The notes under the pieces: model-generated | Seen by the model: the letters and a program-made list of their open reading frames with translations, nothing else | Told to the model about the DNA's origin: nothing | Database searches by the model: none | Shown: positions 1-37,623 of the stretch, piece after piece | How positions within the stretch are numbered: the stretch's first letter is position 1 | Layout of the letters: the number at the start of each line of letters is the position of its first letter | Program-made: the position numbers and the translations under genes | IMG/VR virus record: IMGVR_UViG_2645727529_000001 | Location: 1 to 37,623 of that record | Reading direction: 5' to 3' (one strand) | DNA from: a virus | Lineage: Duplodnaviria; Heunggongvirae; Uroviricota; Caudoviricetes | DNA: 37,623 nt

Positions 1-1053
1 TTACGGGGTAATGCCAACCGCTGCCGCCACTTTGTCGCCACTTGGCAGCGTTGCCAGAGGATTGAAACGGAGCGCCGTTTCCAGATGATCCGGTGCCAGA
101 TGTGCGTAACGCATAGTCATTTTTATATCGTGGTGTCCGAGAATTTTTTGTAAGGCCAGAATGTTTCCACCCGACATCATGAAGTGCGCCGCAAACGTAT
201 GGCGCAGAACGTGTGTGAGTTGACCGCGAGGGAGCACGATAGACGTTTTTTCCATCACGGATAAAAATTGAAAATAGCAGTCTGTGAAGAAATTGAACCC
301 ATCAAGCGCCATGATCTCTTCGTAAAGCTCTTTACTGATAGGGATGCTTCTGTTTTTCTTCCCCTTCGTTCTTACAAAGGTAATTCGGTATTTGGTCACC
401 TGTGAACGAGTAAGATTTACGGCTTCTCGCCAGCGTGCGCCTGTGCTTAAGCATATCTTAACTACCAGTGCCAGAATTGGGTCCTGACGTTTGCAATCAG
501 CCAGTAATTCAACAATCTGCTCATGGGTAAGCCATGCCATCTCTTTTTCTGCGATGGTGAATTTTCGCATGTTCTCCAGTGGGTTCGGATACGACCATTC
601 GCCCAGGCGGGATAGTTCGCTAAAAACACTACTTAGATAGCTTTGCTCCAGGTTAATGGTGACCGGGCTTGCTCCTTTCTTCCATTTCTCGCTGAAGTAG
701 ATCTCACCTGTCAGGCGTTTATCTCGATAGTGGGCAAACATTTTAGAGGTTAGATCAGTTGCAAGGGGATTGCCCAGAGCGTCAACCATCAGCAGCAATT
801 TGTCATAGACATGCTGCCCAGCAGTCAGTGATTTACCATGTAGTTTGAACCATAGCTCAACCACGTCTTTCAGTGTTCGACGATCCACTGATTCACCTAG
901 CCAGGGCTTTGCTTCGGTTTCTTCCATCGTGTGACGCTCAAAAGCCAGTGCTTCGCCTTTGGTGGCGAATTGTTTACGCACACGACGCCCACTACGTCCG
1001 GCGGGGTAACATTCGCAAAGCCATTTTCCTGTGGTTAGTTTTCGTACAGCCAT
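1..1053 (-). CDS. int: Tyrosine integrase, P2/186 type
   Basis: ORF 1..1131; ATG at 1053 (MAVRKL...) preceded by GGAGGG RBS; stop TAA at 1-3; C-terminal ...HxxR...Y-containing catalytic region typical of phage integrases. Confidence 0.9.
   Translation of the reverse strand: MAVRKLTTGKWLCECYPAGRSGRRVRKQFATKGEALAFERHTMEETEAKPWLGESVDRRTLKDVVELWFKLHGKSLTAGQHVYDKLLLMVDALGNPLATDLTSKMFAHYRDKRLTGEIYFSEKWKKGASPVTINLEQSYLSSVFSELSRLGEWSYPNPLENMRKFTIAEKEMAWLTHEQIVELLADCKRQDPILALVVKICLSTGARWREAVNLTRSQVTKYRITFVRTKGKKNRSIPISKELYEEIMALDGFNFFTDCYFQFLSVMEKTSIVLPRGQLTHVLRHTFAAHFMMSGGNILALQKILGHHDIKMTMRYAHLAPDHLETALRFNPLATLPSGDKVAAAVGITP
19..40. repeat. att core copy (attL side), inside the 3' end of int
   Basis: cgctgccgccactttgtcgcca matches 34769-34790 at 21 of 22 positions. 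Confidence 0.6.
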
Positions 1054-1241
1054 AAAAAATGCCCTCCAATAGAGAGCATTTTTACTGTATGTATAACCAG
1101 TGTCAATGTATGAAATCCTGCGACCATACATCTCACTGAAGCCATAATGAAGTAGGCTATTCTTTTTGCTATGTGATCATGTAACTTTTGCGGTTAACCT
1201 GTGGCTCATTTTTATTTTAGGCGCAGATATAAAAGCAAAAG

Positions 1242-1433
1242 TTATCGTGAGTTTTTAGTACAGATTTTTTTGGATTTACTAATAGTTCCATCATTGCAAA
1301 CGAATTTGCCATCAGAGGTACAGTGAGAAACACCTCCCTTTTTCCCTGAGCAGGGATAATTTCTAGCATAGGTAGCTAGTGGGTTTAATAACAAAGAACA
1401 TGACAAAACCACAAAAAATACCTTACCAAGCAT
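1242..1433 (-). CDS. Small secreted cysteine-rich, lysine-rich protein (63 aa), function unknown; moron candidate in the immunity operon
   Basis: Strong RBS GGGAGG 5 nt upstream of ATG; N-terminal hydrophobic signal-like segment ([23 protein letters not shown]) then about 40 residues with 4 Cys and many Lys; lies between cI and int on the same strand. Confidence 0.55.
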
Positions 1434-1448
1434 AATTTCCTCCCGGTA

Positions 1449-2018
1449 CTATTTAACATACTTGACTGTTAAACTTATAATTTTACCAATTATTTCAATG
1501 TCTTCTATCTTACATTCAAAGGCTCTGTTTCCACCCTCGACGAAGATTCTTCCACCGGGTAAACGAGTAATGTCACGGATCGTTATTTCGCCATCAATAC
1601 TTATTACCCATTTACCATCACGTATATCATCAAATTCCTTATCACAAATAAATTCAGAATTATTATCTGTGATTACAAAAAGATTCTTGAATGCCGACGG
1701 TAGAAATTCTCTATCGAAAATATAAAAACCGTCTTCACACAAGGCCCCATCAGATAATACATATTTAGCAACTTCCATAGTATTTGTATTACCTGAAGTT
1801 TGCTTTGAACCATGCCCGGTTGTGAGCCAATTAAGCGAGGTGCCTGTTTCAAGGGCGCACTGGATTACCCATTCTGCTGGGAATGAGTCACGCATGTAGC
1901 GTGTGGCGAGTGTACTTTTAGAGATTCCTAAATGATCGCACAACGCCTGTCGAGTCTTGAATCCATAAGCTTCTACCATGCGCTCTATGGCGCCTCGTCC
2001 GCCTTTCTCCAAATTCAT
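1449..2018 (-). CDS. cI: CI-type immunity repressor (186-like)
   Basis: ORF 1449..2024 (GTG at 2024); ATG at 2018 with GGAG RBS; N-terminal HTH-like segment (RQALCDHLGISKSTLATRY); position divergent from the early lytic operon. Confidence 0.8.
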   Translation of the reverse strand: MNLEKGGRGAIERMVEAYGFKTRQALCDHLGISKSTLATRYMRDSFPAEWVIQCALETGTSLNWLTTGHGSKQTSGNTNTMEVAKYVLSDGALCEDGFYIFDREFLPSAFKNLFVITDNNSEFICDKEFDDIRDGKWVISIDGEITIRDITRLPGGRIFVEGGNRAFECKIEDIEIIGKIISLTVKYVK

Positions 2019-2042
2019 GGTCACTCCAAGTGAACTTTTATC

Positions 2043-2071
2043 TTGACGATTTCACCGTGCGATCGTATGTT
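2043..2071 (+). promoter_or_regulatory. Candidate early lytic promoter (pR-like)
   Basis: TTGACG, 17-nt spacer, TATGTT, about 70 nt upstream of the apl-like ATG. Confidence 0.4.
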
Positions 2072-2143
2072 TATGGTGTTCACAAAATACAAACGATCCG
2101 TATTCGTCCTGATTAATCATCATTAAACGAGGAATGTTGCATC

Positions 2144-2347
2144 ATGAGACCTAACATTTCAATCACTCTTACCACGCCTCATGTGACTATTGAACGCTAT
2201 AGCGAGCTGACAGGGCTATCCATCGATACCATCAATGACATGTTGGCTGATGGACGCCTTATCCGTCACCGTCTGCGCAAAGATAAAAAACGCGAAAAAG
2301 TGATGATCAACATAGCAGCAATGACCGTTGATGCGCTTTCAGAATGA
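2144..2347 (+). CDS. apl: Apl/Cox-like small HTH regulator/excisionase, first gene of the early lytic operon
   Basis: 67-aa ORF with HTH-like YSELTGLSIDTINDMLADGRL; synteny opposite cI; length is shorter than the Apl/Cox sizes I recall, so identity is by position and fold only. Confidence 0.55.
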   Translation: MRPNISITLTTPHVTIERYSELTGLSIDTINDMLADGRLIRHRLRKDKKREKVMINIAAMTVDALSE

Positions 2348-2397
2348 AATCTAAACCTTAATTAGTTCGATTCTGAAATACATCAGAGGCATTGACC

Positions 2398-2907
2398 ATG
2401 TTTGATTACCAAGTTTCCAAACATCCACATTTTGATGAAGCCTGTCGTGCATTTGCACTGCGCCACAATCTGGTGCAACTGGCAGAACGTGCAGGCATGA
2501 ATGTGCAGATTCTGCGGAACAAGCTGAACCCAGCTCAGCCTCATTTATTAACCGCACCAGAAATCTGGCTGCTTACCGATCTGACTGAAGATTCAACGCT
2601 GGTAGATGGTTTTCTGGCACAGATTCATTGTCTGCCATGTGTACCGATTAATGAGGTGGCAAAAGAGAAACTGCCACATTACGTCATGAGTGCAACCGCA
2701 GAGATCGGGCGTGTTGCTGCAGGTGCGGTGTCTGGCGATGTAAAAACCTGTGCCGGTCGTCGTGATGCTATCAGCAGCATTAACTCTGTAACACGACTGA
2801 TGGCGCTGGCGGCTGTTTCATTGCAGGCCCGTTTACAGGCTAATCCTGCGATGGCGAGTGCAGTTGATACCGTGACTGGCCTCGGTGCTTCATTTGGTTT
2901 GCTGTGA
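2398..2907 (+). CDS. cII: CII-family phage regulatory protein (186 CII-like)
   Basis: 169 aa from ATG 2398 (RBS AGAGG); synteny after apl; length matches 186 CII as I recall it. Confidence 0.75.
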
Positions 2908-2914
2908 GGTGCTT

Positions 2915-3115
2915 ATGCTGACGAAAGAACCATCATTTGCATCGCTGCTGGTTAAACAAAGCCCGGCAATGCATTACGGCCACGGCTGGATCATGGGGGA
3001 GGATGGTAAACGCTGGCATCCGTGCCGTTCACAAGATGAATTGCTGGCAGAACTATCTACGAAAAAACGGGGGAACAAATGGCTATTGAAGGCACTGCGG
3101 CGACTGTTCCATTAA
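2915..3115 (+). CDS. Hypothetical early-operon protein (66 aa)
   Basis: ATG 2915 after GAGG RBS; sits where the 186 fil/dhr-type small genes lie. Confidence 0.45.
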   Translation: MLTKEPSFASLLVKQSPAMHYGHGWIMGEDGKRWHPCRSQDELLAELSTKKRGNKWLLKALRRLFH

Positions 3116-3420
3116 GCCCCGGTGAACGCCTGAATGGACTTAATCACATTGCGGAGTTAAGGGCGAAAATTTTTGGCCTGAATATTGAGTCAGAGCTTGA
3201 GCGGTTTATTAAAGATATGCGTGATTCACGGGATATTAATAGCGAACAAAATAAACGGGCACTGGCTGCCATATTCTTTATGGCAAAAATTCCAGCTGAA
3301 CGTCATAGCATCAGCATTAATGAGCTGACCACTGACGAAAAGCGGGAGTTGATTAAAGCAATGAATCATTTTCGTGCAGTGGTGAGCTTATTTCCCAGAC
3401 GGCTAACCATGCCGAATTAA
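3079..3420 (+). CDS. Hypothetical early-operon protein (113 aa)
   Basis: ORF with GGGGGA RBS; overlaps the previous gene out of frame; early-operon synteny. Confidence 0.5.
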   Translation: MAIEGTAATVPLSPGERLNGLNHIAELRAKIFGLNIESELERFIKDMRDSRDINSEQNKRALAAIFFMAKIPAERHSISINELTTDEKRELIKAMNHFRAVVSLFPRRLTMPN

Positions 3421-3487
3421 CCAACTAATGAAATTAATGGCGTAAACCCGCCGGGCATCCCTTTATCTAAATTCAGGAGAATTGATT

Positions 3488-3721
3488 ATGCGTAATATTG
3501 AAACCCTCTCGACCAAAACCGGACCGGATGACGCAGGGCTTAATATTTTACTGACAGAGGCTCGTCTGGAAGAACGCCGGGCAAGGGCTGAAGCAATGGC
3601 AGCTCGCCTTGATAGCCTGGCGTGTCATATCACATCCCGCCAGCTAACCCACGTCGAAGCGGCAGAACTGCTTCGTGTGACTGCTGAAGCAATCCAGAAC
3701 GAAGCGCAGGAGATCCACTAA
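3488..3721 (+). CDS. Hypothetical early-operon protein (77 aa)
   Basis: ATG 3488 with CAGGAG RBS; stop overlaps the next start. Confidence 0.5.
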   Translation: MRNIETLSTKTGPDDAGLNILLTEARLEERRARAEAMAARLDSLACHITSRQLTHVEAAELLRVTAEAIQNEAQEIH

Positions 3722-3948
3722 TGGCTGATGCAATGGATCTCGTACAGCAGCGCGTTGAAGAAGAACGCCAACGCCATATCCGTGCTGCCCGTGCCAAAAC
3801 GCCGGGCGTGTCCCGCGTGCTTTGCATTGATTGTGAAGCGCCAATTCCGCCAGCACGCCGCCGTGCCATTCCGGGTGTGCAGCTTTGCATTACCTGCCAG
3901 GAAATCGCAGAGCTGAAAGGCAAACATTACAACGGAGGTGCTGTATGA
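3721..3948 (+). CDS. TraR/DksA-family C4 zinc-finger protein
   Basis: CxxC...CxxC (CIDCEAPI...CITCQ) in a 75-aa protein; AGGAG RBS; start overlaps the previous stop. Confidence 0.75.
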   Translation: MADAMDLVQQRVEEERQRHIRAARAKTPGVSRVLCIDCEAPIPPARRRAIPGVQLCITCQEIAELKGKHYNGGAV

Positions 3949-4802
3949 GCACCATCCTGAAATGGGCGGGAAATAAAACTGCCATAATGTCCGAACTGAA
4001 AAAACATCTTCCTGCTGGCCCGCGACTGGTTGAACCTTTCGCGGGTTCCTGTGCTGTGATGATGGAGACGGATTATCCCAGCTATCTGGTTGCGGATATT
4101 AATCCTGATTTAATCAACCTCTATAAAAAGGTTGCCGCTGATTGTGAATCGTTTATATCTCGCGCCAGAGTTTTATTTGAGATCGCAAACAGGGAGGTGG
4201 CTTATTACAACATAAGGCAGGAGTTTAATTACTCAACTGAAATTACTGATTTCATGAAAGCGGTATATTTCCTGTATCTCAATCGTCACGGTTACCGTGG
4301 TTTATGTCGCTATAACAAGAGCGGGCATTTCAACATTCCCTACGGTAATTATAAAAATCCGTATTTCCCTGAAAAAGAAATTCGCGCATTTGCAGAAAAG
4401 GCCCAGCGAGCAACGTTTATCTGCGCCAGCTTTGATGAAACGCTGGCGATGTTGAAGGCGGGGGATGTGGTGTATTGCGATCCGCCGTATGACGGTACGT
4501 TTTCCGGCTATCACACTGACGGCTTCACTGAAGATGACCAGTATCACCTGGCATCTGTTCTTGAACATCGGTCATCAGAAGGACATCCGGTCATTGTTTC
4601 TAACAGTGACACATCCCTGATCCGTTCGCTGTATCGCAATTTTACTCACCACTACATCAAGGCAAAACGCAGCATCGGTGTGGCAGCTGGCGAGGGTAAA
4701 TCAGCAACAGAAATCATCGCTGTTTCCGGGCCGCGCTGCTGGGTAGGATTTGATCCTTCGCGTGGCGTGGATTGTTCCGTCGTGTACGGAGTGCGTGCAT
4801 GA
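3945..4802 (+). CDS. dam: DNA adenine methyltransferase (Dam family)
   Basis: N-terminal LKWAGNK AdoMet motif and DPPY motif ([10 protein letters not shown]); ATG 3945 overlaps the TraR-like stop. Confidence 0.85.
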
Positions 4803-7213
4803 GCTATGCTGATATGAACAACTGCAGCGGCTTTAACGAGGTCGCCGCAGCATTCTCATGGAACAGCCCGAAAAAGGCCATTAACCCTTATCTGGACCCG
4901 GCGGAAGTTGCGCCGGTTTCTGCGCTTTCAAACCTGATCACTCTATACGCTGCCGATAACGAGCAGGAACAACTGCGCCGCGAGGCACTGAGTGATCAGG
5001 TCTGGGAGCGTTATTTCTTTAATGAATCCCGTGATCCTGTCCAACGCGAAATGGAGCAGGATAAGCTAATTAGCCGGGCAAAGCTGGCGCATGAGCAGCA
5101 GCGTTTTAATCCAGACATGGTCATTCTGGCGGACGTTAACGCCCAGCCTTCCCATATCAGCAAGCCGCTGATGCAACGTATTGAATACTTCAGCAGCCTG
5201 GGCAGGCCAAAGGCTTATTCCCGCTATTTGCGTGAGACGATTAAGCCATGTCTGGAACGACTGGAGCATGTACGCGACAGTCAGCTATCCACTTCTTTTC
5301 GCTTTATGGCAAGCCATGAAGGGCTGGACGGCCTGCTGATCCTGCCTGAAATGAGTCAGGATCAGGTGAAGCGCCTGTCTACCCTTGTTGCCGCGCATAT
5401 GAGCATGTGCCTTGATGCAGCTTGTGGTGATTTGTATGCCACCGATGACGTTAAGCCAGAAGAAATCCGCAAGACATGGGAAAGGGTGGCGGCGGAAACC
5501 CTGCGTCTGGATGTCATCCCTCCTGCGTTTGAGCAACTCCGCCGGAAAAGAAACCGCCGTAAACCCGTACCCTATGAACTCATTCCGGGTTCGCTGGCGC
5601 GTATGTTGTGCGCCGACTGGTGGTATCGGAAATTATGGAAGATGCGTTGCGAATGGCGGGAAGAGCAGTTGCGTGCTGTTTGCTTGGTCAGCAAAAAAGC
5701 ATCTCCCTATGTCAGCTATGAAGCCGTGATGCATAAACGTGAGCAGCGCCGTAAGTCGCTGGAGTTTTTCCGTTCTCATGAACTGGTGAACGAAGACGGC
5801 GACACGCTGGATATGGAGGACGTGGTAAACGCCAGTAGTAGCAACCCGGCGCATCGCCGCAATGAGATGATGGCATGTGTTAAAGGTCTGGAGCTTATCG
5901 CGGAAATGCGCGGTGACTGCGCCGTTTTCTACACCATCACCTGTCCGTCACGTTTCCATTCCACGCTAAATAACGGCAGGCCCAACCCGACTTGGACAAA
6001 TGCGACGGTAAGACAAAGCAGTGATTATCTGGTCGGCATGTTTGCTGCATTTCGTAAGGCGATGTACAAAGCCGGATTGCGCTGGTATGGCGTGCGGGTG
6101 GCTGAGCCGCATCATGACGGTACAGTTCACTGGCACCTGTTGTGTTTTATGCGCAAAAAAGACCGCCGCGCCATCACTGCATTACTGCGTAAGTTTGCCA
6201 TCCGTGAAGACCGCGAGGAGCTGGGCAATAACACGGGGCCGCGCTTTAAGTCTGAGTTGATTAACCCGCGCAAAGGAACGCCGACAAGCTACATCGCGAA
6301 ATATATCAGTAAGAACATTGACGGGCGTGGTCTGGCTGGCGAGATCAGCAAGGAAACGGGTAAATCCCTGCGTGATAACGCTGAATACGTGAATGCCTGG
6401 GCGTCTCTGCATCGTGTTCAGCAATTCCGCTTCTTTGGCATTCCGGGGCGTCAGGCTTACCGTGAACTGCGATTGCTGGCTGGTCAGGCGGCAAGGCAAC
6501 AGGGTGACAAAAAAGCAGGTGCGCCGGTACTGGATAACCCGCGCCTTGATGCAATCCTGGCTGCTGCTGATGCTGGTTGTTTTGCCACCTACATCATGAA
6601 GCAGGGCGGCGTACTGGTTCCCCGTAAATATCACCTCATCAGAACTGCTTATGAAATCAACGAAGAGCCGACCGCCTATGGCGATCACGGCATTCGTATT
6701 TATGGCATCTGGTCACCTATTGCAGAGGGCAAGATCTGCACTCATGCCGTGAAGTGGAAAATGGTTCGTAAGGCCGTTGACGTTCAGGAGGCGGCAGCCG
6801 ACCAGGGCGCTTGCGCCCCTTGGACTCGTGGCAATAACTGTCCCCTTGCTGAAAATTTGAACCAACAGGAGAAAGATAAATCAGCTGATGGGGACCCCAG
6901 AACGGACATTACCAGCATGGATGACAAGGAGTTGCACGATTACCTGCACAGTATGAGCAAAAAAGAGCGCCGGGAACTGGCAGCAAGGTTACGCCTGGTG
7001 AAACCGAAACGGCGTAAAGACTACAAACAGCGAATTACAGACCATCAGCGACTGCAGCTCGTGTATGAGCTGAAGTCCAGAGGATTTGATGGCAGCGAGA
7101 AAGAGGTTGATTTACTCCTTCGCGGAGGCAGTATTCCGTCAGGAGCAGGCCTGCGTATCTTCTATCGGAACCAGCGTTTGCAGGAAGATGATCAGTGGCG
7201 GAACCTGTATTAA
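4799..7213 (+). CDS. A: Replication initiation endonuclease gpA (rolling-circle HUH type)
   Basis: HUH-like HWH ([10 protein letters not shown]) and Tyr motif YIAKYISK; about 800 aa; ATG 4799 overlaps the dam stop. Confidence 0.9.
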
Positions 7214-7305
7214 TTACGCGGGTTAACAATTCGTGCTCTTAATAATACCAGGCATATCAGGCTGATGAACGTAAAAAAACGTTTTACATCAGTAAGATTA
7301 TTATA

Positions 7306-7325
7306 TACTGTAAATATAAACAGTG
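7306..7325. promoter_or_regulatory. LexA (SOS) box
   Basis: TACTGTAAATATAAACAGTG: CTGT-N8-ACAG, matching the LexA consensus at every position that defines it; about 40 nt upstream of the tum-like ORF. Confidence 0.7.
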
Positions 7326-7366
7326 GTTATGCATACAGTATTGCGTGTGGTGTCATAGGAGGAAAG

Positions 7367-7555
7367 ATGCAGGACTATTTTTTGGAGTCTTTGAAGCTCC
7401 AGCGCATTGATTTTTTTCTTAAGCTTGTAGCGGCTAGTGAGTGTAGTGATGAAGAGAAGGGGCTGGCTTTGCAGTGGGTTTCTGAACTAACAGATGAACT
7501 CATGGCAAAAATCAGAACCCACGAATACAACCGCTCAATGGATGTCATCAGTTGA
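7367..7555 (+). CDS. Small SOS-controlled protein (62 aa), possible Tum-like antirepressor N-terminal module
   Basis: AGGAGG RBS 4-9 nt upstream of ATG 7367; directly downstream of the LexA box; occupies the 186 tum position. Confidence 0.45.
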   Translation: MQDYFLESLKLQRIDFFLKLVAASECSDEEKGLALQWVSELTDELMAKIRTHEYNRSMDVIS

Positions 7556-7565
7556 GGTGACTTTT

Positions 7566-7799
7566 ATGCGCATTGAAATAATGATCGATAAAGAGCAGAA
7601 GATTAGCCAGTCTATCCTGGACGCCCTTGAATCCGAGCTTTACCGCAATCTGCGCCCCCTGTATCCCAAAACGGTAATCCGTATCCGTAAAGGTAGCTCT
7701 AACGGTGTGGAACTTACCGGACTGCAACTGGACGAAGAAAGAAAACAAGTGATGAAAATTATGCAGAAAGTGTGGGAAGACGACAGCTGGCTGCATTAA
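7566..7799 (+). CDS. DinI-family protein
   Basis: 77 aa, MRIEIMIDK...ILQ..WEDDSWL resembles E. coli DinI in length and conserved C-terminus; GAGG RBS. Confidence 0.75.
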   Translation: MRIEIMIDKEQKISQSILDALESELYRNLRPLYPKTVIRIRKGSSNGVELTGLQLDEERKQVMKIMQKVWEDDSWLH

Positions 7800-7807
7800 G
7801 AAACGTT

Positions 7808-7837
7808 GCCCCCAAGAAGATTCATTCGAATGGGGGC
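7808..7837 (+). terminator. Hairpin after the dinI-like gene (7-bp G/C stem), weak terminator candidate
   Basis: gccccca...tgggggc inverted repeat; no strong U-tract. Confidence 0.3.
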
Positions 7838-8127
7838 TAGTTTGGGCAATGAGTGAAATAAGGCGTAAGGCGTAAGGTGGGGGGGCATTTTGATAAATGA
7901 TCGTCCGCTTTGTGCCAGAAGCGAACGTTTCTTCTGCTATCTTTCGTCAATTAACGAATGGCAGACTAATTTGCAACGGATAATCTGAATTTTGTAAGAT
8001 TATGGGTATTCCTATAATATTTACCAATAATAACCTTACAATGTACACTACCTATTGAATTTTCCATAGTTGGCCTTTGGCTCTACTTACCATCTATGTT
8101 TATGTATTTTATCAAAATGGACTAAAA

Positions 8128-10020
8128 ATGCACAATACGTACATCAAAGACTATATAGAATATTACCTTAGCCTTAAAACTGAACCTCAATACGCCATTA
8201 TGCTTAAAGGTGCTTGGGGATCAGGTAAAACTTGGTTCATTGAACGAGTTCTTGAAGAATATAAGCAAAAGCATTCAGAGTTCAAATTTCTTAAAGTGAG
8301 TTTGTATGGCGTCAACTCTATTGAGCAGATTGAAGATGAGTTCTATCGTCAACTTCATCCTATTCTATCAAACAAAGCCCTTATCTTTGGTGCAAATGTA
8401 CTAAAAAATACGCTTAAGGCTACTTTCAAGATCGATTTCAATGGCGATAATAAGTCTGACGTAGATGTCAATGCCAGTGTCCCCACCATTAATCTTAGCG
8501 ACTTTAGCAGAGAACCAGATGGTTTTGTGCTGGTCTTTGATGATATCGAGAGAGCTGGTATAGATTTACCAATCTTATTTGGATATATAAATCACTTTGT
8601 AGAAGTAAACGGATACAAAGCGATCCTGGTTGCCAATGAAGAAGAAATAATCAACAGAGAAAAGCGAATAAATAATGATGATGAGAAATCTAGCAGTGAA
8701 TACATAAGAACAAAAGAAAAGCTTGTAGGTAAAACATTTGAAGTAACGTCAGATTTACCTAGTGCTTGTAATGTTTTCTTGGGCGTAATTAGTAGTTTAC
8801 ACGTTGCTAATATATTTAAAGAAGATATGCAGACCATAGAACACCTCTATGTGTCGGCGAAATATAATAATCTAAGACATTTGAGGCAGTTCTTTCTTGA
8901 TGTACAACGCATCATTTCCCTTTTGGGAGATAAATATGTCAGCAACGACGATTTTATGAAAGTATTTTTCCAGCAGTTATTAATTTTCTCGATGGAGTAC
9001 CGGGGAGGGAACCTTAACTACGAGGATTTCAATTCAATCGGCAATGTAAATTATAGTATGTTTTTAGATAAAGGGCGTACCAAAACTAAGTATGACATGA
9101 TCGTCGAGAAATATTCATCACCTGTATTAACCGAGACGTTACTGGATGGTGCGTACTGGAGAGAGCTAATCTGTGATGGAAAGGTAACGCATGATCTTCT
9201 CGCTCAGCTGGATATTACGCGATTTTTTAGAAGCACCGATGCCCAAGCATGGGAGTATTTGTGGAACTATCGAGAACTTAATGAAACTATGCTTAATGAA
9301 CAGTACGCCATTGCCAAGGATAATCTATTTTCAGGTAAGATCACTTCCTTAGGTGAACTCCTGATGACCGCGAGTATTTTGCTGGCATTGGCGAAAGAAG
9401 GTTTAACCACAGATGCTGTTGATGACATTATAAATGAGACAAAACATCATATAGATATTTATTACAATGGATTAGGACCTGAAGATATACATCAGGAGTA
9501 TGCGCAAAGACATTATAATGAGTTAATGGCATGGCGTGGCTTTGGTTTTCTTGACAGGGATAGCGATGAATTCAAACTCATTATTGAGCATATTAAGATA
9601 GCGCAGAAGAAACGGTTTGATGAATCAATTCCGGAGTTTGCATTGAAGTTCAGCGATGAGTTGCAAAGAGGGAATTTATCGTTTGTATCTGAATTGTGTC
9701 ATTCTAATAATAGGCAGCTAAATCTTCATAACGTGCCTTTTTTACACTTGGTTTCTCCTGAAGTTTTCATTGAAAGCTATAGGAAACTTGACCCAATCAT
9801 CATGAGGAAACTGGCATTTAGCTTGAGGGATCGTTATTCTGATAGGGATGCCAGAACCAGACTGACCGAAGAATACAACTGGTTGATTAGCCTAAAAGAG
9901 ATAGCTGTAGATTTCACTCAAAACGCAGCCAATAACTCCTTTCAGGTTTTTCATGTAAAGTTTTTTATTGACTATGCACTAACTAATGCAATCAAATTAT
10001 TTACTGAGGGAACTGATTAA
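8128..10020 (+). CDS. KAP-family P-loop NTPase (630 aa), cargo gene at the tin/old-equivalent hotspot
   Basis: Walker A GAWGSGKT near the N-terminus, Walker B-like VLVFDDIERAG; strongly AT-rich versus backbone; single gene with its own terminator. Confidence 0.75.
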   Translation: MHNTYIKDYIEYYLSLKTEPQYAIMLKGAWGSGKTWFIERVLEEYKQKHSEFKFLKVSLYGVNSIEQIEDEFYRQLHPILSNKALIFGANVLKNTLKATFKIDFNGDNKSDVDVNASVPTINLSDFSREPDGFVLVFDDIERAGIDLPILFGYINHFVEVNGYKAILVANEEEIINREKRINNDDEKSSSEYIRTKEKLVGKTFEVTSDLPSACNVFLGVISSLHVANIFKEDMQTIEHLYVSAKYNNLRHLRQFFLDVQRIISLLGDKYVSNDDFMKVFFQQLLIFSMEYRGGNLNYEDFNSIGNVNYSMFLDKGRTKTKYDMIVEKYSSPVLTETLLDGAYWRELICDGKVTHDLLAQLDITRFFRSTDAQAWEYLWNYRELNETMLNEQYAIAKDNLFSGKITSLGELLMTASILLALAKEGLTTDAVDDIINETKHHIDIYYNGLGPEDIHQEYAQRHYNELMAWRGFGFLDRDSDEFKLIIEHIKIAQKKRFDESIPEFALKFSDELQRGNLSFVSELCHSNNRQLNLHNVPFLHLVSPEVFIESYRKLDPIIMRKLAFSLRDRYSDRDARTRLTEEYNWLISLKEIAVDFTQNAANNSFQVFHVKFFIDYALTNAIKLFTEGTD

Positions 10021-10082
10021 CATTTTGTTGATTAACATAGGTAATATTATTAGAAGTACTAGACATGGTCAGTAAAATTATT

Positions 10083-10110
10083 AAAGTCCGCTTCGCTCGA
10101 AGCGGACTTT
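10083..10110 (+). terminator. Intrinsic terminator after the KAP NTPase gene
   Basis: 12-bp perfect stem aaagtccgcttc/gaagcggacttt with a 4-nt loop, followed by a T-rich stretch. Confidence 0.6.
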
Positions 10111-10305
10111 GTGCTTTATAAAAACGAGAGTTTTGTTTTTCAAGCGGTCATTCGGTTACGGGATTTCACTTCCCCCGTAAGTGCATGACTATGCCGCATG
10201 AGATCGCATGATCGTTTGCGGATCGTTTTTGCTAAGGTCCGCCAGAACTGGCGGGCTTTTGCGTAGATCATGCAGGTGCATGAAAACCACTACATAAAGT
10301 GGGCA

Positions 10306-10324
10306 GGCGTGGCGGGGATACGAG
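10306..10324. other. Putative cos (cohesive-end) site
   Basis: GGCGTGGCGGGGATACGAG resembles the P2/186 19-nt cohesive end as I recall it (GGCGAGGCGGGGAAAGCAC); lies in a GC-rich island between the two AT-rich cargo genes, upstream of Q as in P2. Confidence 0.4.
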
Positions 10325-10544
10325 CGCGCGCAACGAGGTGAAATAGCAAAAACTCGGCACAGCCTACGGCCCGCTAGCGGCTTCAAATTGAAATGGTGAG
10401 GTGCAGCAGCAAAAAAAACGCCCCACAGGAAGTTGTTGAGGTTGTTTATTGAGGGAATTGGCTTAAGCGGTAAAACACAAACATTGCAACTTGTGCATGA
10501 AATTGATACATTGTGCGTAATGTATCTATATTGCGGGGTATTTT

Positions 10545-11216
10545 ATGGCTTTCAGAGCGGAAGAAGCAGCAGCATCGAATTTCGAAAATGCTTACAGATA
10601 TCTAGTTCCACAAGGTTCAAATCAGGAGATGCGTTCGAAAGTTAGGGCGAAGCTCAAAGAAATTGTTGAAGAATGTGGGCCAGTAGTGGATGGGTATCCA
10701 GCATGGCATCCTTTTTTGCTGGAAAGAGATAAAGCTATTTGGGCGCCTATGACTCCCAATAATACTCCTAGCTTTAAATACCTGGACCACACGGTCTATT
10801 TCAGGAACGGCATTCTTACCTGTCCTTATGGTCATGGGGTTGATGAATTTATAGCTGGTATAAAACGTCTAAAGCACACGGATGCCCATTTCTCTATTGA
10901 GAAGATTGATGACGTTGTGCTTTATAATGACAACGCCGTCCCGTTGTTAATAAAATGCCATTGGCTTATTTCGGAAGATATGGAAGAGGATGGCACCATT
11001 CCAGCAAAAGCAGCAATTGGATTGATGCTTGAAAGCGAGGTTCCTAACTGGCGGCATGCAGTTTATTGTGAAAATTGGGAAGATATGCGCGGGCAGTTGA
11101 TGGGATATCCGCACGGTGCCAGATCATCTCTATTTGTTAATCAGCAGACAGGACAGAAAATGAAAAACTTCTGGAATCAGCTGATTAAGACCGGAATTCT
11201 TGGGGAAGAGCGATAA
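10545..11216 (+). CDS. Hypothetical protein (223 aa), cargo gene between the cos-like site and the portal gene
   Basis: Clean ORF, lower GC than backbone, followed by a strong terminator; no family recognised by eye. Confidence 0.6.
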   Translation: MAFRAEEAAASNFENAYRYLVPQGSNQEMRSKVRAKLKEIVEECGPVVDGYPAWHPFLLERDKAIWAPMTPNNTPSFKYLDHTVYFRNGILTCPYGHGVDEFIAGIKRLKHTDAHFSIEKIDDVVLYNDNAVPLLIKCHWLISEDMEEDGTIPAKAAIGLMLESEVPNWRHAVYCENWEDMRGQLMGYPHGARSSLFVNQQTGQKMKNFWNQLIKTGILGEER

Positions 11217-11229
11217 TTTCTTGAGGCTT

Positions 11230-11264
11230 AGCAGCGCCTTTAACAAGCAGAGGCGCTGCTTTTT
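11230..11264. terminator. Bidirectional hairpin terminator between the 223-aa gene and Q
   Basis: 10-bp perfect stem agcagcgcct/aggcgctgct followed by a T-run. Confidence 0.65.
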
Positions 11265-11268
11265 AAAT

Positions 11269-12318
11269 TTAGCTATCGTTGTTTGTGTCTATTCCCAGCG
11301 TGTAGGGCTCGAAGCGGATCACCTCTTTACCTAGCCAATAATTCAGCTCCTGCAGCCGCTTTTGCAGCGGCATCAGTTCATTGCGGACGAAGACACGGCT
11401 CGCTTTTTCCACATCCCCAAAACCCCCAACATTATTCGGCATAATCCCCATCATCTGTGGCGGAACACGATGCGCGGCCATCATGTCATCACGACTCACG
11501 CTCTTGATGTTCAGAAATTCATCTTTCGCTGCGACTTCTGACAACGGGATGATCTGAAGCCCGTCCTTTTTGCCGTTAGGCGAGTACATAAACAGGTTGC
11601 GGAAGTTGCCTGGACCTTTGGCGCTTTTCATGGCATTACGGAGGTTGTTTATATCCTCCTGGTTCTGCGCGGCGTCGGTCATGTACATGATGAAGCCTGC
11701 GTGGCTGCCGTTAATGTAATACTTGCGGCGGAACAGCGTGGCGGACTCGTTGAGTAGGGCTGACGGAATGGCAGAAAGATAACCGGGCAGGCCGTAGATC
11801 TCCTGGTTGATATCCGGTTCCATCAGGTGAAAAATGCTGCCTTTCGTGAACTGATACGGTTGCGTGGTCATGCCGTATTGCACAAACCAGTAGGTATCCA
11901 GGTCTAATCCGCGTCGGGTGTATTTTGCCAGGGCAGGTTCAAGGGCGATAACTTCACCGAAGCGGTTCGTGCGTTTCTCCAGGTAGGCGTTACCAAAAAC
12001 CAGATAGTCCTGCACAAAACGTGAAAACGCCTGCTGGCTGAGCAGCGGATGAGGGATGTAGGTGCTGGTCAGTATGTTGCACTTTACGGCAATCGGTGAG
12101 CTGTGGTGCACGGCGGCGCGAAAGGTTCGCGCCAGCCCGTCGAAACTCACTGGTGGCTCATACCAGCGGTCCATCTGTACGCATTCCACATAGTCCAGTA
12201 ATTCGCGGCGGTCCAGAACAGGAACGGGATCACCGAAGCTGAATGCTTCGGCTGAAGTTTGGTTTTTATGCTGGATCTGGTTCGTCGCCGCAGCGCGGTT
12301 TTTCTTACTCTTTCCCAT
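11269..12318 (-). CDS. Q: Portal protein gpQ
   Basis: About 349 aa, P2 Q-like; ATG overlaps the P stop. Confidence 0.9.
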   Translation of the reverse strand: MGKSKKNRAAATNQIQHKNQTSAEAFSFGDPVPVLDRRELLDYVECVQMDRWYEPPVSFDGLARTFRAAVHHSSPIAVKCNILTSTYIPHPLLSQQAFSRFVQDYLVFGNAYLEKRTNRFGEVIALEPALAKYTRRGLDLDTYWFVQYGMTTQPYQFTKGSIFHLMEPDINQEIYGLPGYLSAIPSALLNESATLFRRKYYINGSHAGFIMYMTDAAQNQEDINNLRNAMKSAKGPGNFRNLFMYSPNGKKDGLQIIPLSEVAAKDEFLNIKSVSRDDMMAAHRVPPQMMGIMPNNVGGFGDVEKASRVFVRNELMPLQKRLQELNYWLGKEVIRFEPYTLGIDTNNDS

Positions 12319-14084
12319 CAAAAAATCTCCACAATATTGCTGGTATTGGCGGACTCGCCCTGCAGCGGTTCGTTAAACAGTGCGTGCATTGTTGCCCAGG
12401 CCAGATCGGCATGGCTGGCTTCTTCGCTGCGGCTGGCTTCATAGGTTGGGCGGTTGCCGCTGGCGGTGGTGGCGCGACGGATTGCCATAAATGACTGCGC
12501 TATGTCGGTGTGTCCGGCGTCAAACTCCAGACGACGGTGACTGATAATGTCGTAGGCCTTGAGTACCAGGGCGTTTTTAACGTTGGGGTTGTAGACAAAC
12601 TCCCGGACGGCTGGAAAAAACGCTTTCACGTTCTCGTAAACCCCGTGACCGACACCCGTCGAGTCGATGCCGATATATGTCACGTTGTACTGTTCGGTCA
12701 GTTTTTTGATGGCGTCCGCCTGGGCGCGGAAGTCCATCCCGCGCCACTGGTGGCGCTCAAGAATACGGAACTTACCGCCCGGCACGGCTGGCGGTGCCAC
12801 CACCACGCATCCGGCGCTGTCGCCGTTCTGCGTACCTTTTGCCGGGTCATAACCGATCCACACTTCGCGCCACCCAAACGGGCGAAGGGCCAGTGCATGA
12901 AAGTCGGTCCAGACTTCCCAACTGTCCACCATGCACGCCTGCAGCTCGCTGAGCGGAAACACGGACGCGAGATCGTCCACAAACTCGCACATCAGCAGGT
13001 TCTGGTATTCGTCCGGGCTGTACTCCATGCGCAACTGGTCAAGGTCGAACAGGTTGCAGCCGCCGCGCACCGCATCTTCCACGGTGACTATCTGGCGGTA
13101 TTGCCCGTCTGCGCACAGCAGGCCGGGGGCCAGATTGCTGTGGGACAGGTCGATGTCCACCTTGTCAGCTTTGTTGCGTCCACGGTTGAACAGCGCACCG
13201 GACCAGAACGGATAAGCACTGTGGGTCAGGCTGGATGGCGTGGAAAAATAGGTTTGTCGCCATTTCTTGTGAATAGCCATCCCGGAAGCCACTTTGCGCA
13301 GCTCCTGGAATTTCGGTATCCAGAAATATTCATCCAGATACAGGTTGCCGTGATAACTCTGGGCCGTGCGGGCATTGGTGCCGAGGAAGTAAAGCGTGGC
13401 TCCGTTAGGAAGCACCATCGGATCGCCTTTTAGCTCCACCTCGACTTCTTTGGCGAAGTCGATGATGTATTGTTTAAAGACGTGGGCCTGAGCCTTACTG
13501 GCAGAAAGGAAAATCTGGTTGCGTCCGGTAAGCAGGGCGTCAATCAGGGCTTCACGGGCAAAATAGAAGGTCGCGCCGATCTGGCGAGACTTCAGCAGGT
13601 TGCGGATGCGGTTGGTTTTTCCGGCTTCCCACCAGTGGCGCTGGTAGTTGAACATGGAGGAATGGAAGATTTCTTCCAGCTTCTCAATCTGCTCATCGGT
13701 GAAAACATTCTTTTCCGGCTGACGGCGTGGGCCTTTATTGCGGTTGGCGACGTTAGGGTTTAAGTCGGCTTCGTTGCCGCCATTGTTAAACTTGCCGATC
13801 CGCGCGTGGCGCTCAGACTGGCGCGCCAGCAGGTCAATCTCTTTGAAATCTTTCCCTTCTTTGTGCTCCTTCATGATGAGCTGGCAGTAGCGTGCTGCGG
13901 TGGTGAGCTGCATCTGGTCCAGCGGCCCATAGTCACCCCACTTGTCGCGTTTTTTCCAGCTGTGAACGGTTGCAACTTTCTCGCCCAGCATTTCAGCAAT
14001 GCGGGCTACGCGGTATCCCTGAAAGTACAGCAGCATGGCCTGCCGACGGGGATCGAGATCTGCGGGTGTCAGTGTGGTGTTCAT
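12318..14084 (-). CDS. P: Terminase large (ATPase) subunit gpP
   Basis: 588 aa, P2 P-like; synteny. Confidence 0.9.
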   Translation of the reverse strand: MNTTLTPADLDPRRQAMLLYFQGYRVARIAEMLGEKVATVHSWKKRDKWGDYGPLDQMQLTTAARYCQLIMKEHKEGKDFKEIDLLARQSERHARIGKFNNGGNEADLNPNVANRNKGPRRQPEKNVFTDEQIEKLEEIFHSSMFNYQRHWWEAGKTNRIRNLLKSRQIGATFYFAREALIDALLTGRNQIFLSASKAQAHVFKQYIIDFAKEVEVELKGDPMVLPNGATLYFLGTNARTAQSYHGNLYLDEYFWIPKFQELRKVASGMAIHKKWRQTYFSTPSSLTHSAYPFWSGALFNRGRNKADKVDIDLSHSNLAPGLLCADGQYRQIVTVEDAVRGGCNLFDLDQLRMEYSPDEYQNLLMCEFVDDLASVFPLSELQACMVDSWEVWTDFHALALRPFGWREVWIGYDPAKGTQNGDSAGCVVVAPPAVPGGKFRILERHQWRGMDFRAQADAIKKLTEQYNVTYIGIDSTGVGHGVYENVKAFFPAVREFVYNPNVKNALVLKAYDIISHRRLEFDAGHTDIAQSFMAIRRATTASGNRPTYEASRSEEASHADLAWATMHALFNEPLQGESANTSNIVEIF

Positions 14085-14130
14085 AGCACAAACCTACAGC
14101 CTTGAATGAAGGCTTTCCCCGCCTGCGGTT

Positions 14131-14148
14131 TGTGTGGTTGTCGGTACA
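14131..14148. promoter_or_regulatory. Ogr/Delta-type late-promoter activator site (TGT-N12-ACA) in the P/O divergent region
   Basis: TGTgtggttgtcggtACA, 79 nt upstream of the O start. Confidence 0.55.
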
Positions 14149-14226
14149 AATACCGCGAATTGTTTCACTGCCCCCATCACCGCAACCATAAGGCTCCAGT
14201 AAGTTTTTTCTAACGGAGCACGGCTC

Positions 14227-15060
14227 ATGACAGTGAAAGCAAAGCGTTTTCGCATCGGGGTGGAAGGTGCCACCACCGACGGACGCGAAATCCAGCGTGA
14301 ATGGCTGGAACAGATGGCAGCCAGCTACAACCCGGCGGTGTATACCGCGCTGATTAACCTTGAACACATCAAGTCTTATCTGCCGGACAGCACCTTTAAC
14401 CGCTACGGCAAGGTGACGGCGCTGTTTGCTGAAGAAATCACGGAAGGTCCGCTGGCAGGCAAGATGGCGCTGTATGCCGACGTTGAGCCAACGGAGTCCT
14501 TGGTGGAACTGGTGAAAAAAGGCCAGAAATTATTCACCTCTATGGAAGTCAGCCCGAAGTTCGCTGATACGGGCAAAGCCTACCTGGTCGGCCTGGCTGC
14601 CACTGATGACCCTGCCAGTCTGGGCACTGAAATGCTGACATTCAGCGCCAGTGCAGCCCATAACCCACTGGCAAACCGCAAGCAGAATCCTGCCAATCTC
14701 TTTACCGCTGCAGAGGAAACGGTGATCGAACTGGAAGAAATCCAGGACGACAAACCGTCCCTGTTTGCCCGCGTCACGGCGCTGTTTACCAAAAAAGAGC
14801 AGTCCGATGACGCCCGGTTCTCTGATGTGCATAAGGCCGTGGAGCTGGTCGCCACTGAGCAGCAGAACCTGAGCGCACGCACCGAAAAATCCCTGTCTGA
14901 GCAGGAAGAACGCCTGTCTAAACTGGAGACTGCCTTGCAGGCACAGCAAACCGCCTTTAACGAACTGGTGGACAAGCTGAGTCATGAAGACAGCCGCCAG
15001 GACTACCGCCAGCGTGCAACAGGCGGTAACGCCCCCGCTGACACTCTGACCAATTGCTGA
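14227..15060 (+). CDS. O: Capsid scaffold protein gpO
   Basis: 277 aa, P2 O-like (FRIGVEG...NLEHI...); GGAG RBS. Confidence 0.85.
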   Translation: MTVKAKRFRIGVEGATTDGREIQREWLEQMAASYNPAVYTALINLEHIKSYLPDSTFNRYGKVTALFAEEITEGPLAGKMALYADVEPTESLVELVKKGQKLFTSMEVSPKFADTGKAYLVGLAATDDPASLGTEMLTFSASAAHNPLANRKQNPANLFTAAEETVIELEEIQDDKPSLFARVTALFTKKEQSDDARFSDVHKAVELVATEQQNLSARTEKSLSEQEERLSKLETALQAQQTAFNELVDKLSHEDSRQDYRQRATGGNAPADTLTNC

Positions 15061-15076
15061 TGGAGCACAAAACCCG

Positions 15077-16135
15077 ATGAAGAAGAATACCCGCTTTGCT
15101 TTTAACGCTTACCTGCAGCAGCTGGCGCGTCTGAACGGTGTGGCAGTTGAAGAACTGTCCAGCAAGTTCACCGTGGAGCCGTCTGTACAGCAGACGCTGG
15201 AAGACCAGATCCAGCAGTCCGCCGCTTTCCTGACGCTGATTAACGTCACGCCAGTGACTGAGCAGTCCGGTCAGCTGCTGGGGCTGGGTGTTGGTAGCAC
15301 CATTGCCGGAACCACTGACACCACCGCGAAAGAGCGTGAACCTGTCGATCCTACGCTGATGGTCGATGTGGAATACAAATGCGAGCAGACCAACTTTGAC
15401 ACGGTACTGACCTACGCGAAGCTGGACCTGTGGGCGAAGTTTCAGGATTTCCAGGTGCGTATCCGTGACGCCATCGTGAAACGTCAGGCACTGGACCGCA
15501 TCATGATCGGCTTTAACGGCGTGAAGCGTGCGAAAACCTCCAACCGTAGCGAAAACCCGCTGCTGCAGGATGTGAACAAAGGCTGGTTACAGAAAATCCG
15601 TGAGGATGCACCGGATCACGTCATGGGCAGCACCACCACGGGCGGCGAAACCACACCAGGTGCGGTGAAAGTCGGGAAAGGTGGCGAATATGCCAACCTG
15701 GACGCTGTGGTGATGGATGCGGTCAATGAGCTTATCGACGTGGTCTACCAGGACGATGACGATCTGGTGGTGATTTGCGGTCGTGAACTGCTGTCTGACA
15801 AGTATTTCCCGCTGGTCAACAAAGAGCAGGAAAACAGTGAAAAACTGGCTGCCGATATGATCATCAGTCAGAAACGCATGGGCGGTCTGCAGGCCGTGCG
15901 TGCGCCGTTCTTCCCGCCGAATGCGCTGCTGATCACCCGTTTGGATAACTTGTCCATCTACTGGCAGGAAGACACCCGCCGCCGTTCAGTTATCGACAAC
16001 CCGAAACGTGACCGGATTGAAAATTTTGAATCCGTTAACGAAGCCTACGTGGTTGAGGACTACCGCTGCGCCGCACTGGTGGAAAACATCCAGATTGGCG
16101 ACTTCAGCGCCGCCGCAGCAGAAGCCGGAGCGTAA
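15077..16135 (+). CDS. N: Major capsid protein gpN
   Basis: 352 aa, P2 N-like. Confidence 0.9.
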   Translation: MKKNTRFAFNAYLQQLARLNGVAVEELSSKFTVEPSVQQTLEDQIQQSAAFLTLINVTPVTEQSGQLLGLGVGSTIAGTTDTTAKEREPVDPTLMVDVEYKCEQTNFDTVLTYAKLDLWAKFQDFQVRIRDAIVKRQALDRIMIGFNGVKRAKTSNRSENPLLQDVNKGWLQKIREDAPDHVMGSTTTGGETTPGAVKVGKGGEYANLDAVVMDAVNELIDVVYQDDDDLVVICGRELLSDKYFPLVNKEQENSEKLAADMIISQKRMGGLQAVRAPFFPPNALLITRLDNLSIYWQEDTRRRSVIDNPKRDRIENFESVNEAYVVEDYRCAALVENIQIGDFSAAAAEAGA

Positions 16136-16138
16136 ACC

Positions 16139-16789
16139 ATGAGCCTGAGTCCCGCACGGCAGCATCGCCTGCGCGTTCAGGCTGAACAGGCCGCCCGCGA
16201 GGGCGGCAGTGTTCGCCACGCATCGGGCTATGACCTGATGCTGCTGCAACTGGCGGAAGACCGCCGCCGTCTCAAGGGCGTTCAGTCCACGGTGAAAAAA
16301 GCGGAAATCAAGGTGGAGCTGTTGCCGAAATATGCCGCCTGGGCGGAGGGCGTCCTGGCTGCCGGAGGCGCTCAGCAGGATGACGTGCTGATGTACGTGA
16401 TGCTGTGGCGCATTGATGCCGGAGATTATGCCGGGGCGCTGGAGATCGGGCGTCATGCCCTGCGTCATGGCTGGGTGATGCCGCTGGGTAACCGCAACGT
16501 GCAGACCGTGCTGGCAGAGGAAATGGCAGACGCGGCGCAGAGCGCAATGCTTGCCGCCACCGGCTTTGATGCCGATCTGTTGCTGCAGACGCTGGAGCTG
16601 ACAGACGGTCTGGATATGCCGGACCAGTCACGGGCGCGTCTGCATAAAGCGATTGGCGCTGTCCTGAGTGAAAGCAACCCGGCTTCCGCCCTTAATCATC
16701 TCAACCATGCGTTACAGCTCGATCCCCGCTGTGGCGTGAAAAAAGACAAACAGCAGCTGGAGCGCAGACTGCGCAATGACAGCCGCTGA
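16139..16789 (+). CDS. M: Terminase small (endonuclease) subunit gpM
   Basis: 216 aa; synteny after N. Confidence 0.85.
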   Translation: MSLSPARQHRLRVQAEQAAREGGSVRHASGYDLMLLQLAEDRRRLKGVQSTVKKAEIKVELLPKYAAWAEGVLAAGGAQQDDVLMYVMLWRIDAGDYAGALEIGRHALRHGWVMPLGNRNVQTVLAEEMADAAQSAMLAATGFDADLLLQTLELTDGLDMPDQSRARLHKAIGAVLSESNPASALNHLNHALQLDPRCGVKKDKQQLERRLRNDSR

Positions 16790-16884
16790 CAGAACGTGCC
16801 CCCGCGCACGGGCGGCACGGGGTGGCGAAAGGCACTGCCACATCAAAACCCCGTCCACCGCCCTCTATTTCAGGAGAAAGCAGC

Positions 16885-17349
16885 ATGAAGTTTGTTGCGC
16901 CAGAACAGGCACCGGAACAGGCGGAAATCATCAGGAATACGCCGTTCTGGCCTGATGTGGACCTGTCGGAGTTTCGCAGCGTGATGCGCACTGACGGCAC
17001 GGTGACGCAGCCGCGTTTAAAGCAGGTTGCGCTGTCGGCAATTTCGGAGGTCAACGCAGAGCTGTATGAGTTTCGCAGACGCCAGCAGATGCTGGGGTAT
17101 GCCTCGCTGGCAGAGGTTCCGGCGGAACAGCTGGACGGCAAAAGTGAGCGCATTCAGCACTATTTCAACGCGGTTTACTGCTGGGCACGCGCCATGCTCA
17201 ACGAACGTTACCAGGACTATGACGCCACGGCGTCCGGTGTGAAGCGGGGCGAGGAACTGGCGGAAGCAAGCGGTGATTTGTGGCGTGACGCCCGCTGGGC
17301 CATCAGCCGGGTGCAGGATGCGCCGCACTGCACAGTGGAGCTTATCTGA
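16885..17349 (+). CDS. L: Head completion/stabilisation protein gpL
   Basis: ATG 16885 with AGGAG RBS; synteny. Confidence 0.8.
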   Translation: MKFVAPEQAPEQAEIIRNTPFWPDVDLSEFRSVMRTDGTVTQPRLKQVALSAISEVNAELYEFRRRQQMLGYASLAEVPAEQLDGKSERIQHYFNAVYCWARAMLNERYQDYDATASGVKRGEELAEASGDLWRDARWAISRVQDAPHCTVELI

Positions 17350-17552
17350 TGAAAGTGCGTGCGCATCAGTATGACACGGTGGACGCGCTTTGCTGGCGTC
17401 ATTACGGGCGCACGCAGGGTGTCACGGAGCAGGTACTGAAGGCAAATCCGGGGCTTGCCGAATACGGCCCCTTTTTACCTCACGGGCTGCAGGTGGAGCT
17501 GCCGGACATTCCGACCACCACCACCGTGCAGACCGTCCAGCTATGGGACTGA
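17349..17552 (+). CDS. X: Tail protein gpX
   Basis: 67 aa, P2 X-sized; synteny. Confidence 0.8.
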   Translation: MKVRAHQYDTVDALCWRHYGRTQGVTEQVLKANPGLAEYGPFLPHGLQVELPDIPTTTTVQTVQLWD

Positions 17553-17555
17553 ATT

Positions 17556-17771
17556 ATGACGCTTGAGCGAATCAGCGCCTTTATCACGTATTGCATCGCC
17601 GTCGTGCTGGCCTGGCTGGGCGATTTGTCCATCAAGGATGCCTCAACGCTGGGCGGCCTGATGATTGGTGTGCTGATGCTGGCTATCAACTGGTACTACA
17701 AACACAAAGCCTACCAGCTTCTGCGCGACGGGCAGATCTCGCGGGAGGACTATGAATCCATCAATCGTTAA
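17556..17771 (+). CDS. Y: Holin
   Basis: 71 aa with two hydrophobic helices and a charged C-terminus; immediately precedes the endolysin. Confidence 0.7.
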   Translation: MTLERISAFITYCIAVVLAWLGDLSIKDASTLGGLMIGVLMLAINWYYKHKAYQLLRDGQISREDYESINR

Positions 17772-18267
17772 ACGCTGCCTTGTCGGGACCGTGCTGGCTA
17801 TTGCTGCCATGCTGCCGGGTTTTCAGCAGCTTCACACCTCCGTGGAGGGGCTGAAACTGATTGCCGATTACGAAGGCTGTCGTCTGCAGCCGTATCAGTG
17901 CAGCGCGGGTGTCTGGACCGACGGCATTGGTAATACATCGGGCGTCATTCCCGGCAAAACCATTACGGAACGACAGGCAGCGGAAGGGCTGATCTCCAAC
18001 GTGCTGCGTGTGGAGCGGGCGCTGGAAAGGTGTGTGAAGCAACAGCCGCCGCAGAAGGTGTATGACGCGGTGGTGTCGTTTGCCTTCAACGTGGGAACGG
18101 GCAATGCCTGCAGTTCCACGCTGGTGAAATTACTCAACCAGCGGCGCTGGGCGGATGCGTGCCGACAGTTGCCGCGCTGGGTTTATGTGAAAGGTGTTTT
18201 TAATCAGGGGCTGGATAACCGCCGTGTGCGGGAGATGGCCTGGTGCCTTAAAGGAGCTGGACTATGA
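17752..18267 (+). CDS. K: Endolysin (lysozyme family)
   Basis: 171 aa, P2 K-like lysozyme (EGxxL.Y.D..G.WT.G.G). Confidence 0.85.
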   Translation: MNPSIVKRCLVGTVLAIAAMLPGFQQLHTSVEGLKLIADYEGCRLQPYQCSAGVWTDGIGNTSGVIPGKTITERQAAEGLISNVLRVERALERCVKQQPPQKVYDAVVSFAFNVGTGNACSSTLVKLLNQRRWADACRQLPRWVYVKGVFNQGLDNRRVREMAWCLKGAGL

Positions 18268-18692
18268 CACGTGCGCTGGCGGTAGTGGCGGCGCTGGCAC
18301 TCGTTGCGCTGGGCTGGCAGTCGTGGCGGCTTAACAGCGCCAGCCACACCATCGAAACGCAGCGCGCGGCGCTGAAAAGTAAAGCGCACGAACTAACGAA
18401 GAAAAATAGCCAGCTGATCAGTCTGTCCATTCTCGCTGAAACCAACAATCGGGAGCAGGCGCGGCTCTACGCCGAAGCAGAACAGACCAGTGCACTGCTG
18501 AGACAACGACAACACCGGATTGAGGAACTGAAACGTGAGAACGAGGATTTACGCCGCTGGGCTGATACTCCTTTGCCTGCTGACGTTATCCGGCTGCGGA
18601 AACGTCCGGCATTCACCGGAGGTGCAGCTTACCGTCAGTGGTTGTCCGCGAGTGACGCCGTGTTGGCTGGATCAGGCAGCGCCGCGCACTAA
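18264..18692 (+). CDS. lysB: Spanin, inner-membrane subunit (LysB/Rz-like)
   Basis: N-terminal TM segment then coiled-coil-like region; synteny. Confidence 0.7.
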   Translation: MTRALAVVAALALVALGWQSWRLNSASHTIETQRAALKSKAHELTKKNSQLISLSILAETNNREQARLYAEAEQTSALLRQRQHRIEELKRENEDLRRWADTPLPADVIRLRKRPAFTGGAAYRQWLSASDAVLAGSGSAAH

Positions 18693-18825
18693 CGGTGATC
18701 TGAACGCGTTGCTGGATGAAACGGAGGCCGCCTGGGCGGTCTGTGCAGACAAAGTGGACATGATTATTGCGTGTCAGGAGCGAAACAGTGAACAAACCAC
18801 AATCCCTGCGCCACGCCCTCAATAA
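18535..18825 (+). CDS. lysC: Spanin, outer-membrane lipoprotein subunit (LysC/Rz1-like)
   Basis: Starts inside lysB in another frame; lipobox LSGC after a signal peptide. Confidence 0.65.
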   Translation: MRTRIYAAGLILLCLLTLSGCGNVRHSPEVQLTVSGCPRVTPCWLDQAAPRTNGDLNALLDETEAAWAVCADKVDMIIACQERNSEQTTIPAPRPQ

Positions 18826-19219
18826 AGCGGTGCCTTATGTCCGCAATAACCCGGACAAACTGCATCTGTTTGTGGATAACGGTTCGCTGGTTGCCAAGGG
18901 GGCCAGCTCCATGTCATGGGAGTACCGTTACACCCTGAACGCGGTGATTGAGGATTTCAGCGGCGACCAGAATCTGCTGATGGCCCCGGTTTTGCTGTGG
19001 CTGCGGGATAACCAGCCCGATGCCATCAATAATCCGGCGTTACGGGAAAAGTTATTCACCTTTGAGGTGGATATTCTGCGCAACGATGTCTGTGATATCA
19101 GCCTTAACCTGCAACTGACGGAGCGTGTGCTGGTCAGCACTGACGGCAGTGTGTCGAGCGTTGAAGCTGTGGCAGAACCCGATGAACCTGAAGAAATGTG
19201 GGCGGTGAAACGTGGCTGA
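18788..19219 (+). CDS. R: Tail completion protein gpR
   Basis: GTG start at 18788 after AGGAG; P2 R-like. Confidence 0.8.
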   Translation: MNKPQSLRHALNKAVPYVRNNPDKLHLFVDNGSLVAKGASSMSWEYRYTLNAVIEDFSGDQNLLMAPVLLWLRDNQPDAINNPALREKLFTFEVDILRNDVCDISLNLQLTERVLVSTDGSVSSVEAVAEPDEPEEMWAVKRG

Positions 19220-19655
19220 ACTGCAGAAGGTGGACGACTGGCTGAGTGCTTTGCTGGCGAATCTGGAGCCAGCCGCAAGAAGCCGCATGATGCGCCAGCT
19301 GGCGCAGGAACTGCGCCGGACACAGCAGCAGAACATCAGGATGCAGCGCAATCCAGATGGCAGCAGTTATGAACCGCGCAGGGCAACAGCACGCAGCAAA
19401 AAGGGGCGCATCAAACGTCAGATGTTTACAAAGCTGCGCACCTCTAAATACCTTCAAACTACCGCCAGCGCCGATTCTGCCAGCGTGCAGTTTGAAGGTA
19501 AGGTGCAGCGCATTGCACGCGTTCACCATTACGGCCTGCGTGATCGCGTCAGTCGTCATAGTTTTAAAGTGAAATATGCGCAACGGCGTCTTCTAGGCGT
19601 TAATAAAGACATAGAAATTTGGGTTCGAAACACACTGATGCACTGGCTTGTTTAG
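19212..19655 (+). CDS. S: Tail completion protein gpS
   Basis: 147 aa, GTG start overlapping the R stop; P2 S-like. Confidence 0.8.
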   Translation: MAELQKVDDWLSALLANLEPAARSRMMRQLAQELRRTQQQNIRMQRNPDGSSYEPRRATARSKKGRIKRQMFTKLRTSKYLQTTASADSASVQFEGKVQRIARVHHYGLRDRVSRHSFKVKYAQRRLLGVNKDIEIWVRNTLMHWLV

Positions 19656-19680
19656 TGCTTCAGTGTGTTAAAACAGAAGA

Positions 19681-21432
19681 CTATTGGTTGAATATAAAGC
19701 TGATAATATTTTCAGGAGTGAGCTCTATGTTTTTTTTATTAAGTTTTTGAATGTACATTTTATATTTCATTTCAACGTTTCGGAAGCCTTGCGCAACAGA
19801 AAGTATTTCTACAGGATGAGATGAAAGCTTTATTAAGGAGTTAATGACTGCATCTAGGTAGATGTGAGCATGTTCAACTAAAACATTTGTTTTTGATGGG
19901 GTTTTTCCAGTGTGAACTATCAAGTTTCTAGTTCTATATATTCTCCTAATTTGCCAGTTGATTCTTTCTGCATGATTTTTAAGTGCCTGATACATAGTAT
20001 CAGTTGAGGAAATTAAATTGCTAATATATTCAAATCTCTCTTTCAATAACGGAAATTGTGATAGTTCTATCTTAAACTGATTGATGCTAGGGGCATGTTC
20101 TTGCGAAGCAACAAGAATTACAAATGATTTGGCTGCATCGCTATCTCCAATTAGTCTTAGAAGTGACATGGTTCGAGGATGATTCCATCGTTGTAAGTCT
20201 TTTATAAGATTCCTTACTAGGTCTTCAATATAATTCAGGTTTAAAAATGGTGTTAATGAATTAACGATATGTTCTATCGTGGATTGTTCTTCTTTTTTTG
20301 ATTCGTCGGGGATGAGTGATTCAATAGCAATCCATAAATTTAAAAGCTGATTTTCTACAGCATTTGTCTGTAGTGCCATTGAATGTAATTGTACACTTCT
20401 TATGAATTTATTGAAAGAATCCTTGCGCATTCTGAAATTATTCATGAATTGTTCGAGTCTTCTGCTTGCGTGTTCCTGAACCAGATCCTTGCAGCGGTGC
20501 ATTGGGTTTATGCTGCTTCTTATATTGATTTTTTCACCATTTTCACTAACTACAATGTTCTCTGCAGACCATGATGCTTCTTGCTTATGATGATAGAGAG
20601 AAAGCAAAGTTGATGCGAGCTTTAAGTTTCTTTCAGCTACCCTTCTAGCCGTGAATGGATCAAGTGCTTTAACATGCTTAACTAAAATAGTTCGTTGTTC
20701 ATGATTATCGAAGAAATCTGTTTCATTAATATTTTCGGGGGTTTCAAGAACAACCTCAATTTCTAATTGTGATAAGCATGGAGTAATATAACTAAAAGAT
20801 TTTTCAGCATTGAAATAAACTGAATATTCTTGTGTCTCTGAGGGGATGTTCTCTAGGAATGTAATAATCTCTTCATTTGAACTGATCTCTCGTTCTCTTT
20901 GGAAGAAATGTTTTTTTAGACTTTCCATCAAATATTCTTGACTTAATCCTTTTGATATTAGATGGGTAATCAACAGTCTTGTAAACTTTCGAATTTTATT
21001 TGGGTTGTATTCTGAAGTTATTGTAGAGCAAAGTTCACTGATGAGTTTGCTTTCATAATTACCAACATTAAGTTGAACTCTCAGTAACTCAAGAGTTATT
21101 TTTAGATTTTTATTTCCTAACTGATTGTTTTGGAGTTGATCTAAAAATGAACCTAAAGGGTTTTTTAGAAGACTGATTGCGATGTCATCATTCTTAATAT
21201 TTTTAGTTAATTCGTCAATGACGTGGGATATATGTGCGGGGCTTATGTTGCCTTTTTCTATATCATCGATTGTTGATATTGCTTCTATACATAAACTTGG
21301 AGTGTTCATTATAGAAGGTTTATATGTACTATGGGTGTAATCAAAGAGAAGTTCCTCCATTAACTCGGTGAAATAAATAAGCGCAGTGCATTGTTCAATA
21401 TGATTCCAGTTGTGTAGTCTTCTAAATTTCAT
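19681..21432 (-). CDS. Large AT-rich cargo protein with C-terminal HEPN-like Rx4H motif; candidate abortive-infection or defence RNase
   Basis: ORF 19681..21552 (TTG start); preferred ATG at 21432 (MKFRRL...) leaves the P_V promoter region free; motif RIYRTRNLIVHTG near the C-terminus; convergent with S and divergent from V at the P2 orf30 position. Confidence 0.6.
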   Translation of the reverse strand: MKFRRLHNWNHIEQCTALIYFTELMEELLFDYTHSTYKPSIMNTPSLCIEAISTIDDIEKGNISPAHISHVIDELTKNIKNDDIAISLLKNPLGSFLDQLQNNQLGNKNLKITLELLRVQLNVGNYESKLISELCSTITSEYNPNKIRKFTRLLITHLISKGLSQEYLMESLKKHFFQREREISSNEEIITFLENIPSETQEYSVYFNAEKSFSYITPCLSQLEIEVVLETPENINETDFFDNHEQRTILVKHVKALDPFTARRVAERNLKLASTLLSLYHHKQEASWSAENIVVSENGEKINIRSSINPMHRCKDLVQEHASRRLEQFMNNFRMRKDSFNKFIRSVQLHSMALQTNAVENQLLNLWIAIESLIPDESKKEEQSTIEHIVNSLTPFLNLNYIEDLVRNLIKDLQRWNHPRTMSLLRLIGDSDAAKSFVILVASQEHAPSINQFKIELSQFPLLKERFEYISNLISSTDTMYQALKNHAERINWQIRRIYRTRNLIVHTGKTPSKTNVLVEHAHIYLDAVINSLIKLSSHPVEILSVAQGFRNVEMKYKMYIQKLNKKNIELTPENIISFIFNQ

Positions 21433-21476
21433 ATTAATACCTTGTTTTGTGAAGCTTGAATTTACCTTTAGCGCAT

Positions 21477-21498
21477 TGTTTGTTGCTTCATACAAACA
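21477..21498. promoter_or_regulatory. Ogr/Delta-type late-promoter site(s) for P_V (two overlapping TGT-N12-ACA dyads)
   Basis: TGT 21477-21479 with ACA 21492-21494, and TGT 21481-21483 with ACA 21496-21498; 43-64 nt upstream of the V start. Confidence 0.55.
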
Positions 21499-21540
21499 TG
21501 GTTTGTTTGTGATCTCAAGTGTTTGATTAAGAATTTGAGA

Positions 21541-22119
21541 ATGAACGTACAACTCACGGAAATCATGCGCCTTATCACCAATCTGATCCGCACAGGGGTA
21601 GTCACCGAAGTGGACCGGGAAAACTGGCTTTGCAGGGTGAAAACGGGCGAGCTTGAAACCAACTGGATCAGCTGGCTGACGCTACGTGCCGGAAATGCCC
21701 GGACATGGTGGCGACCATCGGAAGGTGAGCAGGTGGTGCTGCTGAGTCTGGGAGGCAATCTGGAAACCGCCTTTGCGTTGCCCGCTGTCTATTCGAATCA
21801 GTTCGCGCCACCTTCGACGTCGGCGGACGCCTGCGTGACAGAACATCCTGACGGTGGCTGGTTTGAATACGAACCCGCCACCGGGCGCTGGTATGTCAGG
21901 GGCATCAAATCCATGGTCATTGAGGCTGCCGACAACATCACCCTGAAAACCAGTGAGTTTGTGCTGGAGGCTGACCGCACGCGTATTAACAGCGAAGTAG
22001 TGATCAATGGTGGTGTTACCCAGGGCGGCGGTGCAATGAGTTCTAACGGAATTGTGGTTGATGCACATCAGCATACTGGCGTCCTGAAAGGCGGCGACAC
22101 AACCGGAGGCCCGGTATGA
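21541..22119 (+). CDS. V: Baseplate spike protein gpV
   Basis: ATG 21541; P2 V-like. Confidence 0.85.
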   Translation: MNVQLTEIMRLITNLIRTGVVTEVDRENWLCRVKTGELETNWISWLTLRAGNARTWWRPSEGEQVVLLSLGGNLETAFALPAVYSNQFAPPSTSADACVTEHPDGGWFEYEPATGRWYVRGIKSMVIEAADNITLKTSEFVLEADRTRINSEVVINGGVTQGGGAMSSNGIVVDAHQHTGVLKGGDTTGGPV

Positions 22120-22475
22120 CGCTTTATAGCGGGATGAACAATACCAGCGGCAAAGTCATTACTGATATTGACCATCTGCGCCAGTCGGTGCGGGACATTC
22201 TGCTGACGCCGCAGGGTAGCCGCATTGCCCGTCGGGAATATGGTTCCCTACTGTCGGCACTGATAGATCAGCCACAAAATCCGGCATTACGCCTGCAGGT
22301 CATGTCGGCAGTGTATGTGGCGCTGAGTCGCTGGGAGCCACGGCTGACGCTGGATTCCATCACCATCAACAGCAACTTTGACGGTTCTATGGTGGTGGAG
22401 CTGACCGGGCGGCGGAATAACGGTGTGCCTGTGTCCCTTTCCGTATCAACAGGAGCAGAGAATGGCAGTGATTGA
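22116..22475 (+). CDS. W: Baseplate protein gpW (GPW/gp25 family)
   Basis: 119 aa; synteny and family resemblance. Confidence 0.85.
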   Translation: MTLYSGMNNTSGKVITDIDHLRQSVRDILLTPQGSRIARREYGSLLSALIDQPQNPALRLQVMSAVYVALSRWEPRLTLDSITINSNFDGSMVVELTGRRNNGVPVSLSVSTGAENGSD

Positions 22476-23370
22476 CCTTTCGCAGTTGCCTGCACCGCAG
22501 ATTGTGGATGTGCCGGACTTTGAGACGCTGCTTGCCGAACGCAAGGCAGAATTTGTGGCGCTTCATCCGAAAGATGAGCAGGAAGCCGTGATCCGCACGC
22601 TGGAACTGGAATCTGAACCCGTCACTAAATTGTTGCAGGAGAACGCTTACCGTGAGTTGCTTCTGCGCCAGCGCATTAACGAAGCCGCGCAGGCGGTGAT
22701 GGTGGCTTACGCGATGGGCGGCGATCTTGACCAGCTCGCTGCCAACTACAACGTGACACGCCTGACGGTGACGCCTGCTGATAATGATGCTGTGCCGCCC
22801 GTTGCAGCTGTGATGGAAAGCGATGAAGCGTTACGCCTGCGTGTGCCTGCAGCCTTTGAAGGGCTTTCTGTTGCGGGGCCAACTGCAGCTTATGAATTTC
22901 ATGCCCGAAGCGCCGACGGTCGGGTGGCGGATGCCAGTGCAACCAGCCCGGCACCTGCAGAGGTGGTGCTGACTGTCCTTAGCCGCGAAGGCGATGGAAC
23001 TGCAGAAAAAGACCTGCTGGACGTGGTGGAAAAAGCTCTGAACAGTGAGAACGTCCGCCCGGTGGCTGACCGTCTGACGGTTCGCAGCGCAGAAATCATC
23101 CCGTATCGCGTGGAAGCCACCATTTTTCTCTATCCTGGACCGGAAGCAGAGCCGGTAATGGCAGCGGCAAAAGCCAGCCTGCAGAAGTACATCGCCAGTC
23201 AGACGCGTCTTGGTCGGGATATTCGCCGTAGCGCCATCTTTGCCGCCCTGCATGTTGAGGGTGTGCAGCGTGTGGAGCTGGCTTCTCCTCTGGCGGATGT
23301 GGTCCTGAACAAAACACAGGCGGCATCATGTACGCAGTGGAGCATAACCAACGGAGGAACGGATGAATAG
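22462..23370 (+). CDS. J: Baseplate assembly protein gpJ
   Basis: ATG 22462 with GGAG RBS; P2 J-like. Confidence 0.85.
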   Translation: MAVIDLSQLPAPQIVDVPDFETLLAERKAEFVALHPKDEQEAVIRTLELESEPVTKLLQENAYRELLLRQRINEAAQAVMVAYAMGGDLDQLAANYNVTRLTVTPADNDAVPPVAAVMESDEALRLRVPAAFEGLSVAGPTAAYEFHARSADGRVADASATSPAPAEVVLTVLSREGDGTAEKDLLDVVEKALNSENVRPVADRLTVRSAEIIPYRVEATIFLYPGPEAEPVMAAAKASLQKYIASQTRLGRDIRRSAIFAALHVEGVQRVELASPLADVVLNKTQAASCTQWSITNGGTDE

Positions 23371-23968
23371 TCTGCTGCCACCGGGTTCAACACCACTGGA
23401 GCGCCGACTGGCGCAAACCTGCAGCGGGATTTCTGATCTGCAGGTGCCGCTTCGTGACTTGTGGAATCCGGCAACCTGTCCGGTCAGTTTCCTGCCTTAT
23501 CTCGCCTGGGCGTTCTCTGTGGATCGCTGGGACGAGGGCTGGACAGAAAGCGTCAAGCGCCAGGTGGTGAAGGATGCTTTTTATATTCATCAGCATAAAG
23601 GGACCACCAGTGCCGTGCGGCGGGTGGTGGAGCCGTTCGGCTTTCTGATCCGCATTATTGAGTGGTGGCAGACCGGAGAGGCACCGGGCACGTTTCGCCT
23701 GGATATCGGCGTGCAGGACCAGGGCATCACTGAAGATACCTATCTGGAACTTGAGCGACTGATAAGCGATGCCAAACCATGTAGCCGCCACATGATCGGC
23801 ATGTCCATCAATCTGCAGACCAGCGGCCCGCATTGGGTGGGAGCCGCCAGCTATCTTGGCGAAGAAATCACGATCTATCCGTATATCAACGAAACAATTA
23901 TTTCCGGCGGCACCGCGCATGAAGGCGGGGCGGTCCATGTTATTGACACAATGAGAGTGAATCCATGA
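23363..23968 (+). CDS. I: Tail/baseplate protein gpI
   Basis: 201 aa; synteny. Confidence 0.8.
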   Translation: MNSLLPPGSTPLERRLAQTCSGISDLQVPLRDLWNPATCPVSFLPYLAWAFSVDRWDEGWTESVKRQVVKDAFYIHQHKGTTSAVRRVVEPFGFLIRIIEWWQTGEAPGTFRLDIGVQDQGITEDTYLELERLISDAKPCSRHMIGMSINLQTSGPHWVGAASYLGEEITIYPYINETIISGGTAHEGGAVHVIDTMRVNP

Positions 23969-25473
23969 GCACAAAATTTTATACCCTGCTGACGGATATT
24001 GGCGCGGCGAAACTTGCCAGCGCCGCCGCGCTCGGTGTGCCGCTAAAAATTACCCATATGGCGGTGGGCGATGGTGGCGGAACATTGCCGACGCCGGACG
24101 CAAAGCAGAGTGCACTGGTAAATGAGAAACGTCGGGCTGCGCTGAATATGCTCTATATCGACCCACAGAACAGCAGCCAGATTATTGCTGAACAGGTGAT
24201 CCCTGAAAACGAGGGCGGTTGGTGGATACGTGAAGTGGGCCTGTTTGATGAATCCGGGGCATTGATTGCCGTGGGAAACTGCCCGGAAAGCTATAAGCCG
24301 CAACTGGCTGAAGGTAGCGGACGCACTCAGACCGTGCGCATGGTGCTGATTACCAGCAGCACGGACAATATCACCCTGAAAATCGACCCTGCTGTAGTGC
24401 TGGCAACCCGCAAGTATGTGGATGACAAGGCACTGGAGCTGAAGGTGTACGCGGATGATCAGATGGCAAAACATCTTGCCGCACCGGACCCGCATTCACA
24501 GTATGCACCCAAAGAAAGTCCGACGTTTACCGGGACACCCAAAGCGCCAACGCCAGCAGCAGGGAATAACACCACGCAGATTGCGACCACCGCGTTTGTT
24601 CAGGCGGCTCTGACGGCTCTTATTAATGGTGCGCCAGCCACGCTGGACACGCTGAAAGAAATAGCCGCAGCCATTAACAATGATCCGAAATTCAGTACCA
24701 CCATTAACAATGCACTGGCACTGAAAGCGCCGCTGTCGAGTCCGGCACTCACCGGAACGCCAACCGCACCTACTGCGGCACAGTCGGTCAACAATACACA
24801 GATTGCCACCACGGCATTTGTGAAATCGGCGATTGCGGCAATGGTGGGTTCTGCACCTGCGGCACTGGATACACTCAACGAACTGGCGGCGGCACTGGGG
24901 AATGACCCGAACTTTGCCACGACAATGCTTAATGCACTGGCAGGTAAACAACCGCTGGACAATACGCTGACTAATTTGAGTGGAAAGGATGTAGCTGGTC
25001 TTCTCACATACCTTGGTTTGGGAGAAGGCTCTGCATTACCTGTTGGTGTCCCTGTTCCGTGGCCTTCAGCCACTCCGCCAACAGGCTGGCTGAAATGCAA
25101 TGGTGCGGCTTTTTCTGCTGAAGAATACCCGGAACTGGCAAAAGTTTACCCGACAAATAAATTGCCTGATTTACGTGGTGAGTTTATTCGCGGCTGGGAT
25201 GACGGAAGAGGAATTGATACTAACCGTAGCTTGCTTTCATCACAGGGCGATGCCATTCGAAATATAATTGGTGCATTAGTGGATGTCAGGTTTAATACCT
25301 ATCCTTCTGATTCTGGTGCTTTTACAACCAGCGTCATCGGAGATGCTTCATCTGATTCAACTAAAGGTGGTTATGCAAAGCGAGTAACATTTGATGCTTC
25401 CAGAGTTGTTCCAACTGCAAACGAAAACCGTCCGCGTAATATTGCATTTAACTATATCGTGAGGGCAGCCTGA
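23965..25473 (+). CDS. H: Tail fibre protein gpH (current orientation of the variable C-terminus)
   Basis: 502 aa; conserved P2 H N-terminus (MSTKFYTLLTDIG...); C-terminal 150 aa lie inside the invertible segment. Confidence 0.85.
   Translation: MSTKFYTLLTDIGAAKLASAAALGVPLKITHMAVGDGGGTLPTPDAKQSALVNEKRRAALNMLYIDPQNSSQIIAEQVIPENEGGWWIREVGLFDESGALIAVGNCPESYKPQLAEGSGRTQTVRMVLITSSTDNITLKIDPAVVLATRKYVDDKALELKVYADDQMAKHLAAPDPHSQYAPKESPTFTGTPKAPTPAAGNNTTQIATTAFVQAALTALINGAPATLDTLKEIAAAINNDPKFSTTINNALALKAPLSSPALTGTPTAPTAAQSVNNTQIATTAFVKSAIAAMVGSAPAALDTLNELAAALGNDPNFATTMLNALAGKQPLDNTLTNLSGKDVAGLLTYLGLGEGSALPVGVPVPWPSATPPTGWLKCNGAAFSAEEYPELAKVYPTNKLPDLRGEFIRGWDDGRGIDTNRSLLSSQGDAIRNIIGALVDVRFNTYPSDSGAFTTSVIGDASSDSTKGGYAKRVTFDASRVVPTANENRPRNIAFNYIVRAA
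24517..24960 (+). repeat. Tandem duplication of about 70 codons inside the tail fibre gene
   Basis: SPTFTGTPKAPT...NNTTQIATTAFV...DTLKEIAAAINNDPKF... repeated as SPALTGTPTAPT...NNTQIATTAFV...DTLNELAAALGNDPNF... Confidence 0.5.
25001..25026. repeat. hix/gix-like 26-bp inversion crossover site (left)
   Basis: TTCTCACATACCTTGGTTTGGGAGAA, similar to the Hin/Gin sites as I recall them; inner half TTGGTTTGGGAGAA is inverted at 26832-26845. Confidence 0.65.
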
Positions 25474-26075
25474 TGCATAAAGCAATATTAAATAGTGAGC
25501 TTATTGCAACAAAGGCAGGGGATGTTACCGTTTATAACTACGATGGTGAAACACGGGAATATATTTCCACGTCAACTGAATATCTTGCTGTTGGTGTCGG
25601 TATTCCGGCATGTTCCTGTCTTGATGCACCTGGCATACATAAGGTTGGTTATGCAATCTGTCGTTCTGTGAATTTAAATTCATGGGAATATGTGCCAGAT
25701 CATCGCGGTGAAATCGTCTATAGCACCGAAACAGGAGAATCGAAAGAAATCACAGCTCCGGGTGATTATCCTGAAAATACAACCACTATCGCCCCGTTAA
25801 CGCCATACGATGAATGGAATGGTGAGAAATGGGTGACAGATACCGAGGCACAGCACGGCGCAGCAGTAGATGCAGCAGAAGCACAGCGCCCGTTGCTGAT
25901 TGATACTGCAATGGCCTCCATCAGTCTGATTCAACTGAAATTACAGGCCGGACGGAAGCTGACGCAGGCAGAAACAATCCGCCTTAACGCTGTGCTGGAT
26001 TACATTGACGCGGTGACGGCAACAGATACCAGCACAGCGCCGGATGTCATCTGGCCTGAACTGCCGGAGGCGTAG
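25473..26075 (+). CDS. G: Tail fibre assembly chaperone gpG (expressed orientation)
   Basis: 200 aa; follows H with ATGA overlap; G-like conserved C-terminus. Confidence 0.8.
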   Translation: MHKAILNSELIATKAGDVTVYNYDGETREYISTSTEYLAVGVGIPACSCLDAPGIHKVGYAICRSVNLNSWEYVPDHRGEIVYSTETGESKEITAPGDYPENTTTIAPLTPYDEWNGEKWVTDTEAQHGAAVDAAEAQRPLLIDTAMASISLIQLKLQAGRKLTQAETIRLNAVLDYIDAVTATDTSTAPDVIWPELPEA

Positions 26076-26508
26076 GCCATTCAATATCTGGCGCACCGGA
26101 AGTATCGATCAGCTCCAGTGCGTCCAGATAATCCAGCCACAAATTATATTGTGCCAGTTCCTCACCTTTCAGACGACCGATAGCTGCTTTACCAGGCCAT
26201 TGCTTACCGTTCATGTATTCGTTGGCATGGTCAATTCTCGACTTTTTCTCTGAGTCAGCCGCAGCAAGTTGTTCTTTATGCGTAGGTGACGGAAGATCTA
26301 CCCAGCAAGGCAACCCATCATCACCAATGCCACGCATTTTACCCTCAGGAGCGTTTCCCATGAAAACCAGTGCATCTTCAGCATTTATATTGATGCCGTC
26401 TGACGGCCATGTGCCAGCAGTTAAATAATCATATTTCAGTGCCACAAGATAAAAAGCATTTTCCGTCGGGCTGAATACATAGTCGACCATTAATATCCCA
26501 CTCCCCAT
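26047..26508 (-). CDS. Alternative tail fibre assembly chaperone (G'), inverted cassette
   Basis: 153 aa; C-terminus (...DALELIDTSGAPDIEWP) parallels G (...DAVTATDTSTAPDVIWP); opposite strand inside the invertible segment. Confidence 0.7.
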   Translation of the reverse strand: MGSGILMVDYVFSPTENAFYLVALKYDYLTAGTWPSDGININAEDALVFMGNAPEGKMRGIGDDGLPCWVDLPSPTHKEQLAAADSEKKSRIDHANEYMNGKQWPGKAAIGRLKGEELAQYNLWLDYLDALELIDTSGAPDIEWPTPPAVQAR

Positions 26509-26846
26509 ACTGCCACTGTTGAATTAGATTTCGTGTATGCGCAAGCGGCTTTGAATTTGACCCGGTCAACAATCGCTGCGCTAACAAAAGGGGCTCCATT
26601 AGTCGCGTAGATCACAGAATTGACCAGCGAAGGATTGATGGAAAGGCAAGCATTAGGAAAGGCAACCGGCCATGAGTCATCAACAACGACCATATTACCG
26701 TCGGTAGATTGCGGCACTGATAGCGTCTTCCACTGAAGCAATGCTATTCGTTGTACTCCACCAATTAATACTGGAATAGTGATGTTACCTGCACTGCTGG
26801 CTAATGCTGTCGCAGCAGGCATTTTCGCTGCTTCTCCCAAACCAAC
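26490..26846 (-). CDS. Alternative tail fibre C-terminal cassette (Hv'), silent in this orientation
   Basis: Minus-strand ORF whose VGLGE codons coincide with the right hix-like site, mirroring LGLGE of H at the left site; would fuse to the H constant part after inversion. Confidence 0.6.
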   Translation of the reverse strand, partial: VGLGEAAKMPAATALASSAGNITIPVLIGGVQRIALLQWKTLSVPQSTDGNMVVVDDSWPVAFPNACLSINPSLVNSVIYATNGAPFVSAAIVDRVKFKAACAYTKSNSTVAVWGVGY

Positions 26847-26857
26847 GTTTATGAAAA
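26832..26857. repeat. hix/gix-like 26-bp inversion crossover site (right)
   Basis: TTCTCCCAAACCAACGTTTATGAAAA; inner 14 bp are the exact inverted repeat of 25013-25026. Confidence 0.65.
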
Positions 26858-26906
26858 TGCAGAGATAACGGCTAACTGGCATCATCTCCGGTTTTTATTC
26901 AGGGGG

Positions 26907-27479
26907 ATGATCATGCTTATTGGCTATGTACGCGTGTCAACAAATGACCAGAACACCGATTTGCAACGCAATGCACTGAACTGTGCGGGATGTGAGCGGA
27001 TTTTTGAGGATAAAATCAGTGGCACCAAGTCCGACAGACCGGGGCTGAAAAAGCTGCTCAGGACACTATCGGCAGGAGACACGCTGGTTGTCTGGAAGCT
27101 GGACAGACTGGGGCGCAGTATGCGGCATCTTGTTACGCTGATAGAAGAGCTGCGCCAGCGTGGCGTGAATTTCCGAAGCCTGACTGACAGTATTGATACC
27201 AGCACCCCAATGGGCCGTTTCTTTTTTCATGTCATGGGTGCCCTGGCTGAAATGGAACGCGAACTGATAGTTGAACGTACCAGGGCGGGGCTGGCTGCAG
27301 CTCGTGCTAAAGGCAGAGTAGGTGGACGCCGTCCTAAGTTGACCAGCGAACAGTGGGCACAGATTGGGCGTTTACTCGAGGCCGGAGAATCAAGACAGCG
27401 TATTGCACTGATTTTTGATGTAGGCGTTTCTACCATTTATCGAAAATTTCCGGCAAATAAGAACAATAAATCTCCCTGA
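26907..27479 (+). CDS. Serine DNA invertase (Hin/Gin/Pin/Cin family)
   Basis: N-terminal IGYVRVSTNDQNTDLQ resolvase catalytic motif and C-terminal HTH; AGGGGG RBS favours the ATG at 26913. Confidence 0.9.
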   Translation: MIMLIGYVRVSTNDQNTDLQRNALNCAGCERIFEDKISGTKSDRPGLKKLLRTLSAGDTLVVWKLDRLGRSMRHLVTLIEELRQRGVNFRSLTDSIDTSTPMGRFFFHVMGALAEMERELIVERTRAGLAAARAKGRVGGRRPKLTSEQWAQIGRLLEAGESRQRIALIFDVGVSTIYRKFPANKNNKSP

Positions 27480-27527
27480 ATCAGCTTTATTTTGATTATC
27501 CCTGAAAGCAGACAAATACCGTCATTT

Positions 27528-27545
27528 TGTGTGAATAACGGTACA
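27528..27545. promoter_or_regulatory. Ogr/Delta-type late-promoter site for P_F (TGT-N12-ACA)
   Basis: TGTgtgaataacggtACA, 77 nt upstream of the FI start. Confidence 0.55.
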
Positions 27546-27621
27546 ACTGCGTTTAGCTGTTTGTCAGGCACAATCACTTCAACATAGGGCGAAGCCTAAT
27601 CCAATCAGGAGGTTCGCCACT

Positions 27622-28794
27622 ATGGCTCAGGATTACCACCACGGGGTGCGCGTTGTTGAAGTCAACGAAGGCACCCGATCCATTACCACGGTGAGCACCG
27701 CCATCGTGGGTATGGTCTGCACGGGCGATGATGCCGATGCAAAAATGTTTCCTCTTAATAAACCCGTGCTGATCACTGATGTGCTGACTGCCAGCGGTAA
27801 AGCGGGTGAGTCAGGCACGCTGGCTCGTTCGCTGGATGCCATCGCTGACCAGGCAAAACCCGTGACCGTTGTTGTGCGTGTGCCGCAGGGTGAAACGGAA
27901 GAAGAAACCACGACCAATATCATCGGCGCAGTGACCGCTGAAGGTAAAAAAACAGGCATGAAAGCCCTGTTATCTGCCCAGTCACAGCTCGGCGTTAAAC
28001 CGCGCATTCTCGGCGTGCCAGGTCACGACACGAAGGCGGTAGCTACTGAGTTGCTGAGCGTGGCGCAAAGCCTGCGTGGATTTGCTTACCTGTCAGCGTA
28101 TGGTTGCAAGACGGTGCAGGAAGCAATCACTTACCGTGAAAACTTCAGCCAGCGCGAAGGGATGCTGATCTGGCCCGACTTTACTGGCTGGGACACGGTG
28201 CTGAATGCCGAAGCAACGGCATATGCCACCGCCCGTGCGCTTGGTCTGCGTGCCAAAATTGATGAGCAGACCGGGTGGCACAAAAGCCTGTCCAACGTGG
28301 GCGTGAACGGTGTCACCGGAATTTCTGCTGATGTGTTCTGGGATCTGCAGGACCCGGCAACCGATGCGGGACTGCTTAACCAGAACGACGTCACCACGCT
28401 TGTGCGCAAGGATGGTTTCCGCTTCTGGGGTTCCCGCTGTCTGAGCGATGATCCGCTTTTTGCCTTCGAAAACTACACCCGCACAGCGCAGGTACTGATG
28501 GACACAATGGCAGAAGCACATATGTGGGCGGTGGACAAACCGCTGAACCCGTCGCTGGCCCGCGACATTATCGAAGGTATCCGCGCCAAAATGCGCAGCC
28601 TGGTCAGTCAGGGCTATCTCATTGGTGGTGATTGCTGGCTGGACGAGTCAGTGAACGACAAAGACACGCTGAAAGCCGGAAAACTCACCATCGACTATGA
28701 CTACACGCCAGTGCCGCCACTTGAAAATCTGATGCTGCGCCAGCGCATCACCGATCAGTACCTGGTGAATTTCGCCAGCCAGGTCAGCGCGTAA
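27622..28794 (+). CDS. FI: Tail sheath protein gpFI
   Basis: 390 aa; P2 FI-like; GGAGG RBS. Confidence 0.9.
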
Positions 28795-28803
28795 GGGGAT
28801 AAC

Positions 28804-29319
28804 ATGGCTTTACCACGCAAATTAAAACATCTGAACCTGTTTAACGACGGGAACAACTGGCAGGGGATCGTAGAGTCGCTGACGCTGCCGAAATTCACCC
28901 GCAAATATGAGAAGTATCGCGGCGGCGGAATGCCTGGTGCAGTGGATGTGGATCTGGGGCTTGATGACAGTGCGCTGGACACAGAATTTTCCATTGGTGG
29001 TACTGAACTGCTGCTGTTTAAGCAGATGGGCAAAGCCACGGTGGATGGCATCCAGTTGCGCTTTACCGGCTCTATCCAGCGTGACGATACCGGAGAAGTG
29101 CAGGCCGTGGAGCTTGTGGTGCGTGGACGTCACAAAGAAGTGGATTCCGGCGAGTGGAAGACGGGCGAAAGCAACACCACCAAAGTGACCAGTACCAACA
29201 GCTACGCGAAGCTGACCATCAATGGTGAGGTGCTCTATGAAGTGGACCTTATCAACATGGTGGAAATTGTGGACGGTATGGACCTGATGGAAGCGCACCG
29301 CAACGCCCTCGGCCTCTGA
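28804..29319 (+). CDS. FII: Tail tube protein gpFII
   Basis: 171 aa; P2 FII-like. Confidence 0.9.
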   Translation: MALPRKLKHLNLFNDGNNWQGIVESLTLPKFTRKYEKYRGGGMPGAVDVDLGLDDSALDTEFSIGGTELLLFKQMGKATVDGIQLRFTGSIQRDDTGEVQAVELVVRGRHKEVDSGEWKTGESNTTKVTSTNSYAKLTINGEVLYEVDLINMVEIVDGMDLMEAHRNALGL

Positions 29320-29373
29320 TATATCTGAACGGCGCGGGATACCGCGCCAGAACCCAATTTACAGGACAGCAAA

Positions 29374-29676
29374 ATGAGTGATAAGCAGACTGAAAAGACC
29401 ATTCAACTGGATACCCCCATCAAGCGCGGTAAAACAGAAATCACCGAAATTGTGCTGCGTAAACCGCAGTCCGGTGCGCTGCGCGGTACACGCCTGCAGG
29501 CCATTATGGATATGGATGTGAACGCGATGATGACCGTGATCCCCCGCATCTCCAGTCCGGCACTGACTGCACAGGAAATTGCAGAGATGGACCCGGCAGA
29601 TCTCACTGCCATGTCGGTTGAGGTTGTCACTTTTTTGTTGAAGAAGTCGGTGCTTGCCGGTTTACCGACAGCCTGA
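29374..29676 (+). CDS. E: Tail assembly chaperone gpE
   Basis: 100 aa; synteny before the tape measure gene. Confidence 0.85.
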   Translation: MSDKQTEKTIQLDTPIKRGKTEITEIVLRKPQSGALRGTRLQAIMDMDVNAMMTVIPRISSPALTAQEIAEMDPADLTAMSVEVVTFLLKKSVLAGLPTA

Positions 29677-29810
29677 CGGTTGACGATCTGGTGGCAGATA
29701 TCGCCACCATTTTTCACTGGCCGCCATCCGTTACTGACGTTATGCCGCTGACCGAAGTGCTGGAATGGCGGTATAAAGCGATTCAGAGAAGCGGGGCCAA
29801 CGATGAGTGA
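29374..29810 (+). CDS. E': gpE+E' fusion produced by programmed -1 frameshift
   Basis: Slippery heptamer T TTT TTG at 29631-29637; -1 frame stays open for 58 codons to TGA 29808-29810, overlapping the T start. Confidence 0.7.
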
Positions 29811-32800
29811 TAATAACCTGCGGCTGCAGGTCATTCTTAATGCGGTTGACAAACTCACCCGCCCATTCCGTGCTGCACAGGCCAGTTCGAAAGAGCTGGC
29901 TGGCGCAATCAGAAACTCCCGTGACGCATTAAAGCAACTCAATCAGGCGGGTAACAGCCTGGAAAAATTTCGCAAGCTGCAGGCCGATAACAAGAAGTTA
30001 GGCGACAGGCTGAACTATGCCAGACAGAAGGCTAATTTGCTTAGCTCTGAGCTGGAGTCGATGGAACAACCATCACAACGGCACCTTGTGGCTTTAGGTC
30101 GGCAAACGCTGGCAGTCCAACGTCTGGAAGAACAACAAAAATATTTGCAGAAGCAAACGGCGCTTGTGCGTGCAGAACTGTACCGGGCGGGAATTTCTGC
30201 GAAAGATGATGCGGGAGCAACTGCCCGTTTAGCCCGTGAAACATCACGTTATAACCAGGAACTGTTGAAACAGGAGGCGCGGCTGAAGCGACTGGGGGAA
30301 GCTCAGCGCAGGATGAATGCAGCGCGTGCCAGTTATGCCCGTTCGCTGGAGGTGCGCGATCGCATCGCAGGAGCCGGAGCCACCACCACGGCTGCAGGGC
30401 TGGCAATGGGGACGCCAGTGATGGCGGCAGTAAAAAGCTATACCAGCATGGAAGATGCCATGAAAGGTGTGGCAAAGCAGGTCAATGGTCTGCGTGACGA
30501 TAATGGCAACCGCACTGCACGTTTTTATGAAATGCAGGATGCCATCAAGGCTGCCAGCGAACAGTTGCCGATGGAAAACGGTGCGGTGGACTTCGCTGCA
30601 CTGGTTGAAGGTGGTGCGCGCATGAACGTCGCAAACCCTGACGACAGCTGGGAAGACCAGAAACGTGACCTTTTGGCCTTTGCCAGTACGGCAGCAAAGG
30701 CGGCAACAGCTTTTGAGCTGCCAGCGGATGAACTGTCAGAAAGTCTGGGGAAAATCGCCCAGCTCTACAAAATCCCTACCCGCAATATTGAACAGCTCGG
30801 TGATGCGCTGAACTATCTGGATGATAACGCCATGTCGAAAGGGGCAGACATCATCGATGTCATGCAACGCCTGGGCGGTGTGGCTGATCGTCTGGATTAT
30901 CGTAAAGCGGCGGCGCTGGGTTCCACCTTCCTGACACTGGGCGCTGCGCCGGAGGTTGCAGCCAGTGCAGCAAACGCGATGGTGCGTGAATTGTCCATTG
31001 CCACCATGCAAAGCAAGAGTTTCTTTGAAGGGATGAATCTGCTGAAACTCAATCCTGAAGTGATTGAAAAGCAGATGACGAAGGATGCGATGGGAACTAT
31101 CCAGCGTGTGCTGGAGAAGGTGAACGCACTGCCGCAGGATAAGCGCCTGTCTGCCATGACCATGTTGTTTGGTAAAGAGTTTGGCGATGACGCAGCGAAA
31201 CTGGCAAACAACCTGCCGGAACTACAGCGCCAGCTAAAACTGACAGCGGGCAATGATGCGCTCGGTTCCATGCAGAAAGAATCCGACATCAACAAAGACT
31301 CACTTTCTGCTCAGTGGTTGCTGGTCAAAACCGGAGCGCAGAACACCTTCAGCAGCCTGGGCGAAACGCTGCGCCAACCGCTGATGGATATTCTGTACAC
31401 GGTGAAAAGCATTACGGGGGCGTTGCGCCGCTGGGTGGAAGCTAACCCGGAACTGACAGGCACACTGATGAAAGTAGCGGCTATTGTGGCTGCGGTTACC
31501 GTAGGCCTCGGCACCTTAGCGGTGGCGCTGGCTGCAGTGCTGGGGCCGCTGGCAGTCATCCGTCTGGGATTCTCTGTGCTGGGTATCAAAACGTTACCTT
31601 CCGTTACGGCAGCAGTAACCCGAACCAACAGCGCGTTGTCCTGGCTGGCTGGCGCACCACTGGCACTGCTGCGACGCGGGCTTGCTTCATCGGGCAACGC
31701 AGCGGGTTTACTTACTGCGCCGTTGTCGTCTTTGCGTCGCACGGCATCACTGACGGGGAATGTCCTGAAAACTGTAGCAGGTGCGCCGGTTGCACTATTG
31801 CGGTCTGGATTATCCGGTTTACGTGCTGTTGCTGTGATGTTTATGAATCCTCTGGCGGTACTGCGCGGTGGACTGGCTGCCGCAGGCGTGGTGCTTCGTG
31901 TGCTGGCATCCGGTCCGCTGGCGATGCTGCGCGTTGCCCTGTATGCCATATCTGGTCTGTTAGGTGCTCTGCTCAGTCCGATAGGTCTTGTGGTTACTGC
32001 ACTGGCAGGCGTGGCGCTGGTTGTCTGGAAATACTGGCAACCCATCACCGCATTTCTCGGTGGCGTGGTGGAAGGATTCAAAGCGGCGGCAGGTCCCATC
32101 AGTGCTGCATTCGAACCACTTAAGTCTGTGTTTCAGTGGATTGGCGACAAAGTACAGGCGCTGTGGGGCTGGTTTACTAATCTGCTGACGCCTGTTAAGT
32201 CGACCTCTGCCGAACTGCAGAGCGCAGCGGCAATGGGGCGACGATTCGGGGAGGCACTGGCGGAAGGGCTGAATATGGTCATGCATCCGCTGGACTCCCT
32301 GAAATCCGGTGTTTCCTGGTTGCTGGATAAACTCGGCATTGTCAGTAAAGAAGCTGCAAAGGCGAAACTGCCGGAAAGCGTGACGCGTCAGCAACCTGCG
32401 ACGGTGAATGCAGACGGTAAAGTGATGATGCCATCGGGTGGTTTTCCGTCATGGGGATATGGCTTTGCGGGGATGTATGACAGCGGCGGGTATATCCCGC
32501 GCGGGCAGTTTGGCATCGTCGGTGAAAACGGGCCGGAAATTGTTAACGGCCCGGCAAATGTGACCAGCCGGAGAAATACAGCTGCACTGGCTGCCGTTGT
32601 TGCCGGAATGATGGGCGTTGCTGCCGCGCCAGCAGAGCTTCCACCGTTGCACCCTTTGGCACTTCCCGCGAAAGGCGGCGAAGCGATGGTGAGTCGTGCA
32701 GCCACTGTGCCGCCCGTTCAGCGGATTGAGGCACCGACGCAGATCATCATTCAGACGCAGCCAGGACAAAGTGCGCAGGATATTGCGCGGGAGGTGGCAC

Positions 32801-32880
32801 GTCAGCTTGATGAACGTGAACGCAGGCTGAAGGCAAAAGCCAGGAGTAACTACAGCGATCAGGGGGGATACGACGCATGA
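29803..32880 (+). CDS. T: Tail tape measure protein gpT
   Basis: 1025 aa, coiled-coil N-terminus and hydrophobic repeats. Confidence 0.9.
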   Translation: MSDNNLRLQVILNAVDKLTRPFRAAQASSKELAGAIRNSRDALKQLNQAGNSLEKFRKLQADNKKLGDRLNYARQKANLLSSELESMEQPSQRHLVALGRQTLAVQRLEEQQKYLQKQTALVRAELYRAGISAKDDAGATARLARETSRYNQELLKQEARLKRLGEAQRRMNAARASYARSLEVRDRIAGAGATTTAAGLAMGTPVMAAVKSYTSMEDAMKGVAKQVNGLRDDNGNRTARFYEMQDAIKAASEQLPMENGAVDFAALVEGGARMNVANPDDSWEDQKRDLLAFASTAAKAATAFELPADELSESLGKIAQLYKIPTRNIEQLGDALNYLDDNAMSKGADIIDVMQRLGGVADRLDYRKAAALGSTFLTLGAAPEVAASAANAMVRELSIATMQSKSFFEGMNLLKLNPEVIEKQMTKDAMGTIQRVLEKVNALPQDKRLSAMTMLFGKEFGDDAAKLANNLPELQRQLKLTAGNDALGSMQKESDINKDSLSAQWLLVKTGAQNTFSSLGETLRQPLMDILYTVKSITGALRRWVEANPELTGTLMKVAAIVAAVTVGLGTLAVALAAVLGPLAVIRLGFSVLGIKTLPSVTAAVTRTNSALSWLAGAPLALLRRGLASSGNAAGLLTAPLSSLRRTASLTGNVLKTVAGAPVALLRSGLSGLRAVAVMFMNPLAVLRGGLAAAGVVLRVLASGPLAMLRVALYAISGLLGALLSPIGLVVTALAGVALVVWKYWQPITAFLGGVVEGFKAAAGPISAAFEPLKSVFQWIGDKVQALWGWFTNLLTPVKSTSAELQSAAAMGRRFGEALAEGLNMVMHPLDSLKSGVSWLLDKLGIVSKEAAKAKLPESVTRQQPATVNADGKVMMPSGGFPSWGYGFAGMYDSGGYIPRGQFGIVGENGPEIVNGPANVTSRRNTAALAAVVAGMMGVAAAPAELPPLHPLALPAKGGEAMVSRAATVPPVQRIEAPTQIIIQTQPGQSAQDIAREVARQLDERERRLKAKARSNYSDQGGYDA

Positions 32881-33362
32881 TGATGGTGCTGGGATTGTAC
32901 GTGTTTATGCTGCGCACTGTGCCGTATCAGGAACTGCAGTATCAACGCAGCTGGCGACATGCGGCAAACAGCCGGGTCAACCGACGCCCGTCCACGCAGT
33001 TTCTGGGACCGGACAACGACATGCTGACGCTTTCTGGTGTTCTTATGCCAGAGATAACGGGCGGCAGGCTGTCGTTGCTGGCTCTGGAGCAGATGGCAGA
33101 ACAGGGAAAAGCATGGCCCCTGATTGAAGGCAGCGGCACGATTTACGGCATGTATGTGATTGAGGGACTGAATCAGACTAAAACGGAGTTTTTCCGCGAT
33201 GGTATGCCGCGCCGGATTGAGTTCACCCTGTCGCTCAAACGGGTGGATGAATCCCTGTCCGATATGTTCGGTGATCTCAGTGCGCAGCTGAATAATTTGC
33301 AGGATACGGCAACGTCTGCCTTAAGCGATATCAGTAAAACGGTGGGAGGGCTGCTGTCGTGA
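32877..33362 (+). CDS. U: Tail protein gpU
   Basis: 161 aa; synteny. Confidence 0.85.
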   Translation: MMMVLGLYVFMLRTVPYQELQYQRSWRHAANSRVNRRPSTQFLGPDNDMLTLSGVLMPEITGGRLSLLALEQMAEQGKAWPLIEGSGTIYGMYVIEGLNQTKTEFFRDGMPRRIEFTLSLKRVDESLSDMFGDLSAQLNNLQDTATSALSDISKTVGGLLS

Positions 33363-34459
33363 ATTTCAGCTCTGAACTGCTTAACAAAGGCAACAAAACT
33401 CCCGCATTCAGCATCAGTATTGAAGGCAAGGATATCACCACTGTGCTGGACAACCGCCTGATGGGGCTTACGCTGACGGATAACCGGGGCTTTGAAGCGG
33501 ACCAGCTTGATCTGGAGCTGGACGACGCCGACGGAAAAATCGTGCTGCCGCGCCGTGGTGCGGTCATCACGCTGGCGCTGGGCTGGAAGGGGCAGCCGCT
33601 TTTCCCGAAAGGGGCATTCACAGTGGACGAGATTGAACACACTGGCGCACCGGATCGCCTGACTATCCGGGCGCGAAGTGCTGATTTTAGGGAAACGCTG
33701 AATACCCGCCGTGAAAAATCGTGGCACAAGACCACTGTCGGGGAAGTGGTGAAGGAAATAGCCGCGCGTCACAAGCTGAAGATGGCACTGGGTAAAGACC
33801 TGTCGGATAAGCCCGTGGAGCATATAGACCAGACTAATGAGAGTGACGGCAGTTTTCTGATGCGGCTGGCGCGCCAGTACGGTGCCATCGCGTCGGTGAA
33901 AAATGGCAATCTGTTATTCATCCGGCAGGGACAGGGCAAAAGCGCCACTGGTAAACCACTGCCGGTGATCACTATCACACGCAAGGACGGCGACAGTCAC
34001 CGCTTTACCCTGGCAGATCGCGGAGCCTACACGGGGGTAATTGCCAGCTGGTTGCATACCCGCGAACCCGCGAAGAAAGAAAGCACTACGGTGAAGCGTA
34101 AGCGCAGGACTAAGAAGCAGAAGAAAGAGCCGGAAGCGAAGCAGGGCGATTACCTGGTGGGGACGGATGAAAACGTGCTGGTACTTAATCGCACTTATGC
34201 CAACCGGAGCAACGCCGAACGAGCGGCAAAAATGCAGTGGGAACGCCTGCAACGCGGCGTTGCGTCATTCTCGCTACAACTGGCGGAAGGGCGGGCAGAT
34301 CTCTACACGGAAATGCCTGTGAAGGTCAGTGGTTTTAAACAGCCGATAGATGATGCGGAATGGACCATTACGACTCTGACACATACCGTCAGCCCGGATA
34401 ACGGTTTTACGACCAGTCTGGAGCTTGAAGTGAAGATTGATGATTTCGAAATGGAATGA
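33359..34459 (+). CDS. D: Tail protein gpD
   Basis: 366 aa; P2 D-like; synteny. Confidence 0.9.
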   Translation: MNFSSELLNKGNKTPAFSISIEGKDITTVLDNRLMGLTLTDNRGFEADQLDLELDDADGKIVLPRRGAVITLALGWKGQPLFPKGAFTVDEIEHTGAPDRLTIRARSADFRETLNTRREKSWHKTTVGEVVKEIAARHKLKMALGKDLSDKPVEHIDQTNESDGSFLMRLARQYGAIASVKNGNLLFIRQGQGKSATGKPLPVITITRKDGDSHRFTLADRGAYTGVIASWLHTREPAKKESTTVKRKRRTKKQKKEPEAKQGDYLVGTDENVLVLNRTYANRSNAERAAKMQWERLQRGVASFSLQLAEGRADLYTEMPVKVSGFKQPIDDAEWTITTLTHTVSPDNGFTTSLELEVKIDDFEME

Positions 34460-34549
34460 TTCTTCGCAATGGAGAACTTTTAAGTTTTCAAAATGGAATA
34501 ATGCGGTATCATTATTGTGAATTTAGCAAAAATGGGGAGAACTCGAAAA

Positions 34550-34768
34550 ATGATGATTTGCCCACTGTGTGGAAGTGCCGCCCATACTCGCAGCAGTTTT
34601 CAGGTATCTTCATTGACCAAAGAGCGTTACAACCAGTGCCAGAACATTAACTGCAGCCATACTTTTGTTACCCATGAAACTTTTGTTCGTTCGATTGCAA
34701 CGCCAAAAGAGTCAAATCCGGTTCAGCCGCATCCAATGAAATCAGGACAGGTAGCGCTCTCTCTTTGA
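34550..34768 (+). CDS. ogr: Late transcription activator Ogr (zinc finger)
   Basis: 72 aa from ATG 34550; CPLC...CQNINC zinc-binding motif; last prophage gene before the att repeat. Confidence 0.85.
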   Translation: MMICPLCGSAAHTRSSFQVSSLTKERYNQCQNINCSHTFVTHETFVRSIATPKESNPVQPHPMKSGQVALSL

Positions 34769-34790
34769 CGCTGCCGCCATTTTGTCGCCA
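34769..34790. repeat. att core copy (attR side)
   Basis: cgctgccgccattttgtcgcca, directly after the ogr stop; matches 19-40. Confidence 0.6.
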
Positions 34791-34854
34791 TCGTTAAAAA
34801 ACAGTGCTTCTAACATCATGATCTTAAACAGCTTAAATTTCAGGCAACAAAAAA

Positions 34855-34897
34855 CCCATCAACCTTGAACCGAAATGGCGGGGTTGATGGGCTCCAC
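34855..34897 (-). terminator. Intrinsic terminator of host ybjL
   Basis: 10-bp stem cccatcaacc/ggttgatggg followed on the minus strand by UUUUUU; about 110 nt downstream of the ybjL stop. Confidence 0.6.
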
Positions 34898-35003
34898 AAA
34901 ATGGGGACATCAAAGAAAAGCAGTGGCATTAATTAAGACTGATGCCCTGCGGAAAAGTTCTGCGGTTGTGCAAAAAAATTTCATTTTCAGGGCAACTTCA
35001 GTT

Positions 35004-36689
35004 TTATCCTAATCCTGGCCATACCATGACGATGATTGTCCCTGCCAGCGTCAGCAGGACGTTGGCGATTGCGTAGGTGCCCGCATAGCCCAGCGCAGGG
35101 ATGTTACTGCGAGCTGTATCACTGATGATCTCCATTGCCGGCGCGCAGGTGCGTGCGCCCATCATTGCGCCGAACAACAGTGCGCGGTTCATTCGCAATA
35201 CATAAGCACCGAACAAGAAACAGATAACCACGGGCACAAGACTGACAATTAATCCGGCAATCAACATCTGACCGCCAATCGCGCCCAGGCCGTTATTAAT
35301 ACCGCTACCGGCGCTCAGACCAACGCCTGCCATAAACACCATCAAGCCGAACTCTTTCACCATGCTTAATGCACCTTGCGGAATGTAACCGAAGGTCGGG
35401 TGGTTAGCACGCATAAAGCCCAGCATAATTCCGGCGAATAACAACCCGGCAGCGTTCCCCATGCCGAAACTGAATGTGCTGAACTGGAAGGTGATCATCC
35501 CGATCATCAGCCCAATAACAAAGAAGGCGCAAAATGCCAGCAGGTCAGTGACCTGGCTGTGAATCGAGATAAAGCCGATGCGATCGGCGATGGTTTTTAC
35601 GCGACGGGCATCACCGCTGACTTGTAAAACGTCACCTTTGTTAAGCACGACGTTGTCATCTATCGGCATCTCAATCTGGCTACGAATGACGCGGTTAAGG
35701 AAGCAACCGTGATCGGTCAACTTCAGTTGTGCGAGACGTTTACCTACAGCGTTATGGTTTTTAACGACCACTTCTTCAGTGACGATACGCATGTCGAGAA
35801 GGTCACGATCGAAAACTTCTTTACCGTTACGGAAGCTGGGATCGAGTCGGGCATGGGCGTCGGGATAGCCTACCAACGCTATTTCATCGCCCATTTGTAG
35901 CACGGCATCACCGTCTGGATTTGCCAGAATCCCGTTACGTCGAATACGTTCAATGTAGCAGCCGGTTTGTCGATAAATACCCAGTTCACGCAGATTTTTG
36001 CCGTCGGTCCAGGCCACCAGCTCCGGGCCGACGCGATAGGCGCGGATCACCGGTAAATAAACCTTACGGTTGGCATCAGTGTCCAGGCCACGTTCGCGGG
36101 CGATTTGCTGGGCGCTGGTCTGTAAGTCCTGATGCTGCAATTTCGGCAAGTAACGCGCACCAACAATCAAACTCACCAGACCGATTAAATAGGTTAAGGC
36201 ATACCCGAGGCTCAGATTATCCAGTGCCAGTGAGAGCTGCCTGCTTTCCATGCCGGAATGACGCAGTGTATCGCCAGCACCGACCAGAACCGGTGTCGAC
36301 GTCATAGAGCCTGCTAACATACCGGCCGTCAGGCCAATATCCCAGCCAAACAGCTTACCTAACCCTAAGGCGATCACCAGCGCACTGCCAACCATCACCA
36401 GTGCTAACATTAGGTAATTTTTCCCATCGCGAAAAAAAATGGAAAAAAAGTTCGGTCCGGCTTCGACCCCGACGCAGAAAATAAACAGCATAAAGCCAAG
36501 ATTAAGCGCATCGGTGTTAATGCTGAAATGTTGTTGGCCTAATAACAGCGATACGACTAAAACGCCAATGGAATTACCCAGTTGGATCGAACCAAGTCGT
36601 AACTTTCCGAGACATAGCCCAAGCGCGAGGACCACAAATAATAACAGAATGTAATTCCCATTTAACAATTCGGCGACGTTTATATTCAC
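35004..36689 (-). CDS. ybjL: Putative transport protein YbjL (AAE-family transporter)
   Basis: 561-aa multi-TM protein recognised as E. coli YbjL; neighbours ybjM and grxA as in E. coli. Confidence 0.85.
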
Positions 36690-36958
36690 GGAGGCTAACT
36701 TCTTGTTTACTAGTAAGCTGTTGAAAGAAATGGTAATTTACGATAATGTTTTTTACCAGAATTCAGGGCGCAGATTCATTCAGCGCACCTAAACGATAGT
36801 AAAGTAACAATATATTTTACTAGTGTAATCACATTAGGTATCAACGGCTATATGAATTGCGTTGGCCTATATTAGCATGGAATGCGAAGCGGCTTTATCT
36901 TACTGAACGCCACACTGGCGAAAAATGTGTTCGATAGACGCAGTGTCAGGAGGAACGA

Positions 36959-37336
36959 GTGAAACATAAACAACGTTGGGCGGGGGCAATCTGCTGTTTT
37001 GTCCTCTTCATTGTGGTGTGCCTTTTTCTGGCGACGCACATGAAAGGCGCTTTTCGGGCTGCCGGGCATCCTGAAATCGGCTTGCTATTTTTCATTCTTC
37101 CTGGAGCAGTGGCCAGCTTCTTTTCACAGCGTAGAGAAGTCCTGAAACCTCTGTTTGGCGCAATGCTGGCGGCACCCTGTTCGATGCTCATTATGCGGCT
37201 GTTTTTTTCACCGACGCGCTCATTCTGGCAAGAGCTGGCATGGTTACTAAGCGCGGTGTTCTGGTGTGCGCTGGGGGCACTGTGTTTCTTATTTATCAGT
37301 AGTTTGTTTAAACCACAGCACAGAAAAAATCAGTAA
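36959..37336 (+). CDS. ybjM: Inner membrane protein YbjM
   Basis: 125-aa hydrophobic protein; conserved position between ybjL and grxA. Confidence 0.75.
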   Translation: MKHKQRWAGAICCFVLFIVVCLFLATHMKGAFRAAGHPEIGLLFFILPGAVASFFSQRREVLKPLFGAMLAAPCSMLIMRLFFSPTRSFWQELAWLLSAVFWCALGALCFLFISSLFKPQHRKNQ

Positions 37337-37356
37337 AGCCCTCAACGCGAGGGCTT
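37336..37356. terminator. Bidirectional hairpin between convergent ybjM and grxA
   Basis: aagccctc / gagggctt 8-bp stem with a 5-nt loop. Confidence 0.55.
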
Positions 37357-37365
37357 GTCAGACGA

Positions 37366-37623
37366 TCAGGCGTCCAGATTTTCTTTCACCCATGCAGCAA
37401 AATCGGTATAGCCGCCGATATGTTGCTGATCGACAAAAATCTGCGGCACGGTTTCTACGGGTTTACCTGCCTTTTGTTGTAGATCTTCTTTAGTGATCCC
37501 TTCCGCACGAATATCTACATACTGATACTGAAAATCATCGCGTTCATTGCTCAATTTCTCAGCCAGATCTTTTGCACGCACACAGTAAGGGCAACCCGAA
37601 CGACCAAAAATAACGGTTTGCAT
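37366..37623 (-). CDS. grxA: Glutaredoxin 1
   Basis: 85 aa with CPYC active site; recognised as E. coli GrxA. Confidence 0.9.
   Translation of the reverse strand: MQTVIFGRSGCPYCVRAKDLAEKLSNERDDFQYQYVDIRAEGITKEDLQQKAGKPVETVPQIFVDQQHIGGYTDFAAWVKENLDA

What the first reader, a model, noticed from the sequence alone, without database searches (positions are those of the whole stretch)
1242..1433. Small secreted Cys/Lys-rich peptide gene inside the lysogenic (cI-int) transcription unit
A 63-aa ORF with a near-ideal RBS (GGGAGG, 5-nt spacer), an N-terminal signal-like hydrophobic segment and a cationic mature part of about 40 residues with four cysteines lies directly downstream of cI on the same strand, before int. 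It would be co-expressed with the repressor in the lysogen, which is typical for lysogenic-conversion morons (exported toxin-like, antimicrobial or surface-modulating peptides).
Basis: partly seen in the sequence, partly recalled or inferred. Interest (0 to 1): 0.45.

Follow-up and report, generated by a model that had tools for sequence, protein, structure and literature searches.

The report
Prophage-borne YdcA-family periplasmic mini-protein
The 63-codon ORF between the repressor and integrase genes of this P2/186-like E. coli prophage is a real, strongly conserved gene for an exported four-cysteine mini-protein of the already catalogued YdcA family, whose function is unknown, so it is a genuine prophage cargo gene but not a new kind of element.

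Summary
ORF 1242-1433 (-) has a GGGAGG RBS 5 nt before its ATG and starts 15 nt after the cI stop. It encodes a signal-peptide-like N-terminus and a 40-residue mature part with 4 Cys and net charge about +7.

It is not novel. The protein is RefSeq WP_001513672.1, "YdcA family protein" (NF007463 above cutoff, PF27300, phrog_6000). A chromosomal paralog, ydcA, is present in 5416 of 5426 complete E. coli genomes.

It is a real gene. A 92.5% E. coli allele differs by 11 synonymous and 2 nonsynonymous changes. Across genera the mature domain is nearly invariant while the signal peptide drifts.

It is cargo. In phage 186, SopEPhi and SEN8, cI and int abut. A sibling prophage with the same integrase carries the PD-Lambda-1 defence gene in this slot.

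Homologs follow prophage repressors of two unrelated families in 17 of 80 species loci, including an unannotated copy in Haemophilus HP2.

The domain is fused to, or adjacent to, secreted nucleases. It probably matches one lobe of Legionella Dis2, a Dot/Icm outer-membrane cap subunit.

Function is unproven. My best guess is a lysogen-expressed periplasmic binding module that interferes with incoming DNA. Interest is modest.

The parts
1242..1433 (-). YdcA-family gene (63 codons plus stop); identical to RefSeq WP_001513672.1
   Evidence: ORF list. NF007463 at 114.6 bits against a cutoff of 93. phrog_6000. PGAP annotation 'YdcA family protein'. Purifying selection.
1365..1433 (-). Predicted Sec signal peptide, residues 1-23 (MLGK / [12 protein letters not shown] / NPLATYA), with cleavage predicted after A23
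   Evidence: Rule-based calculation. This region varies in sequence but stays hydrophobic with an AxA-like end across homologs. C12 is not a lipobox cysteine: it is not conserved and K4 violates the pattern.
1245..1364 (-). Mature 40-aa domain [40 protein letters not shown], with four invariant Cys and the family motif PCSGxKGG...C...FxCxDGxxSxSKxxC
   Evidence: Alignments A1, A2 and A4. AF2 domain model with pLDDT 80.3 and a beta-hairpin. pN 0.07-0.21 while pS is saturated.
1439..1444 (-). Shine-Dalgarno GGGAGG, 5 nt upstream of the ATG
   Evidence: Read directly from the sequence.
1449..2018 (-). cI repressor of the 186 type, first gene of the lysogenic operon; its stop codon lies 15 nt before the ORF start
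   Evidence: PF07022 and PF16452. PGAP 'phage repressor protein CI'. 186 operon annotation used as the model.
1..1053 (-). Tyrosine integrase, the downstream gene on the same strand
   Evidence: PF24624 and PF00589. PGAP annotation. 97-98% identical, up to about position 1113, to the int of Klebsiella and E. coli P2-like phages that carry other cargo.
1054..1083 (-). Hairpin AAAAAUGCUCUCU-AUU-GGAGGGCAUUUUU followed by a U-run, ending at the int ATG. Its 3' arm is the int Shine-Dalgarno. It looks like a terminator or attenuator that could let cI and the ORF be expressed while limiting int.
   Evidence: RNA fold of 1050-1250(-): MFE -56.7 kcal/mol, z = -4.86 against shuffles. The function is inferred only.
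1183..1243 (-). Long hairpin immediately after the ORF stop (arms AACUUUUGC / GCAAAAGUU); no U-run follows it
   Evidence: Same fold. Role unknown.

Best explanation
The ORF is a genuine accessory (cargo) gene of a 186-like P2-family prophage integrated next to rcdA. It encodes a YdcA/PF27300-family protein.

Proposed mechanism:
- A Sec signal peptide is removed on export.
- This leaves a roughly 4.3-kDa, 40-residue periplasmic mini-protein: one beta-hairpin domain, probably held by two disulfide bonds.
- The gene lies 15 nt behind cI with no detectable terminator between them. It should therefore be made from the lysogenic pL/pE transcript whenever the repressor is made.
- In the periplasm it acts as a small binding or adaptor module at the envelope.
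- The most likely benefit to the prophage is interference with DNA entering the cell (superinfection or entry exclusion), possibly together with periplasmic nucleases.

Shown here:
- The gene is real and belongs to the YdcA family.
- It is under strong purifying selection.
- Its position and the variability of the cI-int slot.
- Its recurrent linkage to prophage repressors and to secreted nucleases.

Inferred: export, disulfide bonds, co-transcription with cI, and the exclusion function.

My confidence is about 0.9 for the identity and cargo status and about 0.3 for the exclusion mechanism.
For: Identity
- NF007463 above its curated cutoff, phrog_6000 and precomputed PF27300.
- RefSeq names it 'YdcA family protein'.

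Real gene
- 11 synonymous and 2 nonsynonymous differences against a 92.5% E. coli allele.
- 4 synonymous and 1 nonsynonymous variants among 82 near-identical copies.
- Across genera the mature domain has pN 0.07-0.21 and the signal peptide 0.45-0.70, with pS saturated.

Export
- The window protein has n-, h- and c-region features, as do 109 of 124 family representatives.
- The chromosomal paralog is annotated as a periplasmic protein.

Cargo status
- cI and int abut in 186, SopEPhi and SEN8.
- The slot holds a 349-aa gene in phage 4LV2017 and PD-Lambda-1 (E 3e-120) in vB_EcoM-813R9, which has the same integrase.
- 598 E. coli genomes carry this cargo module against 1135 with this integrase type.
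- GC falls to 0.34-0.36 here against 0.45-0.50 in int.
- The integrase-to-primase interval is a reported minor defence hotspot of P2-like phages (PMC13586616).

Lysogeny linkage
- Homologs sit downstream of a 186-type cI on the same strand in 9 species loci.
- They sit downstream of an S24/HTH repressor in 8 more, out of 80 loci.
- An unannotated homolog sits directly after cI in Haemophilus phage HP2.

DNA-related lead
- The domain is fused to SNase (twice), PLDc_2 and Endonuclease_NS.
- It is adjacent to SNase genes in 7 of 80 species loci.
- It occurs in phages, in MOBQ plasmids beside mob genes, and probably in a T4SS cap subunit.
- From established knowledge: exclusion genes classically sit next to repressors (rex, sieB) or in tail modules (cor, llp). 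Those are the two placements seen for this family.
Against: - No experiment links any YdcA-family protein to phage or DNA exclusion.
- PADLOC has no model that matches it.
- E. coli already has a core chromosomal ydcA (5416 of 5426 genomes). A housekeeping envelope role is therefore equally conceivable.
- The domain's net charge is not conserved (-2 to +8, mean +3.3; the nuclease-fused copies are +1, -2 and +4). This weakens simple electrostatic DNA binding.
- Most family members are stand-alone proteins: all of the top 120 hits.
- Many species loci are ordinary chromosomal contexts such as cybB-ydcA-trg, trmD/DUF2946/PepSY_TM and prc/htpX.
- Dis2 contacts the lipoproteins DotC, DotD and DotK, not DNA or the channel, and is dispensable (PMC12716638).
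- No transcript data were available, and signal-peptide prediction was rule-based only.
Confidence: 0.5

Rival explanations
1. It is a host-fitness (lysogenic conversion) factor. The prophage supplies a second, constitutively expressed copy of a periplasmic envelope or stress protein. This copy does what chromosomal YdcA does, for example supporting tolerance to acid or organic acids, and benefits the lysogen rather than blocking other elements.
For: - Chromosomal ydcA is core in E. coli.
- Its deletion made E. coli W sensitive to 300 mM 3-hydroxypropionate. The same paper cites acid-induced, YdcI-dependent expression (PMC7642389).
- Many family members sit in ordinary chromosomal loci.
Against: - The phenotype comes from a single study and the authors call the involvement unclear.
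- This reading does not explain the recurrent placement behind prophage repressors, in tail modules and on MOBQ plasmids.
- It does not explain the nuclease fusions and nuclease neighbours.
Confidence: 0.22
2. It is a Dis2-like adaptor. The mini-protein docks onto outer-membrane lipoprotein or OmpA-like complexes, as Dis2 docks on DotC, DotD and DotK. This would remodel or mask an envelope complex such as a phage receptor or a secretion or conjugation machine, without touching DNA.
For: - Dis2 (7muc/7mud chain AN) is the top PDB hit in every search. The profile with signal peptide gives E 5e-5. Foldseek ranks it first at probability 0.97 with the full model and 0.82 with the domain model. hhalign gives 83.6%.
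- A Dis2-like protein carries PF27300.
- Dis2 lies next to the outer membrane, is held by disulfide bonds, and contacts DotK, DotC and DotD (PMC8486379; PMC12716638).
Against: - Domain-only sequence E-values are only 0.03-0.11, and LDL-A repeats score similarly.
- No partner is known in E. coli.
- Dis2 has two lobes and five disulfide bonds; this protein has one domain and four Cys.
Confidence: 0.12
3. It is a periplasmic metal- or redox-binding mini-protein in which the Cys, His and Asp residues act as ligands rather than forming disulfide bonds.
For: - There are four invariant Cys, a nearly invariant His and an invariant Asp.
- In Atlantibacter and Citrobacter the gene precedes DUF2946 and PepSY_TM genes.
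Against: - That neighbourhood is confined to one lineage.
- The His is not invariant in the broader alignment.
- The probable homolog Dis2 shows disulfide bonds in cryo-EM density.
- Thiols in the periplasm of DsbA-positive bacteria are normally oxidised (established knowledge).
Confidence: 0.07
4. It is a secreted antimicrobial or toxin-like peptide.
For: The mature part is small, cationic (+6.8) and has four cysteines.
Against: - There is no immunity, processing or dedicated export gene; the neighbours are cI and int.
- The leader is Sec-type, which delivers to the periplasm of a Gram-negative cell, and is not a double-glycine leader.
- The sequence is near-invariant across proteobacteria and is a core chromosomal gene in E. 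coli. This is unlike bacteriocins.
- Cationic charge is not conserved in the family.
Confidence: 0.05
5. It is a chance ORF in an AT-rich spacer and not a gene.
For: ORFs of this size are common by chance, and the region is AT-rich.
Against: - The HMM score is above the curated cutoff.
- Homologs occur across gamma-, beta- and alpha-proteobacteria with an invariant Cys framework.
- pN/pS is about 0.05.
- There is a strong RBS.
Confidence: 0.01

Closest known systems
E. coli K-12 YdcA (b1419; NCBIfam PRK10040 group; Pfam PF27300), a 57-aa protein annotated as periplasmic, of unknown function
   Same: - Same family by HMM.
- Same architecture: a signal peptide plus one domain of about 35 aa.
- Same four Cys and the PCSGxKGG / FVCNDGSxSxSKK motif.
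   Different: - The window protein matches the sister model NF007463. For the K-12-type model NF007462 it scores 68.5 bits against a cutoff of 118.
- It is about 57% identical to YdcA over the aligned part (locus L043).
- It is more basic.
- It is prophage-borne behind cI, not in the cybB-ydcA-trg chromosomal locus.
Dis2 (Lpg0823), outer-membrane-cap subunit of the Legionella Dot/Icm T4SS (PDB 7MUC/7MUD chain AN)
   Same: - It is the best PDB match by both sequence profile and fold.
- Shared motif: C-x-x-K-x-GG-[IV]-x-x-C ... G-x-x-V-C-N-[DN]-G-x-x-S.
- Both have a signal peptide.
- Dis2 is disulfide-rich and periplasmic, next to the outer membrane.
   Different: - Dis2 has two tandem lobes with five disulfide bonds and is part of a T4SS.
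- This protein is a single domain in a prophage with no T4SS.
- The homology is probable but below conventional significance once the signal peptide is removed.
Classical prophage morons and exclusion genes expressed in lysogens: lambda rexAB, bor and lom; P22 sieA/sieB; P1 sim (periplasmic); phi80/N15 cor; T5 llp
   Same: - It is an accessory gene next to the repressor, or in the tail module in Moraxella and Acinetobacter phages.
- Its product is exported.
- It is dispensable for the phage core and patchily distributed.
   Different: - There is no sequence similarity to any of them.
- No own promoter or terminator pair was found.
- No exclusion phenotype is known. The comparison rests on position and on established knowledge of those systems.
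PD-Lambda-1 and other defence cargo in P2-like hotspots
   Same: It occupies the same cI-int slot in a sibling prophage that has the same integrase and the same attachment site. The window also carries PDC-S49 and an ApeA-like gene in the two classical P2 hotspots.
   Different: PD-Lambda-1 is a 558-aa cytoplasmic ATPase-type protein. The YdcA-like protein is a 63-aa exported peptide with no PADLOC match.

Membership tests
YdcA family (NCBIfam NF007463 / PRK10040; Pfam PF27300; phrog_6000) | Whole-protein HMM score above the curated cutoff | tested here: met
   NF007463 scores 114.6 bits against a cutoff of 93, E 1.3e-33, over residues 5-63. phrog_6000 gives 3.1e-34. PF27300 is precomputed for the identical protein. 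The local Pfam copy lacks PF27300.
YdcA family (NCBIfam NF007463 / PRK10040; Pfam PF27300; phrog_6000) | Four-Cys framework and the motif PCSGxKGG...C...FxCxDGxxSxSKxxC | tested here: met
   All invariant columns of A1, A2 and A4 are present in the window protein.
YdcA family (NCBIfam NF007463 / PRK10040; Pfam PF27300; phrog_6000) | N-terminal Sec signal peptide directly followed by the domain | tested here: met
   A rule-based check found a basic n-region, a hydrophobic core (KD 2.73) and T-Y-A before the predicted cleavage site. 109 of 124 representatives show the same three features. No SignalP was available.
YdcA family (NCBIfam NF007463 / PRK10040; Pfam PF27300; phrog_6000) | Periplasmic location and disulfide-bonded mature protein | not testable with these tools
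   RefSeq calls the K-12-type paralog 'periplasmic protein'. No experiment was found.
Prophage moron / cargo gene of the 186-type lysogenic operon | Sits between core genes at a junction that is empty or differently filled in relatives | tested here: met
   cI and int abut in 186, SopEPhi and SEN8. Other genes fill the slot in 4LV2017 and vB_EcoM-813R9. The cargo is in 598 E. coli genomes, against 1135 that carry this integrase.
Prophage moron / cargo gene of the 186-type lysogenic operon | Own promoter and terminator flanking the gene (the strict moron definition) | tested here: not met
   No minus-strand promoter or terminator was found around the ORF. It lies 15 nt after cI, so read-through from pL/pE is the likely source of expression. 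A terminator-like hairpin occurs only just before int.
Prophage moron / cargo gene of the 186-type lysogenic operon | Expressed in the lysogen | not testable with these tools
   Inferred from the annotated 186 operon and the gene spacing.
Dis2 (Lpg0823) T4SS outer-membrane-cap subunit | Sequence and fold similarity to a Dis2 lobe | tested here: inconclusive
Dis2 (Lpg0823) T4SS outer-membrane-cap subunit | Two tandem lobes with five disulfide bonds, and association with a Dot/Icm T4SS | tested here: not met
   The window protein has a single domain and four Cys. The window is a P2-like prophage with no T4SS genes.
Known anti-phage defence or exclusion systems (PADLOC-DB) | Match to a defence-protein model | tested here: not met
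   No PADLOC hit for the ORF, while neighbouring cargo does hit models.
Cys-rich cationic bacteriocins / antimicrobial peptides | Adjacent immunity or dedicated export/processing genes and a non-Sec leader | tested here: not met
   The neighbours are cI and int only. The leader is Sec-type.

The most novel reading that the evidence does not exclude
The YdcA/PF27300 mini-domain could be a widespread periplasmic 'anti-entry' module carried by mobile elements. It is expressed from prophage immunity operons built on two unrelated repressor families, and it is placed in tail modules and on mobilizable plasmids. It is fused or adjacent to secreted nucleases of three different folds. It appears homologous to the lobes of Dis2, which the literature treats as Legionella-specific. 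On this reading it would define a new class of exported superinfection or DNA-entry exclusion factor, perhaps one that recruits periplasmic nucleases or docks on envelope complexes. It would also give a function to the core E. coli y-gene ydcA.
Probability: 0.15. Interest if true: 0.65.

Novelty: already known. Interest (0 to 1): 0.3.

Why it matters
The gene itself is already annotated in hundreds of genomes, so finding it is not news. Three aspects could still matter.

- YdcA is a core E. coli protein with no known function. Its prophage copy sits in the immunity operon, and its domain is linked to secreted nucleases. That gives a concrete and cheap hypothesis to test: periplasmic interference with incoming DNA.
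- Dis2 of the Legionella Dot/Icm machine is described as species-specific with no homologs. It probably consists of two YdcA-like domains, which would connect it to a broad proteobacterial family.
- The cI-int junction of 186-like prophages behaves as a third cargo slot. It can hold a validated defence gene (PD-Lambda-1), which is useful for hotspot-guided discovery.

Tried and rejected
- **Local Pfam-A:** no family found for the ORF; the only hit was a chance GULLO2 match at E 0.076. The family PF27300 exists only in the precomputed annotations.
- **PADLOC:** no hit.
- **Rfam on 900-2300:** only a chance miRNA hit at E 0.42, so no known RNA gene explains the region.
- **LDL-receptor class A repeats:** they score as well as Dis2 with the domain-only profile (E 0.015). 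I treat this as Cys-rich motif coincidence. They are absent from the top Foldseek ranks (best is rank 20 at probability 0.04) and align to only half the domain.
- **Lipoprotein reading (VLSC at residues 9-12):** rejected. C12 is not conserved and K4 breaks the lipobox rule.
- **The UniRef label 'Conjugal transfer protein':** no support was found beyond adjacency to mob genes on small Acinetobacter plasmids.
- **Name coincidences, not homologs:** 'ydcA' in the gonococcal genetic island (a position-based name; homology not examined), 'ydcA' mentioned in a ColV-Ia (pS88) plasmid paper that I did not read, and B. subtilis YdcA, a rhomboid-family protein.
- **Electrostatic DNA binding as the domain's general function:** weakened, because net charge ranges from -2 to +8 across the family.
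- **dS-based omega across genera:** could not be computed because synonymous sites are saturated. I used an intra-E. coli allele instead.

Full report
**1.

The minus strand carries a 63-codon ORF at 1242-1433. GGGAGG lies at 1444-1439, then a 5-nt spacer, then the ATG at 1433. The TAG of the upstream gene is at 1451-1449, so only 15 nt separate the two genes.

The upstream gene is a 186-type CI repressor (PF07022 2.8e-33, PF16452 2.7e-27). The downstream gene is a tyrosine integrase (PF24624, PF00589). Its annotated start is at 1053, which leaves a 188-nt spacer after the ORF. Apl/Cox-like, CII, Fil, replication and P2-type morphogenesis genes follow on the other strand.

The window is a P2/186-like prophage next to rcdA plus about 2.8 kb of host DNA at its far end.

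The product has a basic n-region (MLGK), a hydrophobic core (maximum Kyte-Doolittle 10-mer score 2.73) and NPLATYA before the predicted cleavage site. The mature part is 40 residues with four Cys, pI 9.7 and charge +6.8.

**2. It is a real gene of a known family**

- NCBIfam NF007463 (PRK10040.1-2) scores 114.6 bits against a curated cutoff of 93. phrog_6000 matches at 3e-34.
- The identical protein represents a 355-member cluster seen on at least 1000 contigs and carries PF27300 in precomputed annotation.
- RefSeq annotates it as WP_001513672.1, 'YdcA family protein'.
- An exhaustive profile search with the mature domain finds 334 representative clusters at E up to 1e-3 and 160 at E up to 1e-10.
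- The domain typically starts at residues 20-35, directly after a signal-peptide-like segment.
- The framework PCSGxKGG...C...FxCxDGxxSxSKxxC is invariant or nearly so.

Selection is strongly purifying.
- Against a 92.5%-identical E. coli allele there are 11 synonymous and 2 nonsynonymous differences (pS 0.257, pN 0.014).
- Among 82 near-identical copies there are 4 synonymous and 1 nonsynonymous variant sites.
- Against Yersinia, Haemophilus, Comamonas, Neisseria and other homologs, synonymous sites are saturated. The mature domain has pN 0.07-0.21 and the signal peptide 0.45-0.70.

A leader that drifts in sequence but stays hydrophobic, in front of a frozen mature domain, is the expected signature of an exported protein.

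**3. It is cargo in the lysogenic operon**

In phage 186 the annotated lysogenic operon is pL/pE, cI, int (abutting cI), orf69, terminator, attP. SopEPhi and SEN8 also have cI directly followed by int.

In this window the ORF and a structured spacer are inserted at that junction. Homology to int of Klebsiella and E. coli P2-like phages (97-98%) stops at about position 1113. Beyond that point those phages carry something else:
- a 349-aa gene in 4LV2017;
- a 558-aa protein in vB_EcoM-813R9, which sits at the same rcdA site and matches the defence system PD-Lambda-1 at E 3e-120.

The cargo module 1114-1448 is in 598 of 5426 complete E. coli genomes, while this integrase type is in 1135. GC drops to 0.34-0.36 across the ORF and the 3' half of cI, against 0.45-0.50 in int. 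A recent survey lists the integrase-to-primase interval as a minor defence hotspot of P2-like phages (PMC13586616).

No terminator-like site was found between cI and the ORF. Co-transcription with cI is the simplest reading, but it was not measured.

**4. The association with lysogeny modules recurs**

I scanned one genome per species and analysed 80 loci.
- Nine loci have a 186-type cI directly upstream on the same strand, usually with int downstream. They come from Escherichia, Buttiauxella, Yersinia, Haemophilus and Pasteurellaceae, with cI identity as low as 31-38%.
- Eight loci in betaproteobacteria and relatives have an S24/HTH_3 repressor one to three genes upstream on the same strand. 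Three of these have P2 gpD downstream.
- Haemophilus phages HP2 and S2 carry an unannotated homolog immediately after cI.

Elsewhere the gene occurs in several other contexts:
- the tail-gene region of Moraxella and Acinetobacter siphophages;
- small MOBQ Acinetobacter plasmids next to mob genes;
- ordinary chromosomal loci. One is the core E. coli ydcA locus between cybB and trg, present in 5416 of 5426 genomes and annotated 'periplasmic protein'.

**5. Functional leads**

*(a) Nucleases.* Among the longer family representatives the domain is fused, after the signal peptide, to SNase (twice), to a PLD/Nuc-type domain and to Endonuclease_NS. It is also fused to the PBCV basic adaptor domain and to VasL. 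In 7 of the 80 species loci an SNase gene lies on the same strand within a few hundred bases of it (79-596 nt). These loci represent about four independent lineages.

*(b) Structure.* AF2 gives a confident small beta-hairpin core (pLDDT 87-90 in the core). The only PDB entry that stands out is Dis2 (Lpg0823), the outer-membrane-proximal subunit of the Legionella Dot/Icm cap.
- hmmsearch gives E 5e-5 with the signal peptide included and 0.03-0.11 with the domain only.
- Foldseek ranks it first with both models, at probability 0.97 and 0.82 and 38% identity over 37-39 columns.
- hhalign gives 83.6%.
- A Dis2-like protein itself carries PF27300.

The papers describe Dis2 as two similar lobes pinned by five disulfide bonds. 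They report no structural neighbours and treat it as Legionella-specific. It contacts DotK, DotC and DotD and is dispensable (PMC8486379; PMC12716638). I rate the homology as probable but not established.

*(c) The E. coli paralog.* It is essentially uncharacterised. One study found a ydcA deletion sensitive to 3-hydroxypropionate and cites acid-induced expression (PMC7642389). Other mentions call the function unknown.

**6. Most likely mechanism**

- Shown: a selected, family-assigned small gene in a variable slot behind cI.
- Inferred with good support: Sec export, signal-peptide cleavage after A23, and a disulfide-stabilised periplasmic mini-protein produced together with the repressor.
- Inferred with weak support (about 0.3): it acts against incoming DNA, that is superinfection or entry exclusion, possibly cooperating with periplasmic nucleases or docking on an envelope complex.

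The exclusion idea rests on four points:
- the two classical placements of exclusion genes, next to the repressor and in the tail module;
- a defence gene in the same slot of a sibling prophage;
- the link to nucleases;
- the family's spread on phages and plasmids and its probable presence in a T4SS.

Against it:
- there is no experiment and no PADLOC model;
- a core chromosomal paralog exists;
- the domain charge is not conserved;
- most members are stand-alone proteins.

The rivals are a host-fitness envelope factor, a Dis2-like adaptor, metal binding, an antimicrobial peptide and a chance ORF. They are scored in the rival list.

**7. Verdict**

Novelty is 'already known'. Interest is modest (0.3), mainly because the analysis yields a testable lead for a core y-gene and a probable family assignment for Dis2.

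Noticed in passing
window 1054-1083 (- strand), with a promoter-like site at 1106-1078 (-): A hairpin AAAAAUGCUCUCU-AUU-GGAGGGCAUUUUU plus a U-run ends exactly at the int ATG, and its 3' arm is the int Shine-Dalgarno. It could terminate or attenuate the lysogenic transcript, or mask int translation. The 201-nt spacer folds far better than shuffles (z = -4.86). The consensus scan missed the hairpin, probably because the A-tract pairs with the U-run. A TTGACA-17-AAAAAT promoter-like site overlaps it. The segment up to about 1113 travels with int in phages that carry other cargo.
   Followed up: partly
window 1183-1243 (- strand): A long hairpin (arms AACUUUUGC / GCAAAAGUU) begins within the ORF stop codon (TAA, 1244-1242) and has no U-run after it. 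It might be an mRNA stabiliser or processing site, or a remnant of the cargo insertion.
   Followed up: no
window 1453-1481 (+ strand): A near-consensus sigma-70 match (TTAACA-17-TATAAT, 11 of 12 positions) points antisense into the 3' end of cI. It may be chance in AT-rich DNA, or an antisense promoter within the lysogenic operon.
   Followed up: no
window 8077-10020 (+): A 647-aa KAP-family P-loop NTPase matches the PADLOC candidate defence system PDC-S49 (E 5e-161). It lies in the gpA-to-portal hotspot, and the cargo here differs from that of an otherwise 96-98% identical prophage in NZ_OZ501623.
   Followed up: partly
window 19681-21552 (-): A 623-aa protein with no Pfam hit and a weak ApeA-like PADLOC match (2e-12) lies in the second P2 cargo hotspot, within the tail/baseplate genes. 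The reference prophage lacks it.
   Followed up: partly
L003 4636-6312 (Escherichia phage vB_EcoM-813R9, ON470620): The gene annotated 'chromosome segregation ATPase' between cI and int matches the defence system PD-Lambda-1 (E 3e-120). The cI-int junction of 186-like prophages therefore works as a third cargo or defence slot.
   Followed up: partly
L001 3001-3123 (Haemophilus phage HP2, AY027935 2489-2611; the same in S2): An unannotated YdcA-family gene lies directly after cI and before orf1(S) and int in the GenBank records of HP2 and S2.
   Followed up: yes
P0227, P0228; PDB 7MUC/7MUD chain AN: Dis2 (Lpg0823) of the Legionella Dot/Icm T4SS is described in the literature as Legionella-specific with no structural neighbours. 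It appears to consist of two tandem YdcA/PF27300-like domains.
   Followed up: partly
L044, L054, L071, L082 and proteins P0056-P0062: Betaproteobacterial prophage versions are 101-124 aa long. They carry a second C-terminal Cys-rich module (CxCxxxxxCxGPRGGxYC...SY) that matches the PBCV basic adaptor domain PF08789.
   Followed up: no
L049, L059, L061, L066, L078, L080, L081: SNase (staphylococcal nuclease) homologs lie on the same strand within 79-596 nt of the YdcA-like gene in alphaproteobacteria and a Methylococcales MAG. This parallels the SNase, PLD and Endonuclease_NS fusion proteins.
   Followed up: partly

What the first reader, a model, noticed from the sequence alone, without database searches (positions are those of the whole stretch)
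7306..7799. Perfect LexA box driving a tum/DinI-like two-gene module (186-type SOS induction circuit)
TACTGTAAATATAAACAGTG at 7306-7325 matches the LexA consensus CTGT-N8-ACAG at every defining position and overlaps the likely promoter of a 62-aa ORF followed by a DinI-family gene. In phage 186 prophage induction depends on a LexA-repressed antirepressor (Tum) at this position, and I recall its C-terminal part being DinI-like. Here the two parts appear as separate ORFs in different frames (stop at 7553-7555, next ATG at 7566), either a genuinely split arrangement or a frameshift.
Basis: partly seen in the sequence, partly recalled or inferred. Interest (0 to 1): 0.5.

Follow-up and report, generated by a model that had tools for sequence, protein, structure and literature searches.

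The report
Known SOS-controlled antirepressor module of a P2-like prophage
This is the ordinary DNA-damage switch of a Fels-2/186-type prophage, a LexA-repressed promoter driving a small antirepressor gene and a separate DinI-like gene, and the same arrangement has already been described and genetically tested in nearly identical phages.

Summary
There is a LexA box at 7306-7325, a 62-aa ORF at 7367-7555, and a 77-aa DinI-family ORF at 7566-7799 in another frame.

The window is an E. coli P2-like prophage with a 186-type CI/Apl/CII immunity region. The module sits just after replication gene A, as tum does in 186.

The 62-aa protein shows no pairwise BLAST similarity to 186 Tum. Profile comparison nevertheless shows it is a remote homologue of the Tum N-terminal (antirepressor) half (hhalign 96.7%, E 4.7e-10).

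The split is genuine, not a frameshift:
- It is about 97% identical to Fels-2.
- It is present as two genes in 1125 of 5426 complete E. coli genomes.
- The spacer varies from 8 to 12 nt across genera.
- In 13 of 32 loci from other genera the small gene occurs with its LexA box but without dinI.

The literature already describes the split tum of Fels-2 and PSP3. In E. coli HS prophage DuoHS (CI 100% identical, small protein 61/62 identical), deleting this very ORF, or making LexA non-cleavable, abolishes mitomycin C induction.

Verdict: already known, low interest.

The parts
7283..7288 (+). Probable -35 hexamer TTTACA of the SOS promoter, the equivalent of 186 p95
   Evidence: It lies 17 nt upstream of TACTGT. 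TTTACA/TTCACA is conserved at this spacing in most of the related loci. 186 p95 is annotated as TTCACA-18-TACTGT. The generic promoter scan did not call it, because the -10 hexamer matches only 3 of 6 positions.
7306..7325 (+). LexA (SOS) box TACTGTAAATATAAACAGTG; its first six bases are the probable -10 hexamer
   Evidence: It is the only CTGT-N8-ACAG in the window. It matches the 20-mer consensus at 17 of 20 positions, with 0 hits in 100 shuffles. It is identical in Fels-2 and E. coli HS DuoHS and conserved in 31 loci across many genera.
7321..7340 (+). Second, half-degenerate LexA-like element CAGTGGTTATGCATACAGTA that overlaps the 3' end of the full box; function not established
   Evidence: Its right half, ATACAGT, is conserved in about 22 related loci. 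MAFFT aligns the 186 and PsP3 LexA boxes to this element rather than to the full box.
7357..7362 (+). Shine-Dalgarno sequence AGGAGG of the small ORF
   Evidence: It lies 4 nt before ATG 7367. AGGAGG is conserved in nearly all related loci.
7367..7555 (+). tumA-type antirepressor gene (62 aa), equivalent to Fels-2 STM2728 and E. coli HS ECHS_RS04495
   Evidence: It belongs to phrog_698 at 3.6e-38. hhalign against the 186 Tum N-terminal family gives 96.7%, E 4.7e-10. It is 61/62 identical to the gene called tum and deleted in DuoHS. dN/dS is 0.03-0.23 against the 25 related loci where dS could be estimated. The AlphaFold2 model is a two-helix hairpin with pLDDT 87.6.
7554..7559 (+). Shine-Dalgarno-like GAGGTG for the dinI-like gene, overlapping the stop codon of the small ORF
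   Evidence: The sequence is read. The hairpin 7544-7561 that would occlude it is not significant (z -1.39).
7566..7799 (+). DinI-family gene (77 aa), equivalent to PsP3 tumB and Fels-2 STM2726.1
   Evidence: It matches Pfam PF06183 at 1.3e-22 and phrog_189 profile positions 71-148 of 151. It is 41% identical to 186 Tum 71-145 and matches PDB 1GHH at 3.6e-6.
7808..7837 (+). GC-rich hairpin after dinI; possible terminator or attenuator of the SOS transcript (weak T-run)
   Evidence: Folding gives -18.3 kcal/mol, z -2.59, with 4 of 200 shuffles folding as well. Homology to Fels-2 and DuoHS ends at the dinI stop codon, so this hairpin belongs to the cargo region.
1449..2024 (-). 186-type CI immunity repressor, the inferred target of the antirepressor
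   Evidence: It has Pfam Phage_CI_repr (2.8e-33) and Phage_CI_C (2.7e-27), and its S24 peptidase hit is below cutoff. It is 33% identical to 186 CI and 100% identical to DuoHS CI.

Best explanation
This is the SOS induction operon of a Fels-2/DuoHS-type (Peduoviridae, P2-like, 186-style immunity) prophage.

In a lysogen, LexA binds the box at 7306-7325. The box overlaps the -10 region of a promoter equivalent to 186 p95, so the operon stays off. DNA damage activates RecA and LexA cleaves itself, which derepresses the promoter. Two proteins are then made.

1. A 62-aa helical-hairpin protein. It is a remote homologue of the N-terminal half of 186 Tum and the functional equivalent of PsP3 TumA. 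It binds the prophage's non-cleavable 186-type CI repressor (1449-2024, minus strand) and prevents operator binding. That opens the lytic promoter and starts lytic development.
2. A separate DinI-family protein, the equivalent of the C-terminal half of 186 Tum and of PsP3 TumB. It is expected to bind RecA filaments and modulate the SOS signal, and it is probably dispensable for induction.

Basis of each step:
- Shown by sequence here: the box, the promoter architecture, both ORFs, the homologies and the cognate CI type.
- Shown by experiment elsewhere, on a near-identical element: the small gene and cleavable LexA are both required for mitomycin C induction.
- Inferred: direct TumA-CI binding in this lineage, and the role of DinI.
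For: - **Anatomy and statistics of the box:**
- **Promoter parallel to 186 p95:**
- **Position:** the module follows gene A and the prophage carries a 186-type CI/CII.
- **Homology of the small ORF to the Tum N-terminal domain:** PHROG cross-hits and hhalign 96.7%, E 4.7e-10, residues 4-44 against 4-44.
- **DinI identity:**
- **Near-identity to known phages:** Fels-2 (97%) and E. coli HS DuoHS, with identical LexA box, promoter and RBS. TumA is 61/62 identical and CI 188/188 identical to DuoHS.
[quoted passage not shown] ECHS_RS04495 is the 62-aa ORF upstream of the DinI-like gene.
- **Prior description of the split:** PMC3121763 states that Fels-2 and PSP3 have tum split in two by a stop codon, and that in PSP3 the upstream gene carries the antirepressor activity.
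- **Conservation across genera:** the LexA box with the small ORF is found in 31 loci. dinI is present in 19 of 32 and absent in 13 of 32.
- **Selection:** dN/dS is 0.03-0.23, indicating strong purifying selection.
- **186 annotation:** it records separate translation of the DinI-like part from an internal GTG, so two products are the rule even in the fused form.
Against: - No direct test has been done on this exact prophage.
- Pairwise sequence similarity of the small ORF to 186 Tum and to PsP3 TumA is undetectable by BLASTP. Homology rests on profile methods.
- Physical TumA-CI interaction has been shown only for 186 Tum, and the CI here is only 33% identical to 186 CI.
- The DuoHS deletion fused the start and stop codons immediately upstream of dinI, so a polar or translational effect on dinI was not formally excluded in the text I could read.
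- The PSP3 antirepressor assignment is a personal communication cited second-hand.
- The generic sigma-70 scan did not call the promoter.
Confidence: 0.9

Rival explanations
1. The two ORFs are the halves of a single 186-like fused tum gene, broken by a recent frameshift, a nonsense mutation or a sequencing error. The module would then be a pseudogene and the prophage non-inducible.
For: 186 encodes both parts as one 146-aa protein. The two ORFs here are only 10 nt apart and in different frames.
Against: - The same two-gene arrangement is found in functional phages: Fels-2, RE2010, many Klebsiella phages and DuoHS.
- It is present in 1125 of 5426 complete E. coli genomes, always annotated as two genes.
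- The spacer varies from 8 to 12 nt, so the relative frame varies across genera.
- The small ORF has its own family of about 62-aa proteins under purifying selection.
- The small ORF occurs without dinI in 13 of 32 loci.
- dinI has its own SD and ATG.
- The literature describes the split explicitly (PMC3121763).
Confidence: 0.02
2. The DinI-like protein is the real effector of induction, for example by acting on RecA or on CI. The 62-aa ORF would be only a leader or translational-coupling element.
For: The DuoHS deletion of the small ORF lies 10 nt upstream of dinI and could reduce its translation. The SD of dinI overlaps the small ORF's stop codon.
Against: - 13 of 32 related loci keep the LexA box and the small ORF but have no dinI.
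- The small ORF's amino-acid sequence, not merely its presence, is conserved (dN/dS 0.03-0.23).
- It is homologous to the Tum N-terminal part, which is present only in the full-length, CI-inhibiting form of 186 Tum. The truncated DinI-like forms are annotated only as modulators.
- In PSP3 the upstream gene is reported to carry the antirepressor activity, and dinI deletions in Gifsy prophages had no effect on induction (PMC3121763).
Confidence: 0.04
3. The 62-aa protein is needed for induction but does not work by sequestering CI. It might instead target another lysogeny factor, or promote CI degradation.
For: Similarity to 186 Tum is remote, about 20% identity over 41 columns. CI is only 33% identical to 186 CI. 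No binding data exist for this lineage.
Against: The homology is colinear over the whole conserved core. The module position, the regulation and the cognate repressor family are all the same as in 186, where Tum inhibits CI DNA binding (PMC7708051). A divergent antirepressor paired with a divergent CI is what co-evolution of a binding pair predicts.
Confidence: 0.04

Closest known systems
Split tum locus of Salmonella phage Fels-2 (STM2728 + STM2726.1) and of E. coli HS prophage DuoHS (ECHS_RS04495 'tum' + ECHS_RS04500)
   Same: It is essentially the same element. Nucleotide identity is about 97% across promoter, LexA box, RBS and both ORFs, and the small protein is 61/62 identical. Compared with DuoHS, the CI repressor is identical and the chromosomal insertion site next to ybjL is the same. 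In DuoHS, SOS dependence and the requirement for the small gene are shown experimentally (PMC12055606).
   Different: Only a few point differences. The cargo immediately downstream of dinI differs: a KAP NTPase here, other hypothetical genes in Fels-2 and DuoHS.
Salmonella phage PsP3 tumA/tumB
   Same: The architecture is the same: LexA box, a small tumA of about 60 aa, a short spacer, then a 77-aa DinI-like tumB after gene A. tumA is annotated 'UV induction of prophage'. The upstream gene is reported to be the antirepressor (PMC3121763).
   Different: PsP3 TumA belongs to a different sequence family (phrog_1993). It is close to the 186 Tum N-terminus and is linked to the window protein only at profile level (E 2.2e-3). 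The LexA box sits at about -38 rather than -59 from the start codon.
Coliphage 186 SOS operon (p95-tum-orf97)
   Same: Both have a LexA-repressed promoter whose -10 hexamer TACTGT lies inside the LexA box. Both sit after gene A and act on a 186-type CI. The N-terminal antirepressor part and the C-terminal DinI-like part are both represented.
   Different: In 186 the two parts are fused in one 146-aa protein, with additional internal starts giving DinI-like truncated products. Here they are two cistrons. The N-terminal parts are only remotely similar and CI is 33% identical.
LexA-controlled dinI-antirepressor operons of the Gifsy prophages (dinI-gfoA/gftA-irsA)
   Same: The logic is the same: a LexA box, a small antirepressor that inactivates a non-cleavable repressor, and a co-transcribed DinI homologue (PMC3121763).
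   Different: The gene order is reversed (dinI first). The antirepressors and repressors belong to unrelated families, and the phages have a lambdoid rather than a P2-like backbone.

Membership tests
186-type SOS/tum induction module | A LexA box overlapping the promoter of the operon | tested here: met
   The box at 7306-7325 matches the 20-mer consensus at 17 of 20 positions, with 0 chance hits. It overlaps the TACTGT -10 hexamer, 17 nt from TTTACA, as in annotated 186 p95. It is conserved in 31 loci.
186-type SOS/tum induction module | LexA actually binds the box and represses; the operon is derepressed by DNA damage | not testable with these tools
   The only evidence is indirect. lexA(Ind-) blocks induction of DuoHS, whose control region carries the identical LexA box, -35 hexamer and RBS (PMC12055606).
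186-type SOS/tum induction module | Homology of the product to the N-terminal (antirepressor) part of Tum | tested here: met
   BLASTP is negative. At profile level it is positive: 186 Tum 1-70 against phrog_698 gives 5.9e-6, the window ORF against phrog_8554 gives 2.4e-8, and hhalign gives 96.7%, E 4.7e-10.
186-type SOS/tum induction module | A cognate 186-type CI repressor that is not a RecA-cleavable S24 peptidase | tested here: met
   The CI at 1449-2024 has Phage_CI_repr and Phage_CI_C. Its Peptidase_S24 hit is only 16.3 bits, below the 23.3-bit cutoff. It is 33% identical to 186 CI.
186-type SOS/tum induction module | The product binds CI and blocks its DNA binding | not testable with these tools
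   This is inferred from 186 (annotation; PMC7708051) and from the loss of induction in the DuoHS tum deletion.
186-type SOS/tum induction module | A single fused Tum polypeptide (antirepressor plus DinI-like domain) | tested here: not met
   There are two cistrons, with a stop at 7553-7555, a 10-nt spacer and a +1 frame shift. The module therefore belongs to the split (PsP3/Fels-2) variant, not the fused 186 form.
Split tumA/tumB arrangement (PsP3, Fels-2) | A small upstream ORF and a separate 77-aa DinI-like ORF, a few nucleotides apart, after gene A and behind a LexA box | tested here: met
   Nucleotide identity to Fels-2 is 97%.
DinI family (PF06183) | A significant match to the DinI domain over its full length | tested here: met
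   Pfam gives E 1.3e-22 and 80.4 bits against a 24.2-bit cutoff, covering profile positions 1-63 of 63. PDB 1GHH matches at 3.6e-6. The score is below the NCBIfam equivalog cutoff for chromosomal DinI (42 against 111 bits), so it is a phage paralogue rather than the host dinI orthologue.
DinI family (PF06183) | Binds RecA filaments and modulates the SOS response | not testable with these tools
   This is inferred from the family only.

The most novel reading that the evidence does not exclude
The least ordinary reading still open concerns the control region and what lies downstream of the module, not the module itself. There are two possibilities.

1. The conserved second, half-degenerate LexA-like element at 7321-7340 overlaps the full box. 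It could be a functional extra half-site that sets a different SOS threshold for Fels-2-type prophages than for 186-type prophages.
2. The SOS transcript could read through the weak hairpin at 7808-7837 into the PDC-S49 KAP-NTPase defence candidate at 8128-10020. That would make this cargo gene damage-inducible, as orf97 is in the 186 SOS operon.
Probability: 0.15. Interest if true: 0.35.

Novelty: already known. Interest (0 to 1): 0.1.

Why it matters
It matters mainly for annotation. The 62-aa gene is labelled 'hypothetical protein' (or, wrongly, 'levan regulatory protein') in more than a thousand E. coli genomes and in most phage records, while the neighbouring dinI-like gene often receives the 'SOS induction modulator' label. 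The data here justify naming the small gene a TumA-type, LexA-controlled antirepressor and predicting that this prophage is SOS-inducible. No new biology is implied.

Tried and rejected
- **Pairwise BLASTP.** The 62-aa ORF against 186 Tum and PsP3 TumA gave no alignment.
- **Shallow hhalign.** Profiles built from close homologues (over 75% identity) gave only P 0.0018 and 14.8% probability. The representative search supplied divergent members, and the result then became significant.
- **Other libraries.** Pfam, NCBIfam, PADLOC and PDB sequence searches found nothing for the 62-aa ORF.
- **Promoter scan.** The generic promoter scan found no + strand promoter. The promoter was assigned by analogy with annotated 186 p95 and by conservation.
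- **Intercistronic hairpin.** The terminator-like hairpin at 7544-7561 is not more stable than shuffles (z -1.39). I did not treat it as an attenuator.
- **Related-loci search.** The search for related loci with the diverse alignment failed because there was no conserved stretch. A narrower alignment worked.
- **Literature.** Bunny et al. 2002 (PMC151935) is not held, so its content is cited only through PMC3121763. The literature search for 'TumA/TumB' returned only irrelevant papers.
- **Frameshift or pseudogene reading.** Considered and rejected; see the rival explanations.

Full report
**1. The observation**

- TACTGTAAATATAAACAGTG lies at 7306-7325.
- An AGGAGG ribosome-binding site lies at 7357-7362.
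- A 62-aa ORF runs from ATG 7367 to a TGA at 7553-7555.
- After a 10-nt spacer, a 77-aa ORF starts at ATG 7566 and ends at 7799, in a different frame (199 nt between the two starts).

The minimal motif CTGT-N8-ACAG occurs once in the window. That alone is weak evidence, because 34 of 100 shuffles contain at least one. The full 20-mer LexA consensus with up to 3 mismatches also hits only here, and no shuffle gives a hit. The second ORF is a clear DinI-family protein: Pfam PF06183 at E 1.3e-22 and solved DinI 1GHH at E 3.6e-6.

**2. Context**

The window is a complete P2-like prophage in an E. coli chromosome.

- An integrase lies at the left edge (1-1131, minus strand).
- A 186-type CI repressor lies at 1449-2024 on the minus strand. 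It has Phage_CI_repr plus Phage_CI_C and no S24 peptidase domain above threshold.
- An Apl-sized ORF follows, then a CII (PF06892), a Dam methylase and replication gene A at 4772-7213.
- The module under study comes next, followed by cargo, then the portal/terminase/capsid/tail genes, ogr, and the host gene ybjL.

CI is 33% identical to 186 CI. The module therefore sits where tum sits in 186, and the prophage has the kind of repressor that Tum acts on.

**3. Promoter**

The generic scan found no + strand promoter. The 186 record, however, annotates p95 as -35 TTCACA, an 18-nt spacer, and -10 TACTGT, with the -10 being the first six bases of the LexA site. The window has TTTACA (7283-7288), a 17-nt spacer, and TACTGT (7306-7311), which is the same design. 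The TTTACA element, the box and the AGGAGG site are conserved in position across the related loci. Repression by promoter occlusion is therefore the straightforward inference.

**4. Is the 62-aa ORF a Tum N-terminal homologue?**

BLASTP against 186 Tum and PsP3 TumA gives nothing. Pfam, NCBIfam and PDB have no match. Profile methods do find the relationship.

- The ORF is a full-length member of phrog_698 (3.6e-38). It also hits phrog_8554 (2.4e-8) and phrog_1993 (2.2e-3).
- PsP3 TumA is the phrog_1993 type. 186 Tum residues 1-70 hit phrog_1993 (1.5e-23), phrog_8554 (3.4e-12) and phrog_698 (5.9e-6, residues 6-44 on profile positions 6-44).
- A first hhalign with shallow profiles was inconclusive (P 0.0018).
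- The exhaustive representative search then supplied members down to about 35% identity. With these, hhalign against the 186 Tum N-terminal family gave 96.7% probability and E 4.7e-10 over columns 4-44 against 4-44.
- The shared pattern is E-x(5)-[QE]R[IV]-[DE]-x(3)-[RK]L-x(5)-C-x(4)-[KR]-x-x-A[LI]-x-x-[IV]-[AS]E[LI].
- An AlphaFold2 model built from the family alignment is a confident two-helix hairpin (H2-23, H28-61, pLDDT 87.6), with the conserved Cys26 in the turn.
- dN/dS against the 25 related loci where dS could be estimated is 0.03-0.23, so it is a real protein under purifying selection.

**5. Split or frameshift?**

The arrangement is genuinely split.

- The 700-bp region is 96-98% identical to Fels-2, RE2010, many Klebsiella P2-like phages and several E. 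coli phages. Every annotated record shows two genes.
- It is present in 1125 of 5426 complete E. coli genomes, again as 'DinI-like family protein | hypothetical protein | replication endonuclease'.
- In 32 loci from about 15 other enterobacterial genera, the spacer between the two ORFs is 8-12 nt, so the relative frame differs between lineages.
- In those loci dinI is present in 19 and absent in 13, while the LexA box and the small ORF remain.
- PsP3 is annotated with tumA ('similar to 5' end 186 tum; UV induction of prophage') and tumB ('similar to dinI and 3' end of 186 tum').
- Lemire et al. [quoted passage not shown] - Even in 186, the record annotates separate DinI-like products from internal starts, including a GTG preceded by AAGGAGG, described as modulators of SOS induction.

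**6. Experimental evidence on a near-identical element**

E. coli HS carries prophage DuoHS at the same chromosomal site, between rcdA and ybjL. Its CI is 188/188 identical to the window's. Its control region carries the identical LexA box, -35 hexamer and RBS, with only a few base differences elsewhere in the upstream region, and its small protein is 61/62 identical.

The Phollow paper (PMC12055606) made an in-frame deletion of 'tum' and a lexA(Ind-) allele. Both abolish mitomycin-C-induced lysis and virion formation. Its Supplementary Data give the locus tag ECHS_RS04495. In the RefSeq record that tag is the 62-aa 'hypothetical protein' immediately upstream of the DinI-like gene.

**7. Mechanism, with status of each step**

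- LexA occupies the box and occludes the -10 region. This is inferred from sequence, from the 186 parallel, and from the lexA(Ind-) phenotype in DuoHS.
- DNA damage leads to LexA cleavage and transcription. This is established SOS biology.
- The TumA-type protein is required for induction. This is shown in DuoHS.
- It acts by binding CI and preventing operator binding. This is shown for 186 Tum (annotation; PMC7708051) and inferred here from homology and from the matching CI family.
- The DinI-like protein binds RecA filaments and tunes the SOS signal. This is a family-level inference. Dispensability is suggested by the 13 of 32 loci without dinI and by the Gifsy dinI deletions.

**8. Comparison and verdict**

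The module is a member of the split tumA/tumB variant of the 186-type SOS operon. It is the same element as in Fels-2 and DuoHS. It fails only the 'single fused polypeptide' feature of the 186 prototype. It is already known, and interest is low.

The only loose ends concern neighbouring features. One is a conserved second half-LexA-like element at 7321-7340, whose position corresponds to the single box of 186, PsP3 and Pantoea-type loci. The other is the possibility that the SOS transcript reads into the defence-candidate cargo that begins right after dinI.

Noticed in passing
window 7321-7340: A second, half-degenerate LexA-like element, CAGTGGTTATGCATACAGTA, overlaps the 3' end of the full box. 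Its right half is a perfect ATACAGTA; its left half reads GTGG instead of CTGT. The ATACAGT half is conserved in about 22 related loci whose full box lies at about -65. In 186, PsP3 and Pantoea-type loci the single full box lies at this more proximal position (about -36 to -39). It may be a relic of the ancestral box or a functional extra half-site.
   Followed up: partly
loci L011, L015, L023, L027-L035, L037 (match at 2501-2686 in each): In 13 of 32 related loci from other genera (Citrobacter, Pantoea, Erwinia, Tatumella, Klebsiella and others), the LexA box and the tumA-type ORF are present but no DinI homologue is detectable within 2.5 kb downstream. The antirepressor is the conserved core and dinI an optional passenger.
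   Followed up: partly
protein P0259 (52 aa, from the representative search): In this sequence, tumA-type residues 1-36 run directly into DinI-like residues (…LAIQ|QKISQATLGALESELC). It appears to be a natural deletion that fuses the two cistrons, or a fragment of one.
   Followed up: no
window 8128-10020 (+): A 630-aa KAP-family P-loop NTPase (Pfam PF07693, 2e-21) matches the PADLOC candidate defence system PDC-S49 at E 5.6e-161. It begins 328 nt after dinI on the same strand, exactly where homology to Fels-2 and DuoHS ends. That slot is the P2-type cargo hotspot, occupied in 186 by orf97 within the SOS operon. Possible SOS-dependent read-through was not tested.
   Followed up: partly
window 19681-21552 (-): A 622-aa ORF on the opposite strand is inserted between the tail genes. 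DuoHS has no gene there. It has no Pfam domain but hits PADLOC ApeA at E 2.1e-12, so it is probably a second anti-phage cargo gene in the other P2 hotspot.
   Followed up: partly
window 26047-27479: A Hin/Cin-type serine invertase (26907-27479, Resolvase plus HTH_7, 2.3e-53) sits next to minus-strand ORFs for a tail-fibre assembly protein (26047-26508) and a tail-fibre C-terminus (26490-26885). This looks like an invertible host-range segment, which DuoHS lacks.
   Followed up: no
window 1242-1433 (-): A small 63-aa ORF between int and cI has a hydrophobic N-terminus and several cysteines ([16 protein letters not shown]…), so it looks secreted or lipoprotein-like. It is also annotated as hypothetical in E. 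coli HS (ECHS_RS23290). It may be a lysogenic-conversion gene.
   Followed up: no
public annotations of the 62-aa ORF: Some records name this protein 'levan regulatory (domain) protein', and some give the 'SOS induction modulator' label to the neighbouring dinI-like gene. Most call the small ORF hypothetical. Several gene callers extend it to 96 aa from the upstream ATG at 7265, which would run through the promoter and the LexA box.
   Followed up: partly

Follow-up and report, generated by a model that had tools for sequence, protein, structure and literature searches.

Anti-phage activity of P-loop NTPases of the KAP family (Pfam PF07693; Aravind et al. 2004) has been validated only recently, in Reve and EF_KAP. 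Reve, a single-gene KAP P-loop system of a P4-satellite hotspot (construct pFD425), strongly protects E. coli against Drexlerviridae (Moura de Sousa et al. 2026, preprint; 10.64898/2026.02.27.708500); KAP NTPases of E. faecalis with uncharacterised C-terminal regions also protect, Walker B being needed, and their authors read the NTPase as the regulator of a fused effector of unspecified kind (PMC12632615). The gpA–gpQ locus of P2 is a hypervariable, defence-gene-rich and validated defence hotspot (Rousset 2022; Vassallo 2022; PMC9122126; PMC9519451), and 'KAP_NTPase' was in 2022 the eighth most common curated E. coli cargo of P2 hotspots, present at 306 of 18,150 loci.

The window analysed here (the whole stretch of DNA, 37,623 nucleotides) is a P2/186-like prophage and carries a KAP-family gene of 630 aa at 8128–10020 on the plus strand, whose product is already catalogued twice. 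The protein matches the PADLOC PDC-S49 profile PDLC05031 over its full length (5.6e-161; aa 2–624, profile positions 5–615 of 624), together with the PDC-S49 profiles PDLC05029 (7.5e-153) and PDLC05030 (1e-88). Essentially the same sequence is listed as P2-hotspot system #8, 'KAP_NTPase', in Table S5B of Rousset et al. 2022 (306 occurrences), where the representative starts MHNTYIKDYIEYYLSLKTEPQYAIMLKGAWGSGKTWF; furthermore, one row of Table S5A of that study is the identical four-protein set of an E. coli locus that matches the window at 99.9%. PDC-S49 and system #8 share family, sequence and locus with the gene, with no substantive difference, and both sources treat it as a candidate only. 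The proposal that this KAP gene is a hotspot defence candidate is correct and has been known since 2022; because the exact protein is already PDC-S49 and system #8, the finding is not new. The peptide is missing from the supplementary file of cloned systems' sequences of Rousset et al., and the searchable literature yielded neither an experiment on this protein or on PDC-S49 nor a paper that mentions the name 'PDC-S49'.

The AT-rich open reading frame singled out by the earlier note is a real protein-coding gene, borne out by the ORF call, its composition and its start: the ATG at 8128, nested in a longer TTG frame (8077..10020), is the RefSeq PGAP start for WP_000552034.1 at the identical E. 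coli locus, and the GC content is 0.37 overall (0.34–0.40 along the length) versus ~0.53–0.60 for the phage backbone. Measured against a 91% allele (KE47), the gene is under purifying selection (dN/dS 0.21), and the C-terminus diverges about sevenfold faster than aa 1–79. Positive selection in the C-terminus was considered and rejected, as dN/dS does not exceed 0.37 in any segment and the divergence there is only faster.

The family assignment made from the motifs likewise held: the Pfam KAP_NTPase profile matches aa 4–262 at 76.9 bits (cut-off 20; E 2e-21; profile positions 3–289 of 293), and Walker A (GAWGSGKT, aa 28–35, nt 8209–8232) and Walker B (VLVFDDIERAG, aa 134–144, nt 8527–8559) are intact. 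KAP proteins are defined by a Walker A of the form G-x-W-G-x-G-K-[ST] and a Walker B of the form hhhhDDxxR; GAWGSGKT and VLVFDDIER (aa 134–142) have exactly these forms, and W30, G31, G33, K34, D138, D139, E141 and R142 are invariant among 68 homologues. The AAA+-like ATPase core with its lid (aa 4–262; 8137..8913, plus strand) is further marked by a sensor-1-like N170/E171 and an invariant R250. Between the two Walker motifs lies a conserved, Lys-rich insert (aa 80–125; 8365..8502, plus strand), delimited from conservation, hydropathy and the structural model, where its pLDDT is below 50; it is described as amphipathic, and conservation reaches at least 90% at K83, K93, K97, K101, D103, D107 and P119. 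Transmembrane helices inside the P-loop domain are typical of many, not all, KAP members, and the insert occupies the position at which classical KAP NTPases bear them. No transmembrane helix was predicted anywhere in the protein, the highest Kyte–Doolittle mean over 19 aa being 1.49; the insert, although conserved, lacks hydrophobic character, and the prediction is therefore of a soluble member of the family.

The rest of the protein (aa ~263–630; 8914..10017, plus strand) is a family-specific, all-helical C-terminal domain, a putative sensor or scaffold. The earlier note had recognised no motif in this part, and neither Pfam, a family-profile search of the PDB nor structure comparison identified a known fold or catalytic motif there; an enzymatic effector domain (nuclease, HEPN, TIR, SIR2 or protease) was not recognised in the protein. 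Across Proteobacteria, 1,400 or more protein clusters have a C-terminal domain of the PDC-S49 type, and the C-terminal profile has about 2,700 remaining hits. By sequence, the family-profile search of the PDB returned no solved-structure relative at E≤1. The closest solved folds are those of the replication initiators Cdc6/Orc1 and ORC and of the transposition ATPases TnsC and MuB, and in its ATPase core the protein is similar to switch ATPases that oligomerise, among them the defence proteins RdrA, Avs3 and BrxC.

The position of the gene had been equated with the hypervariable tin/old hotspot of P2, and the gene order confirms this: gene A (4772–7213), dinI (7569–7799), the KAP gene, cos (10306–10323) and the portal gene, the equivalent of P2 Q and the right boundary of the gpA–gpQ hotspot (11269..12321, minus strand; 'phage portal protein' in RefSeq at the identical locus). 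The conserved left flank (7367..7799, plus strand; assigned from profile matches and RefSeq) consists of a small ORF at 7367–7555 (PHROG 698) and the dinI-like gene at 7569–7799 (Pfam DinI 1.2e-22; PHROG 189), and is 97–98% identical in relatives as far as position 7809. On the right, a conserved cos block (10180..10342), which contains the cos-like GGCGTGGCGGGGATACGA at 10306–10323 found by pattern match, is 93–97% identical among relatives irrespective of cargo. Between them lies a variable cargo segment of 2,370 bp (7810..10179), whose blastn junctions at 7809 and 10180 are sharp in E. coli EC3, phage 500465-1 and a Klebsiella phage; in relatives with an empty slot, 68 bp between dinI and cos stand in for it. 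Other relatives carry different cargo at gpA–gpQ, namely AbiU, bSEFIR/TIR, PD-Lambda-3_B/HEPN-like, RES, AIPR, PIN_12 or another KAP protein. The slot flanks were found in 1,260 of 5,426 E. coli genomes and the KAP gene in only 46 of these; it is rare variable cargo and not a core gene.

From dinI to cos the KAP gene stands alone, so that the description 'sole cargo' is accurate for this half; across the whole gpA–gpQ hotspot it fails, as a second, independent cargo gene of 223 aa (ORF223; 10545..11216, plus strand; from the ORF call) occupies the cos-to-portal slot. ORF223 belongs to an unannotated family: it has no match in Pfam, PADLOC, NCBIfam or PHROGs, is carried by 24 E. coli genomes, and has 203 homologues, every one annotated as hypothetical. 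In relatives, the same slot holds RES, TIGR02391/PD-Lambda-3_B-like, AbiU or TIR genes instead. The KAP gene has no fixed partner: among the 46 E. coli genomes, ORF223 accompanies it in 24, with RES, AIPR, PIN_12 or none elsewhere. Outside E. coli, the Serratia homologue has HNH_2 and integrase genes as neighbours, and the Pseudomonas and Burkholderia homologues have unrelated ones, the Pseudomonas family member lying in an islet with a serine recombinase and the Burkholderia homologue being solitary among housekeeping-type genes. PDC-S49 is a single-gene family, with varying neighbours and no conserved partner.

The unit that moves is larger than the gene. A cassette comprising the KAP gene, its own 221 bp of upstream DNA and a downstream hairpin (7907..10108, plus strand) is common to the window and a Serratia lambdoid prophage at 83% DNA identity (blastn, both ends aligned); the Serratia copy sits at the integrase end of that prophage, and the homology stops just past the hairpin. 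This GC-rich hairpin at the cassette 3′ end (10082..10111; 13-bp stem, 4-nt loop), taken by the earlier note for a strong terminator, is real (−21.3 kcal/mol, z −3.6) and terminator-like, but its T-tract is weak and it scores on both strands. The promoter proposed at TATAAT (8013–8018) is not supported: the letters are present, but they have no acceptable −35 and the hexamer is not kept in the Serratia cassette. A promoter scan gave no excess over shuffled sequence (10 sites versus 11.4); a different −10-like hexamer is conserved, TACAAT at 8037–8042 in the window and TATAAT in the Serratia copy. In the non-coding parts of the cassette, hidden small ORFs are only of chance size (≤37 aa), and the search for known RNAs returned one sub-threshold Rfam match (17.7 bits versus a gathering score of 100). 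Upstream, a perfect SOS (LexA) box, CTGTAAATATAAACAG, at 7308–7323 (7308..7323, plus strand) supports the suggestion of an operon under LexA control; it lies in the conserved flank ahead of the small-ORF/dinI operon, and nowhere else does the window match CTGT-N8-ACAG with zero mismatches.

Taken together, and by analogy with validated relatives, the prophage gene is probably a KAP-class candidate for single-gene defence against phages, carried as a self-contained cassette in the dinI-to-cos half of the hotspot and working as an NTP-dependent molecular switch. The hotspot location alone is not proof of defence, since five of the eight extra P2-hotspot systems cloned by Rousset et al. 2022 were inactive, and partition systems, toxins and other genes without a defence role are also among the cargo of P2 hotspots (Rousset et al. 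2022). As no effector domain is recognisable, we infer the mechanism: the fast-evolving, family-specific helical C-terminal domain would recognise a phage-derived cue, and the N-terminal ORC/Cdc6/STAND-like ATPase, so triggered, would assemble or change conformation in a nucleotide-dependent way. That step would need K34 of Walker A and D138/D139 of Walker B, and its outcome would be a block to phage propagation. The Lys-rich insert is the best candidate for an output surface, contacting DNA or membrane, as its position appears to be the one at which initiator-clade AAA+ proteins carry a DNA-contacting insertion. The part of the model on which this role of the insert depends is of low confidence (pLDDT <50). 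Expression in the lysogen would probably be constitutive, from the cassette's own upstream region, and on SOS induction transcription may also read through from the dinI operon under LexA control.

The alternative that survives best is still unlikely: a PifA-like abortive infection, in which the protein senses a phage protein and damages the membrane or energy state, so that the infected cell dies. Among KAP proteins such killing is the classical mode of action, exemplified by F-plasmid PifA and T7, and the amphipathic, Lys-rich insert occupies the usual place of the KAP membrane helices; many hotspot neighbours are also of Abi type, for example AbiU, RES and AIPR. Against this stand the lack of any predicted transmembrane helix (maximum hydropathy 1.49) and the nature of the relationship to PifA, which the earlier note had drawn at the level of the family. 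PifA does belong to the same Pfam family (PMC12632615), but full-length homology is absent: the PADLOC PifA model (720 positions) matches only aa 18–57, 40 residues around Walker A (13.4 bits, E 0.005), and the protein is therefore not a PifA orthologue. Apart from this marginal match, the PADLOC scan returned only PDC-S49. Furthermore, EF_KAP, the one KAP defence examined in this respect, protects equally at low and high MOI and is therefore not abortive (PMC12632615).

Somewhat more doubtful is a role as non-defence accessory cargo, in prophage or plasmid maintenance, origin handling, packaging or P2–P4 helper–satellite interplay. The closest folds (Cdc6/Orc1, ORC, TnsC and MuB), the placement between replication gene A and cos, the lack of an effector domain, and the partition systems carried by about a quarter of P2 hotspots (Rousset et al. 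2022) all agree with it; yet the gene is missing from ~96% of prophages with the same backbone, and the family that it matches, PDC-S49, was built from association with defence islands. Because a lambdoid prophage and islets outside phages also carry homologues, the gene serves no P2-specific core process, and a low GC content and mobility as a cassette are what morons and defence genes typically show.

Slightly less credible again, on the structural model, is an 'effector-less' soluble KAP ATPase that would block replication or packaging, with no cell death, by assembling on phage DNA through the insert. The C-terminal helical domain would sense infection, ATP-dependent assembly on DNA or on replication/packaging intermediates would follow, and the insert would have replaced the ancestral KAP transmembrane hairpin, at what the model topology suggests is the DNA-contacting site of ORC, Cdc6, TnsC and MuB. 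Pairing of the KAP ATPase, as sensor, with ORF223 (10545–11216), as effector, in a two-gene system is rejected as very improbable: the two genes do occur together, at ≥99% identity in 24 E. coli genomes and also in rows of Rousset Table S5A, and ORF223 has no assigned function and the KAP protein no effector, but cos and a conserved 160-bp block separate them, they are at opposite ends of the genome as packaged, ORF223 is absent from 22 of the 46 KAP-positive genomes, the 91% allele is paired with a RES gene and an identical protein with AIPR, no ORF223 neighbour is found in Serratia, Pseudomonas or Burkholderia, and the homology between the window and Serratia ends at the hairpin.

With well-modelled, soluble proteins that are encoded by single genes and belong naturally to E. 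coli, the PDC-S49 family would be a convenient system in which to work out how KAP defences sense and stop phages.

Reve is a validated system of similar architecture. Both proteins have ~590–630 aa, an N-terminal KAP/AAA ATPase, no transmembrane helix and an uncharacterised helical remainder; both genes lie in a cos-proximal hotspot of the P2/P4 system, and the top structural neighbour of both is the ORC motor module. Comparison of Reve with the PDC-S49 family by hhalign gave a collinear match (probability 95.9%, E 6e-9; reversed and shuffled controls ≥0.16), and Reve matches the PDC-S49 HMM over aa 22–277, the NTPase half (2.5e-11); by sequence, Reve is a distant homologue over the NTPase domain. 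The C-terminal halves alone gave a weak match (E 0.0095, probability 4%; best of 13 controls 0.044), which only suggests homology there. Identity with Reve was rejected, as a 23-mer of the KAP gene is missing from the construct sequences and the BLAST alignment is confined to 49 residues around Walker A (35% identity). The two also differ in that Reve is carried by P4 and validated experimentally, whereas the KAP gene is carried by a P2-like prophage and its product is a candidate; P2 and P4 are reported to swap defence genes almost never (10.64898/2026.02.27.708500).

EF_KAP, compared by description, likewise has an NTPase domain followed by ~320 aa without a known domain (PMC12632615), but has two N-terminal transmembrane helices, of which the protein studied here has none, and Firmicutes hosts. 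Similarity to the validated KAP defences lies mostly within the NTPase half. PifA is reported to be membrane-associated, in contrast to the predicted soluble protein of the window. The two share the Pfam KAP family ('Kidins220/ARMS and PifA') and carriage on a mobile element, PifA being responsible for T7 exclusion (PMC12632615). With old and tin of P2, the gene shares its position (A/dinI to cos/Q) and, putatively, an ecological role, the prophage-encoded exclusion of phages; it has no sequence relationship to either. Against Avs, plant NLR resistosomes, RADAR RdrA, BREX BrxC, ORC/Cdc6, TnsC and MuB, TM-scores were 0.2–0.3 and identities 7–16%, and the C-terminal domain has no match in any of these STAND/AAA+ switch and initiator-clade proteins. 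KAP being a separate P-loop family, the likeness to STAND/AAA+ switches may be one of a shared way of working rather than of membership.

ORF calls and the annotation of matching loci identify the window as a P2/186-like prophage of E. coli, with an integrase and a CI repressor at its left end and host ybjL/ybjM-like genes at its right end. Replication gene A (4772-7213) is followed by a perfect SOS/LexA box (TACTGTAAATATAAACAGT; 7308-7323, + strand) located ~45 bp upstream of a 62-aa ORF (7367-7555, + strand; PHROG 698) that precedes the dinI-like gene (7569-7799), in agreement with the LexA-controlled operon proposed in the earlier note; the box and small-ORF region is presumably akin to the LexA-controlled tum region in phage 186. 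The KAP gene (8128-10020, + strand), a cos-like site (10306-10323), the 223-aa ORF223 (10545-11216, + strand) and the portal gene (11269-12321, − strand) come next, and then the terminase genes and the late genes. The cos-like core (GGCGTGGCGGGGATACGA) has three mismatches over 18 positions to the pattern used in the search (GGCGNGGCGGGGAAAGCA), which we take to be of the P2/186 type. Of 100 shuffled sequences, 9 reach a three-mismatch match by chance, so it is chiefly the position of the site and the conserved block at 10180-10342 that support the cos assignment. In the late region, a second AT-rich island (GC ~0.33; 19681-21552, − strand), between tail-completion and baseplate genes and presumably at the position of P2 orf30, carries a 622-aa ORF with no Pfam family match and a PADLOC match to ApeA (2.1e-12, aa 59-573), from which the prophage probably has at least two defence-type cargo genes. 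A Hin/Gin-type serine invertase gene (26907-27479; Resolvase, 2.3e-53) adjoins reverse-strand tail-fibre-assembly and fibre C-terminal segments (26047-26885), and the region as a whole (26047-27479) looks like an invertible host-range switch.

The KAP gene is a genuine 630-aa ORF whose ATG at 8128 is also the RefSeq start of an identical E. coli protein (WP_000552034.1, 'P-loop NTPase fold protein'); its GC content is 0.37, compared with 0.53 for gene A and ~0.55-0.60 for the late genes. The Walker A (GAWGSGKT) and Walker B (VLVFDDIERAG) motifs read by eye fall at aa 28-35 and aa 134-144, and the proposed family membership was borne out by a Pfam KAP_NTPase match over aa 4-262 (2e-21; 76.9 bits, threshold 20). 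Using the whole dinI-to-portal interval as query, slot flanks were detected in 1,260 of 5,426 complete E. coli genomes, only 46 of which carry the KAP gene (28 at 99% identity or higher and 18 at ~91%), every copy being chromosomal. Comparison with relatives showed that left-flank conservation stops at 7809, ten bases past the dinI stop, and that the conserved cos block starts at 10180, thus delimiting a variable segment at 7810-10179; the slot is empty in E. coli EC3 and phage 500465-1, with only 68 bp between the equivalents of the two junctions. A narrower unit (7907-10108), comprising 221 bp of upstream sequence, the KAP gene and a hairpin, is common to the window and a Serratia copy at 83% DNA identity. 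Because the Serratia copy resides in a lambdoid prophage, between icd and the integrase gene, the KAP gene moves as a self-contained cassette among phage kinds. With the KAP gene in 46 of the 1,260 genomes that have the slot flanks, empty slots in relatives and a mobile cassette, the alternative raised in the earlier note, a conserved core component, is set aside: the gene is variable cargo. At the Serratia liquefaciens locus (L010/L011, 8794-11893), the cassette stands beside a 299-aa HNH_2 gene, and the pair resembles a small defence islet of two genes placed at the att-int end.

The hairpin noted downstream of the gene is real (10082-10111; 13-bp stem, −21.3 kcal/mol, z −3.6), with a weak T-tract, and marks the 3' limit of the cassette. 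The proposed promoter fared less well: TATAAT is present at 8013-8018, but it has no usable −35 element and is not kept in the Serratia cassette. The −10-like hexamer kept between the two copies is another one, TACAAT at 8037-8042 of the window, and a promoter scan found sites no more numerous than in shuffled sequence. RNA structure analysis revealed no clear intrinsic terminator between dinI and the KAP gene, and SOS read-through into the KAP gene is possible. Between the two genes, the RNA of the start of the cargo segment (7800-7940, + strand) folds into an unusually stable structure (−51.8 kcal/mol, z −3.85). Here GGCGTAAGGCGTAAGG occurs in tandem and a G7 run comes after it; the structure may act as an attenuator, mark a recombination junction or have no role at all.

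When ~5.8 billion proteins were searched, 333 matched the KAP protein, their sources being Enterobacteria, Pseudomonas, Burkholderia, Ralstonia, Methylobacter and Variovorax. Among the 120 strongest matches, most are 600-650 aa long with at least 90% query coverage, and a few are shorter and partial-looking. Alignment of 68 sequences showed invariance of W30, G31, G33 and K34 of Walker A, D138, D139, E141 and R142 of Walker B, and K198/G201, N248/R250, E290, W375, R569 and E582, with N170/E171 conserved at 90% or more. In the confident AlphaFold2 model (pLDDT 83.9), an α/β ATPase core whose strands run in the expected order is followed by an all-helical region at aa ~210-626. Between Walker A and Walker B, where classical KAP NTPases have transmembrane helices, an insert (aa 80-125; window 8365-8502, + strand) has pLDDT <50 and is among the best-conserved parts of the family, with the near-invariant lysines K83, K93, K97 and K101 and with D103, D107 and P119. 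It may fold only on partner binding or oligomerization. Transmembrane helices at that position have also been described for KAP NTPases in PMC12632615. No transmembrane helix was predicted anywhere in the KAP protein and aa 80-125 is not hydrophobic, so the protein is predicted to be a soluble variant of the family. Run against 1.84 billion representatives, a C-terminal-domain profile recovered 2,894 clusters (50% identity), and 1,395 of these reached E ≤ 1e-30. All of the best 150 matches are either proteins of ~600-650 aa with the domain beginning close to residue 200 or shorter fragments; the domain thus belongs to this architecture and does not spread as a shuffled module. Between the two E. 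coli KAP alleles, dN/dS is 0.21 overall, and dN is 0.016 in aa 1-79 versus ~0.107 in aa 401-630.

Several associations bear on function. The KAP protein has a full-length match to the PADLOC single-gene defence candidate family PDC-S49, the published P2 hotspot spanning gpA to gpQ holds experimentally validated defence cargo (PMC9519451; PMC9122126), defence genes alternate with the KAP gene at the same locus in relatives, and a member of its family shares an islet with a serine recombinase. Reve, a distant homologue of the KAP protein and a single-gene KAP system of the P4 hotspot, lowers plaquing by as much as ~10^5-fold for certain Drexlerviridae (10.64898/2026.02.27.708500), and E. faecalis KAP NTPases with uncharacterized C-terminal regions protect in a Walker-B-dependent manner (PMC12632615). 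Together with cassette mobility, this evidence, associative but broad, makes it fairly probable that the KAP gene is a defence gene encoding, in general kind, a single-protein NTP-dependent anti-phage switch. The C-terminal helical domain would then be the sensor and the ATPase the switch or assembly module, with the Lys-rich insert (aa 80-125) as the best candidate for an output surface. The ORC-like fold and the position of the gene near A and cos would suggest instead a non-defence accessory ATPase, against which its patchy distribution over unrelated elements argues. PifA-like membrane-directed abortive infection is a possible reading that sits poorly with the lack of predicted transmembrane helices and a negligible PifA match.

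The description of the KAP gene as sole cargo holds for the dinI-to-cos interval and fails for the gpA-gpQ hotspot, as ORF223 lies beyond cos. The cos-to-portal interval forms a second slot with independently varying content, namely ORF223 in the window, a RES-family gene beside the 91% KAP allele in KE47, a TIGR02391 / PD-Lambda-3_B-like gene in EC3, an AbiU-like gene in a Klebsiella phage and a bSEFIR/TIR fragment in phage 500465-1. ORF223 occurs in 24 genomes and is missing from 22 KAP-positive genomes, and is thus not an obligate partner of the KAP gene; a two-gene system of KAP gene and ORF223 is rejected on this variable partnership. ORF223 gave no match in Pfam, PADLOC, NCBIfam or PHROGs, and its family (~222 aa; 203 matches, every member annotated 'hypothetical') has a wide distribution across Gammaproteobacteria (Enterobacteria, Marinobacter, Halomonas and Acinetobacter); given the RES, AbiU-like, TIR and PD-Lambda-3_B-like genes of relatives in the same slot, it may be an unrecognized defence or anti-defence gene. 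At the same gpA-gpQ locus of another P2-like prophage (E. coli WCHEC035148, NZ_CP029369.1; L012, 1767-6361), a different, more distant KAP protein (WP_023147874, 614 aa; PDC-S49 HMM 7e-28; 24% identity over 176 aa) adjoins an 883-aa protein that begins with an HsdR N-terminal domain; the pair is entered as 'KAP_NTPase + S1/HSDR_N' in Rousset Table S5A, and the two may constitute a two-gene KAP system.

Overall, the observation in the earlier note was confirmed and its interpretation was largely right, 'sole cargo' and the promoter being overstated. The KAP gene is already known as a defence candidate, a good experimental target and no surprise: Rousset et al. 2022 list the same sequence as curated P2-hotspot system #8, 'KAP_NTPase', with 306 occurrences (Table S5B), and their Table S5A places WP_000552034 in the same four-protein set as a RefSeq E. 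coli locus, which matches the window at 99.9%, and also with AIPR, other KAP_NTPase accessions being found with RES or PIN_12. PADLOC-DB contains three HMMs for the family, and the 2026 P2/P4 preprint (10.64898/2026.02.27.708500) places KAP_NTPase with the hotspot genes that lack a defence annotation. Our literature search found no experimental test of the KAP protein and no paper mentioning PDC-S49; the supplementary file in which Rousset et al. give the sequences of the cloned systems does not contain the KAP peptide, and the three extra P2 systems found active (PMC9122126) include no KAP protein. To these known systems the present analysis adds the exact cassette boundaries, a predicted soluble Lys-rich insert replacing the transmembrane hairpin, an architecture-locked, fold-orphan C-terminal domain that diverges faster, and the distant link between the KAP protein and Reve.

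Follow-up and report, generated by a model that had tools for sequence, protein, structure and literature searches.

Gene content and composition around the island

The window, by which we mean the whole stretch of 37,623 nucleotides analysed here, is a P2-like prophage in which an integrase gene, replication gene A, a DinI/Tum-like gene, a KAP gene, a GC-rich island, a 223-aa ORF, the portal gene and the large terminase gene follow one another. Replication gene A (4772–7213), a small ORF and the DinI/Tum-like gene (7494–7799) occupy 4772–7799 of the plus strand (Pfam Phage_GPA, 3.5e-127; DinI, 2.5e-22) in the order of the A-tum region of phage 186, and form the backbone edge of a left-hand cargo slot. 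On the other side of the island the minus strand carries the portal gene (11269–12321; Pfam Phage_portal), a homologue of P2 Q and 186 W (62% identical to P2 Q, 65% to the 186 portal), and the gene of a large terminase subunit of the P2 gpP type (12318–14084; Pfam Terminase_5, Terminase_6N and Terminase_6C), the predicted cos-cutting and packaging enzyme. The predicted cos-recognition subunit, a small terminase of the P2 gpM type, is encoded on the plus strand at 16139–16789 (Pfam Phage_term_smal, 2.2e-40), and with the scaffold, capsid and head-completion genes also present in the window the P2-type packaging gene set is complete.

Three further loci were noted along the element. The minus-strand ORF at 35004–36689 encodes an Asp-Al_Ex/TrkA_C transporter and is therefore host DNA, and the same kind of host gene flanks a decayed Serratia prophage; the right end of the prophage thus lies before 35004 and the element measures roughly 35 kb. 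A 623-aa ORF between tail and lysis genes (19681–21552, minus strand), with a weak PADLOC match to ApeA (E 2e-12) and no Pfam match, sits at what we take to be the position of P2 orf30 and is probably a third cargo slot. Finally, a resolvase/invertase gene (26907–27479) adjoins oppositely oriented ORFs for tail-fibre assembly and a tail-fibre C-terminus (26047–26885), which suggests a host-range segment at 26047–27479 that inverts in the manner of Gin/Cin systems.

The island is flanked by two imported modules. The left-hand one (7800–10180, plus strand) consists of a gene for a KAP-family P-loop NTPase (8077–10020; Pfam KAP_NTPase, 1.9e-21) and a bidirectional terminator (10082–10111). Over its full length the NTPase aligns with PDC-S49, a candidate defence system of PADLOC (E 4.7e-161); it also matches PHROG 4740, an entry without an assigned function. 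Homology to Klebsiella phage 4LV2017 ends at 7797, where the DinI/Tum-like gene ends. The right-hand module (10442–11300, plus strand) comprises a promoter-like site (10503–10532), the 223-aa ORF (10545–11216) and a second bidirectional terminator (11230–11260). Homology to relatives with other cargo restarts only at 11303–11359, inside the portal gene, so that this module brings its own last 10–30 portal codons together with its own terminator.

Base composition sets the interval between these modules apart, with 53.4% GC at 10150–10430 compared with 37% in the KAP gene and its 3′ flank, 35% upstream of the 223-aa ORF and 55% in the portal and terminase backbone. The GC-rich island in the preliminary description is thus real as a matter of composition, but it is composite, and only 10181–10331 is conserved among relatives. 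Positions 10150–10180 belong to the left-hand cargo module. Downstream, 10332–10441 (50.9% GC) is a remnant of the ancestral spacer between cos and the portal gene, homologous to the full 140–162 bp spacer of four cargo-free loci (L052, L071, L099 and L122) and of Yersinia phage MLG42; the alignment reaches +136 relative to the nick, that is 10441, and includes a decayed portal-operon terminator, of which an A-run and the left arm are left at about 10404–10428. The GC-rich stretch runs to about 10430–10441 because the prophage has kept these 110 bp of original spacer, and the island stands out as GC-rich only by contrast, being backbone DNA of 55% GC set between AT-rich imported genes. The composition island is therefore explained without anything new.

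A cos site of the 186/Fels-2 type

By joining the right and left ends of the 186 and P2 records and aligning the joined sequences to the window, we placed the plus-strand 19-mer GGCGTGGCGGGGATACGAG (10306–10324) on a predicted 19-nt cohesive-end sequence (cosN). It is the sole match in the window when up to three mismatches are allowed, with 0 expected by chance. The 186 record (NC_001317) opens with GGCGTGGCGGGGAAAGCAT and the P2 record with GGCGAGGCGGGGAAAGCAC, both annotated as cohesive ends. The 19-mer falls exactly on the cohesive ends of 186, P2, P4 and SEN8 and the flanks align too, bearing out the resemblance to the P2/186 cohesive end that had been proposed from the sequence. Identity is 15/19 to 186, 14/19 to P2 and 19/19 to SEN8. 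The start of the overhang, GGCG(A/T)GGCGGGGA, is shared in 13/13 positions with 186 and in 12/13 with P2 and P4, P2 having A at position 5. The last six overhang bases (the ACGAG region) are identical in only 2/6 positions to the experimentally defined 186 and P2 ends, reading TACGAG at bases 14–19 in the window as opposed to AAGCAT in 186, and since they differ the nick positions rest on alignment. The sequence before the 19-mer is CATAAAGTGGGCA in both the window and 186; after it the window has CGCGCGC and 186 TGCGCGC, with GCGCGC in common.

The closest named counterparts are Salmonella phage SEN8 and the other Fels-2-type phages (Felsduovirus, Elveevirus). The last base of the SEN8 record is homologous to 10305 and its first bases are the identical 19-mer, annotated 'putative cos site', and in phage Cartapus the homologous stretch is annotated 'putative cos site, homologous to the cos of P2'. 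The SEN8 genome announcement prints the exact 19-mer as the SEN8 cos, an assignment made during annotation. It is the sole paper in which we found this sequence, and our search of the literature yielded no experimental termini for this variant of the 19-mer. On the strength of the genome-end alignments, the island is very probably the ordinary cos site of a 186/Fels-2-type P2-like (Peduoviridae) E. coli prophage, and it would then mark where the packaged prophage genome is predicted to start and end.

A conservation profile of 44 distinct relatives carrying the same 19-mer delimits what is fixed around it. Per-base identity is about 0.9–1.0 at 10181–10331 and falls to random values, mostly 0.05–0.5, up to 10180 and from 10332, and BLAST breakpoints against relatives with other cargo lie at 10183 and 10330/10331. 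From the conservation edges and these breakpoints, the fixed cos block is 151 bp long (−125 to +26 relative to the nick; 55.6% GC) and is made up of the 19-nt overhang, the 125 bp that precede it towards gpA and the 7 bp (CGCGCGC) that follow it towards the portal gene. The block is identical to SEN8 in 137/151 positions, to 186 in 95/151 and to P2 in 78/151. P2 and its satellite P4 can be aligned from about −29 to +26, which reproduces the 55-bp core of the literature; Ziermann and Calendar reportedly described P2 cos and this P2/P4 core in 1990. In the window the equivalent is 10277–10331 on the plus strand (TGCATGAAAACC...GGGCA, the 19-mer and CGCGCGC), with 53/55 positions identical to SEN8, 45/55 to 186, 42/55 to P4 and 41/55 to P2. 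That the 55-bp core is common to P2 and P4 has been documented (PMC9594776, PMC5694545).

Upstream of the core, the block is rich in one short motif. Three direct GCATGA copies (10183, 10196 and 10206, spanning 10183–10211 on the plus strand) are candidate terminase recognition repeats, and two more, at 10268 and 10278, form the inverted pair TCATGCA-GG-TGCATGA (10268–10283) just upstream of the core. Of the 26 GCATGA copies in the 37.6-kb window, 5 thus fall within 101 bp of the block (Poisson P about 1e-8). We also compared 98 cos regions of less than 90% mutual identity, of P2, 186, Fels-2 and P4 type, and found GCAT at −123, −110, −100 and −28 in 55, 77, 82 and 95 of them, respectively, and ATGC at −36 in 64/98. 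The GCATGA motifs and the inverted repeat are obvious candidates for binding of the small terminase or a host factor.

Between the direct and inverted copies lies a hairpin on the plus strand (10237–10260), whose arms GTCCGCCAG and CTGGCGGGC enclose an AA loop at 10237–10256 and are followed by TTTTG. The predicted RNA fold is strong (−21.9 kcal/mol, z = −4.0), and 0/200 shuffles folded as well. The consensus CGCCAGnnCTGGCG at −65 to −52 forms such a repeat in 35/98 diverse cos regions compared with 0–2 in slid registers. A terminator-like hairpin at about 10238–10258 had been described previously; the hairpin itself stands, and termination is one of two possibilities for its role, the other being a part in the packaging signal. 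As a rho-independent terminator it would stop readthrough from the cargo or Tum operon across cos and would lie outside the packaging signal. The strong GC-rich helix of 8–9 bp followed by TTTT, its place downstream of plus-strand genes, and the 0.9–1.0 conservation of stem and T-run alike within the Fels-2-type clade are all consistent with this. However, the same repeat occurs in 186, and one with other arms in P4, in both cases with no T-run (P2 lacks the repeat altogether); its CCAG..CTGG core is kept as sequence and not through compensatory change, and the 2-nt gap between the arms gives it the look of a symmetric protein-binding site. Moreover, only four T follow the stem, the consensus terminator scan did not return the hairpin, and the KAP gene is already followed by a terminator of its own (10082–10111). 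We therefore regard the terminator reading as possible but rather doubtful. The two roles are not mutually exclusive.

The resemblance to 186 extends over the whole layout: three upstream TGCAT motifs, an ATGCA..TGCAT pair and a CGCCAG..CTGGCG repeat stand in the same register, and in 186 too cos lies between A-tum and the portal gene. P2 has the same cos architecture and position. Like lambda cos (cosQ-cosN-cosB), the site would combine a terminase-recognition sequence flanking the nicking site with 5′ cohesive ends and unit-length packaging (PMC7617512), whereas the overhang is 19 nt long as opposed to 12 nt, the sequences and the terminase family are unrelated to those of lambda, and conservation in the window is almost wholly one-sided. 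The identity of cos and its location between gpA and the portal gene are already known, and our current understanding of P2-like phages is unchanged by this result; what is added is where the block begins and ends, how its repeats are arranged in about 100 diverse sites, and that a remnant of the spacer persists.

Cargo on the two sides of cos

Exchange of cargo on both sides of cos, at two separate insertion points, had been suggested from the window's sequence, and comparison of loci agrees with it: 27 loci hold 12 left contents and 22 right contents in 25 combinations. E. coli relatives with the same left KAP gene have four different right contents, namely the 223-aa gene, a DUF4145 gene, a hypothetical gene with HNH and hypothetical genes, and a 97-aa gene. 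The DUF4145 and hypothetical-plus-HNH contents recur in Cartapus and SEN8 next to other left contents, and Klebsiella phage 4LV2017 has a retron in the right-hand slot. Among 5426 complete E. coli genomes, we found the right-hand module of the window in 24. Independence of the slots is shown with other modules, because all 24 of these genomes also have the KAP gene and the 223-aa module was found with no non-KAP left module in E. coli. In one strain, E. coli MS20659 (NZ_CP082073.1), an IS30 element interrupts the right-hand module, and a single unbroken match to 10332–11268 extends over no more than its first 553 bases.

Cargo between cos and the portal gene is shared with SEN8 and Cartapus, although the cargo of SEN8 differs on both sides and its ancestral spacer is retained to about +49, compared with +136 in the window. 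In 186, by contrast, the 196 bp from cos to the portal gene are free of genes and orf97 is on the other side, and all known P2 cargo (old, tin) is on the right-end side. Dodd and Egan are said to have described the cos-to-portal slot in 1996, with the DNA between cos and the adjacent terminator replaced in a 186-related prophage. The cos-to-portal position has been named a hotspot for foreign genes (PMC5694545), and a defence hotspot from gpA to the portal gene in P2-like phages was described by Rousset et al. 2022 (PMC9122126) and again in a 2026 NAR study (PMC13586616). The variable loci beside cos in P2-like phages are the same phenomenon as in the window. These two large surveys treat the gpA-to-portal interval as one hotspot, whereas in the clade of the window it consists of two cassettes split by the 151-bp fixed block. 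Placing the cassette borders at −125 and +26 aids the delimitation of cargo in thousands of related prophages.

The right-hand border can be followed across loci by asking how far the ancestral spacer is retained. Its homology ends at +25/+26 in 29/47 loci and at +28 to +71 in 13; it is kept to +136 in the window and is entire (+147–157) in four cargo-free loci. The first cargo base is T in about 22/31 distinct junctions, and the ancestral spacer starts with A (window 10325–10332, clade loci L009–L128). We attribute the pile-up at +25/+26 mainly to selection for a minimal cos, an alternative that includes homologous exchange between phages. A dedicated route of acquisition, in which foreign DNA is joined to the cos-cut left end or CGCGCGC acts as a recombination hotspot, seems to us improbable.

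The protein encoded by the right-hand module belongs to a family of about 220-aa members with 203 database hits, from Enterobacterales, Marinobacter, Halomonas, Acinetobacter and Roseibium. It has no sequence match in Pfam, PHROG, PADLOC, NCBIfam or PDB, and tblastn against phage records gave none. Invariant residues of the family include H55, H82, C93, C138 and a GxPxGxRSSLF motif. AlphaFold models the protein with confidence (pLDDT 91.5, pTM 0.88), and no fold relative was detected in the libraries searched. In Serratia marcescens (L141–L144), a 63%-identical homologue at 6001–6669 lies in the same cos-portal slot and is preceded there by a HicB gene; this prophage is P2-like but decayed, with cos at 5147 in a different, mutated variant (GGCGAGGCAGGGATAGCAT) and an Eco57I-like gene across cos. 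A Marinobacter homologue is a stand-alone gene in an island with mercury-resistance, pyocin and transposase genes.

Predicted packaging and the spread of cos variants

From P2 and 186 we infer how the site would work. During lytic growth the phage's own terminase, made of the small (16139–16789) and large (12318–14084) subunits, would recognise the block at 10181–10331 and nick the top strand before 10306 and the bottom strand after 10324, a stagger of 19 nt that leaves 5′ overhangs; the 186 record likewise states 'top strand cut at 5' end and bottom strand cut at 3' end'. One genome would be packaged with 5′ single-stranded GGCGTGGCGGGGATACGAG ends that re-anneal after injection, and it would carry the 223-aa gene and the portal gene at its left end and the KAP gene at its right end. 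Because the required sequence would stop at −125 and +26, the DNA beyond would be free to vary, giving two accessory slots. Each cassette could be exchanged separately, with the cos block serving as one homology arm and the A/tum genes on the left or the portal gene on the right as the second. We also infer continued packaging of the prophage and that elements within the block are bound by terminase. The 151-bp block is, in addition, a candidate for the smallest packaging signal that a cosmid or an engineered satellite would need with a Fels-2-type helper.

The 19-mer could instead be a relic, inherited by a defective prophage and no longer cut or packaged. The block has three substitutions against the clade consensus (10219, 10238 and 10300, the T at 10300 being common to 186), and decayed P2-like prophages that keep a degenerate cos do exist, such as the Serratia loci above, in which the 19-mer is mutated and the portal and terminase genes are in fragments. 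In the window, however, the genes for the portal, both terminase subunits, scaffold, capsid, head completion and replication are full length with strong family matches, and the 19-mer, the core and all GCATGA motifs are intact. Furthermore, the same 5.2-kb region is found at 98–99.9% identity in about 24 unrelated E. coli genomes, and the span from integrase to host gene, about 35 kb, is like the 35.2 kb of SEN8. E. coli strains NC101 and ML35 are examples of lysogens with this prophage, at 98–99% identity over 7200–12400. A relic is thus highly improbable, and a cos site still in use is the reading we prefer.

That the island encodes a small protein or a non-coding RNA is more remote still and hardly credible: a 65-aa ORF does exist (10189–10386, minus strand) and some phage records have short 'hypothetical protein' calls over the homologous block, but conservation is uniform, with no codon periodicity, and ends at 10331 in mid-ORF, the ORF has no Pfam match, RefSeq leaves the interval without a gene in three E. 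coli relatives, and an Rfam scan of 9900–11400 returned two chance-level matches (E = 0.31 and 0.49), neither inside the island. We accordingly rejected the ORF.

By scanning IMG/VR with GGGCRGGCGWGGCGGGGA, which covers −5 to +13, we identified at least 120 loci; as they were selected by this pattern, conservation within −5 to +13 is uninformative. The ending seen in the window, ATACGAG, is the commonest variant among the 120 matches listed (42), ahead of the P2 type (30), ATAGCAT (19) and the 186 type (12). In every listed locus with both genes detected the order is gpA (plus strand), cos, portal (minus strand), as in the window. Among the matches listed, the portals of ATACGAG loci are 75–100% identical to that of the window and those of other variants 52–74%, bar one locus. 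Distances in this set vary on both sides of cos. From gpA to cos they range from 486 to 3646 bp; from cos to the portal gene they are about 170 bp in 22/26 P2-type loci, and in the ATACGAG clade 140–162 bp in 4 loci and 538–3360 bp in 27, including the window.

Nine of the matches listed are clearly P4-like. Five carry GAGAGCAT, three the P2-type 19-mer and one ATAGCAT (L044, weak sid match only), so that apart from L044 these satellites have AAAGCAC or GAGAGCAT variants, and 0/9 have ATACGAG. All five GAGAGCAT loci (L011, L056, L086, L088 and L104) have alpha, sid and psu, and four of the five an integrase, with portal and gpA genes absent nearby. Judged by these sequences, the variable half of the overhang seems to be split between satellite and helper lineages; a lack of exchange between P2 and P4 has been reported (2026 NAR study, PMC13586616).

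Many Enterobacterales genera have species-representative genomes that contain the exact 26-mer GGCGTGGCGGGGATACGAGCGCGCGC. Outside this order we noted it in Betaproteobacteria, where Chitinimonas sp. BJB300 has it on 6 contigs and C. taiwanensis on 3. At these loci (L146–L149, L152, L166, L169 and L177) the left block has diverged to about 40–68% identity. One of them, L177, has a P4-like layout, with cos, an AAA_21 ATPase gene, a DUF4062 gene and an integrase gene, and psu- and sid-sized ORFs on the opposite side; this P4-like locus does carry the ATACGAG variant of the window. At another, L146, a VgrG-DUF4123-DUF3304-Tle1 type VI effector cluster lies directly after cos.

Follow-up and report, generated by a model that had tools for sequence, protein, structure and literature searches.

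A mobile single-gene cassette with a predicted, box-overlapped promoter in the cos-to-Q slot of an E. coli P2-like prophage, a candidate phage-host conflict gene

In phage P2 the portal gene Q ends close to cos, as the initial annotation of this DNA noted, and 167 nt lie between cos and the Q stop codon there. In the Caudoviricetes sequence analysed here (IMG/VR record IMGVR_UViG_2645727529_000001, positions 1 to 37,623, hereafter the window), the same distance is 944 nt and the interval contains an open reading frame (ORF) for 223 amino acids. This raises the question of whether the ORF is a real gene and, if so, what it does between cos and the portal gene. The ATG-initiated ORF on the plus strand was confirmed and its quoted N-terminus matches; the RefSeq entry for the same CDS is a hypothetical protein (WP_000885505.1). 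A dN/dS of ~0.08 was estimated for the gene, indicating strong purifying selection, and because this value is accompanied by hundreds of full-length homologs, the ORF is a real gene, far beyond chance.

The slot between cos and the portal gene

The following features define the locus (window positions):
10306 to 10324, no strand assigned: cos, 19-nt cohesive end GGCGTGGCGGGGATACGAG, from alignment to the annotated cosL/cosR of P2 (NC_001895)
10331 to 11302, no strand assigned: swappable cargo cassette in the cos-to-Q slot, limits approximate, from blastn breakpoints
10545 to 11216, plus strand: cargo gene for the 223-aa protein WP_000885505.1, ATG start, from the RefSeq CDS and the family alignment
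11269 to 12321, minus strand: portal gene, homolog of P2 Q, from Pfam Phage_portal (E = 2.5e-18) and RefSeq annotation

The sequence described earlier as cos-like aligns with the annotated 19-nt P2 cohesive end, with its flanks kept, and is a genuine cos. It forms the left border of a variable slot. The right border is the portal gene, which is convergent with the cargo gene, and gpA (4772-7213) lies on the opposite side of cos from both. The proposal that the cargo gene is the first at the left end of the packaged genome agrees with this cos and gene order. Its lower G+C was also borne out (0.42-0.44 vs 0.51-0.62 in the portal and terminase genes).

Slot content was compared among related prophages, as the initial annotation had suggested, and was found to vary, with the gene present in a minority. 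It is missing from P2 and from ~98% of the E. coli genomes in which the surrounding prophage DNA finds a match (present in 23 of ~1,246), in line with the earlier view of accessory cargo between cos and Q. Compared by blastn with sister prophages carrying other cargo (L026, L027 and L028, the comparison loci sharing the KAP NTPase and cos), homology breaks at 10330-10352 on the left and at 11303-11399 on the right, within the 3' end of the portal gene; homology to phage records stops at ~10331-10342. Five different slot contents were found behind the same KAP NTPase and cos. The alternative occupants are a 97-aa hypothetical protein, a DUF4145 protein with a weak match to PD-T7-4 (E = 1e-6), ShosT/ShosA (E = 4e-14 and 3e-70) and an IS30-disrupted copy. 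The gene is thus dispensable, swappable cargo. Defence genes, and no anti-defence genes, fill the same slot in sister prophages, and the prophage studied here also encodes the KAP NTPase PDC-S49 (E = 5e-161) and ApeA.

The position had been called a notable one, which does not hold as an oddity. The gpA-gpQ interval beside cos is a published defence hotspot of P2-like phages, and the present arrangement is already catalogued in a supplementary table as ‘hypothetical + DinI + KAP_NTPase + hypothetical’ (Rousset et al. 2022, PMC9122126). The ORF falls within the gpA-gpQ interval, adjacent to cos, and the content there differs among otherwise closely related prophages; the slot is the Q-proximal part of the known hotspot, and the place itself is not new. 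Activity was seen for only about one third of the cloned hotspot systems (Rousset et al. 2022, PMC9122126), and in about one fifth of P2-like phages the main defence locus is filled solely by unknown genes (2026 NAR survey, PMC13586616). The accession WP_000885505.1 was not found in the full-text papers searched, nor the gene in the text of the DefensePredictor supplements.

Like other gpA-gpQ cargo, the gene is cos-adjacent and variable among near-identical prophages, homology breaks directly at cos, and defence genes are its neighbours and alternatives. Unlike those systems, it has no homology to a validated or candidate defence family and also occurs in unrelated phages, plasmids and islands. 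The closest parallel in place is ShosTA of E. coli ECCHD184, a separate transcription unit in the same slot with the same flanks (KAP NTPase/cos/portal); ShosTA consists of two genes, a PRTase toxin and a DprA-like antitoxin, whereas the 223-aa gene is single, with no partner or recognisable domain. P2 old and tin sit on the A side of cos and the present gene on the Q side.

A predicted promoter overlapped by operator-like boxes

Signals around the gene were predicted as follows:
10484 to 10512, plus strand: predicted sigma-70-type promoter, -35 TTGCAA (10484-10489), 17-nt spacer, -10 TACATT (10507-10512), conserved in relatives
10492 to 10503, plus strand: putative operator box 1, TGTGCATGAAAT, within the promoter spacer, PWM score 15.2 bits
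10508 to 10519, minus strand: putative operator box 2 in reverse orientation, ACATTGTGCGTA on the plus strand, PWM score 11.8 bits
10533 to 10538, plus strand: Shine-Dalgarno-like GCGGGG, 6 nt 5' of the ATG, from the upstream-region alignment
11230 to 11270, plus strand: intrinsic-terminator-like hairpin, 12-bp stem followed by a T-run, from a consensus scan

The promoter-like region noted upstream of the ORF corresponds to the predicted promoter at 10484-10512, the hexamers of which keep their positions in relatives with as little as 54% protein identity and across differing genomic contexts. A promoter suggested by the consensus scan at 10503-10532 was rejected because it leaves no space for a Shine-Dalgarno sequence, and the conserved one was preferred. 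The Shine-Dalgarno-like site reads GTGAGG in most close relatives in the upstream alignment. At the other end, the hairpin closes the cassette 14 nt past the stop codon. The strong hairpin and T-run claimed for this terminator are present; the description ‘bidirectional’ is unsupported, since the hairpin scores as a terminator on the plus strand only. An Rfam search for known RNA elements gave nothing.

On consensus and comparative grounds, the cargo gene therefore appears to carry its own promoter-like and terminator-like signals. Together with atypical G+C and absence from P2 and most relatives, the predicted promoter and terminator place it with phage morons, of which lambda bor and lom are examples. 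It resembles them as a predicted promoter-ORF-terminator unit of lower G+C than the backbone, present or absent between conserved genes, and in its typical cargo positions (lysis-terminase junction, prophage ends, cos). It differs from the morons described in that a cis-regulatory module is conserved with the gene across phyla.

This module is made up of TAYGCRTA-like boxes, two or three in number and spaced by 19-20 bp, that overlap the family promoters. Box 2 of the window covers the -10 and the probable start of transcription. The cores of boxes 1 and 2 are exactly 19 bp apart, and the two form the sole correctly spaced pair in the 37.6 kb. The 19-bp convergent geometry was found in 76 of 88 dereplicated family loci. 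With a PWM trained on the same upstream regions that were scored, at least one box was present in 88/88 loci and at least two in 83/88 (mean 2.47 vs 0.02-0.18 in controls). Counts of k-mers, which like the controls are independent of the PWM, were likewise enriched, with CGCATGA for example in 35 of 88 upstream regions vs 0-2 in controls. Spacing was exactly 19 bp for 63 of 70 convergent pairs and 20 bp for 29 of 34 same-orientation pairs. Correctly spaced pairs numbered 295 at the gene's own promoter vs 3 elsewhere in 1.8 Mb, all three at mis-called ORF starts; shuffled loci gave 4 pairs. A collection-wide scan returned the geometry only before family genes and in chance palindromes, two of which lie inside a Rad50-like phage gene. 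Operator-like boxes are common to phage, plasmid and island contexts, and the most divergent IncFII and Vibrio branches have one weak box only. The geometry of these boxes is thus found essentially only before this gene family.

No second operator turned up in the rest of the window, or within 8 kb at any of 128 loci, and the 8-kb result argues against a local regulon. The palindrome GATACATT-N6-AATGTATC (10505-10526) is probably due to chance, as it is unconserved in relatives. The invariant GCA core and the 19/20-bp spacing were compared with the motifs of the DnaA box, LexA, NrdR, FNR and sigma-54, and no fit was found. When the literature was searched for the box motif, only primers came up.

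Repeated operator-like boxes that overlap a gene's own promoter are what is expected of a repressor family. We infer that the protein would bind the boxes as an oligomer and repress its own transcription, which would give a burst of expression on entering a naive cell and a low steady level in the lysogen. Autoregulated operators are known for type II antitoxins, restriction-modification (R-M) controller (C) proteins and phage repressors, and the present boxes are like them in being two or three pseudo-palindromic elements about two helical turns apart over the -35, -10 and start site. Unlike those autoregulators, the gene has no toxin, R-M or cro-like partner, and the protein has an enzyme-like conserved core and no HTH, RHH or AbrB-type domain. 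Bifunctional enzyme or sensor repressors such as BirA, PutA and NikR offer a second analogy, in that one polypeptide would join a His/Cys/Asp centre with self-repression. The half-sites of NikR (GTATGA-N16-TCATAC) resemble the GCATGA-N10-TCATGC of this family with a different spacing. No sequence or fold similarity was found.

The boxes might instead be bound by a host or other trans-acting factor, which would concern the mechanism and not the role of the gene. Consistent with this, the protein has no recognisable DNA-binding domain and is acidic overall. However, the same boxes and spacing travel with the gene across phyla and element types with no other common gene, the geometry is not found before other genes, and the motif has no literature match. 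We therefore consider a trans-acting factor rather improbable, and self-repression is retained in the reading preferred below.

The protein family and its carriers

At least 286 relatives were found among 1.84 billion representatives, in several phyla. Homologs include those of Alpha-, Beta- and Gammaproteobacteria, Verrucomicrobiota, Bacteroidota and Cyanobacteria, and the family stays 40-48% identical across phyla. Invariant in the N-terminal part are F3, R4, G45, Y51-P52, W54-H55-P56, D81-H82-T83 and T92-C93-P94-Y95, and in the C-terminal part E176, W178, G187, P189, G191 and R193-S194-S195. Three motifs had been singled out as conserved, and each stands in part. In CPYGHG, C93-P94-Y95 is invariant and GHG is variable in the family alignment; C138 and W140 of KCHWL are kept in the core family and lost in divergent branches; E176 and W178 of CENWED are conserved and its Cys is variable.

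The failure of the initial annotation to match the protein to any family was reproduced in Pfam, PHROGs, PADLOC, NCBIfam and PDB sequences, all of which were empty. Against the defence profiles of PADLOC-DB v2 (2023), no family matched the 223-aa protein at E <= 1; PADLOC matches for neighbours and slot alternatives were PDC-S49, ShosTA, PD-T7-4 and PD-T4-5. An AlphaFold2 model was confident (pLDDT 92, pTM 0.88), and a fold search with it gave no match in PDB or BFVD, so that the profile and structure searches proposed at the outset came back without a hit. Longer family members (272-325 aa) contain no Pfam domain that might serve as a fusion clue.

With a family median pI of 5.65 the protein is mildly acidic; its N-terminal 45 residues are acidic and only the C-terminal 50 basic. 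No HTH, RHH, AbrB-type or other known DNA-binding fold was detected. A ribbon-helix-helix N-terminus was rejected, as a profile of residues 1-50 searched against PDB and Pfam matched no RHH family (spurious designed-repeat matches only) and the N-terminal residues are acidic. A Cys2His2 zinc site formed by H55/H82/C93/C138 has lost support, since the IncF, Vibrio and Aeromonas branches have another residue in place of C138. H55, D81-H82 and C93 are universal across the family, and the protein may be a cytoplasmic enzyme or ligand sensor built around His55, Asp81-His82, Cys93 and Arg193-Ser-Ser.

The carriers of the family are diverse. In Raoultella and Serratia the gene occupies the same slot with different upstream cargo. 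One homolog lies between the lysis and terminase genes of an HK97-type prophage and another within the head module of a Mu-like prophage. Others are on islands and plasmids, some of which have no capsid genes, and one phage-plasmid copy is beside a PD-T4-5 Abi gene. Across 87 homolog groups there was no common neighbour gene, nor an adjacent neighbour family that could be a type II toxin-antitoxin partner. The gene therefore moves by itself, in several phyla, among islands, plasmids and phages that are unrelated to one another. What is new here is this solitary movement among prophages of P2-, HK97- and Mu-like type as well as plasmids and islands, with the box-overlapped promoter taken along.

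Possible roles of the cassette

The reading we favour, with a rough probability of 0.4, is an autonomous mobile single-gene accessory cassette (‘moron’) that is self-repressed and serves mobile-element conflict; the cassette would be a unit acting in conflict between mobile elements. Protection of the lysogen against other phages is tentatively put forward as its most likely role, by guilt by location. A narrower version appears doubtful, namely a new single-protein conflict module in which a Cys/His centre is combined with a new type of DNA-binding surface on its own three-box operator, portable across phyla and with anti-phage or anti-defence activity. In that version the cassette would be a fully portable ‘plug-and-play’ unit of promoter, operator, regulator and effector working in hosts of several phyla.

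Counter-defence or establishment is less likely than lysogen protection, and we regard it as unlikely. With no repressor in a naive cell the promoter would fire at once (zygotic induction), and the enzyme would inactivate a host defence component or signal before shutting itself off. Such a role is given some weight because a self-repressed promoter would also produce a burst on naive-cell entry. It is further consistent with the gene being first at the left end of the packaged genome, with its presence on many conjugative plasmids (158 of 200 plasmid hits), and with neighbours that include orphan type II DNA methylases (10 loci in 5 divergent groups) and the ParB_N and DUF932 genes of ICE-like elements. 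A small single-domain enzyme so conserved across phyla would also suggest a universal target. Yet the same slot in P2-like phages holds defence cargo, the homologs in HK97-like and Mu-like prophages are among late genes, and sequence and fold searches gave no similarity to any solved anti-defence protein. A location in the plasmid leading region was also rejected. In the IncFII-type plasmid NZ_CP097702, the one examined in full, psiA, psiB, ardA and a methylase are at 2-10 kb and the homolog lies next to repA at 29.6 kb, some 20 kb away from the psiB/ardA region. With defence genes in the sister slots and this homolog outside the leading region, the early-acting anti-defence function proposed initially received no specific support.

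A sensor, regulator or host-physiology gene outside phage conflict, for example a bifunctional enzyme-repressor monitoring a metabolite, metal or redox state, is a comparably unlikely alternative. A dedicated operator and conserved His/Cys/Asp centre would recall BirA, PutA and NikR, mercury or copper resistance genes are among some neighbours, and many moron genes are not defence genes. It is opposed by the lack of a second operator within 8 kb in the 128 loci, by inconsistent neighbours and by the confinement of the gene to mobile elements and hotspot positions.

It is very improbable that the gene works across cos as the second half of a two-gene system, with the upstream KAP P-loop NTPase (PDC-S49) as its partner. 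The KAP NTPase is found upstream in each of the 23 complete E. coli genomes that carry the gene, and both are named together in the table of Rousset et al. (PMC9122126). However, the 23 loci are 99.4-100% identical and hence represent one lineage, the KAP gene has its own predicted terminator (10082-10111), and cos separates the two genes. The same KAP NTPase pairs instead with ShosTA, DUF4145, the 97-aa gene, AIPR, PIN_12 or HSDR_N, and copies of the 223-aa gene in Raoultella, Serratia, Klebsiella, Roseibium and Marinobacter are not accompanied by a KAP NTPase.

A conserved packaging or head gene of P2/186 type, suggested by the adjoining cos and portal gene and by the Mu-like head module, is refuted by absence from P2 and most flank-matching E. 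coli genomes, by the lack of a PHROG match or a tblastn match in 50,697 phage records and by copies on plasmids and islands without capsid genes, and a decaying ORF is excluded by the low dN/dS and invariant motifs.

The gene is thus a promising, though unproven, candidate for a novel gene of phage-host conflict, because it is conserved, swappable and in an anti-phage hotspot, with the same operator-like promoter wherever it is carried. P2/P4 hotspots have proved to be a source of new immune systems. Among hotspot unknowns the gene stands out in its constraint, its spread over phyla and element types, a confident model without relatives and a precise operator-like module. These traits make it immediately testable, as the cassette is ~0.8 kb and self-contained and the putative operator offers a direct biochemical handle. 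If the conflict role is false, it would still be a widespread autoregulated accessory gene of mobile elements. If it is true, a new protein family, possibly with a new DNA-binding or enzyme fold, would join the defence or counter-defence repertoire, and the Q side of cos would be explained as a cargo slot separate from the old/tin side.

Layout of the prophage and its cargo slot

The E. coli P2/186-like prophage carries genes for integrase, CI, CII, gpA, portal, terminase, capsid and tail. The initial annotation had placed a 223-aa cargo ORF between a cos-like sequence and the portal gene (Q), followed by a bidirectional terminator, and it was borne out in all but one respect: only the + strand gives the hairpin a terminator score. 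The ORF call returned the same 223-aa protein, listed in RefSeq as hypothetical protein WP_000885505.1, and the cos-like sequence is a true cos, aligning to the annotated 19-nt cohesive end of P2 with conserved flanks. The distance from cos to the Q stop codon is 944 nt in the window versus 167 nt in P2, where the terminator tQ is the sole content, and G+C is lower in the cargo ORF (0.42–0.44) than in the portal and terminase genes (0.51–0.62).

Cargo-slot and defence-type features of the window
8077–10020 (RefSeq start 8128), + strand: KAP P-loop NTPase, 647 aa; PADLOC candidate PDC-S49, E = 5e-161; phrog_4740
10306–10324: cos (GGCGTGGCGGGGATACGAG)
10484–10489: predicted -35
10492–10503: putative operator box 1
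10507–10512: predicted -10
10508–10519: putative operator box 2
10545–11216, + strand: cargo gene, 223 aa
11230–11260, + strand: terminator-like hairpin (12-bp stem, T-run), 3' of the cargo-gene stop codon
19681–21552, - strand: ApeA, 623-aa ORF; near-identical to antiviral defence protein Ec2ApeA (PDB 9hxi)

The KAP NTPase lies upstream of the cargo gene on the gpA side of cos, has its own terminator (10082–10111) and matches PDC-S49, a PADLOC candidate single-gene defence family. The ApeA ORF, labelled only 'hypothetical protein' in RefSeq, is inserted between the virion-morphogenesis gene S and the baseplate gene V; 11 complete E. coli genomes carry it, and strain MS20657 lacks it. Beside the tail-fibre gene, 26047–27479 holds a convergent pair of tail-fibre-assembly genes along with a gene of the recombinase family: the invertible host-range segment that P2-like phages usually carry.

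Rousset et al. 2022 (PMC9122126) described the stretch between gpA and gpQ, close to cos, as a defence hotspot of P2-like phages, and the location of the gene is thus already known as hotspot cargo, catalogued though never named. Matches to part of 10000–11400 were present in 1,246 of 5,426 complete E. coli genomes, and to the whole stretch in only 23. In prophages sharing the KAP NTPase and cos at 95–99.8% identity, homology ends at 10330–10352, within ~10–30 bp of the cohesive end, and resumes at 11303–11399, in the last 35–130 nt of the portal gene, so that an exchange of cargo swaps the C-terminal tail of the portal protein too. A published speculation holds that recombination is favoured by cos ends (PMC9122126), and these breakpoints agree with it.

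Across cos from the same KAP NTPase, other E. coli prophages carry different cargo: an IS30-disrupted copy of the cargo gene, a 97-aa hypothetical, a DUF4145 protein with a weak match to PD-T7-4, or ShosT/ShosA (E = 4e-14 and 3e-70). Such differing contents behind one KAP NTPase and cos make the Q side of cos a separate cargo slot. This slot exchanges independently of the old/tin side and can hold a validated defence system. In E. coli MS20659 (NZ_CP082073.1, locus 4885–6100), IS30 splits the 223-aa gene after ~codon 113; this natural knockout in a clinical isolate shows that the prophage can be maintained without the gene.

Protein family and genomic contexts

The 223-aa protein had no match in Pfam, PHROGs, PADLOC or NCBIfam, in PDB sequence and profile searches, or by tblastn in 50,697 deposited phage genomes, and a Pfam scan of all 40 members of the family alignment gave nothing consistent. 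The gene falls in no family described so far, nor does its product match any solved or viral structure. Relatives numbered 203 at cluster level in a 5.8-billion-protein collection (all ~222 aa, all unnamed) and 286 among 1.84 billion 50%-identity representatives; they were found in 166 of 185,579 species genomes and on 53 IMG/VR contigs, and 200 plasmids carry full-length homologs. With a dN/dS of 0.08 against Raoultella and Klebsiella-group orthologs, the unnamed gene is real and constrained.

Invariant or nearly invariant positions are F3-R4, G45-P46, Y51-P52-x-W54-H55-P56, D81-H82-T83 and T92-C93-P94-Y95, and in the C-terminal part E176, W178 and G187-x-P-x-G-x-R193-S-S-L-F. C138 is invariant in the core family but gives way to other residues in the IncF, Vibrio and Aeromonas branches, leaving His55, Asp81-His82, Cys93 and Arg193-Ser-Ser as the universal polar core. 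Such a pattern would suit an enzyme, or a site for a ligand or metal, more than a protein with a purely structural function. A divergent branch of 311–325 aa (Vibrio campbellii pLMB143, with family members P0232, P0241 and P0245) has a C-terminal extension of ~95 aa without a Pfam domain; C138 and the greater part of the operator are gone from this branch. Nine E. coli chromosomes (H55–H63, e.g. NZ_CM144243.1 1626507–1626613) contain a 107-nt stretch, 77.6% identical to codons ~38–73, inside another 'hypothetical protein', which is presumably a remoter member of the family in another setting.

The gene moves between elements by itself. A Raoultella copy (88% identity) occupies the same cos-Q slot, and a Serratia copy (63%) sits next to what is left of the portal gene in a degraded P2-like prophage, adjoined by HicB and Eco57I-type genes. 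Clustering of all surrounding ORFs found P2-type portal, terminase and gpA neighbours at 17 of the 128 loci, in 6 divergent homolog groups, and no neighbour family generally common among the 128.

Other settings of cargo-gene homologs
Klebsiella HK97-type prophage: between lysis cassette and HNH/terminase genes
Roseibium Mu-like prophage: between the Mu F/G-like genes and the head genes that come next
Lambda-type GpA-terminase phages: homolog present
Prophage ends: adjoining integrases
Some loci: adjoining orphan DNA methylases
Aeromonas phage-plasmid: adjoining a PD-T4-5 Abi gene
Marinobacter island: adjoining mer genes and a pyocin S module
ICE-like elements, Beta- and Gammaproteobacteria: beside a 700-aa ParB_N protein and a DUF932 protein
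IncF-type plasmids: adjoining repA

In the Roseibium Mu-like prophage, the Mu F-like head protein that neighbours the homolog (locus L161, 7129–8346) is itself fused to PBECR2, a nuclease-type domain of 'polyvalent' proteins. A copy 100% identical to the E. coli gene on a 4.5-kb contig (L029, MAG 'Bacillota bacterium') and one at 42% identity on a 6.6-kb contig (L095, MAG 'Methanomassiliicoccaceae archaeon') probably reflect mis-binning of mobile-element contigs and not a real host range. The 59-kb IMGVR_UViG_2565956658_000001 holds two copies ~44.5 kb apart with identical upstream regions (L127/L128). This could reflect either a prophage in tandem or assembly of a circular genome beyond a single unit length.

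Operator-like boxes upstream of the gene

Upstream alignment revealed ~75 nucleotides conserved across different contexts even at 54–60% protein identity, and repeated boxes in the 90 nt before the ATG across the family. Unbiased k-mers were counted in 88 dereplicated upstream regions and three control sets from the same loci: GCATGA occurred in 52/88 regions (controls 2, 1 and 3), CGCATGA in 35/88 (0, 0 and 2) and TGCGTAA in 28/88 (1, 0 and 0). A box PWM (YRYGCAYRAAA, invariant G-C-A core), trained on the same regions it scores, found a box in every one of the 88 regions and two or more in 83 of them (mean 2.47 versus 0.02–0.18 in controls); the k-mer, control and collection-scan results are independent of it.

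Cores of convergent pairs were exactly 19 bp apart in 63/70, same-orientation neighbours 20 bp apart in 29/34, and the 19-bp pair was present in 76/88 loci. The consensus, TTaCGCATgAAATTg.taTTTTATGCGtAAaa.t..taTaTtaTGcgta, runs from box 1 through a TTGaca-like -35 and box 2 to a -10 overlapped by box 3, every box approximating the palindrome TTATGCATAA. In the enterobacterial clade the predicted promoter has its -35 upstream, box 1 in the spacer and box 2 over the -10 and start site.

Correctly spaced pairs numbered 295 at the gene's own promoter versus 3 elsewhere in 1.8 Mb of flanks, all 3 at loci with an over-extended ORF start; shuffled loci gave 4, and the window has one such pair only, at 10495. 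Scanning 2.9 million viral contigs for CGCAYRAAA-N6-TTTYRTGCG returned 13 matches, 3 directly before family genes; the others are chance palindromes (for example terminator hairpins and a site inside a Rad50-like gene). The operator was found in phage, plasmid, phage-plasmid and island copies; in the IncFII and Vibrio branches that diverge most, a single weak box is left of it.

A perfect palindrome over the -10 region (10505–10526, GATACATT-N6-AATGTATC) is not kept in relatives and is probably a by-product of the two boxes. The left flank of cos (10275–10286) holds GGTGCATGAAAA (P2 counterpart GGTGCATTAAAA) and has the 10-mer GTGCATGAAA in common with box 1; this box is single, without a correctly spaced partner, and may be a coincidence.

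Proposed regulation and role

Since no other gene is common to the loci and the hosts span phyla, the simplest explanation of the boxes is self-binding: an oligomer of the protein would bind the boxes, which lie ~two helical turns apart along the same face of the helix, and repress the gene's own promoter. For an N-terminal ribbon-helix-helix the profile searches gave no support, and the region is acidic (pI about 5). The C-terminal 50 residues are the most conserved block (PHGARSSLFVNQETGQxxKxxWN) and basic (pI about 9.3); T202-G203-Q204 and W210-N211 are lost in branches without the full operator, a weak hint that helix 200–216 may contact DNA. Under self-repression, expression would be expected to surge when the gene enters a naive cell and to settle at a steady low level in the lysogen. 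A defence effector with potential toxicity would fit such a course, and so would a counter-defence factor that acts early.

We favour defence or exclusion as the role of the gene, with a probability of about 0.4, because defence cargo makes up the slot and its surroundings, the unit has an orientation and equipment suited to expression from the prophage, and the plasmid copy examined in full lies outside the leading region. On that IncFII-type plasmid ~20 kb separate the homolog from the leading region with psiA, psiB, ardA and the methylase gene, so the plasmid data do not support a leading-region anti-defence gene. A counter-defence or establishment role is less likely than defence, and a regulatory or physiological role outside conflict about equally so. 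That the gene forms a two-gene system with the adjacent KAP NTPase is unlikely, as it occurs without that NTPase (in Raoultella a DUF4145 gene takes its place) and the same NTPase and cos also precede ShosT/ShosA, DUF4145 and 97-aa cargo. A packaging gene is excluded by the lack of matches in PHROGs and the phage genomes, the tQ-only interval of P2 and the whole stretch's presence in only 23 of 1,246 partly matching E. coli genomes, and a decaying ORF by the dN/dS.

An unnamed gene in the P2 hotspot is no surprise; the portable operator is unexpected. The 223-aa gene differs from ordinary morons by a cis-regulatory module conserved across phyla, and is an unusually clean, constrained and testable candidate.

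Follow-up and report, generated by a model that had tools for sequence, protein, structure and literature searches.

Analysis of the window, a stretch of 37,623 nucleotides from IMG/VR record IMGVR_UViG_2645727529_000001, indicated that the gene lying between the tail genes S and V is apeA in its Ec2ApeA variant, a single-protein abortive-infection system that a P2-like prophage carries as cargo at its S/V (orf30) site (probability of about 0.93). The system as such is already known, the exact protein having cryo-EM structures and a published mechanism. A preliminary description of this DNA had proposed a candidate single-gene abortive-infection system of the HEPN-RNase type, gained by horizontal transfer, a proposal that is upheld by the AT-rich island in which the gene lies and by the identity of its product to Ec2ApeA, for which defence has been published. 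The same description recognised no named family. On this point it has to be revised, since the protein belongs to ApeA according to both the PADLOC model PDLC02157 and the identity to Ec2ApeA.

Only one minus-strand ORF is listed at this position (19681..21552), counting 623 aa from a TTG codon. This listing, together with the Pfam matches of the flanking genes, agrees with the long minus-strand ORF first described between gpS and gpV. An internal ATG at 21432 yields a 583-aa product, and the apeA CDS was placed at 19681..21432 (minus strand; stop codon at 19681-19683) on the basis of PDB identity, the PADLOC match, and other gene calls. Of the two lengths initially offered for the protein, that of 583 aa holds, while that of 623 aa is unlikely: TTG 21552 falls within the V gene, beyond the V ATG at 21541, and a protein starting there would overrun both the V start codon and the P_V box at 21477-21494. 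The RefSeq start at TTG 21495 (604 aa; product labelled "hypothetical protein") was rejected because it overruns the same activator box. Both upstream starts are further set aside because the functional Ec2ApeA protein, as published, begins at ATG 21432, and so do the gene calls in nine of nine other assemblies, which give the same 583-aa product. A likely Shine-Dalgarno sequence read from the DNA (AAGG, 21440..21443, minus strand) lies 7 nt 5' of this ATG. The GC content of the CDS is 0.331 (GC3 0.28), and values of 0.31-0.36 across 19600-21600 delimit an island of approximately 33% GC between flanks of 0.55-0.61, as the early remark on low GC had indicated.

A phmmer search against the PDB showed that the 583-aa product is 100% identical to chain A of 9HXI, Ec2ApeA, over residues 1-583, so that no protein-level difference separates the two (583/583 residues). 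The other PDB matches were Ec3ApeA (E 8.7e-134), Ec1ApeA (E 1.7e-12, residues 20-534), and Ec4ApeA (E 7.5e-11). The PADLOC ApeA model (PDLC02157) matched residues 60-574 of the 623-aa ORF to positions 21-553 of a 601-position profile (E 2.1e-12). Homology to ApeA proteins is therefore full length, covering the N-terminal region and the HEPN domain. Of the scans run, just two gave the gene a name, the one with PADLOC models and the PDB sequence search. Pfam, NCBIfam, and PHROG scans of the protein returned no matching model, including no Pfam HEPN model, and the hits to DUF7625 (E 0.022), MauJ (E 0.04), and phrog_5512 (E 0.026) were below threshold and treated as chance. No ABC-type ATPase, P-loop, or CARF domain was detected in the protein by Pfam or NCBIfam scans, and Rfam gave no match within 19300-21900 with E values of up to 1 allowed.

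The domain limits reported in the Ec2ApeA cryo-EM paper (bioRxiv 10.64898/2026.01.26.701840) can be transferred directly to the identical sequence. They place the N-terminal domain, described there as a catenin-like helical fragment, at residues 1-198 (20839..21432), the Mid domain at 199-309 (20506..20838), the regulatory loop at 331-341 (20410..20442), and the split HEPN_ApeA domain at 335-583 (19684..20430), all on the minus strand. Each of the 30 residues reported for catalysis, the pocket, the interfaces, and the loop was recovered at its published number. These comprise pocket residues on the N-terminal side (T36, Y37, S40, I41, M42, E74, R148, R152) and on the HEPN side (Y401, Y469, H487, R490, Q494, H521, Y525), the loop residues R334, R336, and K337, and the interface residues R551 (ring), E554, Q99, Q548, R336, E115, F96, L116, and I112. 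The allosteric pocket and the ring interface of ApeA are thus found at residue level, and the structure is taken from published work on the identical sequence, as are the HEPN fold and its dimer (same preprint). The stretch RRIYRTRNLIVHTG was found in the translated ORF, where R502 and H507 form an R-x4-H arrangement. The R-x4-H initially picked out in the C-terminal region proved to be the catalytic motif of the C-terminal HEPN domain, R502-N-L-I-V-H507 (19912..19929, minus strand), of the Rx4-6H type.

On the left of apeA, gpS (virion morphogenesis / tail completion, 19212..19655, plus strand; PF05069, E 3.6e-39) is convergent with apeA, and the two stop codons are 25 bp apart. On the right, gpV (baseplate spike, 21541..22119, plus strand) was assigned from PF04717 (E 6e-18), PF18946 (Apex), and the RefSeq annotation of an identical locus; it is divergent from apeA, with 108 bp between the two start codons. 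Related phages that lack apeA have an S-V gap of approximately 68 bp, hence the approximately 1.9 kb found here represents an insertion or a replacement. P2 itself carries orf30 between S and V on the minus strand, with the pV activator site just 5' of V, which bears out the assignment to the P2 orf30 site made in the preliminary description. The likeness to P2 is limited to the insertion site and orientation (minus strand, S/V, 5' of the pV box): homology to P2 Orf30 (261 aa, NP_046770.1) was rejected, the best BLASTP E value being 1.3. Of 5426 complete E. coli genomes, 11 have the same protein at S/V (NCTC9008 and SC516 among the carriers of the prophage), with an intact ORF and 99.8-100% nucleotide conservation, and S/V placement was also seen in 9/9 loci read from other assemblies. 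At all nine, the layout seen here is repeated, with apeA as the sole minus-strand gene flanked by S and V, both of which lie on the plus strand. Assemblies with exactly this protein are numerous (174 index blocks). By tblastn, the protein had no match among 50,697 deposited phage records, and a plasmid search returned distant matches only, all below 60% identity and, among the matches listed, at 19-24% and annotated as "hypothetical protein". Defence cargo is known from P2-like phages (old, tin, the gpA-gpQ hotspot, and a late/tail-gene hotspot), late genes included; the papers on P2/P4 hotspots, with their searchable supplements, make no mention of ApeA. A second candidate defence gene was observed at the gpA-gpQ hotspot of the same prophage.

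Expression of apeA in the lysogen would probably start within the 108-bp apeA-V intergenic region. An Ogr-type P_V activator box (TGT-N12-ACA, 21477..21494, plus strand) is centred -55.5 from the V ATG and overlaps a second copy at 21481-21498. The pV activator site of P2 is centred at the same offset, -55.5, from its annotated TSS (which equals the V ATG), and further TGT-N12-ACA copies are found in the P/O divergent region (14073, 14131) and 5' of FI (27528). This box at the P2 offset, with gpS on the opposite strand, supports the early statement that the gene is divergent from P_V and convergent with S. A strict sigma-70 scan of the intergenic region found no promoter. The sole candidate, from a relaxed scan, was a weak sigma-70-like site on the minus strand at 21459..21486 (7/12 matches), with a candidate -35 GCAACA at 21486-21481, a 16-nt spacer, and a candidate -10 TAAATT at 21464-21459. 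This only promoter-like site for apeA overlaps the Ogr-type P_V box.

These features bear on whether apeA could be silent or near-silent cargo, lacking an effective promoter or suppressed by convergent late transcription, and conferring no defence on the lysogen. That the 108 bp upstream of apeA hold no good sigma-70 consensus points in this direction, as does the lack of a hairpin terminator between S and apeA, unlike in P2, whose terminator folds at -26.8 kcal/mol (z -5.9). Likewise, Ec2ApeA was driven by the T7 or Ec1 promoter in the published assays, and not by its native upstream region (bioRxiv 10.64898/2026.01.26.701840). Nevertheless, the intact ORF and its near-complete conservation in the 11 genomes, along with the many assemblies holding the exact protein, argue against silence. 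Moreover, non-consensus promoters often lie in AT-rich upstream DNA, and weak expression is to be expected given that overexpressed Ec2ApeA is toxic. We therefore consider silent carriage unlikely.

Direct evidence for defence comes from the published protein. Ec2ApeA originates from E. coli 2-156-04_S4_C1 and was described in a 2026 preprint (bioRxiv 10.64898/2026.01.26.701840), to which the PDB structures 9HXI, 9HXB, 9HXD, and 9HXE-H are tied. According to this study, it protects against Vequintavirus, Justusliebigvirus, and Guernseyvirinae phages at low but not at high MOI. Bas27 and RB69 are among the phages sensitive to it. Defence is abolished by R502A, impaired by R334A and R336A in loop 331-341, and lost in pocket mutants (Q494Y, R490A, and others) and in the ring mutant R551E. 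The toxicity of overexpression is relieved by co-expression of a diDNase, dpCG was seen bound in the cryo-EM map, and in vitro the protein cleaves tRNAs (Gln, Tyr, Val, Gly) when activated by pdNG.

The mechanism published for the identical protein is as follows. Each monomer consists of a helical domain at the N-terminus, a Mid domain, and, at the C-terminus, a HEPN domain that is split; HEPN-mediated dimerisation creates a composite R502/H507 RNase site, and five dimers assemble into a decameric ring whose active sites face a channel of roughly tRNA size. A 5'-phosphorylated deoxydinucleotide with a 3' G (pdNG), proposed by the preprint authors to originate from host DNA degraded by the infecting phage, is bound in a pocket that the N-terminal domain and the HEPN domain enclose, distant from the active site. 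Its binding rearranges loop 331-341 and switches on cleavage of tRNA anticodon loops, so that translation is halted and no phage is produced by the infected cell. A P2-like phage, which presumably does not degrade host DNA, may for that reason carry apeA safely.

Ec1ApeA, the founding member of the family (E. coli NCTC8008, WP_000706972.1), came from a large defence-system screen. It is likewise a single protein of approximately 600 aa, helical in its N-terminal region and carrying a HEPN domain of the Rx4-6H type at its C-terminus, and it shares the decameric ring, tRNA anticodon-loop cleavage, and a conserved allosteric pocket. On the other hand, its sequence is distant (E 1.7e-12), its motif reads RNKITH instead of RNLIVH, and its pocket carries the substitutions E74 to D75, R490 to D509, S40 to K41, and H487 to T506. 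It is not activated by deoxydinucleotides, has a different phage spectrum, and also restricts ssRNA phages. Since the genomic RNA of Qubevirus is cut by Ec1ApeA, whose protection involves no cell death, and since the pocket and the HEPN site are common to the family, the protein studied here might mainly cut the RNA of invading phages directly, without killing the cell. This is improbable for Ec2ApeA, which protects only at low MOI, the pattern of an abortive system, and cuts tRNA in vitro, and whose pocket and activator differ from those of Ec1ApeA; besides, three of the four other homologues testable in the Ec1ApeA study gave no protection against RNA phages. The closest distinct solved relative is Ec3ApeA (PDB 9HXJ; E 8.7e-134 over the full length), which resembles Ec2ApeA in the Zn coordinated at the dimer interface but assembles as a dodecamer instead of a decamer and protects only moderately.

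Outside the family, the closest structural relative of the HEPN core is HepT, a minimal HEPN protein (PDB 5YEP, 7AE8) with four helices (H1-H4) and catalytic residues on H3. HepT, however, is a small toxin under the control of the MntA antitoxin, whereas ApeA has no partner gene and possesses large N-terminal and Mid domains, HEPN insertions, and control through a small-molecule pocket. No co-oriented nucleotidyltransferase antitoxin neighbour of the HepT/MntA type was found at the locus. ApeA also resembles PrrC, a HEPN-type RNase whose cleavage of tRNA anticodon loops serves abortive defence, and Csm6/Csx1, HEPN RNases activated by a nucleotide ligand. It differs from PrrC/RloC and Csm6/Csx1 in having no detected ABC-ATPase or CARF domain, and in being activated by a DNA breakdown product instead of a dedicated second messenger or release of a restriction-enzyme partner. 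That the protein is instead a toxin for prophage addiction or maintenance, or a phage protein with a structural or regulatory role, could be suggested by the position among tail genes, by the HEPN toxins known from toxin-antitoxin pairs such as HepT/MntA, and by the toxicity of overexpression, but this reading is largely refuted by the lack of a co-oriented partner (S and V being on the other strand), the lack of PHROG or Pfam phage-family matches, the adjacency of S and V in related phages without the gene, and the anti-phage activity demonstrated directly for the identical protein.

As regards abortive-infection cargo in a prophage, there is a slim chance that the placement of apeA couples its expression to the state of the prophage, the gene being on in the lysogen and shut during late gene expression. 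Such a shutdown would operate via Ogr occupancy together with convergent transcription of the O operon and, if true, would spare the prophage from its own suicide nuclease. Because cryo-EM structures and a mechanism have already been published for the exact protein, the discovery value of this locus is small; its value is practical and concerns the prophage context as well as the RefSeq entry for apeA, with its "hypothetical protein" label and a start codon that overruns the P_V box. Prophage carriage is absent from the Ec2ApeA paper (bioRxiv 10.64898/2026.01.26.701840). Ec2ApeA has its natural home in a P2-like prophage, at the S/V (orf30) site, and this context bears on the spread of ApeA and on the tolerance of a suicide RNase by temperate phages.

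The preliminary description had placed an AT-rich minus-strand ORF with an R-x4-H motif between the tail genes gpS and gpV, an arrangement confirmed by ORF calling, GC content, flanking families and translation. A single ORF spans 19681..21552 (minus strand) and encodes 623 aa if translation begins at a TTG, or 583 aa if it begins at the ATG at 21432. GC content was 0.31-0.36 over 19600-21600 versus 0.55-0.61 in both flanks, and the coding sequence from the ATG, hereafter apeA, had a GC of 0.331 and a GC3 of 0.28. The gene is bordered by gpS (19212-19655, plus strand; PF05069, E 3.6e-39) and gpV (21541-22119, plus strand; PF04717 and the GpV Apex motif), and its product contains RRIYRTRNLIVHTG, with R502 and H507 in R-x4-H spacing. 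The related Klebsiella phages KP12 and 4LV2017 and E. coli CP019275 matched the region at its S and V ends alone. Since S and V are only ~68 bp apart in these relatives, the AT-rich 1.9 kb is an insertion or replacement.

The length and architecture of the protein had initially been matched to no named family, and searches of the product against Pfam, NCBIfam and PHROGs gave no match above noise. It does belong to a named family, ApeA, whose PADLOC model was matched along almost its whole length (E 2.1e-12, profile 21-553 of 601). This identity was settled by a PDB sequence search, in which residues 1-583 were 100% identical to chain A of 9HXI ('Bacterial antiviral defense protein Ec2ApeA from Escherichia coli strain 2-156-04_S4_C1'). 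Near-identity was found to the point-mutant entries 9HXB, 9HXD and 9HXE-H, and other matches were to Ec3ApeA (E 8.7e-134), Ec1ApeA (1.7e-12) and Ec4ApeA (7.5e-11). When residues were numbered from the ATG at 21432, all of those checked among the ones named in the Ec2ApeA paper were present at their published positions (30/30). These comprised the catalytic residues R502, N503 and H507; the pocket residues T36, Y37, S40, I41, M42, E74, R148, R152, Y401, Y469, H487, R490, Q494, H521 and Y525; the ring-interface residues R551, E554, Q99, Q548, R336, E115, F96, L116 and I112; and the regulatory-loop residues R334, M335 and K337. The product is thus a member of the ApeA family by full-length homology, single-gene layout, Rx4H HEPN motif, and pocket and interface residues. 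The system is already known, Ec2ApeA having been solved at 2.4-3.6 Å. The earlier proposal, a single-gene HEPN abortive-infection system gained by horizontal transfer, holds in substance, with the defence activity of the prophage protein predicted from what is published for the identical sequence.

According to that literature (bioRxiv 10.64898/2026.01.26.701840), Ec2ApeA gives E. coli protection from phages that include members of Vequintavirus, Justusliebigvirus and Guernseyvirinae, at low but not at high multiplicity of infection, which is an abortive pattern. In the monomer, residues 1-198 make up a helical N-terminal domain, 199-309 the Mid domain and 335-583 a split HEPN domain; HEPN dimers build a composite active site, and five such dimers assemble into a ring in which the active sites point towards a roughly tRNA-sized channel. 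The ligands, 5'-phosphorylated deoxydinucleotides ending in a 3' G, occupy a pocket distant from the active site; their binding rearranges the loop 331-341 and activates cleavage of tRNA anticodon loops. Defence is abolished by R502A and lost in the pocket mutants Q494Y, R490A, H487A, Y401F and Y37F as well as in the ring-breaking R551E, while background toxicity is relieved by a co-expressed dinucleotide-specific DNase (bioRxiv 10.64898/2026.01.26.701840). In the authors' proposal, phage nucleases would generate the activating dinucleotides by degrading the host genome. A minor alternative to this abortive mode, by analogy, is that Ec2ApeA might cleave the genomes of ssRNA phages and leave the cell alive, as a second preprint shows that Ec1ApeA can. 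ApeA works like the PrrC-type anticodon nucleases and the ligand-gated HEPN RNases Csm6 and Csx1, yet it is a member of neither group: scans detected neither an ATPase nor a CARF domain, and a partner gene is absent.

The ATG at 21432 was favoured as the start of apeA. It is preceded by AAGG 7 nt upstream, and both the published functional protein and the gene calls of 9/9 other assemblies begin there. The alternative 623-aa form from the TTG at 21552 was rejected because this codon lies inside V (ATG at 21541) and the reading frame would run across the activator box of the V promoter, P_V. The RefSeq/PGAP call (WP_187439706.1, 604 aa, 'hypothetical protein'; L002 20082-21896, a RefSeq-annotated locus) starts at the TTG at 21495, 21 codons upstream of the published functional start, and was rejected for its overlap with the same box.

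The divergence of apeA from P_V was borne out by an Ogr/delta-type box, TGT-N12-ACA, at 21477-21494 in the apeA-V intergenic region, centred at -55.5 from the V ATG. P2 has its own annotated pV activator-binding site centred at -55.5 from the annotated V-operon start, that is, the V ATG, and a perfect TGT-N12-ACA dyad was read at the same offset in the alignment of the empty-site relative CP019275. This pattern occurs 10 times in the window, with 5/10 at expected late-promoter regions: P/O (14073-14090 and 14131-14148), V (21477-21498, starts 21477 and 21481) and FI (27528-27545). The sole promoter candidate for apeA is weak (GCAACA, 16-nt spacer, TAAATT; 21486-21459) and overlaps the P_V box, and a stricter scan upstream of apeA found none. 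Expression of apeA in the lysogen is plausible on this layout; the published work used a T7 or an Ec1 promoter. S and apeA are convergent, and their stop codons lie 25 bp apart (19656-19680). No hairpin terminator was found at this junction (fold z-scores +0.6 and -0.4), whereas P2 has a strong hairpin between S and orf30 (-26.8 kcal/mol, z -5.9). Late transcripts of the O operon may extend into apeA in the antisense direction.

The window represents a P2-like prophage that extends from integrase to ogr and is followed at the right end by host DNA (35004-37336) encoding a YbjL-like transporter (Asp-Al_Ex and TrkA_C) and YbjM. The proposed correspondence to the P2 orf30 moron site stands for the position, since orf30 (261 aa, minus strand) occupies the same S/V site, but not for the cargo, Orf30 being unrelated to ApeA (E 1.3). 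Among complete E. coli genomes, 11/5426 contained full apeA (99.8-100% identical), between S and V every time. The exact 583-aa protein was found in 174 indexed blocks of public assemblies, and the P2-like layout was common to the 9/9 places read among them. No ApeA homologues were detected by tblastn among 50,697 deposited phage records, and plasmids carried only distant relatives (19-24% identity among the matches listed). Strain 22AR0118 has a 100%-identical apeA region from the S end to the V start within a P2-like prophage bordered at its ogr end by a truncated ypjA; because this neighbour differs from YbjL/YbjM, prophages with apeA cargo appear to reside at more than one chromosomal site. 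Papers on P2/P4 hotspots describe defence cargo that P2-like phages carry within their late or tail genes; ApeA is not mentioned in their text or searchable supplements, and the Ec2ApeA paper makes no reference to prophages.

Within the gpA-gpQ hotspot, a second AT-rich island (GC 0.35-0.39) was observed. The island codes for a 647-aa KAP-family P-loop NTPase (8077-10020, plus strand; Pfam KAP_NTPase, E 1.9e-21) matching the PADLOC candidate defence family PDC-S49 (E 4.7e-161); an adjoining 223-aa ORF (10545-11216, plus strand) had no family match. The prophage thus carries two defence-type cargos at two sites. A D12-class DNA adenine methyltransferase (3885-4802, plus strand; PF02086, E 1.2e-76), upstream of the replication gene in the early region, is an orphan methylase with a possible anti-restriction role. 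A resolvase-type invertase (26907-27479; PF00239) adjoins opposed tail-fibre-assembly genes, and the segment 25473-27479 looks like an invertible host-range segment in differing states. Tail-fibre H varies from 468 to 519 aa among otherwise identical prophages of other assemblies (L004-L008, positions 1-3468).

Follow-up and report, generated by a model that had tools for sequence, protein, structure and literature searches.

Locus organization within a P2-type tail module

The window analysed here (the whole 37,623-nucleotide stretch of DNA) holds an apparently complete prophage, with integrase, CI, gpA, portal, terminase, capsid, and the full tail genes through D; matching genomes carry an annotated ogr/Delta-like gene at the right end. 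The order of the tail genes (V W J I H G ... FI FII E T U D) matches that of P2, and Pfam searches find Baseplate_J, Tail_P2_I, Phage_tail_fib, sheath, GPA, portal, and GPD domains in the window. The nearest named phage belongs to Peduoviridae. In its backbone the window is more similar to Klebsiella phages such as KP12 (96% over 74%) than to the phage 500465-1 group described below.

The region of interest falls between G and FI. Its downstream boundary is a TGT-N12-ACA motif (27528..27545, plus strand), which we take to be an activator-binding motif, upstream of the FI tail sheath gene (27622..28794, plus strand; Pfam Phage_sheath_1, Phage_sheath_1C, and Gp18_domIII_N), the first gene of the next late operon. 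This motif is likely the late-activator site of the F-operon promoter: The P2 record places an activator-binding site at the equivalent position. Similar motifs occur upstream of V and between P and O, with a total count equal to chance, and alignment of the invertase–FI spacer with the P2 pF region is uninformative. In P2 (NC_001895), H and G are fixed and the G–FI slot is occupied by fun(Z), without an invertase, and invertases have often been seen at this Z/fun hotspot (bioRxiv 10.1101/2024.10.15.618418). The module in our window occupies that same place, in agreement with an initial annotation that had proposed a switch resembling the Mu G segment, embedded in a P2-type tail module at the Z/fun locus.

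The invertible segment (25014..26844) measures 1,831 bp between crossover points, close to the 1.8 kb first estimated, and has a GC content of 47%, vs 55–57% for the flanking tail genes. It contains two convergent cassettes, Hv and G on the plus strand and G' and Hv' on the minus strand, with the open reading frames arranged as initially described. In the current assembly, the tail fibre gene H (23965..25473, plus strand, 502 aa) is composed of a constant part (23965–25012) and the variable part Hv (25027–25473). H has an N-terminal Phage_tail_fib domain (Pfam, E 1.4e-64) and, within the variable part, a Collar domain at aa 361–408; Hv matches phrog_523, a tail collar fibre family (E 3e-73), and its 5' part is 93.6% identical to stfE of the cryptic prophage e14. 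The H stop codon is overlapped by the ATG (TGATG) of G (25473..26075, plus strand, 200 aa; Caudo_TAP E 4e-30; phrog_105), a TfaE-like tail fibre assembly chaperone for Hv with 90% DNA identity to e14 tfaE.

On the opposite strand, G' (26047..26490, 147 aa; Caudo_TAP E 7e-29; phrog_188 E 3e-57) encodes an alternative assembly chaperone; its 3' end overlaps that of G by 29 bp, and the same 444-nt coding sequence is annotated in relatives. The adjoining Hv' (26490..26831, minus strand) is a silent alternative C-terminal cassette for H, contributing 113 aa after ...GLGE and lacking an N-terminus of its own: Although an open reading frame of 131 aa can be drawn through it, the first 13 residues (MMPVSRYLCIFIN) are read-through from outside the segment and not a genuine N-terminus. 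Inverting the segment in silico joins the constant part of H to Hv' in frame to give an intact 467-aa H', the two fibre frames crossing the sites as ...LGLGE and ...VGLGE just as had been noted at the outset. In the flipped sequence the G' ATG overlaps the H' stop, mirroring the H/G overlap; each fibre form (502 or 467 aa) therefore has a Caudo_TAP chaperone gene behind it, the start codon of which overlaps the stop of the fibre gene. Annotations of E. coli 4314 and 503440 include this same 467-aa fusion.

An NCBIfam search with the fibre and chaperone proteins returned no specific family, and Hv' itself shows a weak Pfam match to Gp53-like_C (24.1 bits, cutoff 24.9) and weakly matches tail fibre PHROGs at their C-termini. 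Because these domain matches are sub-threshold, it is the position of Hv' and its dedicated chaperone that point to a role in receptor binding. The tips fall into separate families, one Collar/phrog_523 and the other a weak gp53-like_C match, and are thus likely to differ in receptor or host specificity, each presumably recognizing a receptor of its own.

Crossover sites

The segment is bounded by a left site at 25001..25026 (TTCTCACATACC-TT-GGTTTGGGAGAA, core dinucleotide 25013–25014) and a right site at 26832..26857 (TTCTCCCAAACC-AA-CGTTTATGAAAA, core dinucleotide 26844–26845). These form an inverted repeat with arms of 27 nt (25001–25027 and 26831–26857) that are 85% complementary and separated by 1,803 nt, confirming the pair of inverted 26-bp sites that the initial annotation had placed at these coordinates. 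That annotation also described the inner 14 bp as perfect inverted repeats; a perfect repeat is indeed present, but its length is 15 bp (25013–25027 vs 26831–26845), made up of the 2-bp core, the 12-bp inner half-site, and one further base. The cores, TT and AA on the top strand, are identical after allowing for orientation. The exact 14-mer TTGGTTTGGGAGAA occurs at two places only in the window, on opposite strands. In a shuffle control on the longest perfect inverted repeat, a non-palindromic repeat of at least 15 bp arose in the 6-kb region in about 1.5% of shuffles; this figure considers odd-length classes only, since odd lengths cannot be palindromes, while even lengths are confounded by short palindromes.

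Both sites have a 12-2-12 layout that aligns with gix and cix, but the original designation of hix/gix-like must be replaced by pix (e14) type. The right site is identical at 26 of 26 positions to the e14 pix site adjoining pinE, and the left site matches e14 pixL throughout its inner half-site and core, differing from it at 3 positions of the outer half. A search across the window, allowing up to 3 mismatches, for a third crossover site of the kind that would make an EPEC-like multi-state shufflon found none; the sole extra match (3 mismatches, at 8363) lies inside an unrelated gene and is of chance frequency.

The invertase and a candidate enhancer

Just outside the segment, in the G–FI gap, lies the serine DNA invertase gene that the initial annotation had located there (26913..27479, plus strand, 188 aa; Pfam Resolvase E 2e-53 and HTH_7 E 6e-16; phrog_125). 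Its start is most likely at 26913 (MLIGY...) rather than 26907. The product belongs to the Pin/Gin/Cin/Hin family, with 85% identity to PinE, 77% to Cin, and 74% to Gin; NCBIfam yields sub-threshold matches only. Residues 1–183 match the Gin structure (PDB 3uj3, E 1e-92), and the C-terminal helix-turn-helix matches the Hin DNA-binding domain (1hcr, E 4e-9). R7, S9, D64, R65, R68, H106, and M114 are all retained, and the first five of these are invariant across Pin, Gin, Cin, and the window invertase; the crystallised Gin carries V114. Changes at H106 or M114 give Fis-independent mutants. The presence of the wild-type residues at both positions suggests that this invertase has the normal dependence on Fis, and inversion in this prophage would then require it.

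A putative recombinational (Fis-binding) enhancer homologue lies at 26931..27002, within the 5' end of the invertase gene and 86–157 bp from the right crossover point. It aligns without gaps to nt 19–90 of P1 cin, a stretch labelled 'enhancer of Cin-mediated C-segment inversion' in the P1 record, and includes the conserved blocks GTGTCAACAAATGAC and GTGCGGGATGTGAGC; the stretch is also conserved coding sequence. In 5 of 6 pairs, synonymous sites are slightly more conserved here than elsewhere in the gene, a difference that is not significant with the approximately 20 codons per pair available, which are too few for significance. A weak terminator-like hairpin at 26874–26893 is within chance expectation.

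Inversion among near-identical prophages

Taken as a whole, we are highly confident that the region is a Pin/Gin-type site-specific inversion switch supplying two alternative tail-fibre tips to a complete P2/186-type E. coli prophage. Inversion has demonstrably happened among sister prophages that are 93–98.5% identical. In GCM74-1-1 and GCM39-10-2-9-3-1, whose genomes are both 4,696,062 bp long, the prophage flanks are 100% identical and a 1,833-bp segment, itself 100% identical, is reversed between the two, with an overlap of 15 bp at each end. E. coli 503440 carries two prophage copies in one genome that differ only by exact inversion at the sites, and in E. coli 4314 the segment (99.7% identical) is flipped relative to its flanks, with H' annotated at full length. 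The initial annotation would have been open to refutation had only one orientation ever been observed; near-identical sister prophages show both, each in 11 complete E. coli genomes. These balanced counts and the same-strain flips establish that the switch is active in nature.

Could the two orientations instead reflect general (RecA) recombination between repeats, or an error of assembly? Homologous inversion between inverted repeats is possible in principle, and assemblers can mis-orient repeat-bounded segments. Yet the identity shared by the arms is only 15 bp, far below that of efficient RecA substrates and too short to confuse long-read or paired-end assemblers. In four independent comparisons, moreover, the breakpoints fall exactly in the canonical 26-bp invertase sites, a dedicated invertase and an enhancer homologue lie alongside, and the 11:11 orientation frequencies fit a fast reversible switch; we regard the chance that either process accounts for the data as close to nil.

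Another reading is that in this prophage the switch has become a frozen relic, with intact parts and no inversion, for example owing to an unexpressed invertase or a disabling site change. The window does present a single orientation, as any one sequence must; a simple scan for a sigma-70-like promoter between the right site and the invertase start found none; and the outer half of the left site departs from e14 pixL as described above. Against this, all open reading frames are full length, with lengths equal to those of relatives, and the catalytic residues of the invertase are intact. Both window sites have an identical counterpart that has recombined in relatives: The left-site sequence is also present in phage 500465-1 and in E. 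coli 503440, whose copies are inverted exactly there, and the right-site sequence is that of GCM74-1-1, whose sister isolate carries the flipped segment. The window invertase is 98.9–99.4% identical to those of the sister prophages that flipped, and another Pin-family host invertase could act in trans (PMC12529663), a form of action for which PMC4272514 cites Kutsukake et al. (2006). We therefore consider a frozen relic very unlikely, and the switch is probably active in this particular lysogen as well.

Relation to known inversion systems

The closest relative of the module is the P-segment/PinE system of e14, a cryptic prophage of E. coli K-12, which shares its layout (J-like and I-like genes, fibre constant part, site, two convergent cassettes, site, invertase) and whose tfa genes likewise overlap by 29 bp. 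The e14 stfE/tfaE cassette is 90–94% identical to Hv/G, whereas stfP/tfaP has no DNA match to the second cassette of the window (Hv'/G' 5' part), and the segment measures 1,831 bp here and a reported 1,797 bp in e14 (PMC12529663). The window has a complete prophage and a complete H; in e14, a defective remnant, jayE and stfE are pseudogenised and the constant part of the fibre is short.

Phage 500465-1 (Peduoviridae, Wadgaonvirus; NC_049342) and the prophages of E. coli 503440, 2011C-3911, and 4314 share 97.7–98.6% DNA identity with the window across the fibre–segment–invertase region, with equal gene lengths and an invertase annotated as 'DNA invertase'; they differ from it by a few per cent in sequence and by a single base in the right site's outer half (TTTAAG vs TTTATG). 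Among named phages, 500465-1, Cartapus, and KP12 have the module annotated, and comparison with Cartapus reveals that the conserved sites also bound whole cassette pairs exchanged between P2-family phages.

The same mechanism and logic govern the Mu G/Gin and P1 C/Cin systems: A constant S N-terminus is fused to Sv or Sv' with chaperones U and U', the 26-bp sites are gix or cix, and the invertase gene itself contains a Fis enhancer. Mu further resembles the window in that the 5' end of its invertase gene abuts the right site, whereas in P1 the cin gene flanks the opposite end of the segment, its 3' end lying at cixL. Mu and P1 nevertheless belong to other phage families with other tail modules and have larger segments (about 3 kb in Mu and 4.2 kb in P1), and their half-site sequences differ from ours, with a TC core in gix in place of TT. 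Salmonella Hin shares the enzyme family and, presumably, the invertasome mechanism, but it inverts a promoter and its gene is part of the H segment, whereas in the window a coding cassette is exchanged and the invertase is outside.

Likened here by description, the Salmonella P2-like prophage Fels-2 (Fin) and the P2-like prophages of EPEC E2348/69 also have a Pin-type invertase adjoining an invertible tail-fibre segment. Inversion of the Fels-2 tail fibre by fin is documented by genome comparison (PMC7953296), and that in the EPEC prophages was validated by deep sequencing and PCR, including for a segment of approximately 1,800 bp (PMC4272514); one of the EPEC loci combines three sites with four states, while the window has two sites only.

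Proposed mechanism and biological role

Under the model we favor, dimers of the invertase would bind both 26-bp sites and, together with host Fis bound to the enhancer within the 5' end of the invertase gene itself, assemble an invertasome. Staggered cuts at the two 2-bp cores (25013–14 and 26844–45), followed by rotation and religation, would turn around the 1,831-bp segment. In the present orientation, the constant 349-residue part of H would lead into Hv, of the tail-collar type and similar to e14 StfE, with chaperone G after it; in the flipped orientation, the same constant part would read in frame into Hv', with its weakly gp53-like C-terminus, and G' would come next. Since the tips alternate by flipping, a population of lysogens could release particles of two receptor specificities, a form of host-range bet-hedging.

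The likeness to e14 raises a different possibility for the main selected function, namely protection of the host rather than host range of the phage, with a StfE-type tip blocking the receptors of other phages and the invertase able to flip e14 in trans. PinQ-driven inversion of the 1,797-bp e14 segment is reported to yield StfE2, which blocks T2 adsorption (PMC12529663). The resemblance of Hv/G to stfE/tfaE and the identical right site make it plausible that the two systems act on each other and yield similar proteins. The module sits, however, in an apparently complete prophage; its H has a full N-terminal fibre domain, which makes a virion function the straightforward reading, and as a late-operon gene H should be silent in a stable lysogen. 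Host protection as the main function thus appears improbable to us, although the two roles are not mutually exclusive. A related idea, speculative and with a small but somewhat better chance, is cross-talk, in which the prophage invertase would flip the e14 P-segment, the e14 or Qin Pin enzymes would flip the prophage, and a StfE-type tip would mask receptors and alter the susceptibility of the lysogen to T-even phages; carriage of the prophage would then add a switchable superinfection-exclusion phenotype to phage host-range variation.

Returning to the tail-fibre switch itself, tail-fibre switching by an invertase acting on 26-bp sites has been understood mechanistically since the 1980s. With near-identical copies already in public phage records, the present switch is real but ordinary and already known. 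The value of the analysis lies in annotation and interpretation, and current understanding is unchanged. Host-range prediction for the prophage must weigh two receptor-binding tips, and the 131-aa 'hypothetical protein' adjoining the invertase is a silent fibre cassette and no stand-alone gene. Annotation pipelines can also mislabel the flipped fusion, which is annotated as a pseudogene in one relative.

Organization of the invertible tail-fibre module

The window holds a whole prophage in E. coli: the integrase gene (1-1131, minus strand) is accompanied by genes for a 186-type CI repressor, gpA, portal, terminase, capsid and tail proteins through D (33359-34459) and by an ogr/Delta-like gene, after which follow the host genes ybjL, ybjM and grxA, 99.9% identical to E. 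coli. In the tail module, J (22423-23370) and I (23363-23968) precede the fibre gene H (23965-25473, plus strand; 502 aa, with a P2-type N-terminal fibre domain and a Collar domain) and its chaperone gene G (25473-26075, plus strand; Caudo_TAP). The minus strand carries another Caudo_TAP gene, G' (26047-26490), as well as an alternative fibre C-terminus, Hv' (26490-26831; 113 residues), followed by a plus-strand invertase gene (26913-27479; 188 aa, Resolvase and HTH_7 domains) and by FI, the sheath gene (27622-28794). The P2 reference record runs H, G, V-operon terminator, fun(Z), pF activator site, FI, so the fun(Z) slot is where the second cassette and the invertase lie here, confirming the initial annotation's placement of the locus at the position of P2 Z/fun.

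The longest inverted repeat within the 23-29 kb region has arms at 25001-25027 and 26831-26857 (27 nt, 85% complementary, spacing 1,803 nt). Two inverted 26-bp crossover sites had been proposed here, and both stand: the left site (25001-25026) reads TTCTCACATACC-TT-GGTTTGGGAGAA and the right site (26832-26857) reads TTCTCCCAAACC-AA-CGTTTATGAAAA, although the perfect part of the repeat, previously given as 14 bp, measures 15 bp (25013-25027 versus 26831-26845). The top-strand cores, TT and AA, are thus identical in inverted orientation; identical cores are needed for religation after inversion. The same 12-2-12 layout is found in Mu gix and P1 cix. The 14-mer made up of the core and inner half-site occurs twice in the 37.6-kb window, at the two sites only and on opposite strands, and a search of the whole window for further sites with at most three mismatches to it gave a single match, at chance level. 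Shuffling the region yields a non-palindromic perfect inverted repeat of 15 bp in about 1.5% of cases; chance origin is excluded more firmly because the sites match known ones, the right site being identical at 26 of 26 positions to the site beside pinE in e14 (a cryptic prophage of E. coli K-12), and the left site having its inner half and core in common with the other e14 site.

The invertase, correctly noted at the outset as a serine invertase encoded just outside the segment, is of the Hin/Gin/Cin/Pin type: its full length matches crystal structures of Gin (E = 1e-92), its identity is 85% with e14 PinE, 77% with P1 Cin and 74% with Mu Gin, and it keeps R7, S9, D64, R65, R68, H106 and M114 of these proteins. 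The most probable translation start is 26913 (MLIGYVRVS...), as in every annotated relative. Over its first 148 nt the gene can be aligned gap-free with pinE, gin and cin, and nt 19-90 of cin are annotated in the P1 record as the enhancer of inversion. The homologous stretch here, a putative enhancer at 26931-27002 (86-157 bp from the right crossover point), holds two conserved blocks, GTGTCAACAAATGAC and GTGCGGGATGTGAGC. Since this stretch is conserved coding sequence, homology alone is no proof of enhancer function; in 5 of 6 pairs it shows slightly higher conservation at synonymous positions, over only about 20 codons.

Predicted products of the two states

Across the left site H reads ...LLTYLGLGE/GSALP, and across the right site the minus-strand ORF reads ...VGLGE/AAKMP; the matching peptide is indeed present in both frames. 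The first 13 of the 131 residues of the minus-strand ORF are encoded beyond the segment, an artefact of ORF calling. When we inverted 25014-26844 in silico, the sequence across the 15-bp identity was unchanged at the junctions and H ran in frame into Hv', yielding an intact 467-aa H', in agreement with the earlier proposal that inversion fuses H to an alternative C-terminus. In this flipped state the H' stop and the G' start codon share bases (TAATG), just as those of H and G do in the present orientation (TGATG); frames and overlaps therefore provide a complete fibre and a translationally coupled chaperone in both states. The two tips are unrelated: Hv, the C-terminal cassette of H, matches phrog_523, a tail-collar fibre family (E = 3e-73), and Hv' gives only weak matches, to the C-termini of other fibre families and to Gp53-like_C. 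GC content is 47% in the segment versus 55-57% in neighbouring tail genes.

Both orientations occur among close relatives

Because one sequence is unable to show flipping, we compared relatives. With 24700-27200 as query against 5,426 complete E. coli genomes, the window's arrangement was found at a query coverage of at least 80% in 11 genomes; the mirror search with the flipped sequence likewise returned 11. Near-identical sister prophages thus occur in both states, contrary to the refuting observation named in the initial annotation, that a single orientation is ever seen. In several other E. coli genomes the match is limited to query positions 302-2149, exactly the segment. In strain 4314 the segment (99.7% identical) is reversed against its flanks; the 467-aa H' is annotated there, and a fragment of Hv is left orphaned next to the invertase. 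Strains GCM74-1-1 and GCM39-10-2-9-3-1 have the same genome length (4,696,062 bp) and 100% identical flanks (3,018 and 3,015 bp), and their 1,833-bp segments, 100% identical, stand in opposite orientation with an overlap of 15 bp at each end. E. coli 503440 (NZ_CP025881.1) has two prophage copies about 36 kb apart (2481466-2486966 and 2445475-2450975) with 100% identical flanks and the segment in opposite states, which looks like a tandem double lysogen holding both switch positions. Further same-strain pairs, recognized from coordinates and near-identical genome sizes, are SW071611 versus SW071619/SW07163 and 1504D004 versus 1604D011.

The window shares its left site with 503440 and its right site with GCM74-1-1, and the identity of its invertase to those of these strains is 98.9-99.4%. 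The switch, as the inversions in these relatives show, is therefore active in this prophage lineage; judging from sequence, all components needed for switching appear intact in the window.

In GCM39-10-2-9-3-1, which is in the flipped state, the annotation pipeline calls the H' fusion a pseudogene ('missing C-terminus'; positions 4760-5659 of the extracted locus). The sequence is an exact inversion of its intact sister, and the label is an annotation artefact of the switch state.

Relation to known invertible systems

Close relatives already carry this switch, both annotated and published. The nearest catalogued phage, Escherichia phage 500465-1 (Peduoviridae, Wadgaonvirus; 97.7% identical over 23900-27700), has the same genes, its invertase annotated as 'DNA invertase', and the architecture recurs in phage Cartapus (Peduoviridae, Elveevirus), in Klebsiella phage KP12 and in others. 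Identity to Cartapus (96-97%) ends exactly at 25027, the inner edge of the left site, and resumes at 26823, shortly before the right site; in between, the two share only 185 bp, located where the tfa genes overlap at their 3' ends and carried on the opposite strand. Nearly all of the cassette pair has therefore been swapped between conserved sites, and in this comparison these sites mark the boundaries for exchange of whole cassette pairs. In KP12, H is shortened (422 aa) and separated from a TfaE-like gene by an extra 80-aa 'hypothetical' ORF (1676-1918 of the extracted locus), and identity to the Hv of the window ends at 25202; the Hv cassette of KP12 may be disrupted or rearranged.

The window's Hv/G cassette is 90-94% identical to stfE/tfaE of e14, and Hv' has no DNA match in e14. 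In essence, the prophage, a member of the P2 family, carries the e14 P-segment module in intact form. Within the constant part of H, positions 24509-24959 have 72% DNA identity to the constant part of P1 tail fibre gene S, a likeness that fits mosaic sharing of fibre segments, long known between unrelated phages.

Comparable loci have been seen to invert. Using deep sequencing and PCR, Goldberg et al. found that clonal cultures contain the invertible loci of two P2-like prophages of EPEC E2348/69 in both, or in all, of their states, one inversion being of about 1,800 bp (PMC4272514); Zaworski et al. described inversion of the Fels-2 tail fibre gene beside the pin homologue fin (PMC7953296); and a 2024 preprint reports that the P2 Z/fun hotspot often encodes a DNA invertase, with inversion of adjacent genes (10.1101/2024.10.15.618418). 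For e14, Kirigo et al. reported that inversion of the segment by PinQ yields a fusion protein that blocks T2 adsorption (PMC12529663). By this analogy an additional host-side role is possible, but it is unlikely to be the chief function where the prophage is complete, and cross-talk with e14 combined with receptor masking by the StfE-type tip would be a long shot. The evidence instead supports a standard Pin/Gin-type tail-fibre host-range switch: the invertible segment and invertase first noted in this P2-type tail module are confirmed, and their interpretation as such a switch is supported.

Candidate cargo genes and backbone of the prophage

Between gpA and the portal gene, at the P2 old/tin hotspot, lies a gene (8077-10020, plus strand; GC 36.7%) for a 647-aa KAP-family P-loop NTPase with a match to PDC-S49, a candidate defence family in PADLOC (E = 5e-161); a neighbouring 223-aa ORF (10545-11216, plus strand) has no match in Pfam, PHROG or PADLOC. 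A 623-aa ORF of 33% GC (19681-21552, minus strand) sits on the opposite strand between tail genes S (19212-19655) and V (from 21523). Pfam and PHROG give no match for this ORF and PADLOC only a weak one, to ApeA (E = 2e-12); it is probably cargo, a moron or a defence gene, occupying a further variable slot.

The motif TGT-N12-ACA, which we take to be that of Ogr/Delta-type late activators, occurs at 14073, 14131, 21477/21481 and 27528, just upstream of the P/O divergent pair, V and FI; with 10 occurrences in the window versus 9.2 by chance, placement alone is suggestive.

In the regions 1-25000 and 34400-37623, which take in phage backbone and host flank, the best phage-collection matches to the backbone are Klebsiella phages, KP12 and the Kp48xx series (96% over 74%). 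Together with the E. coli host flank, these matches indicate that near-identical P2-type backbones circulate across both genera.
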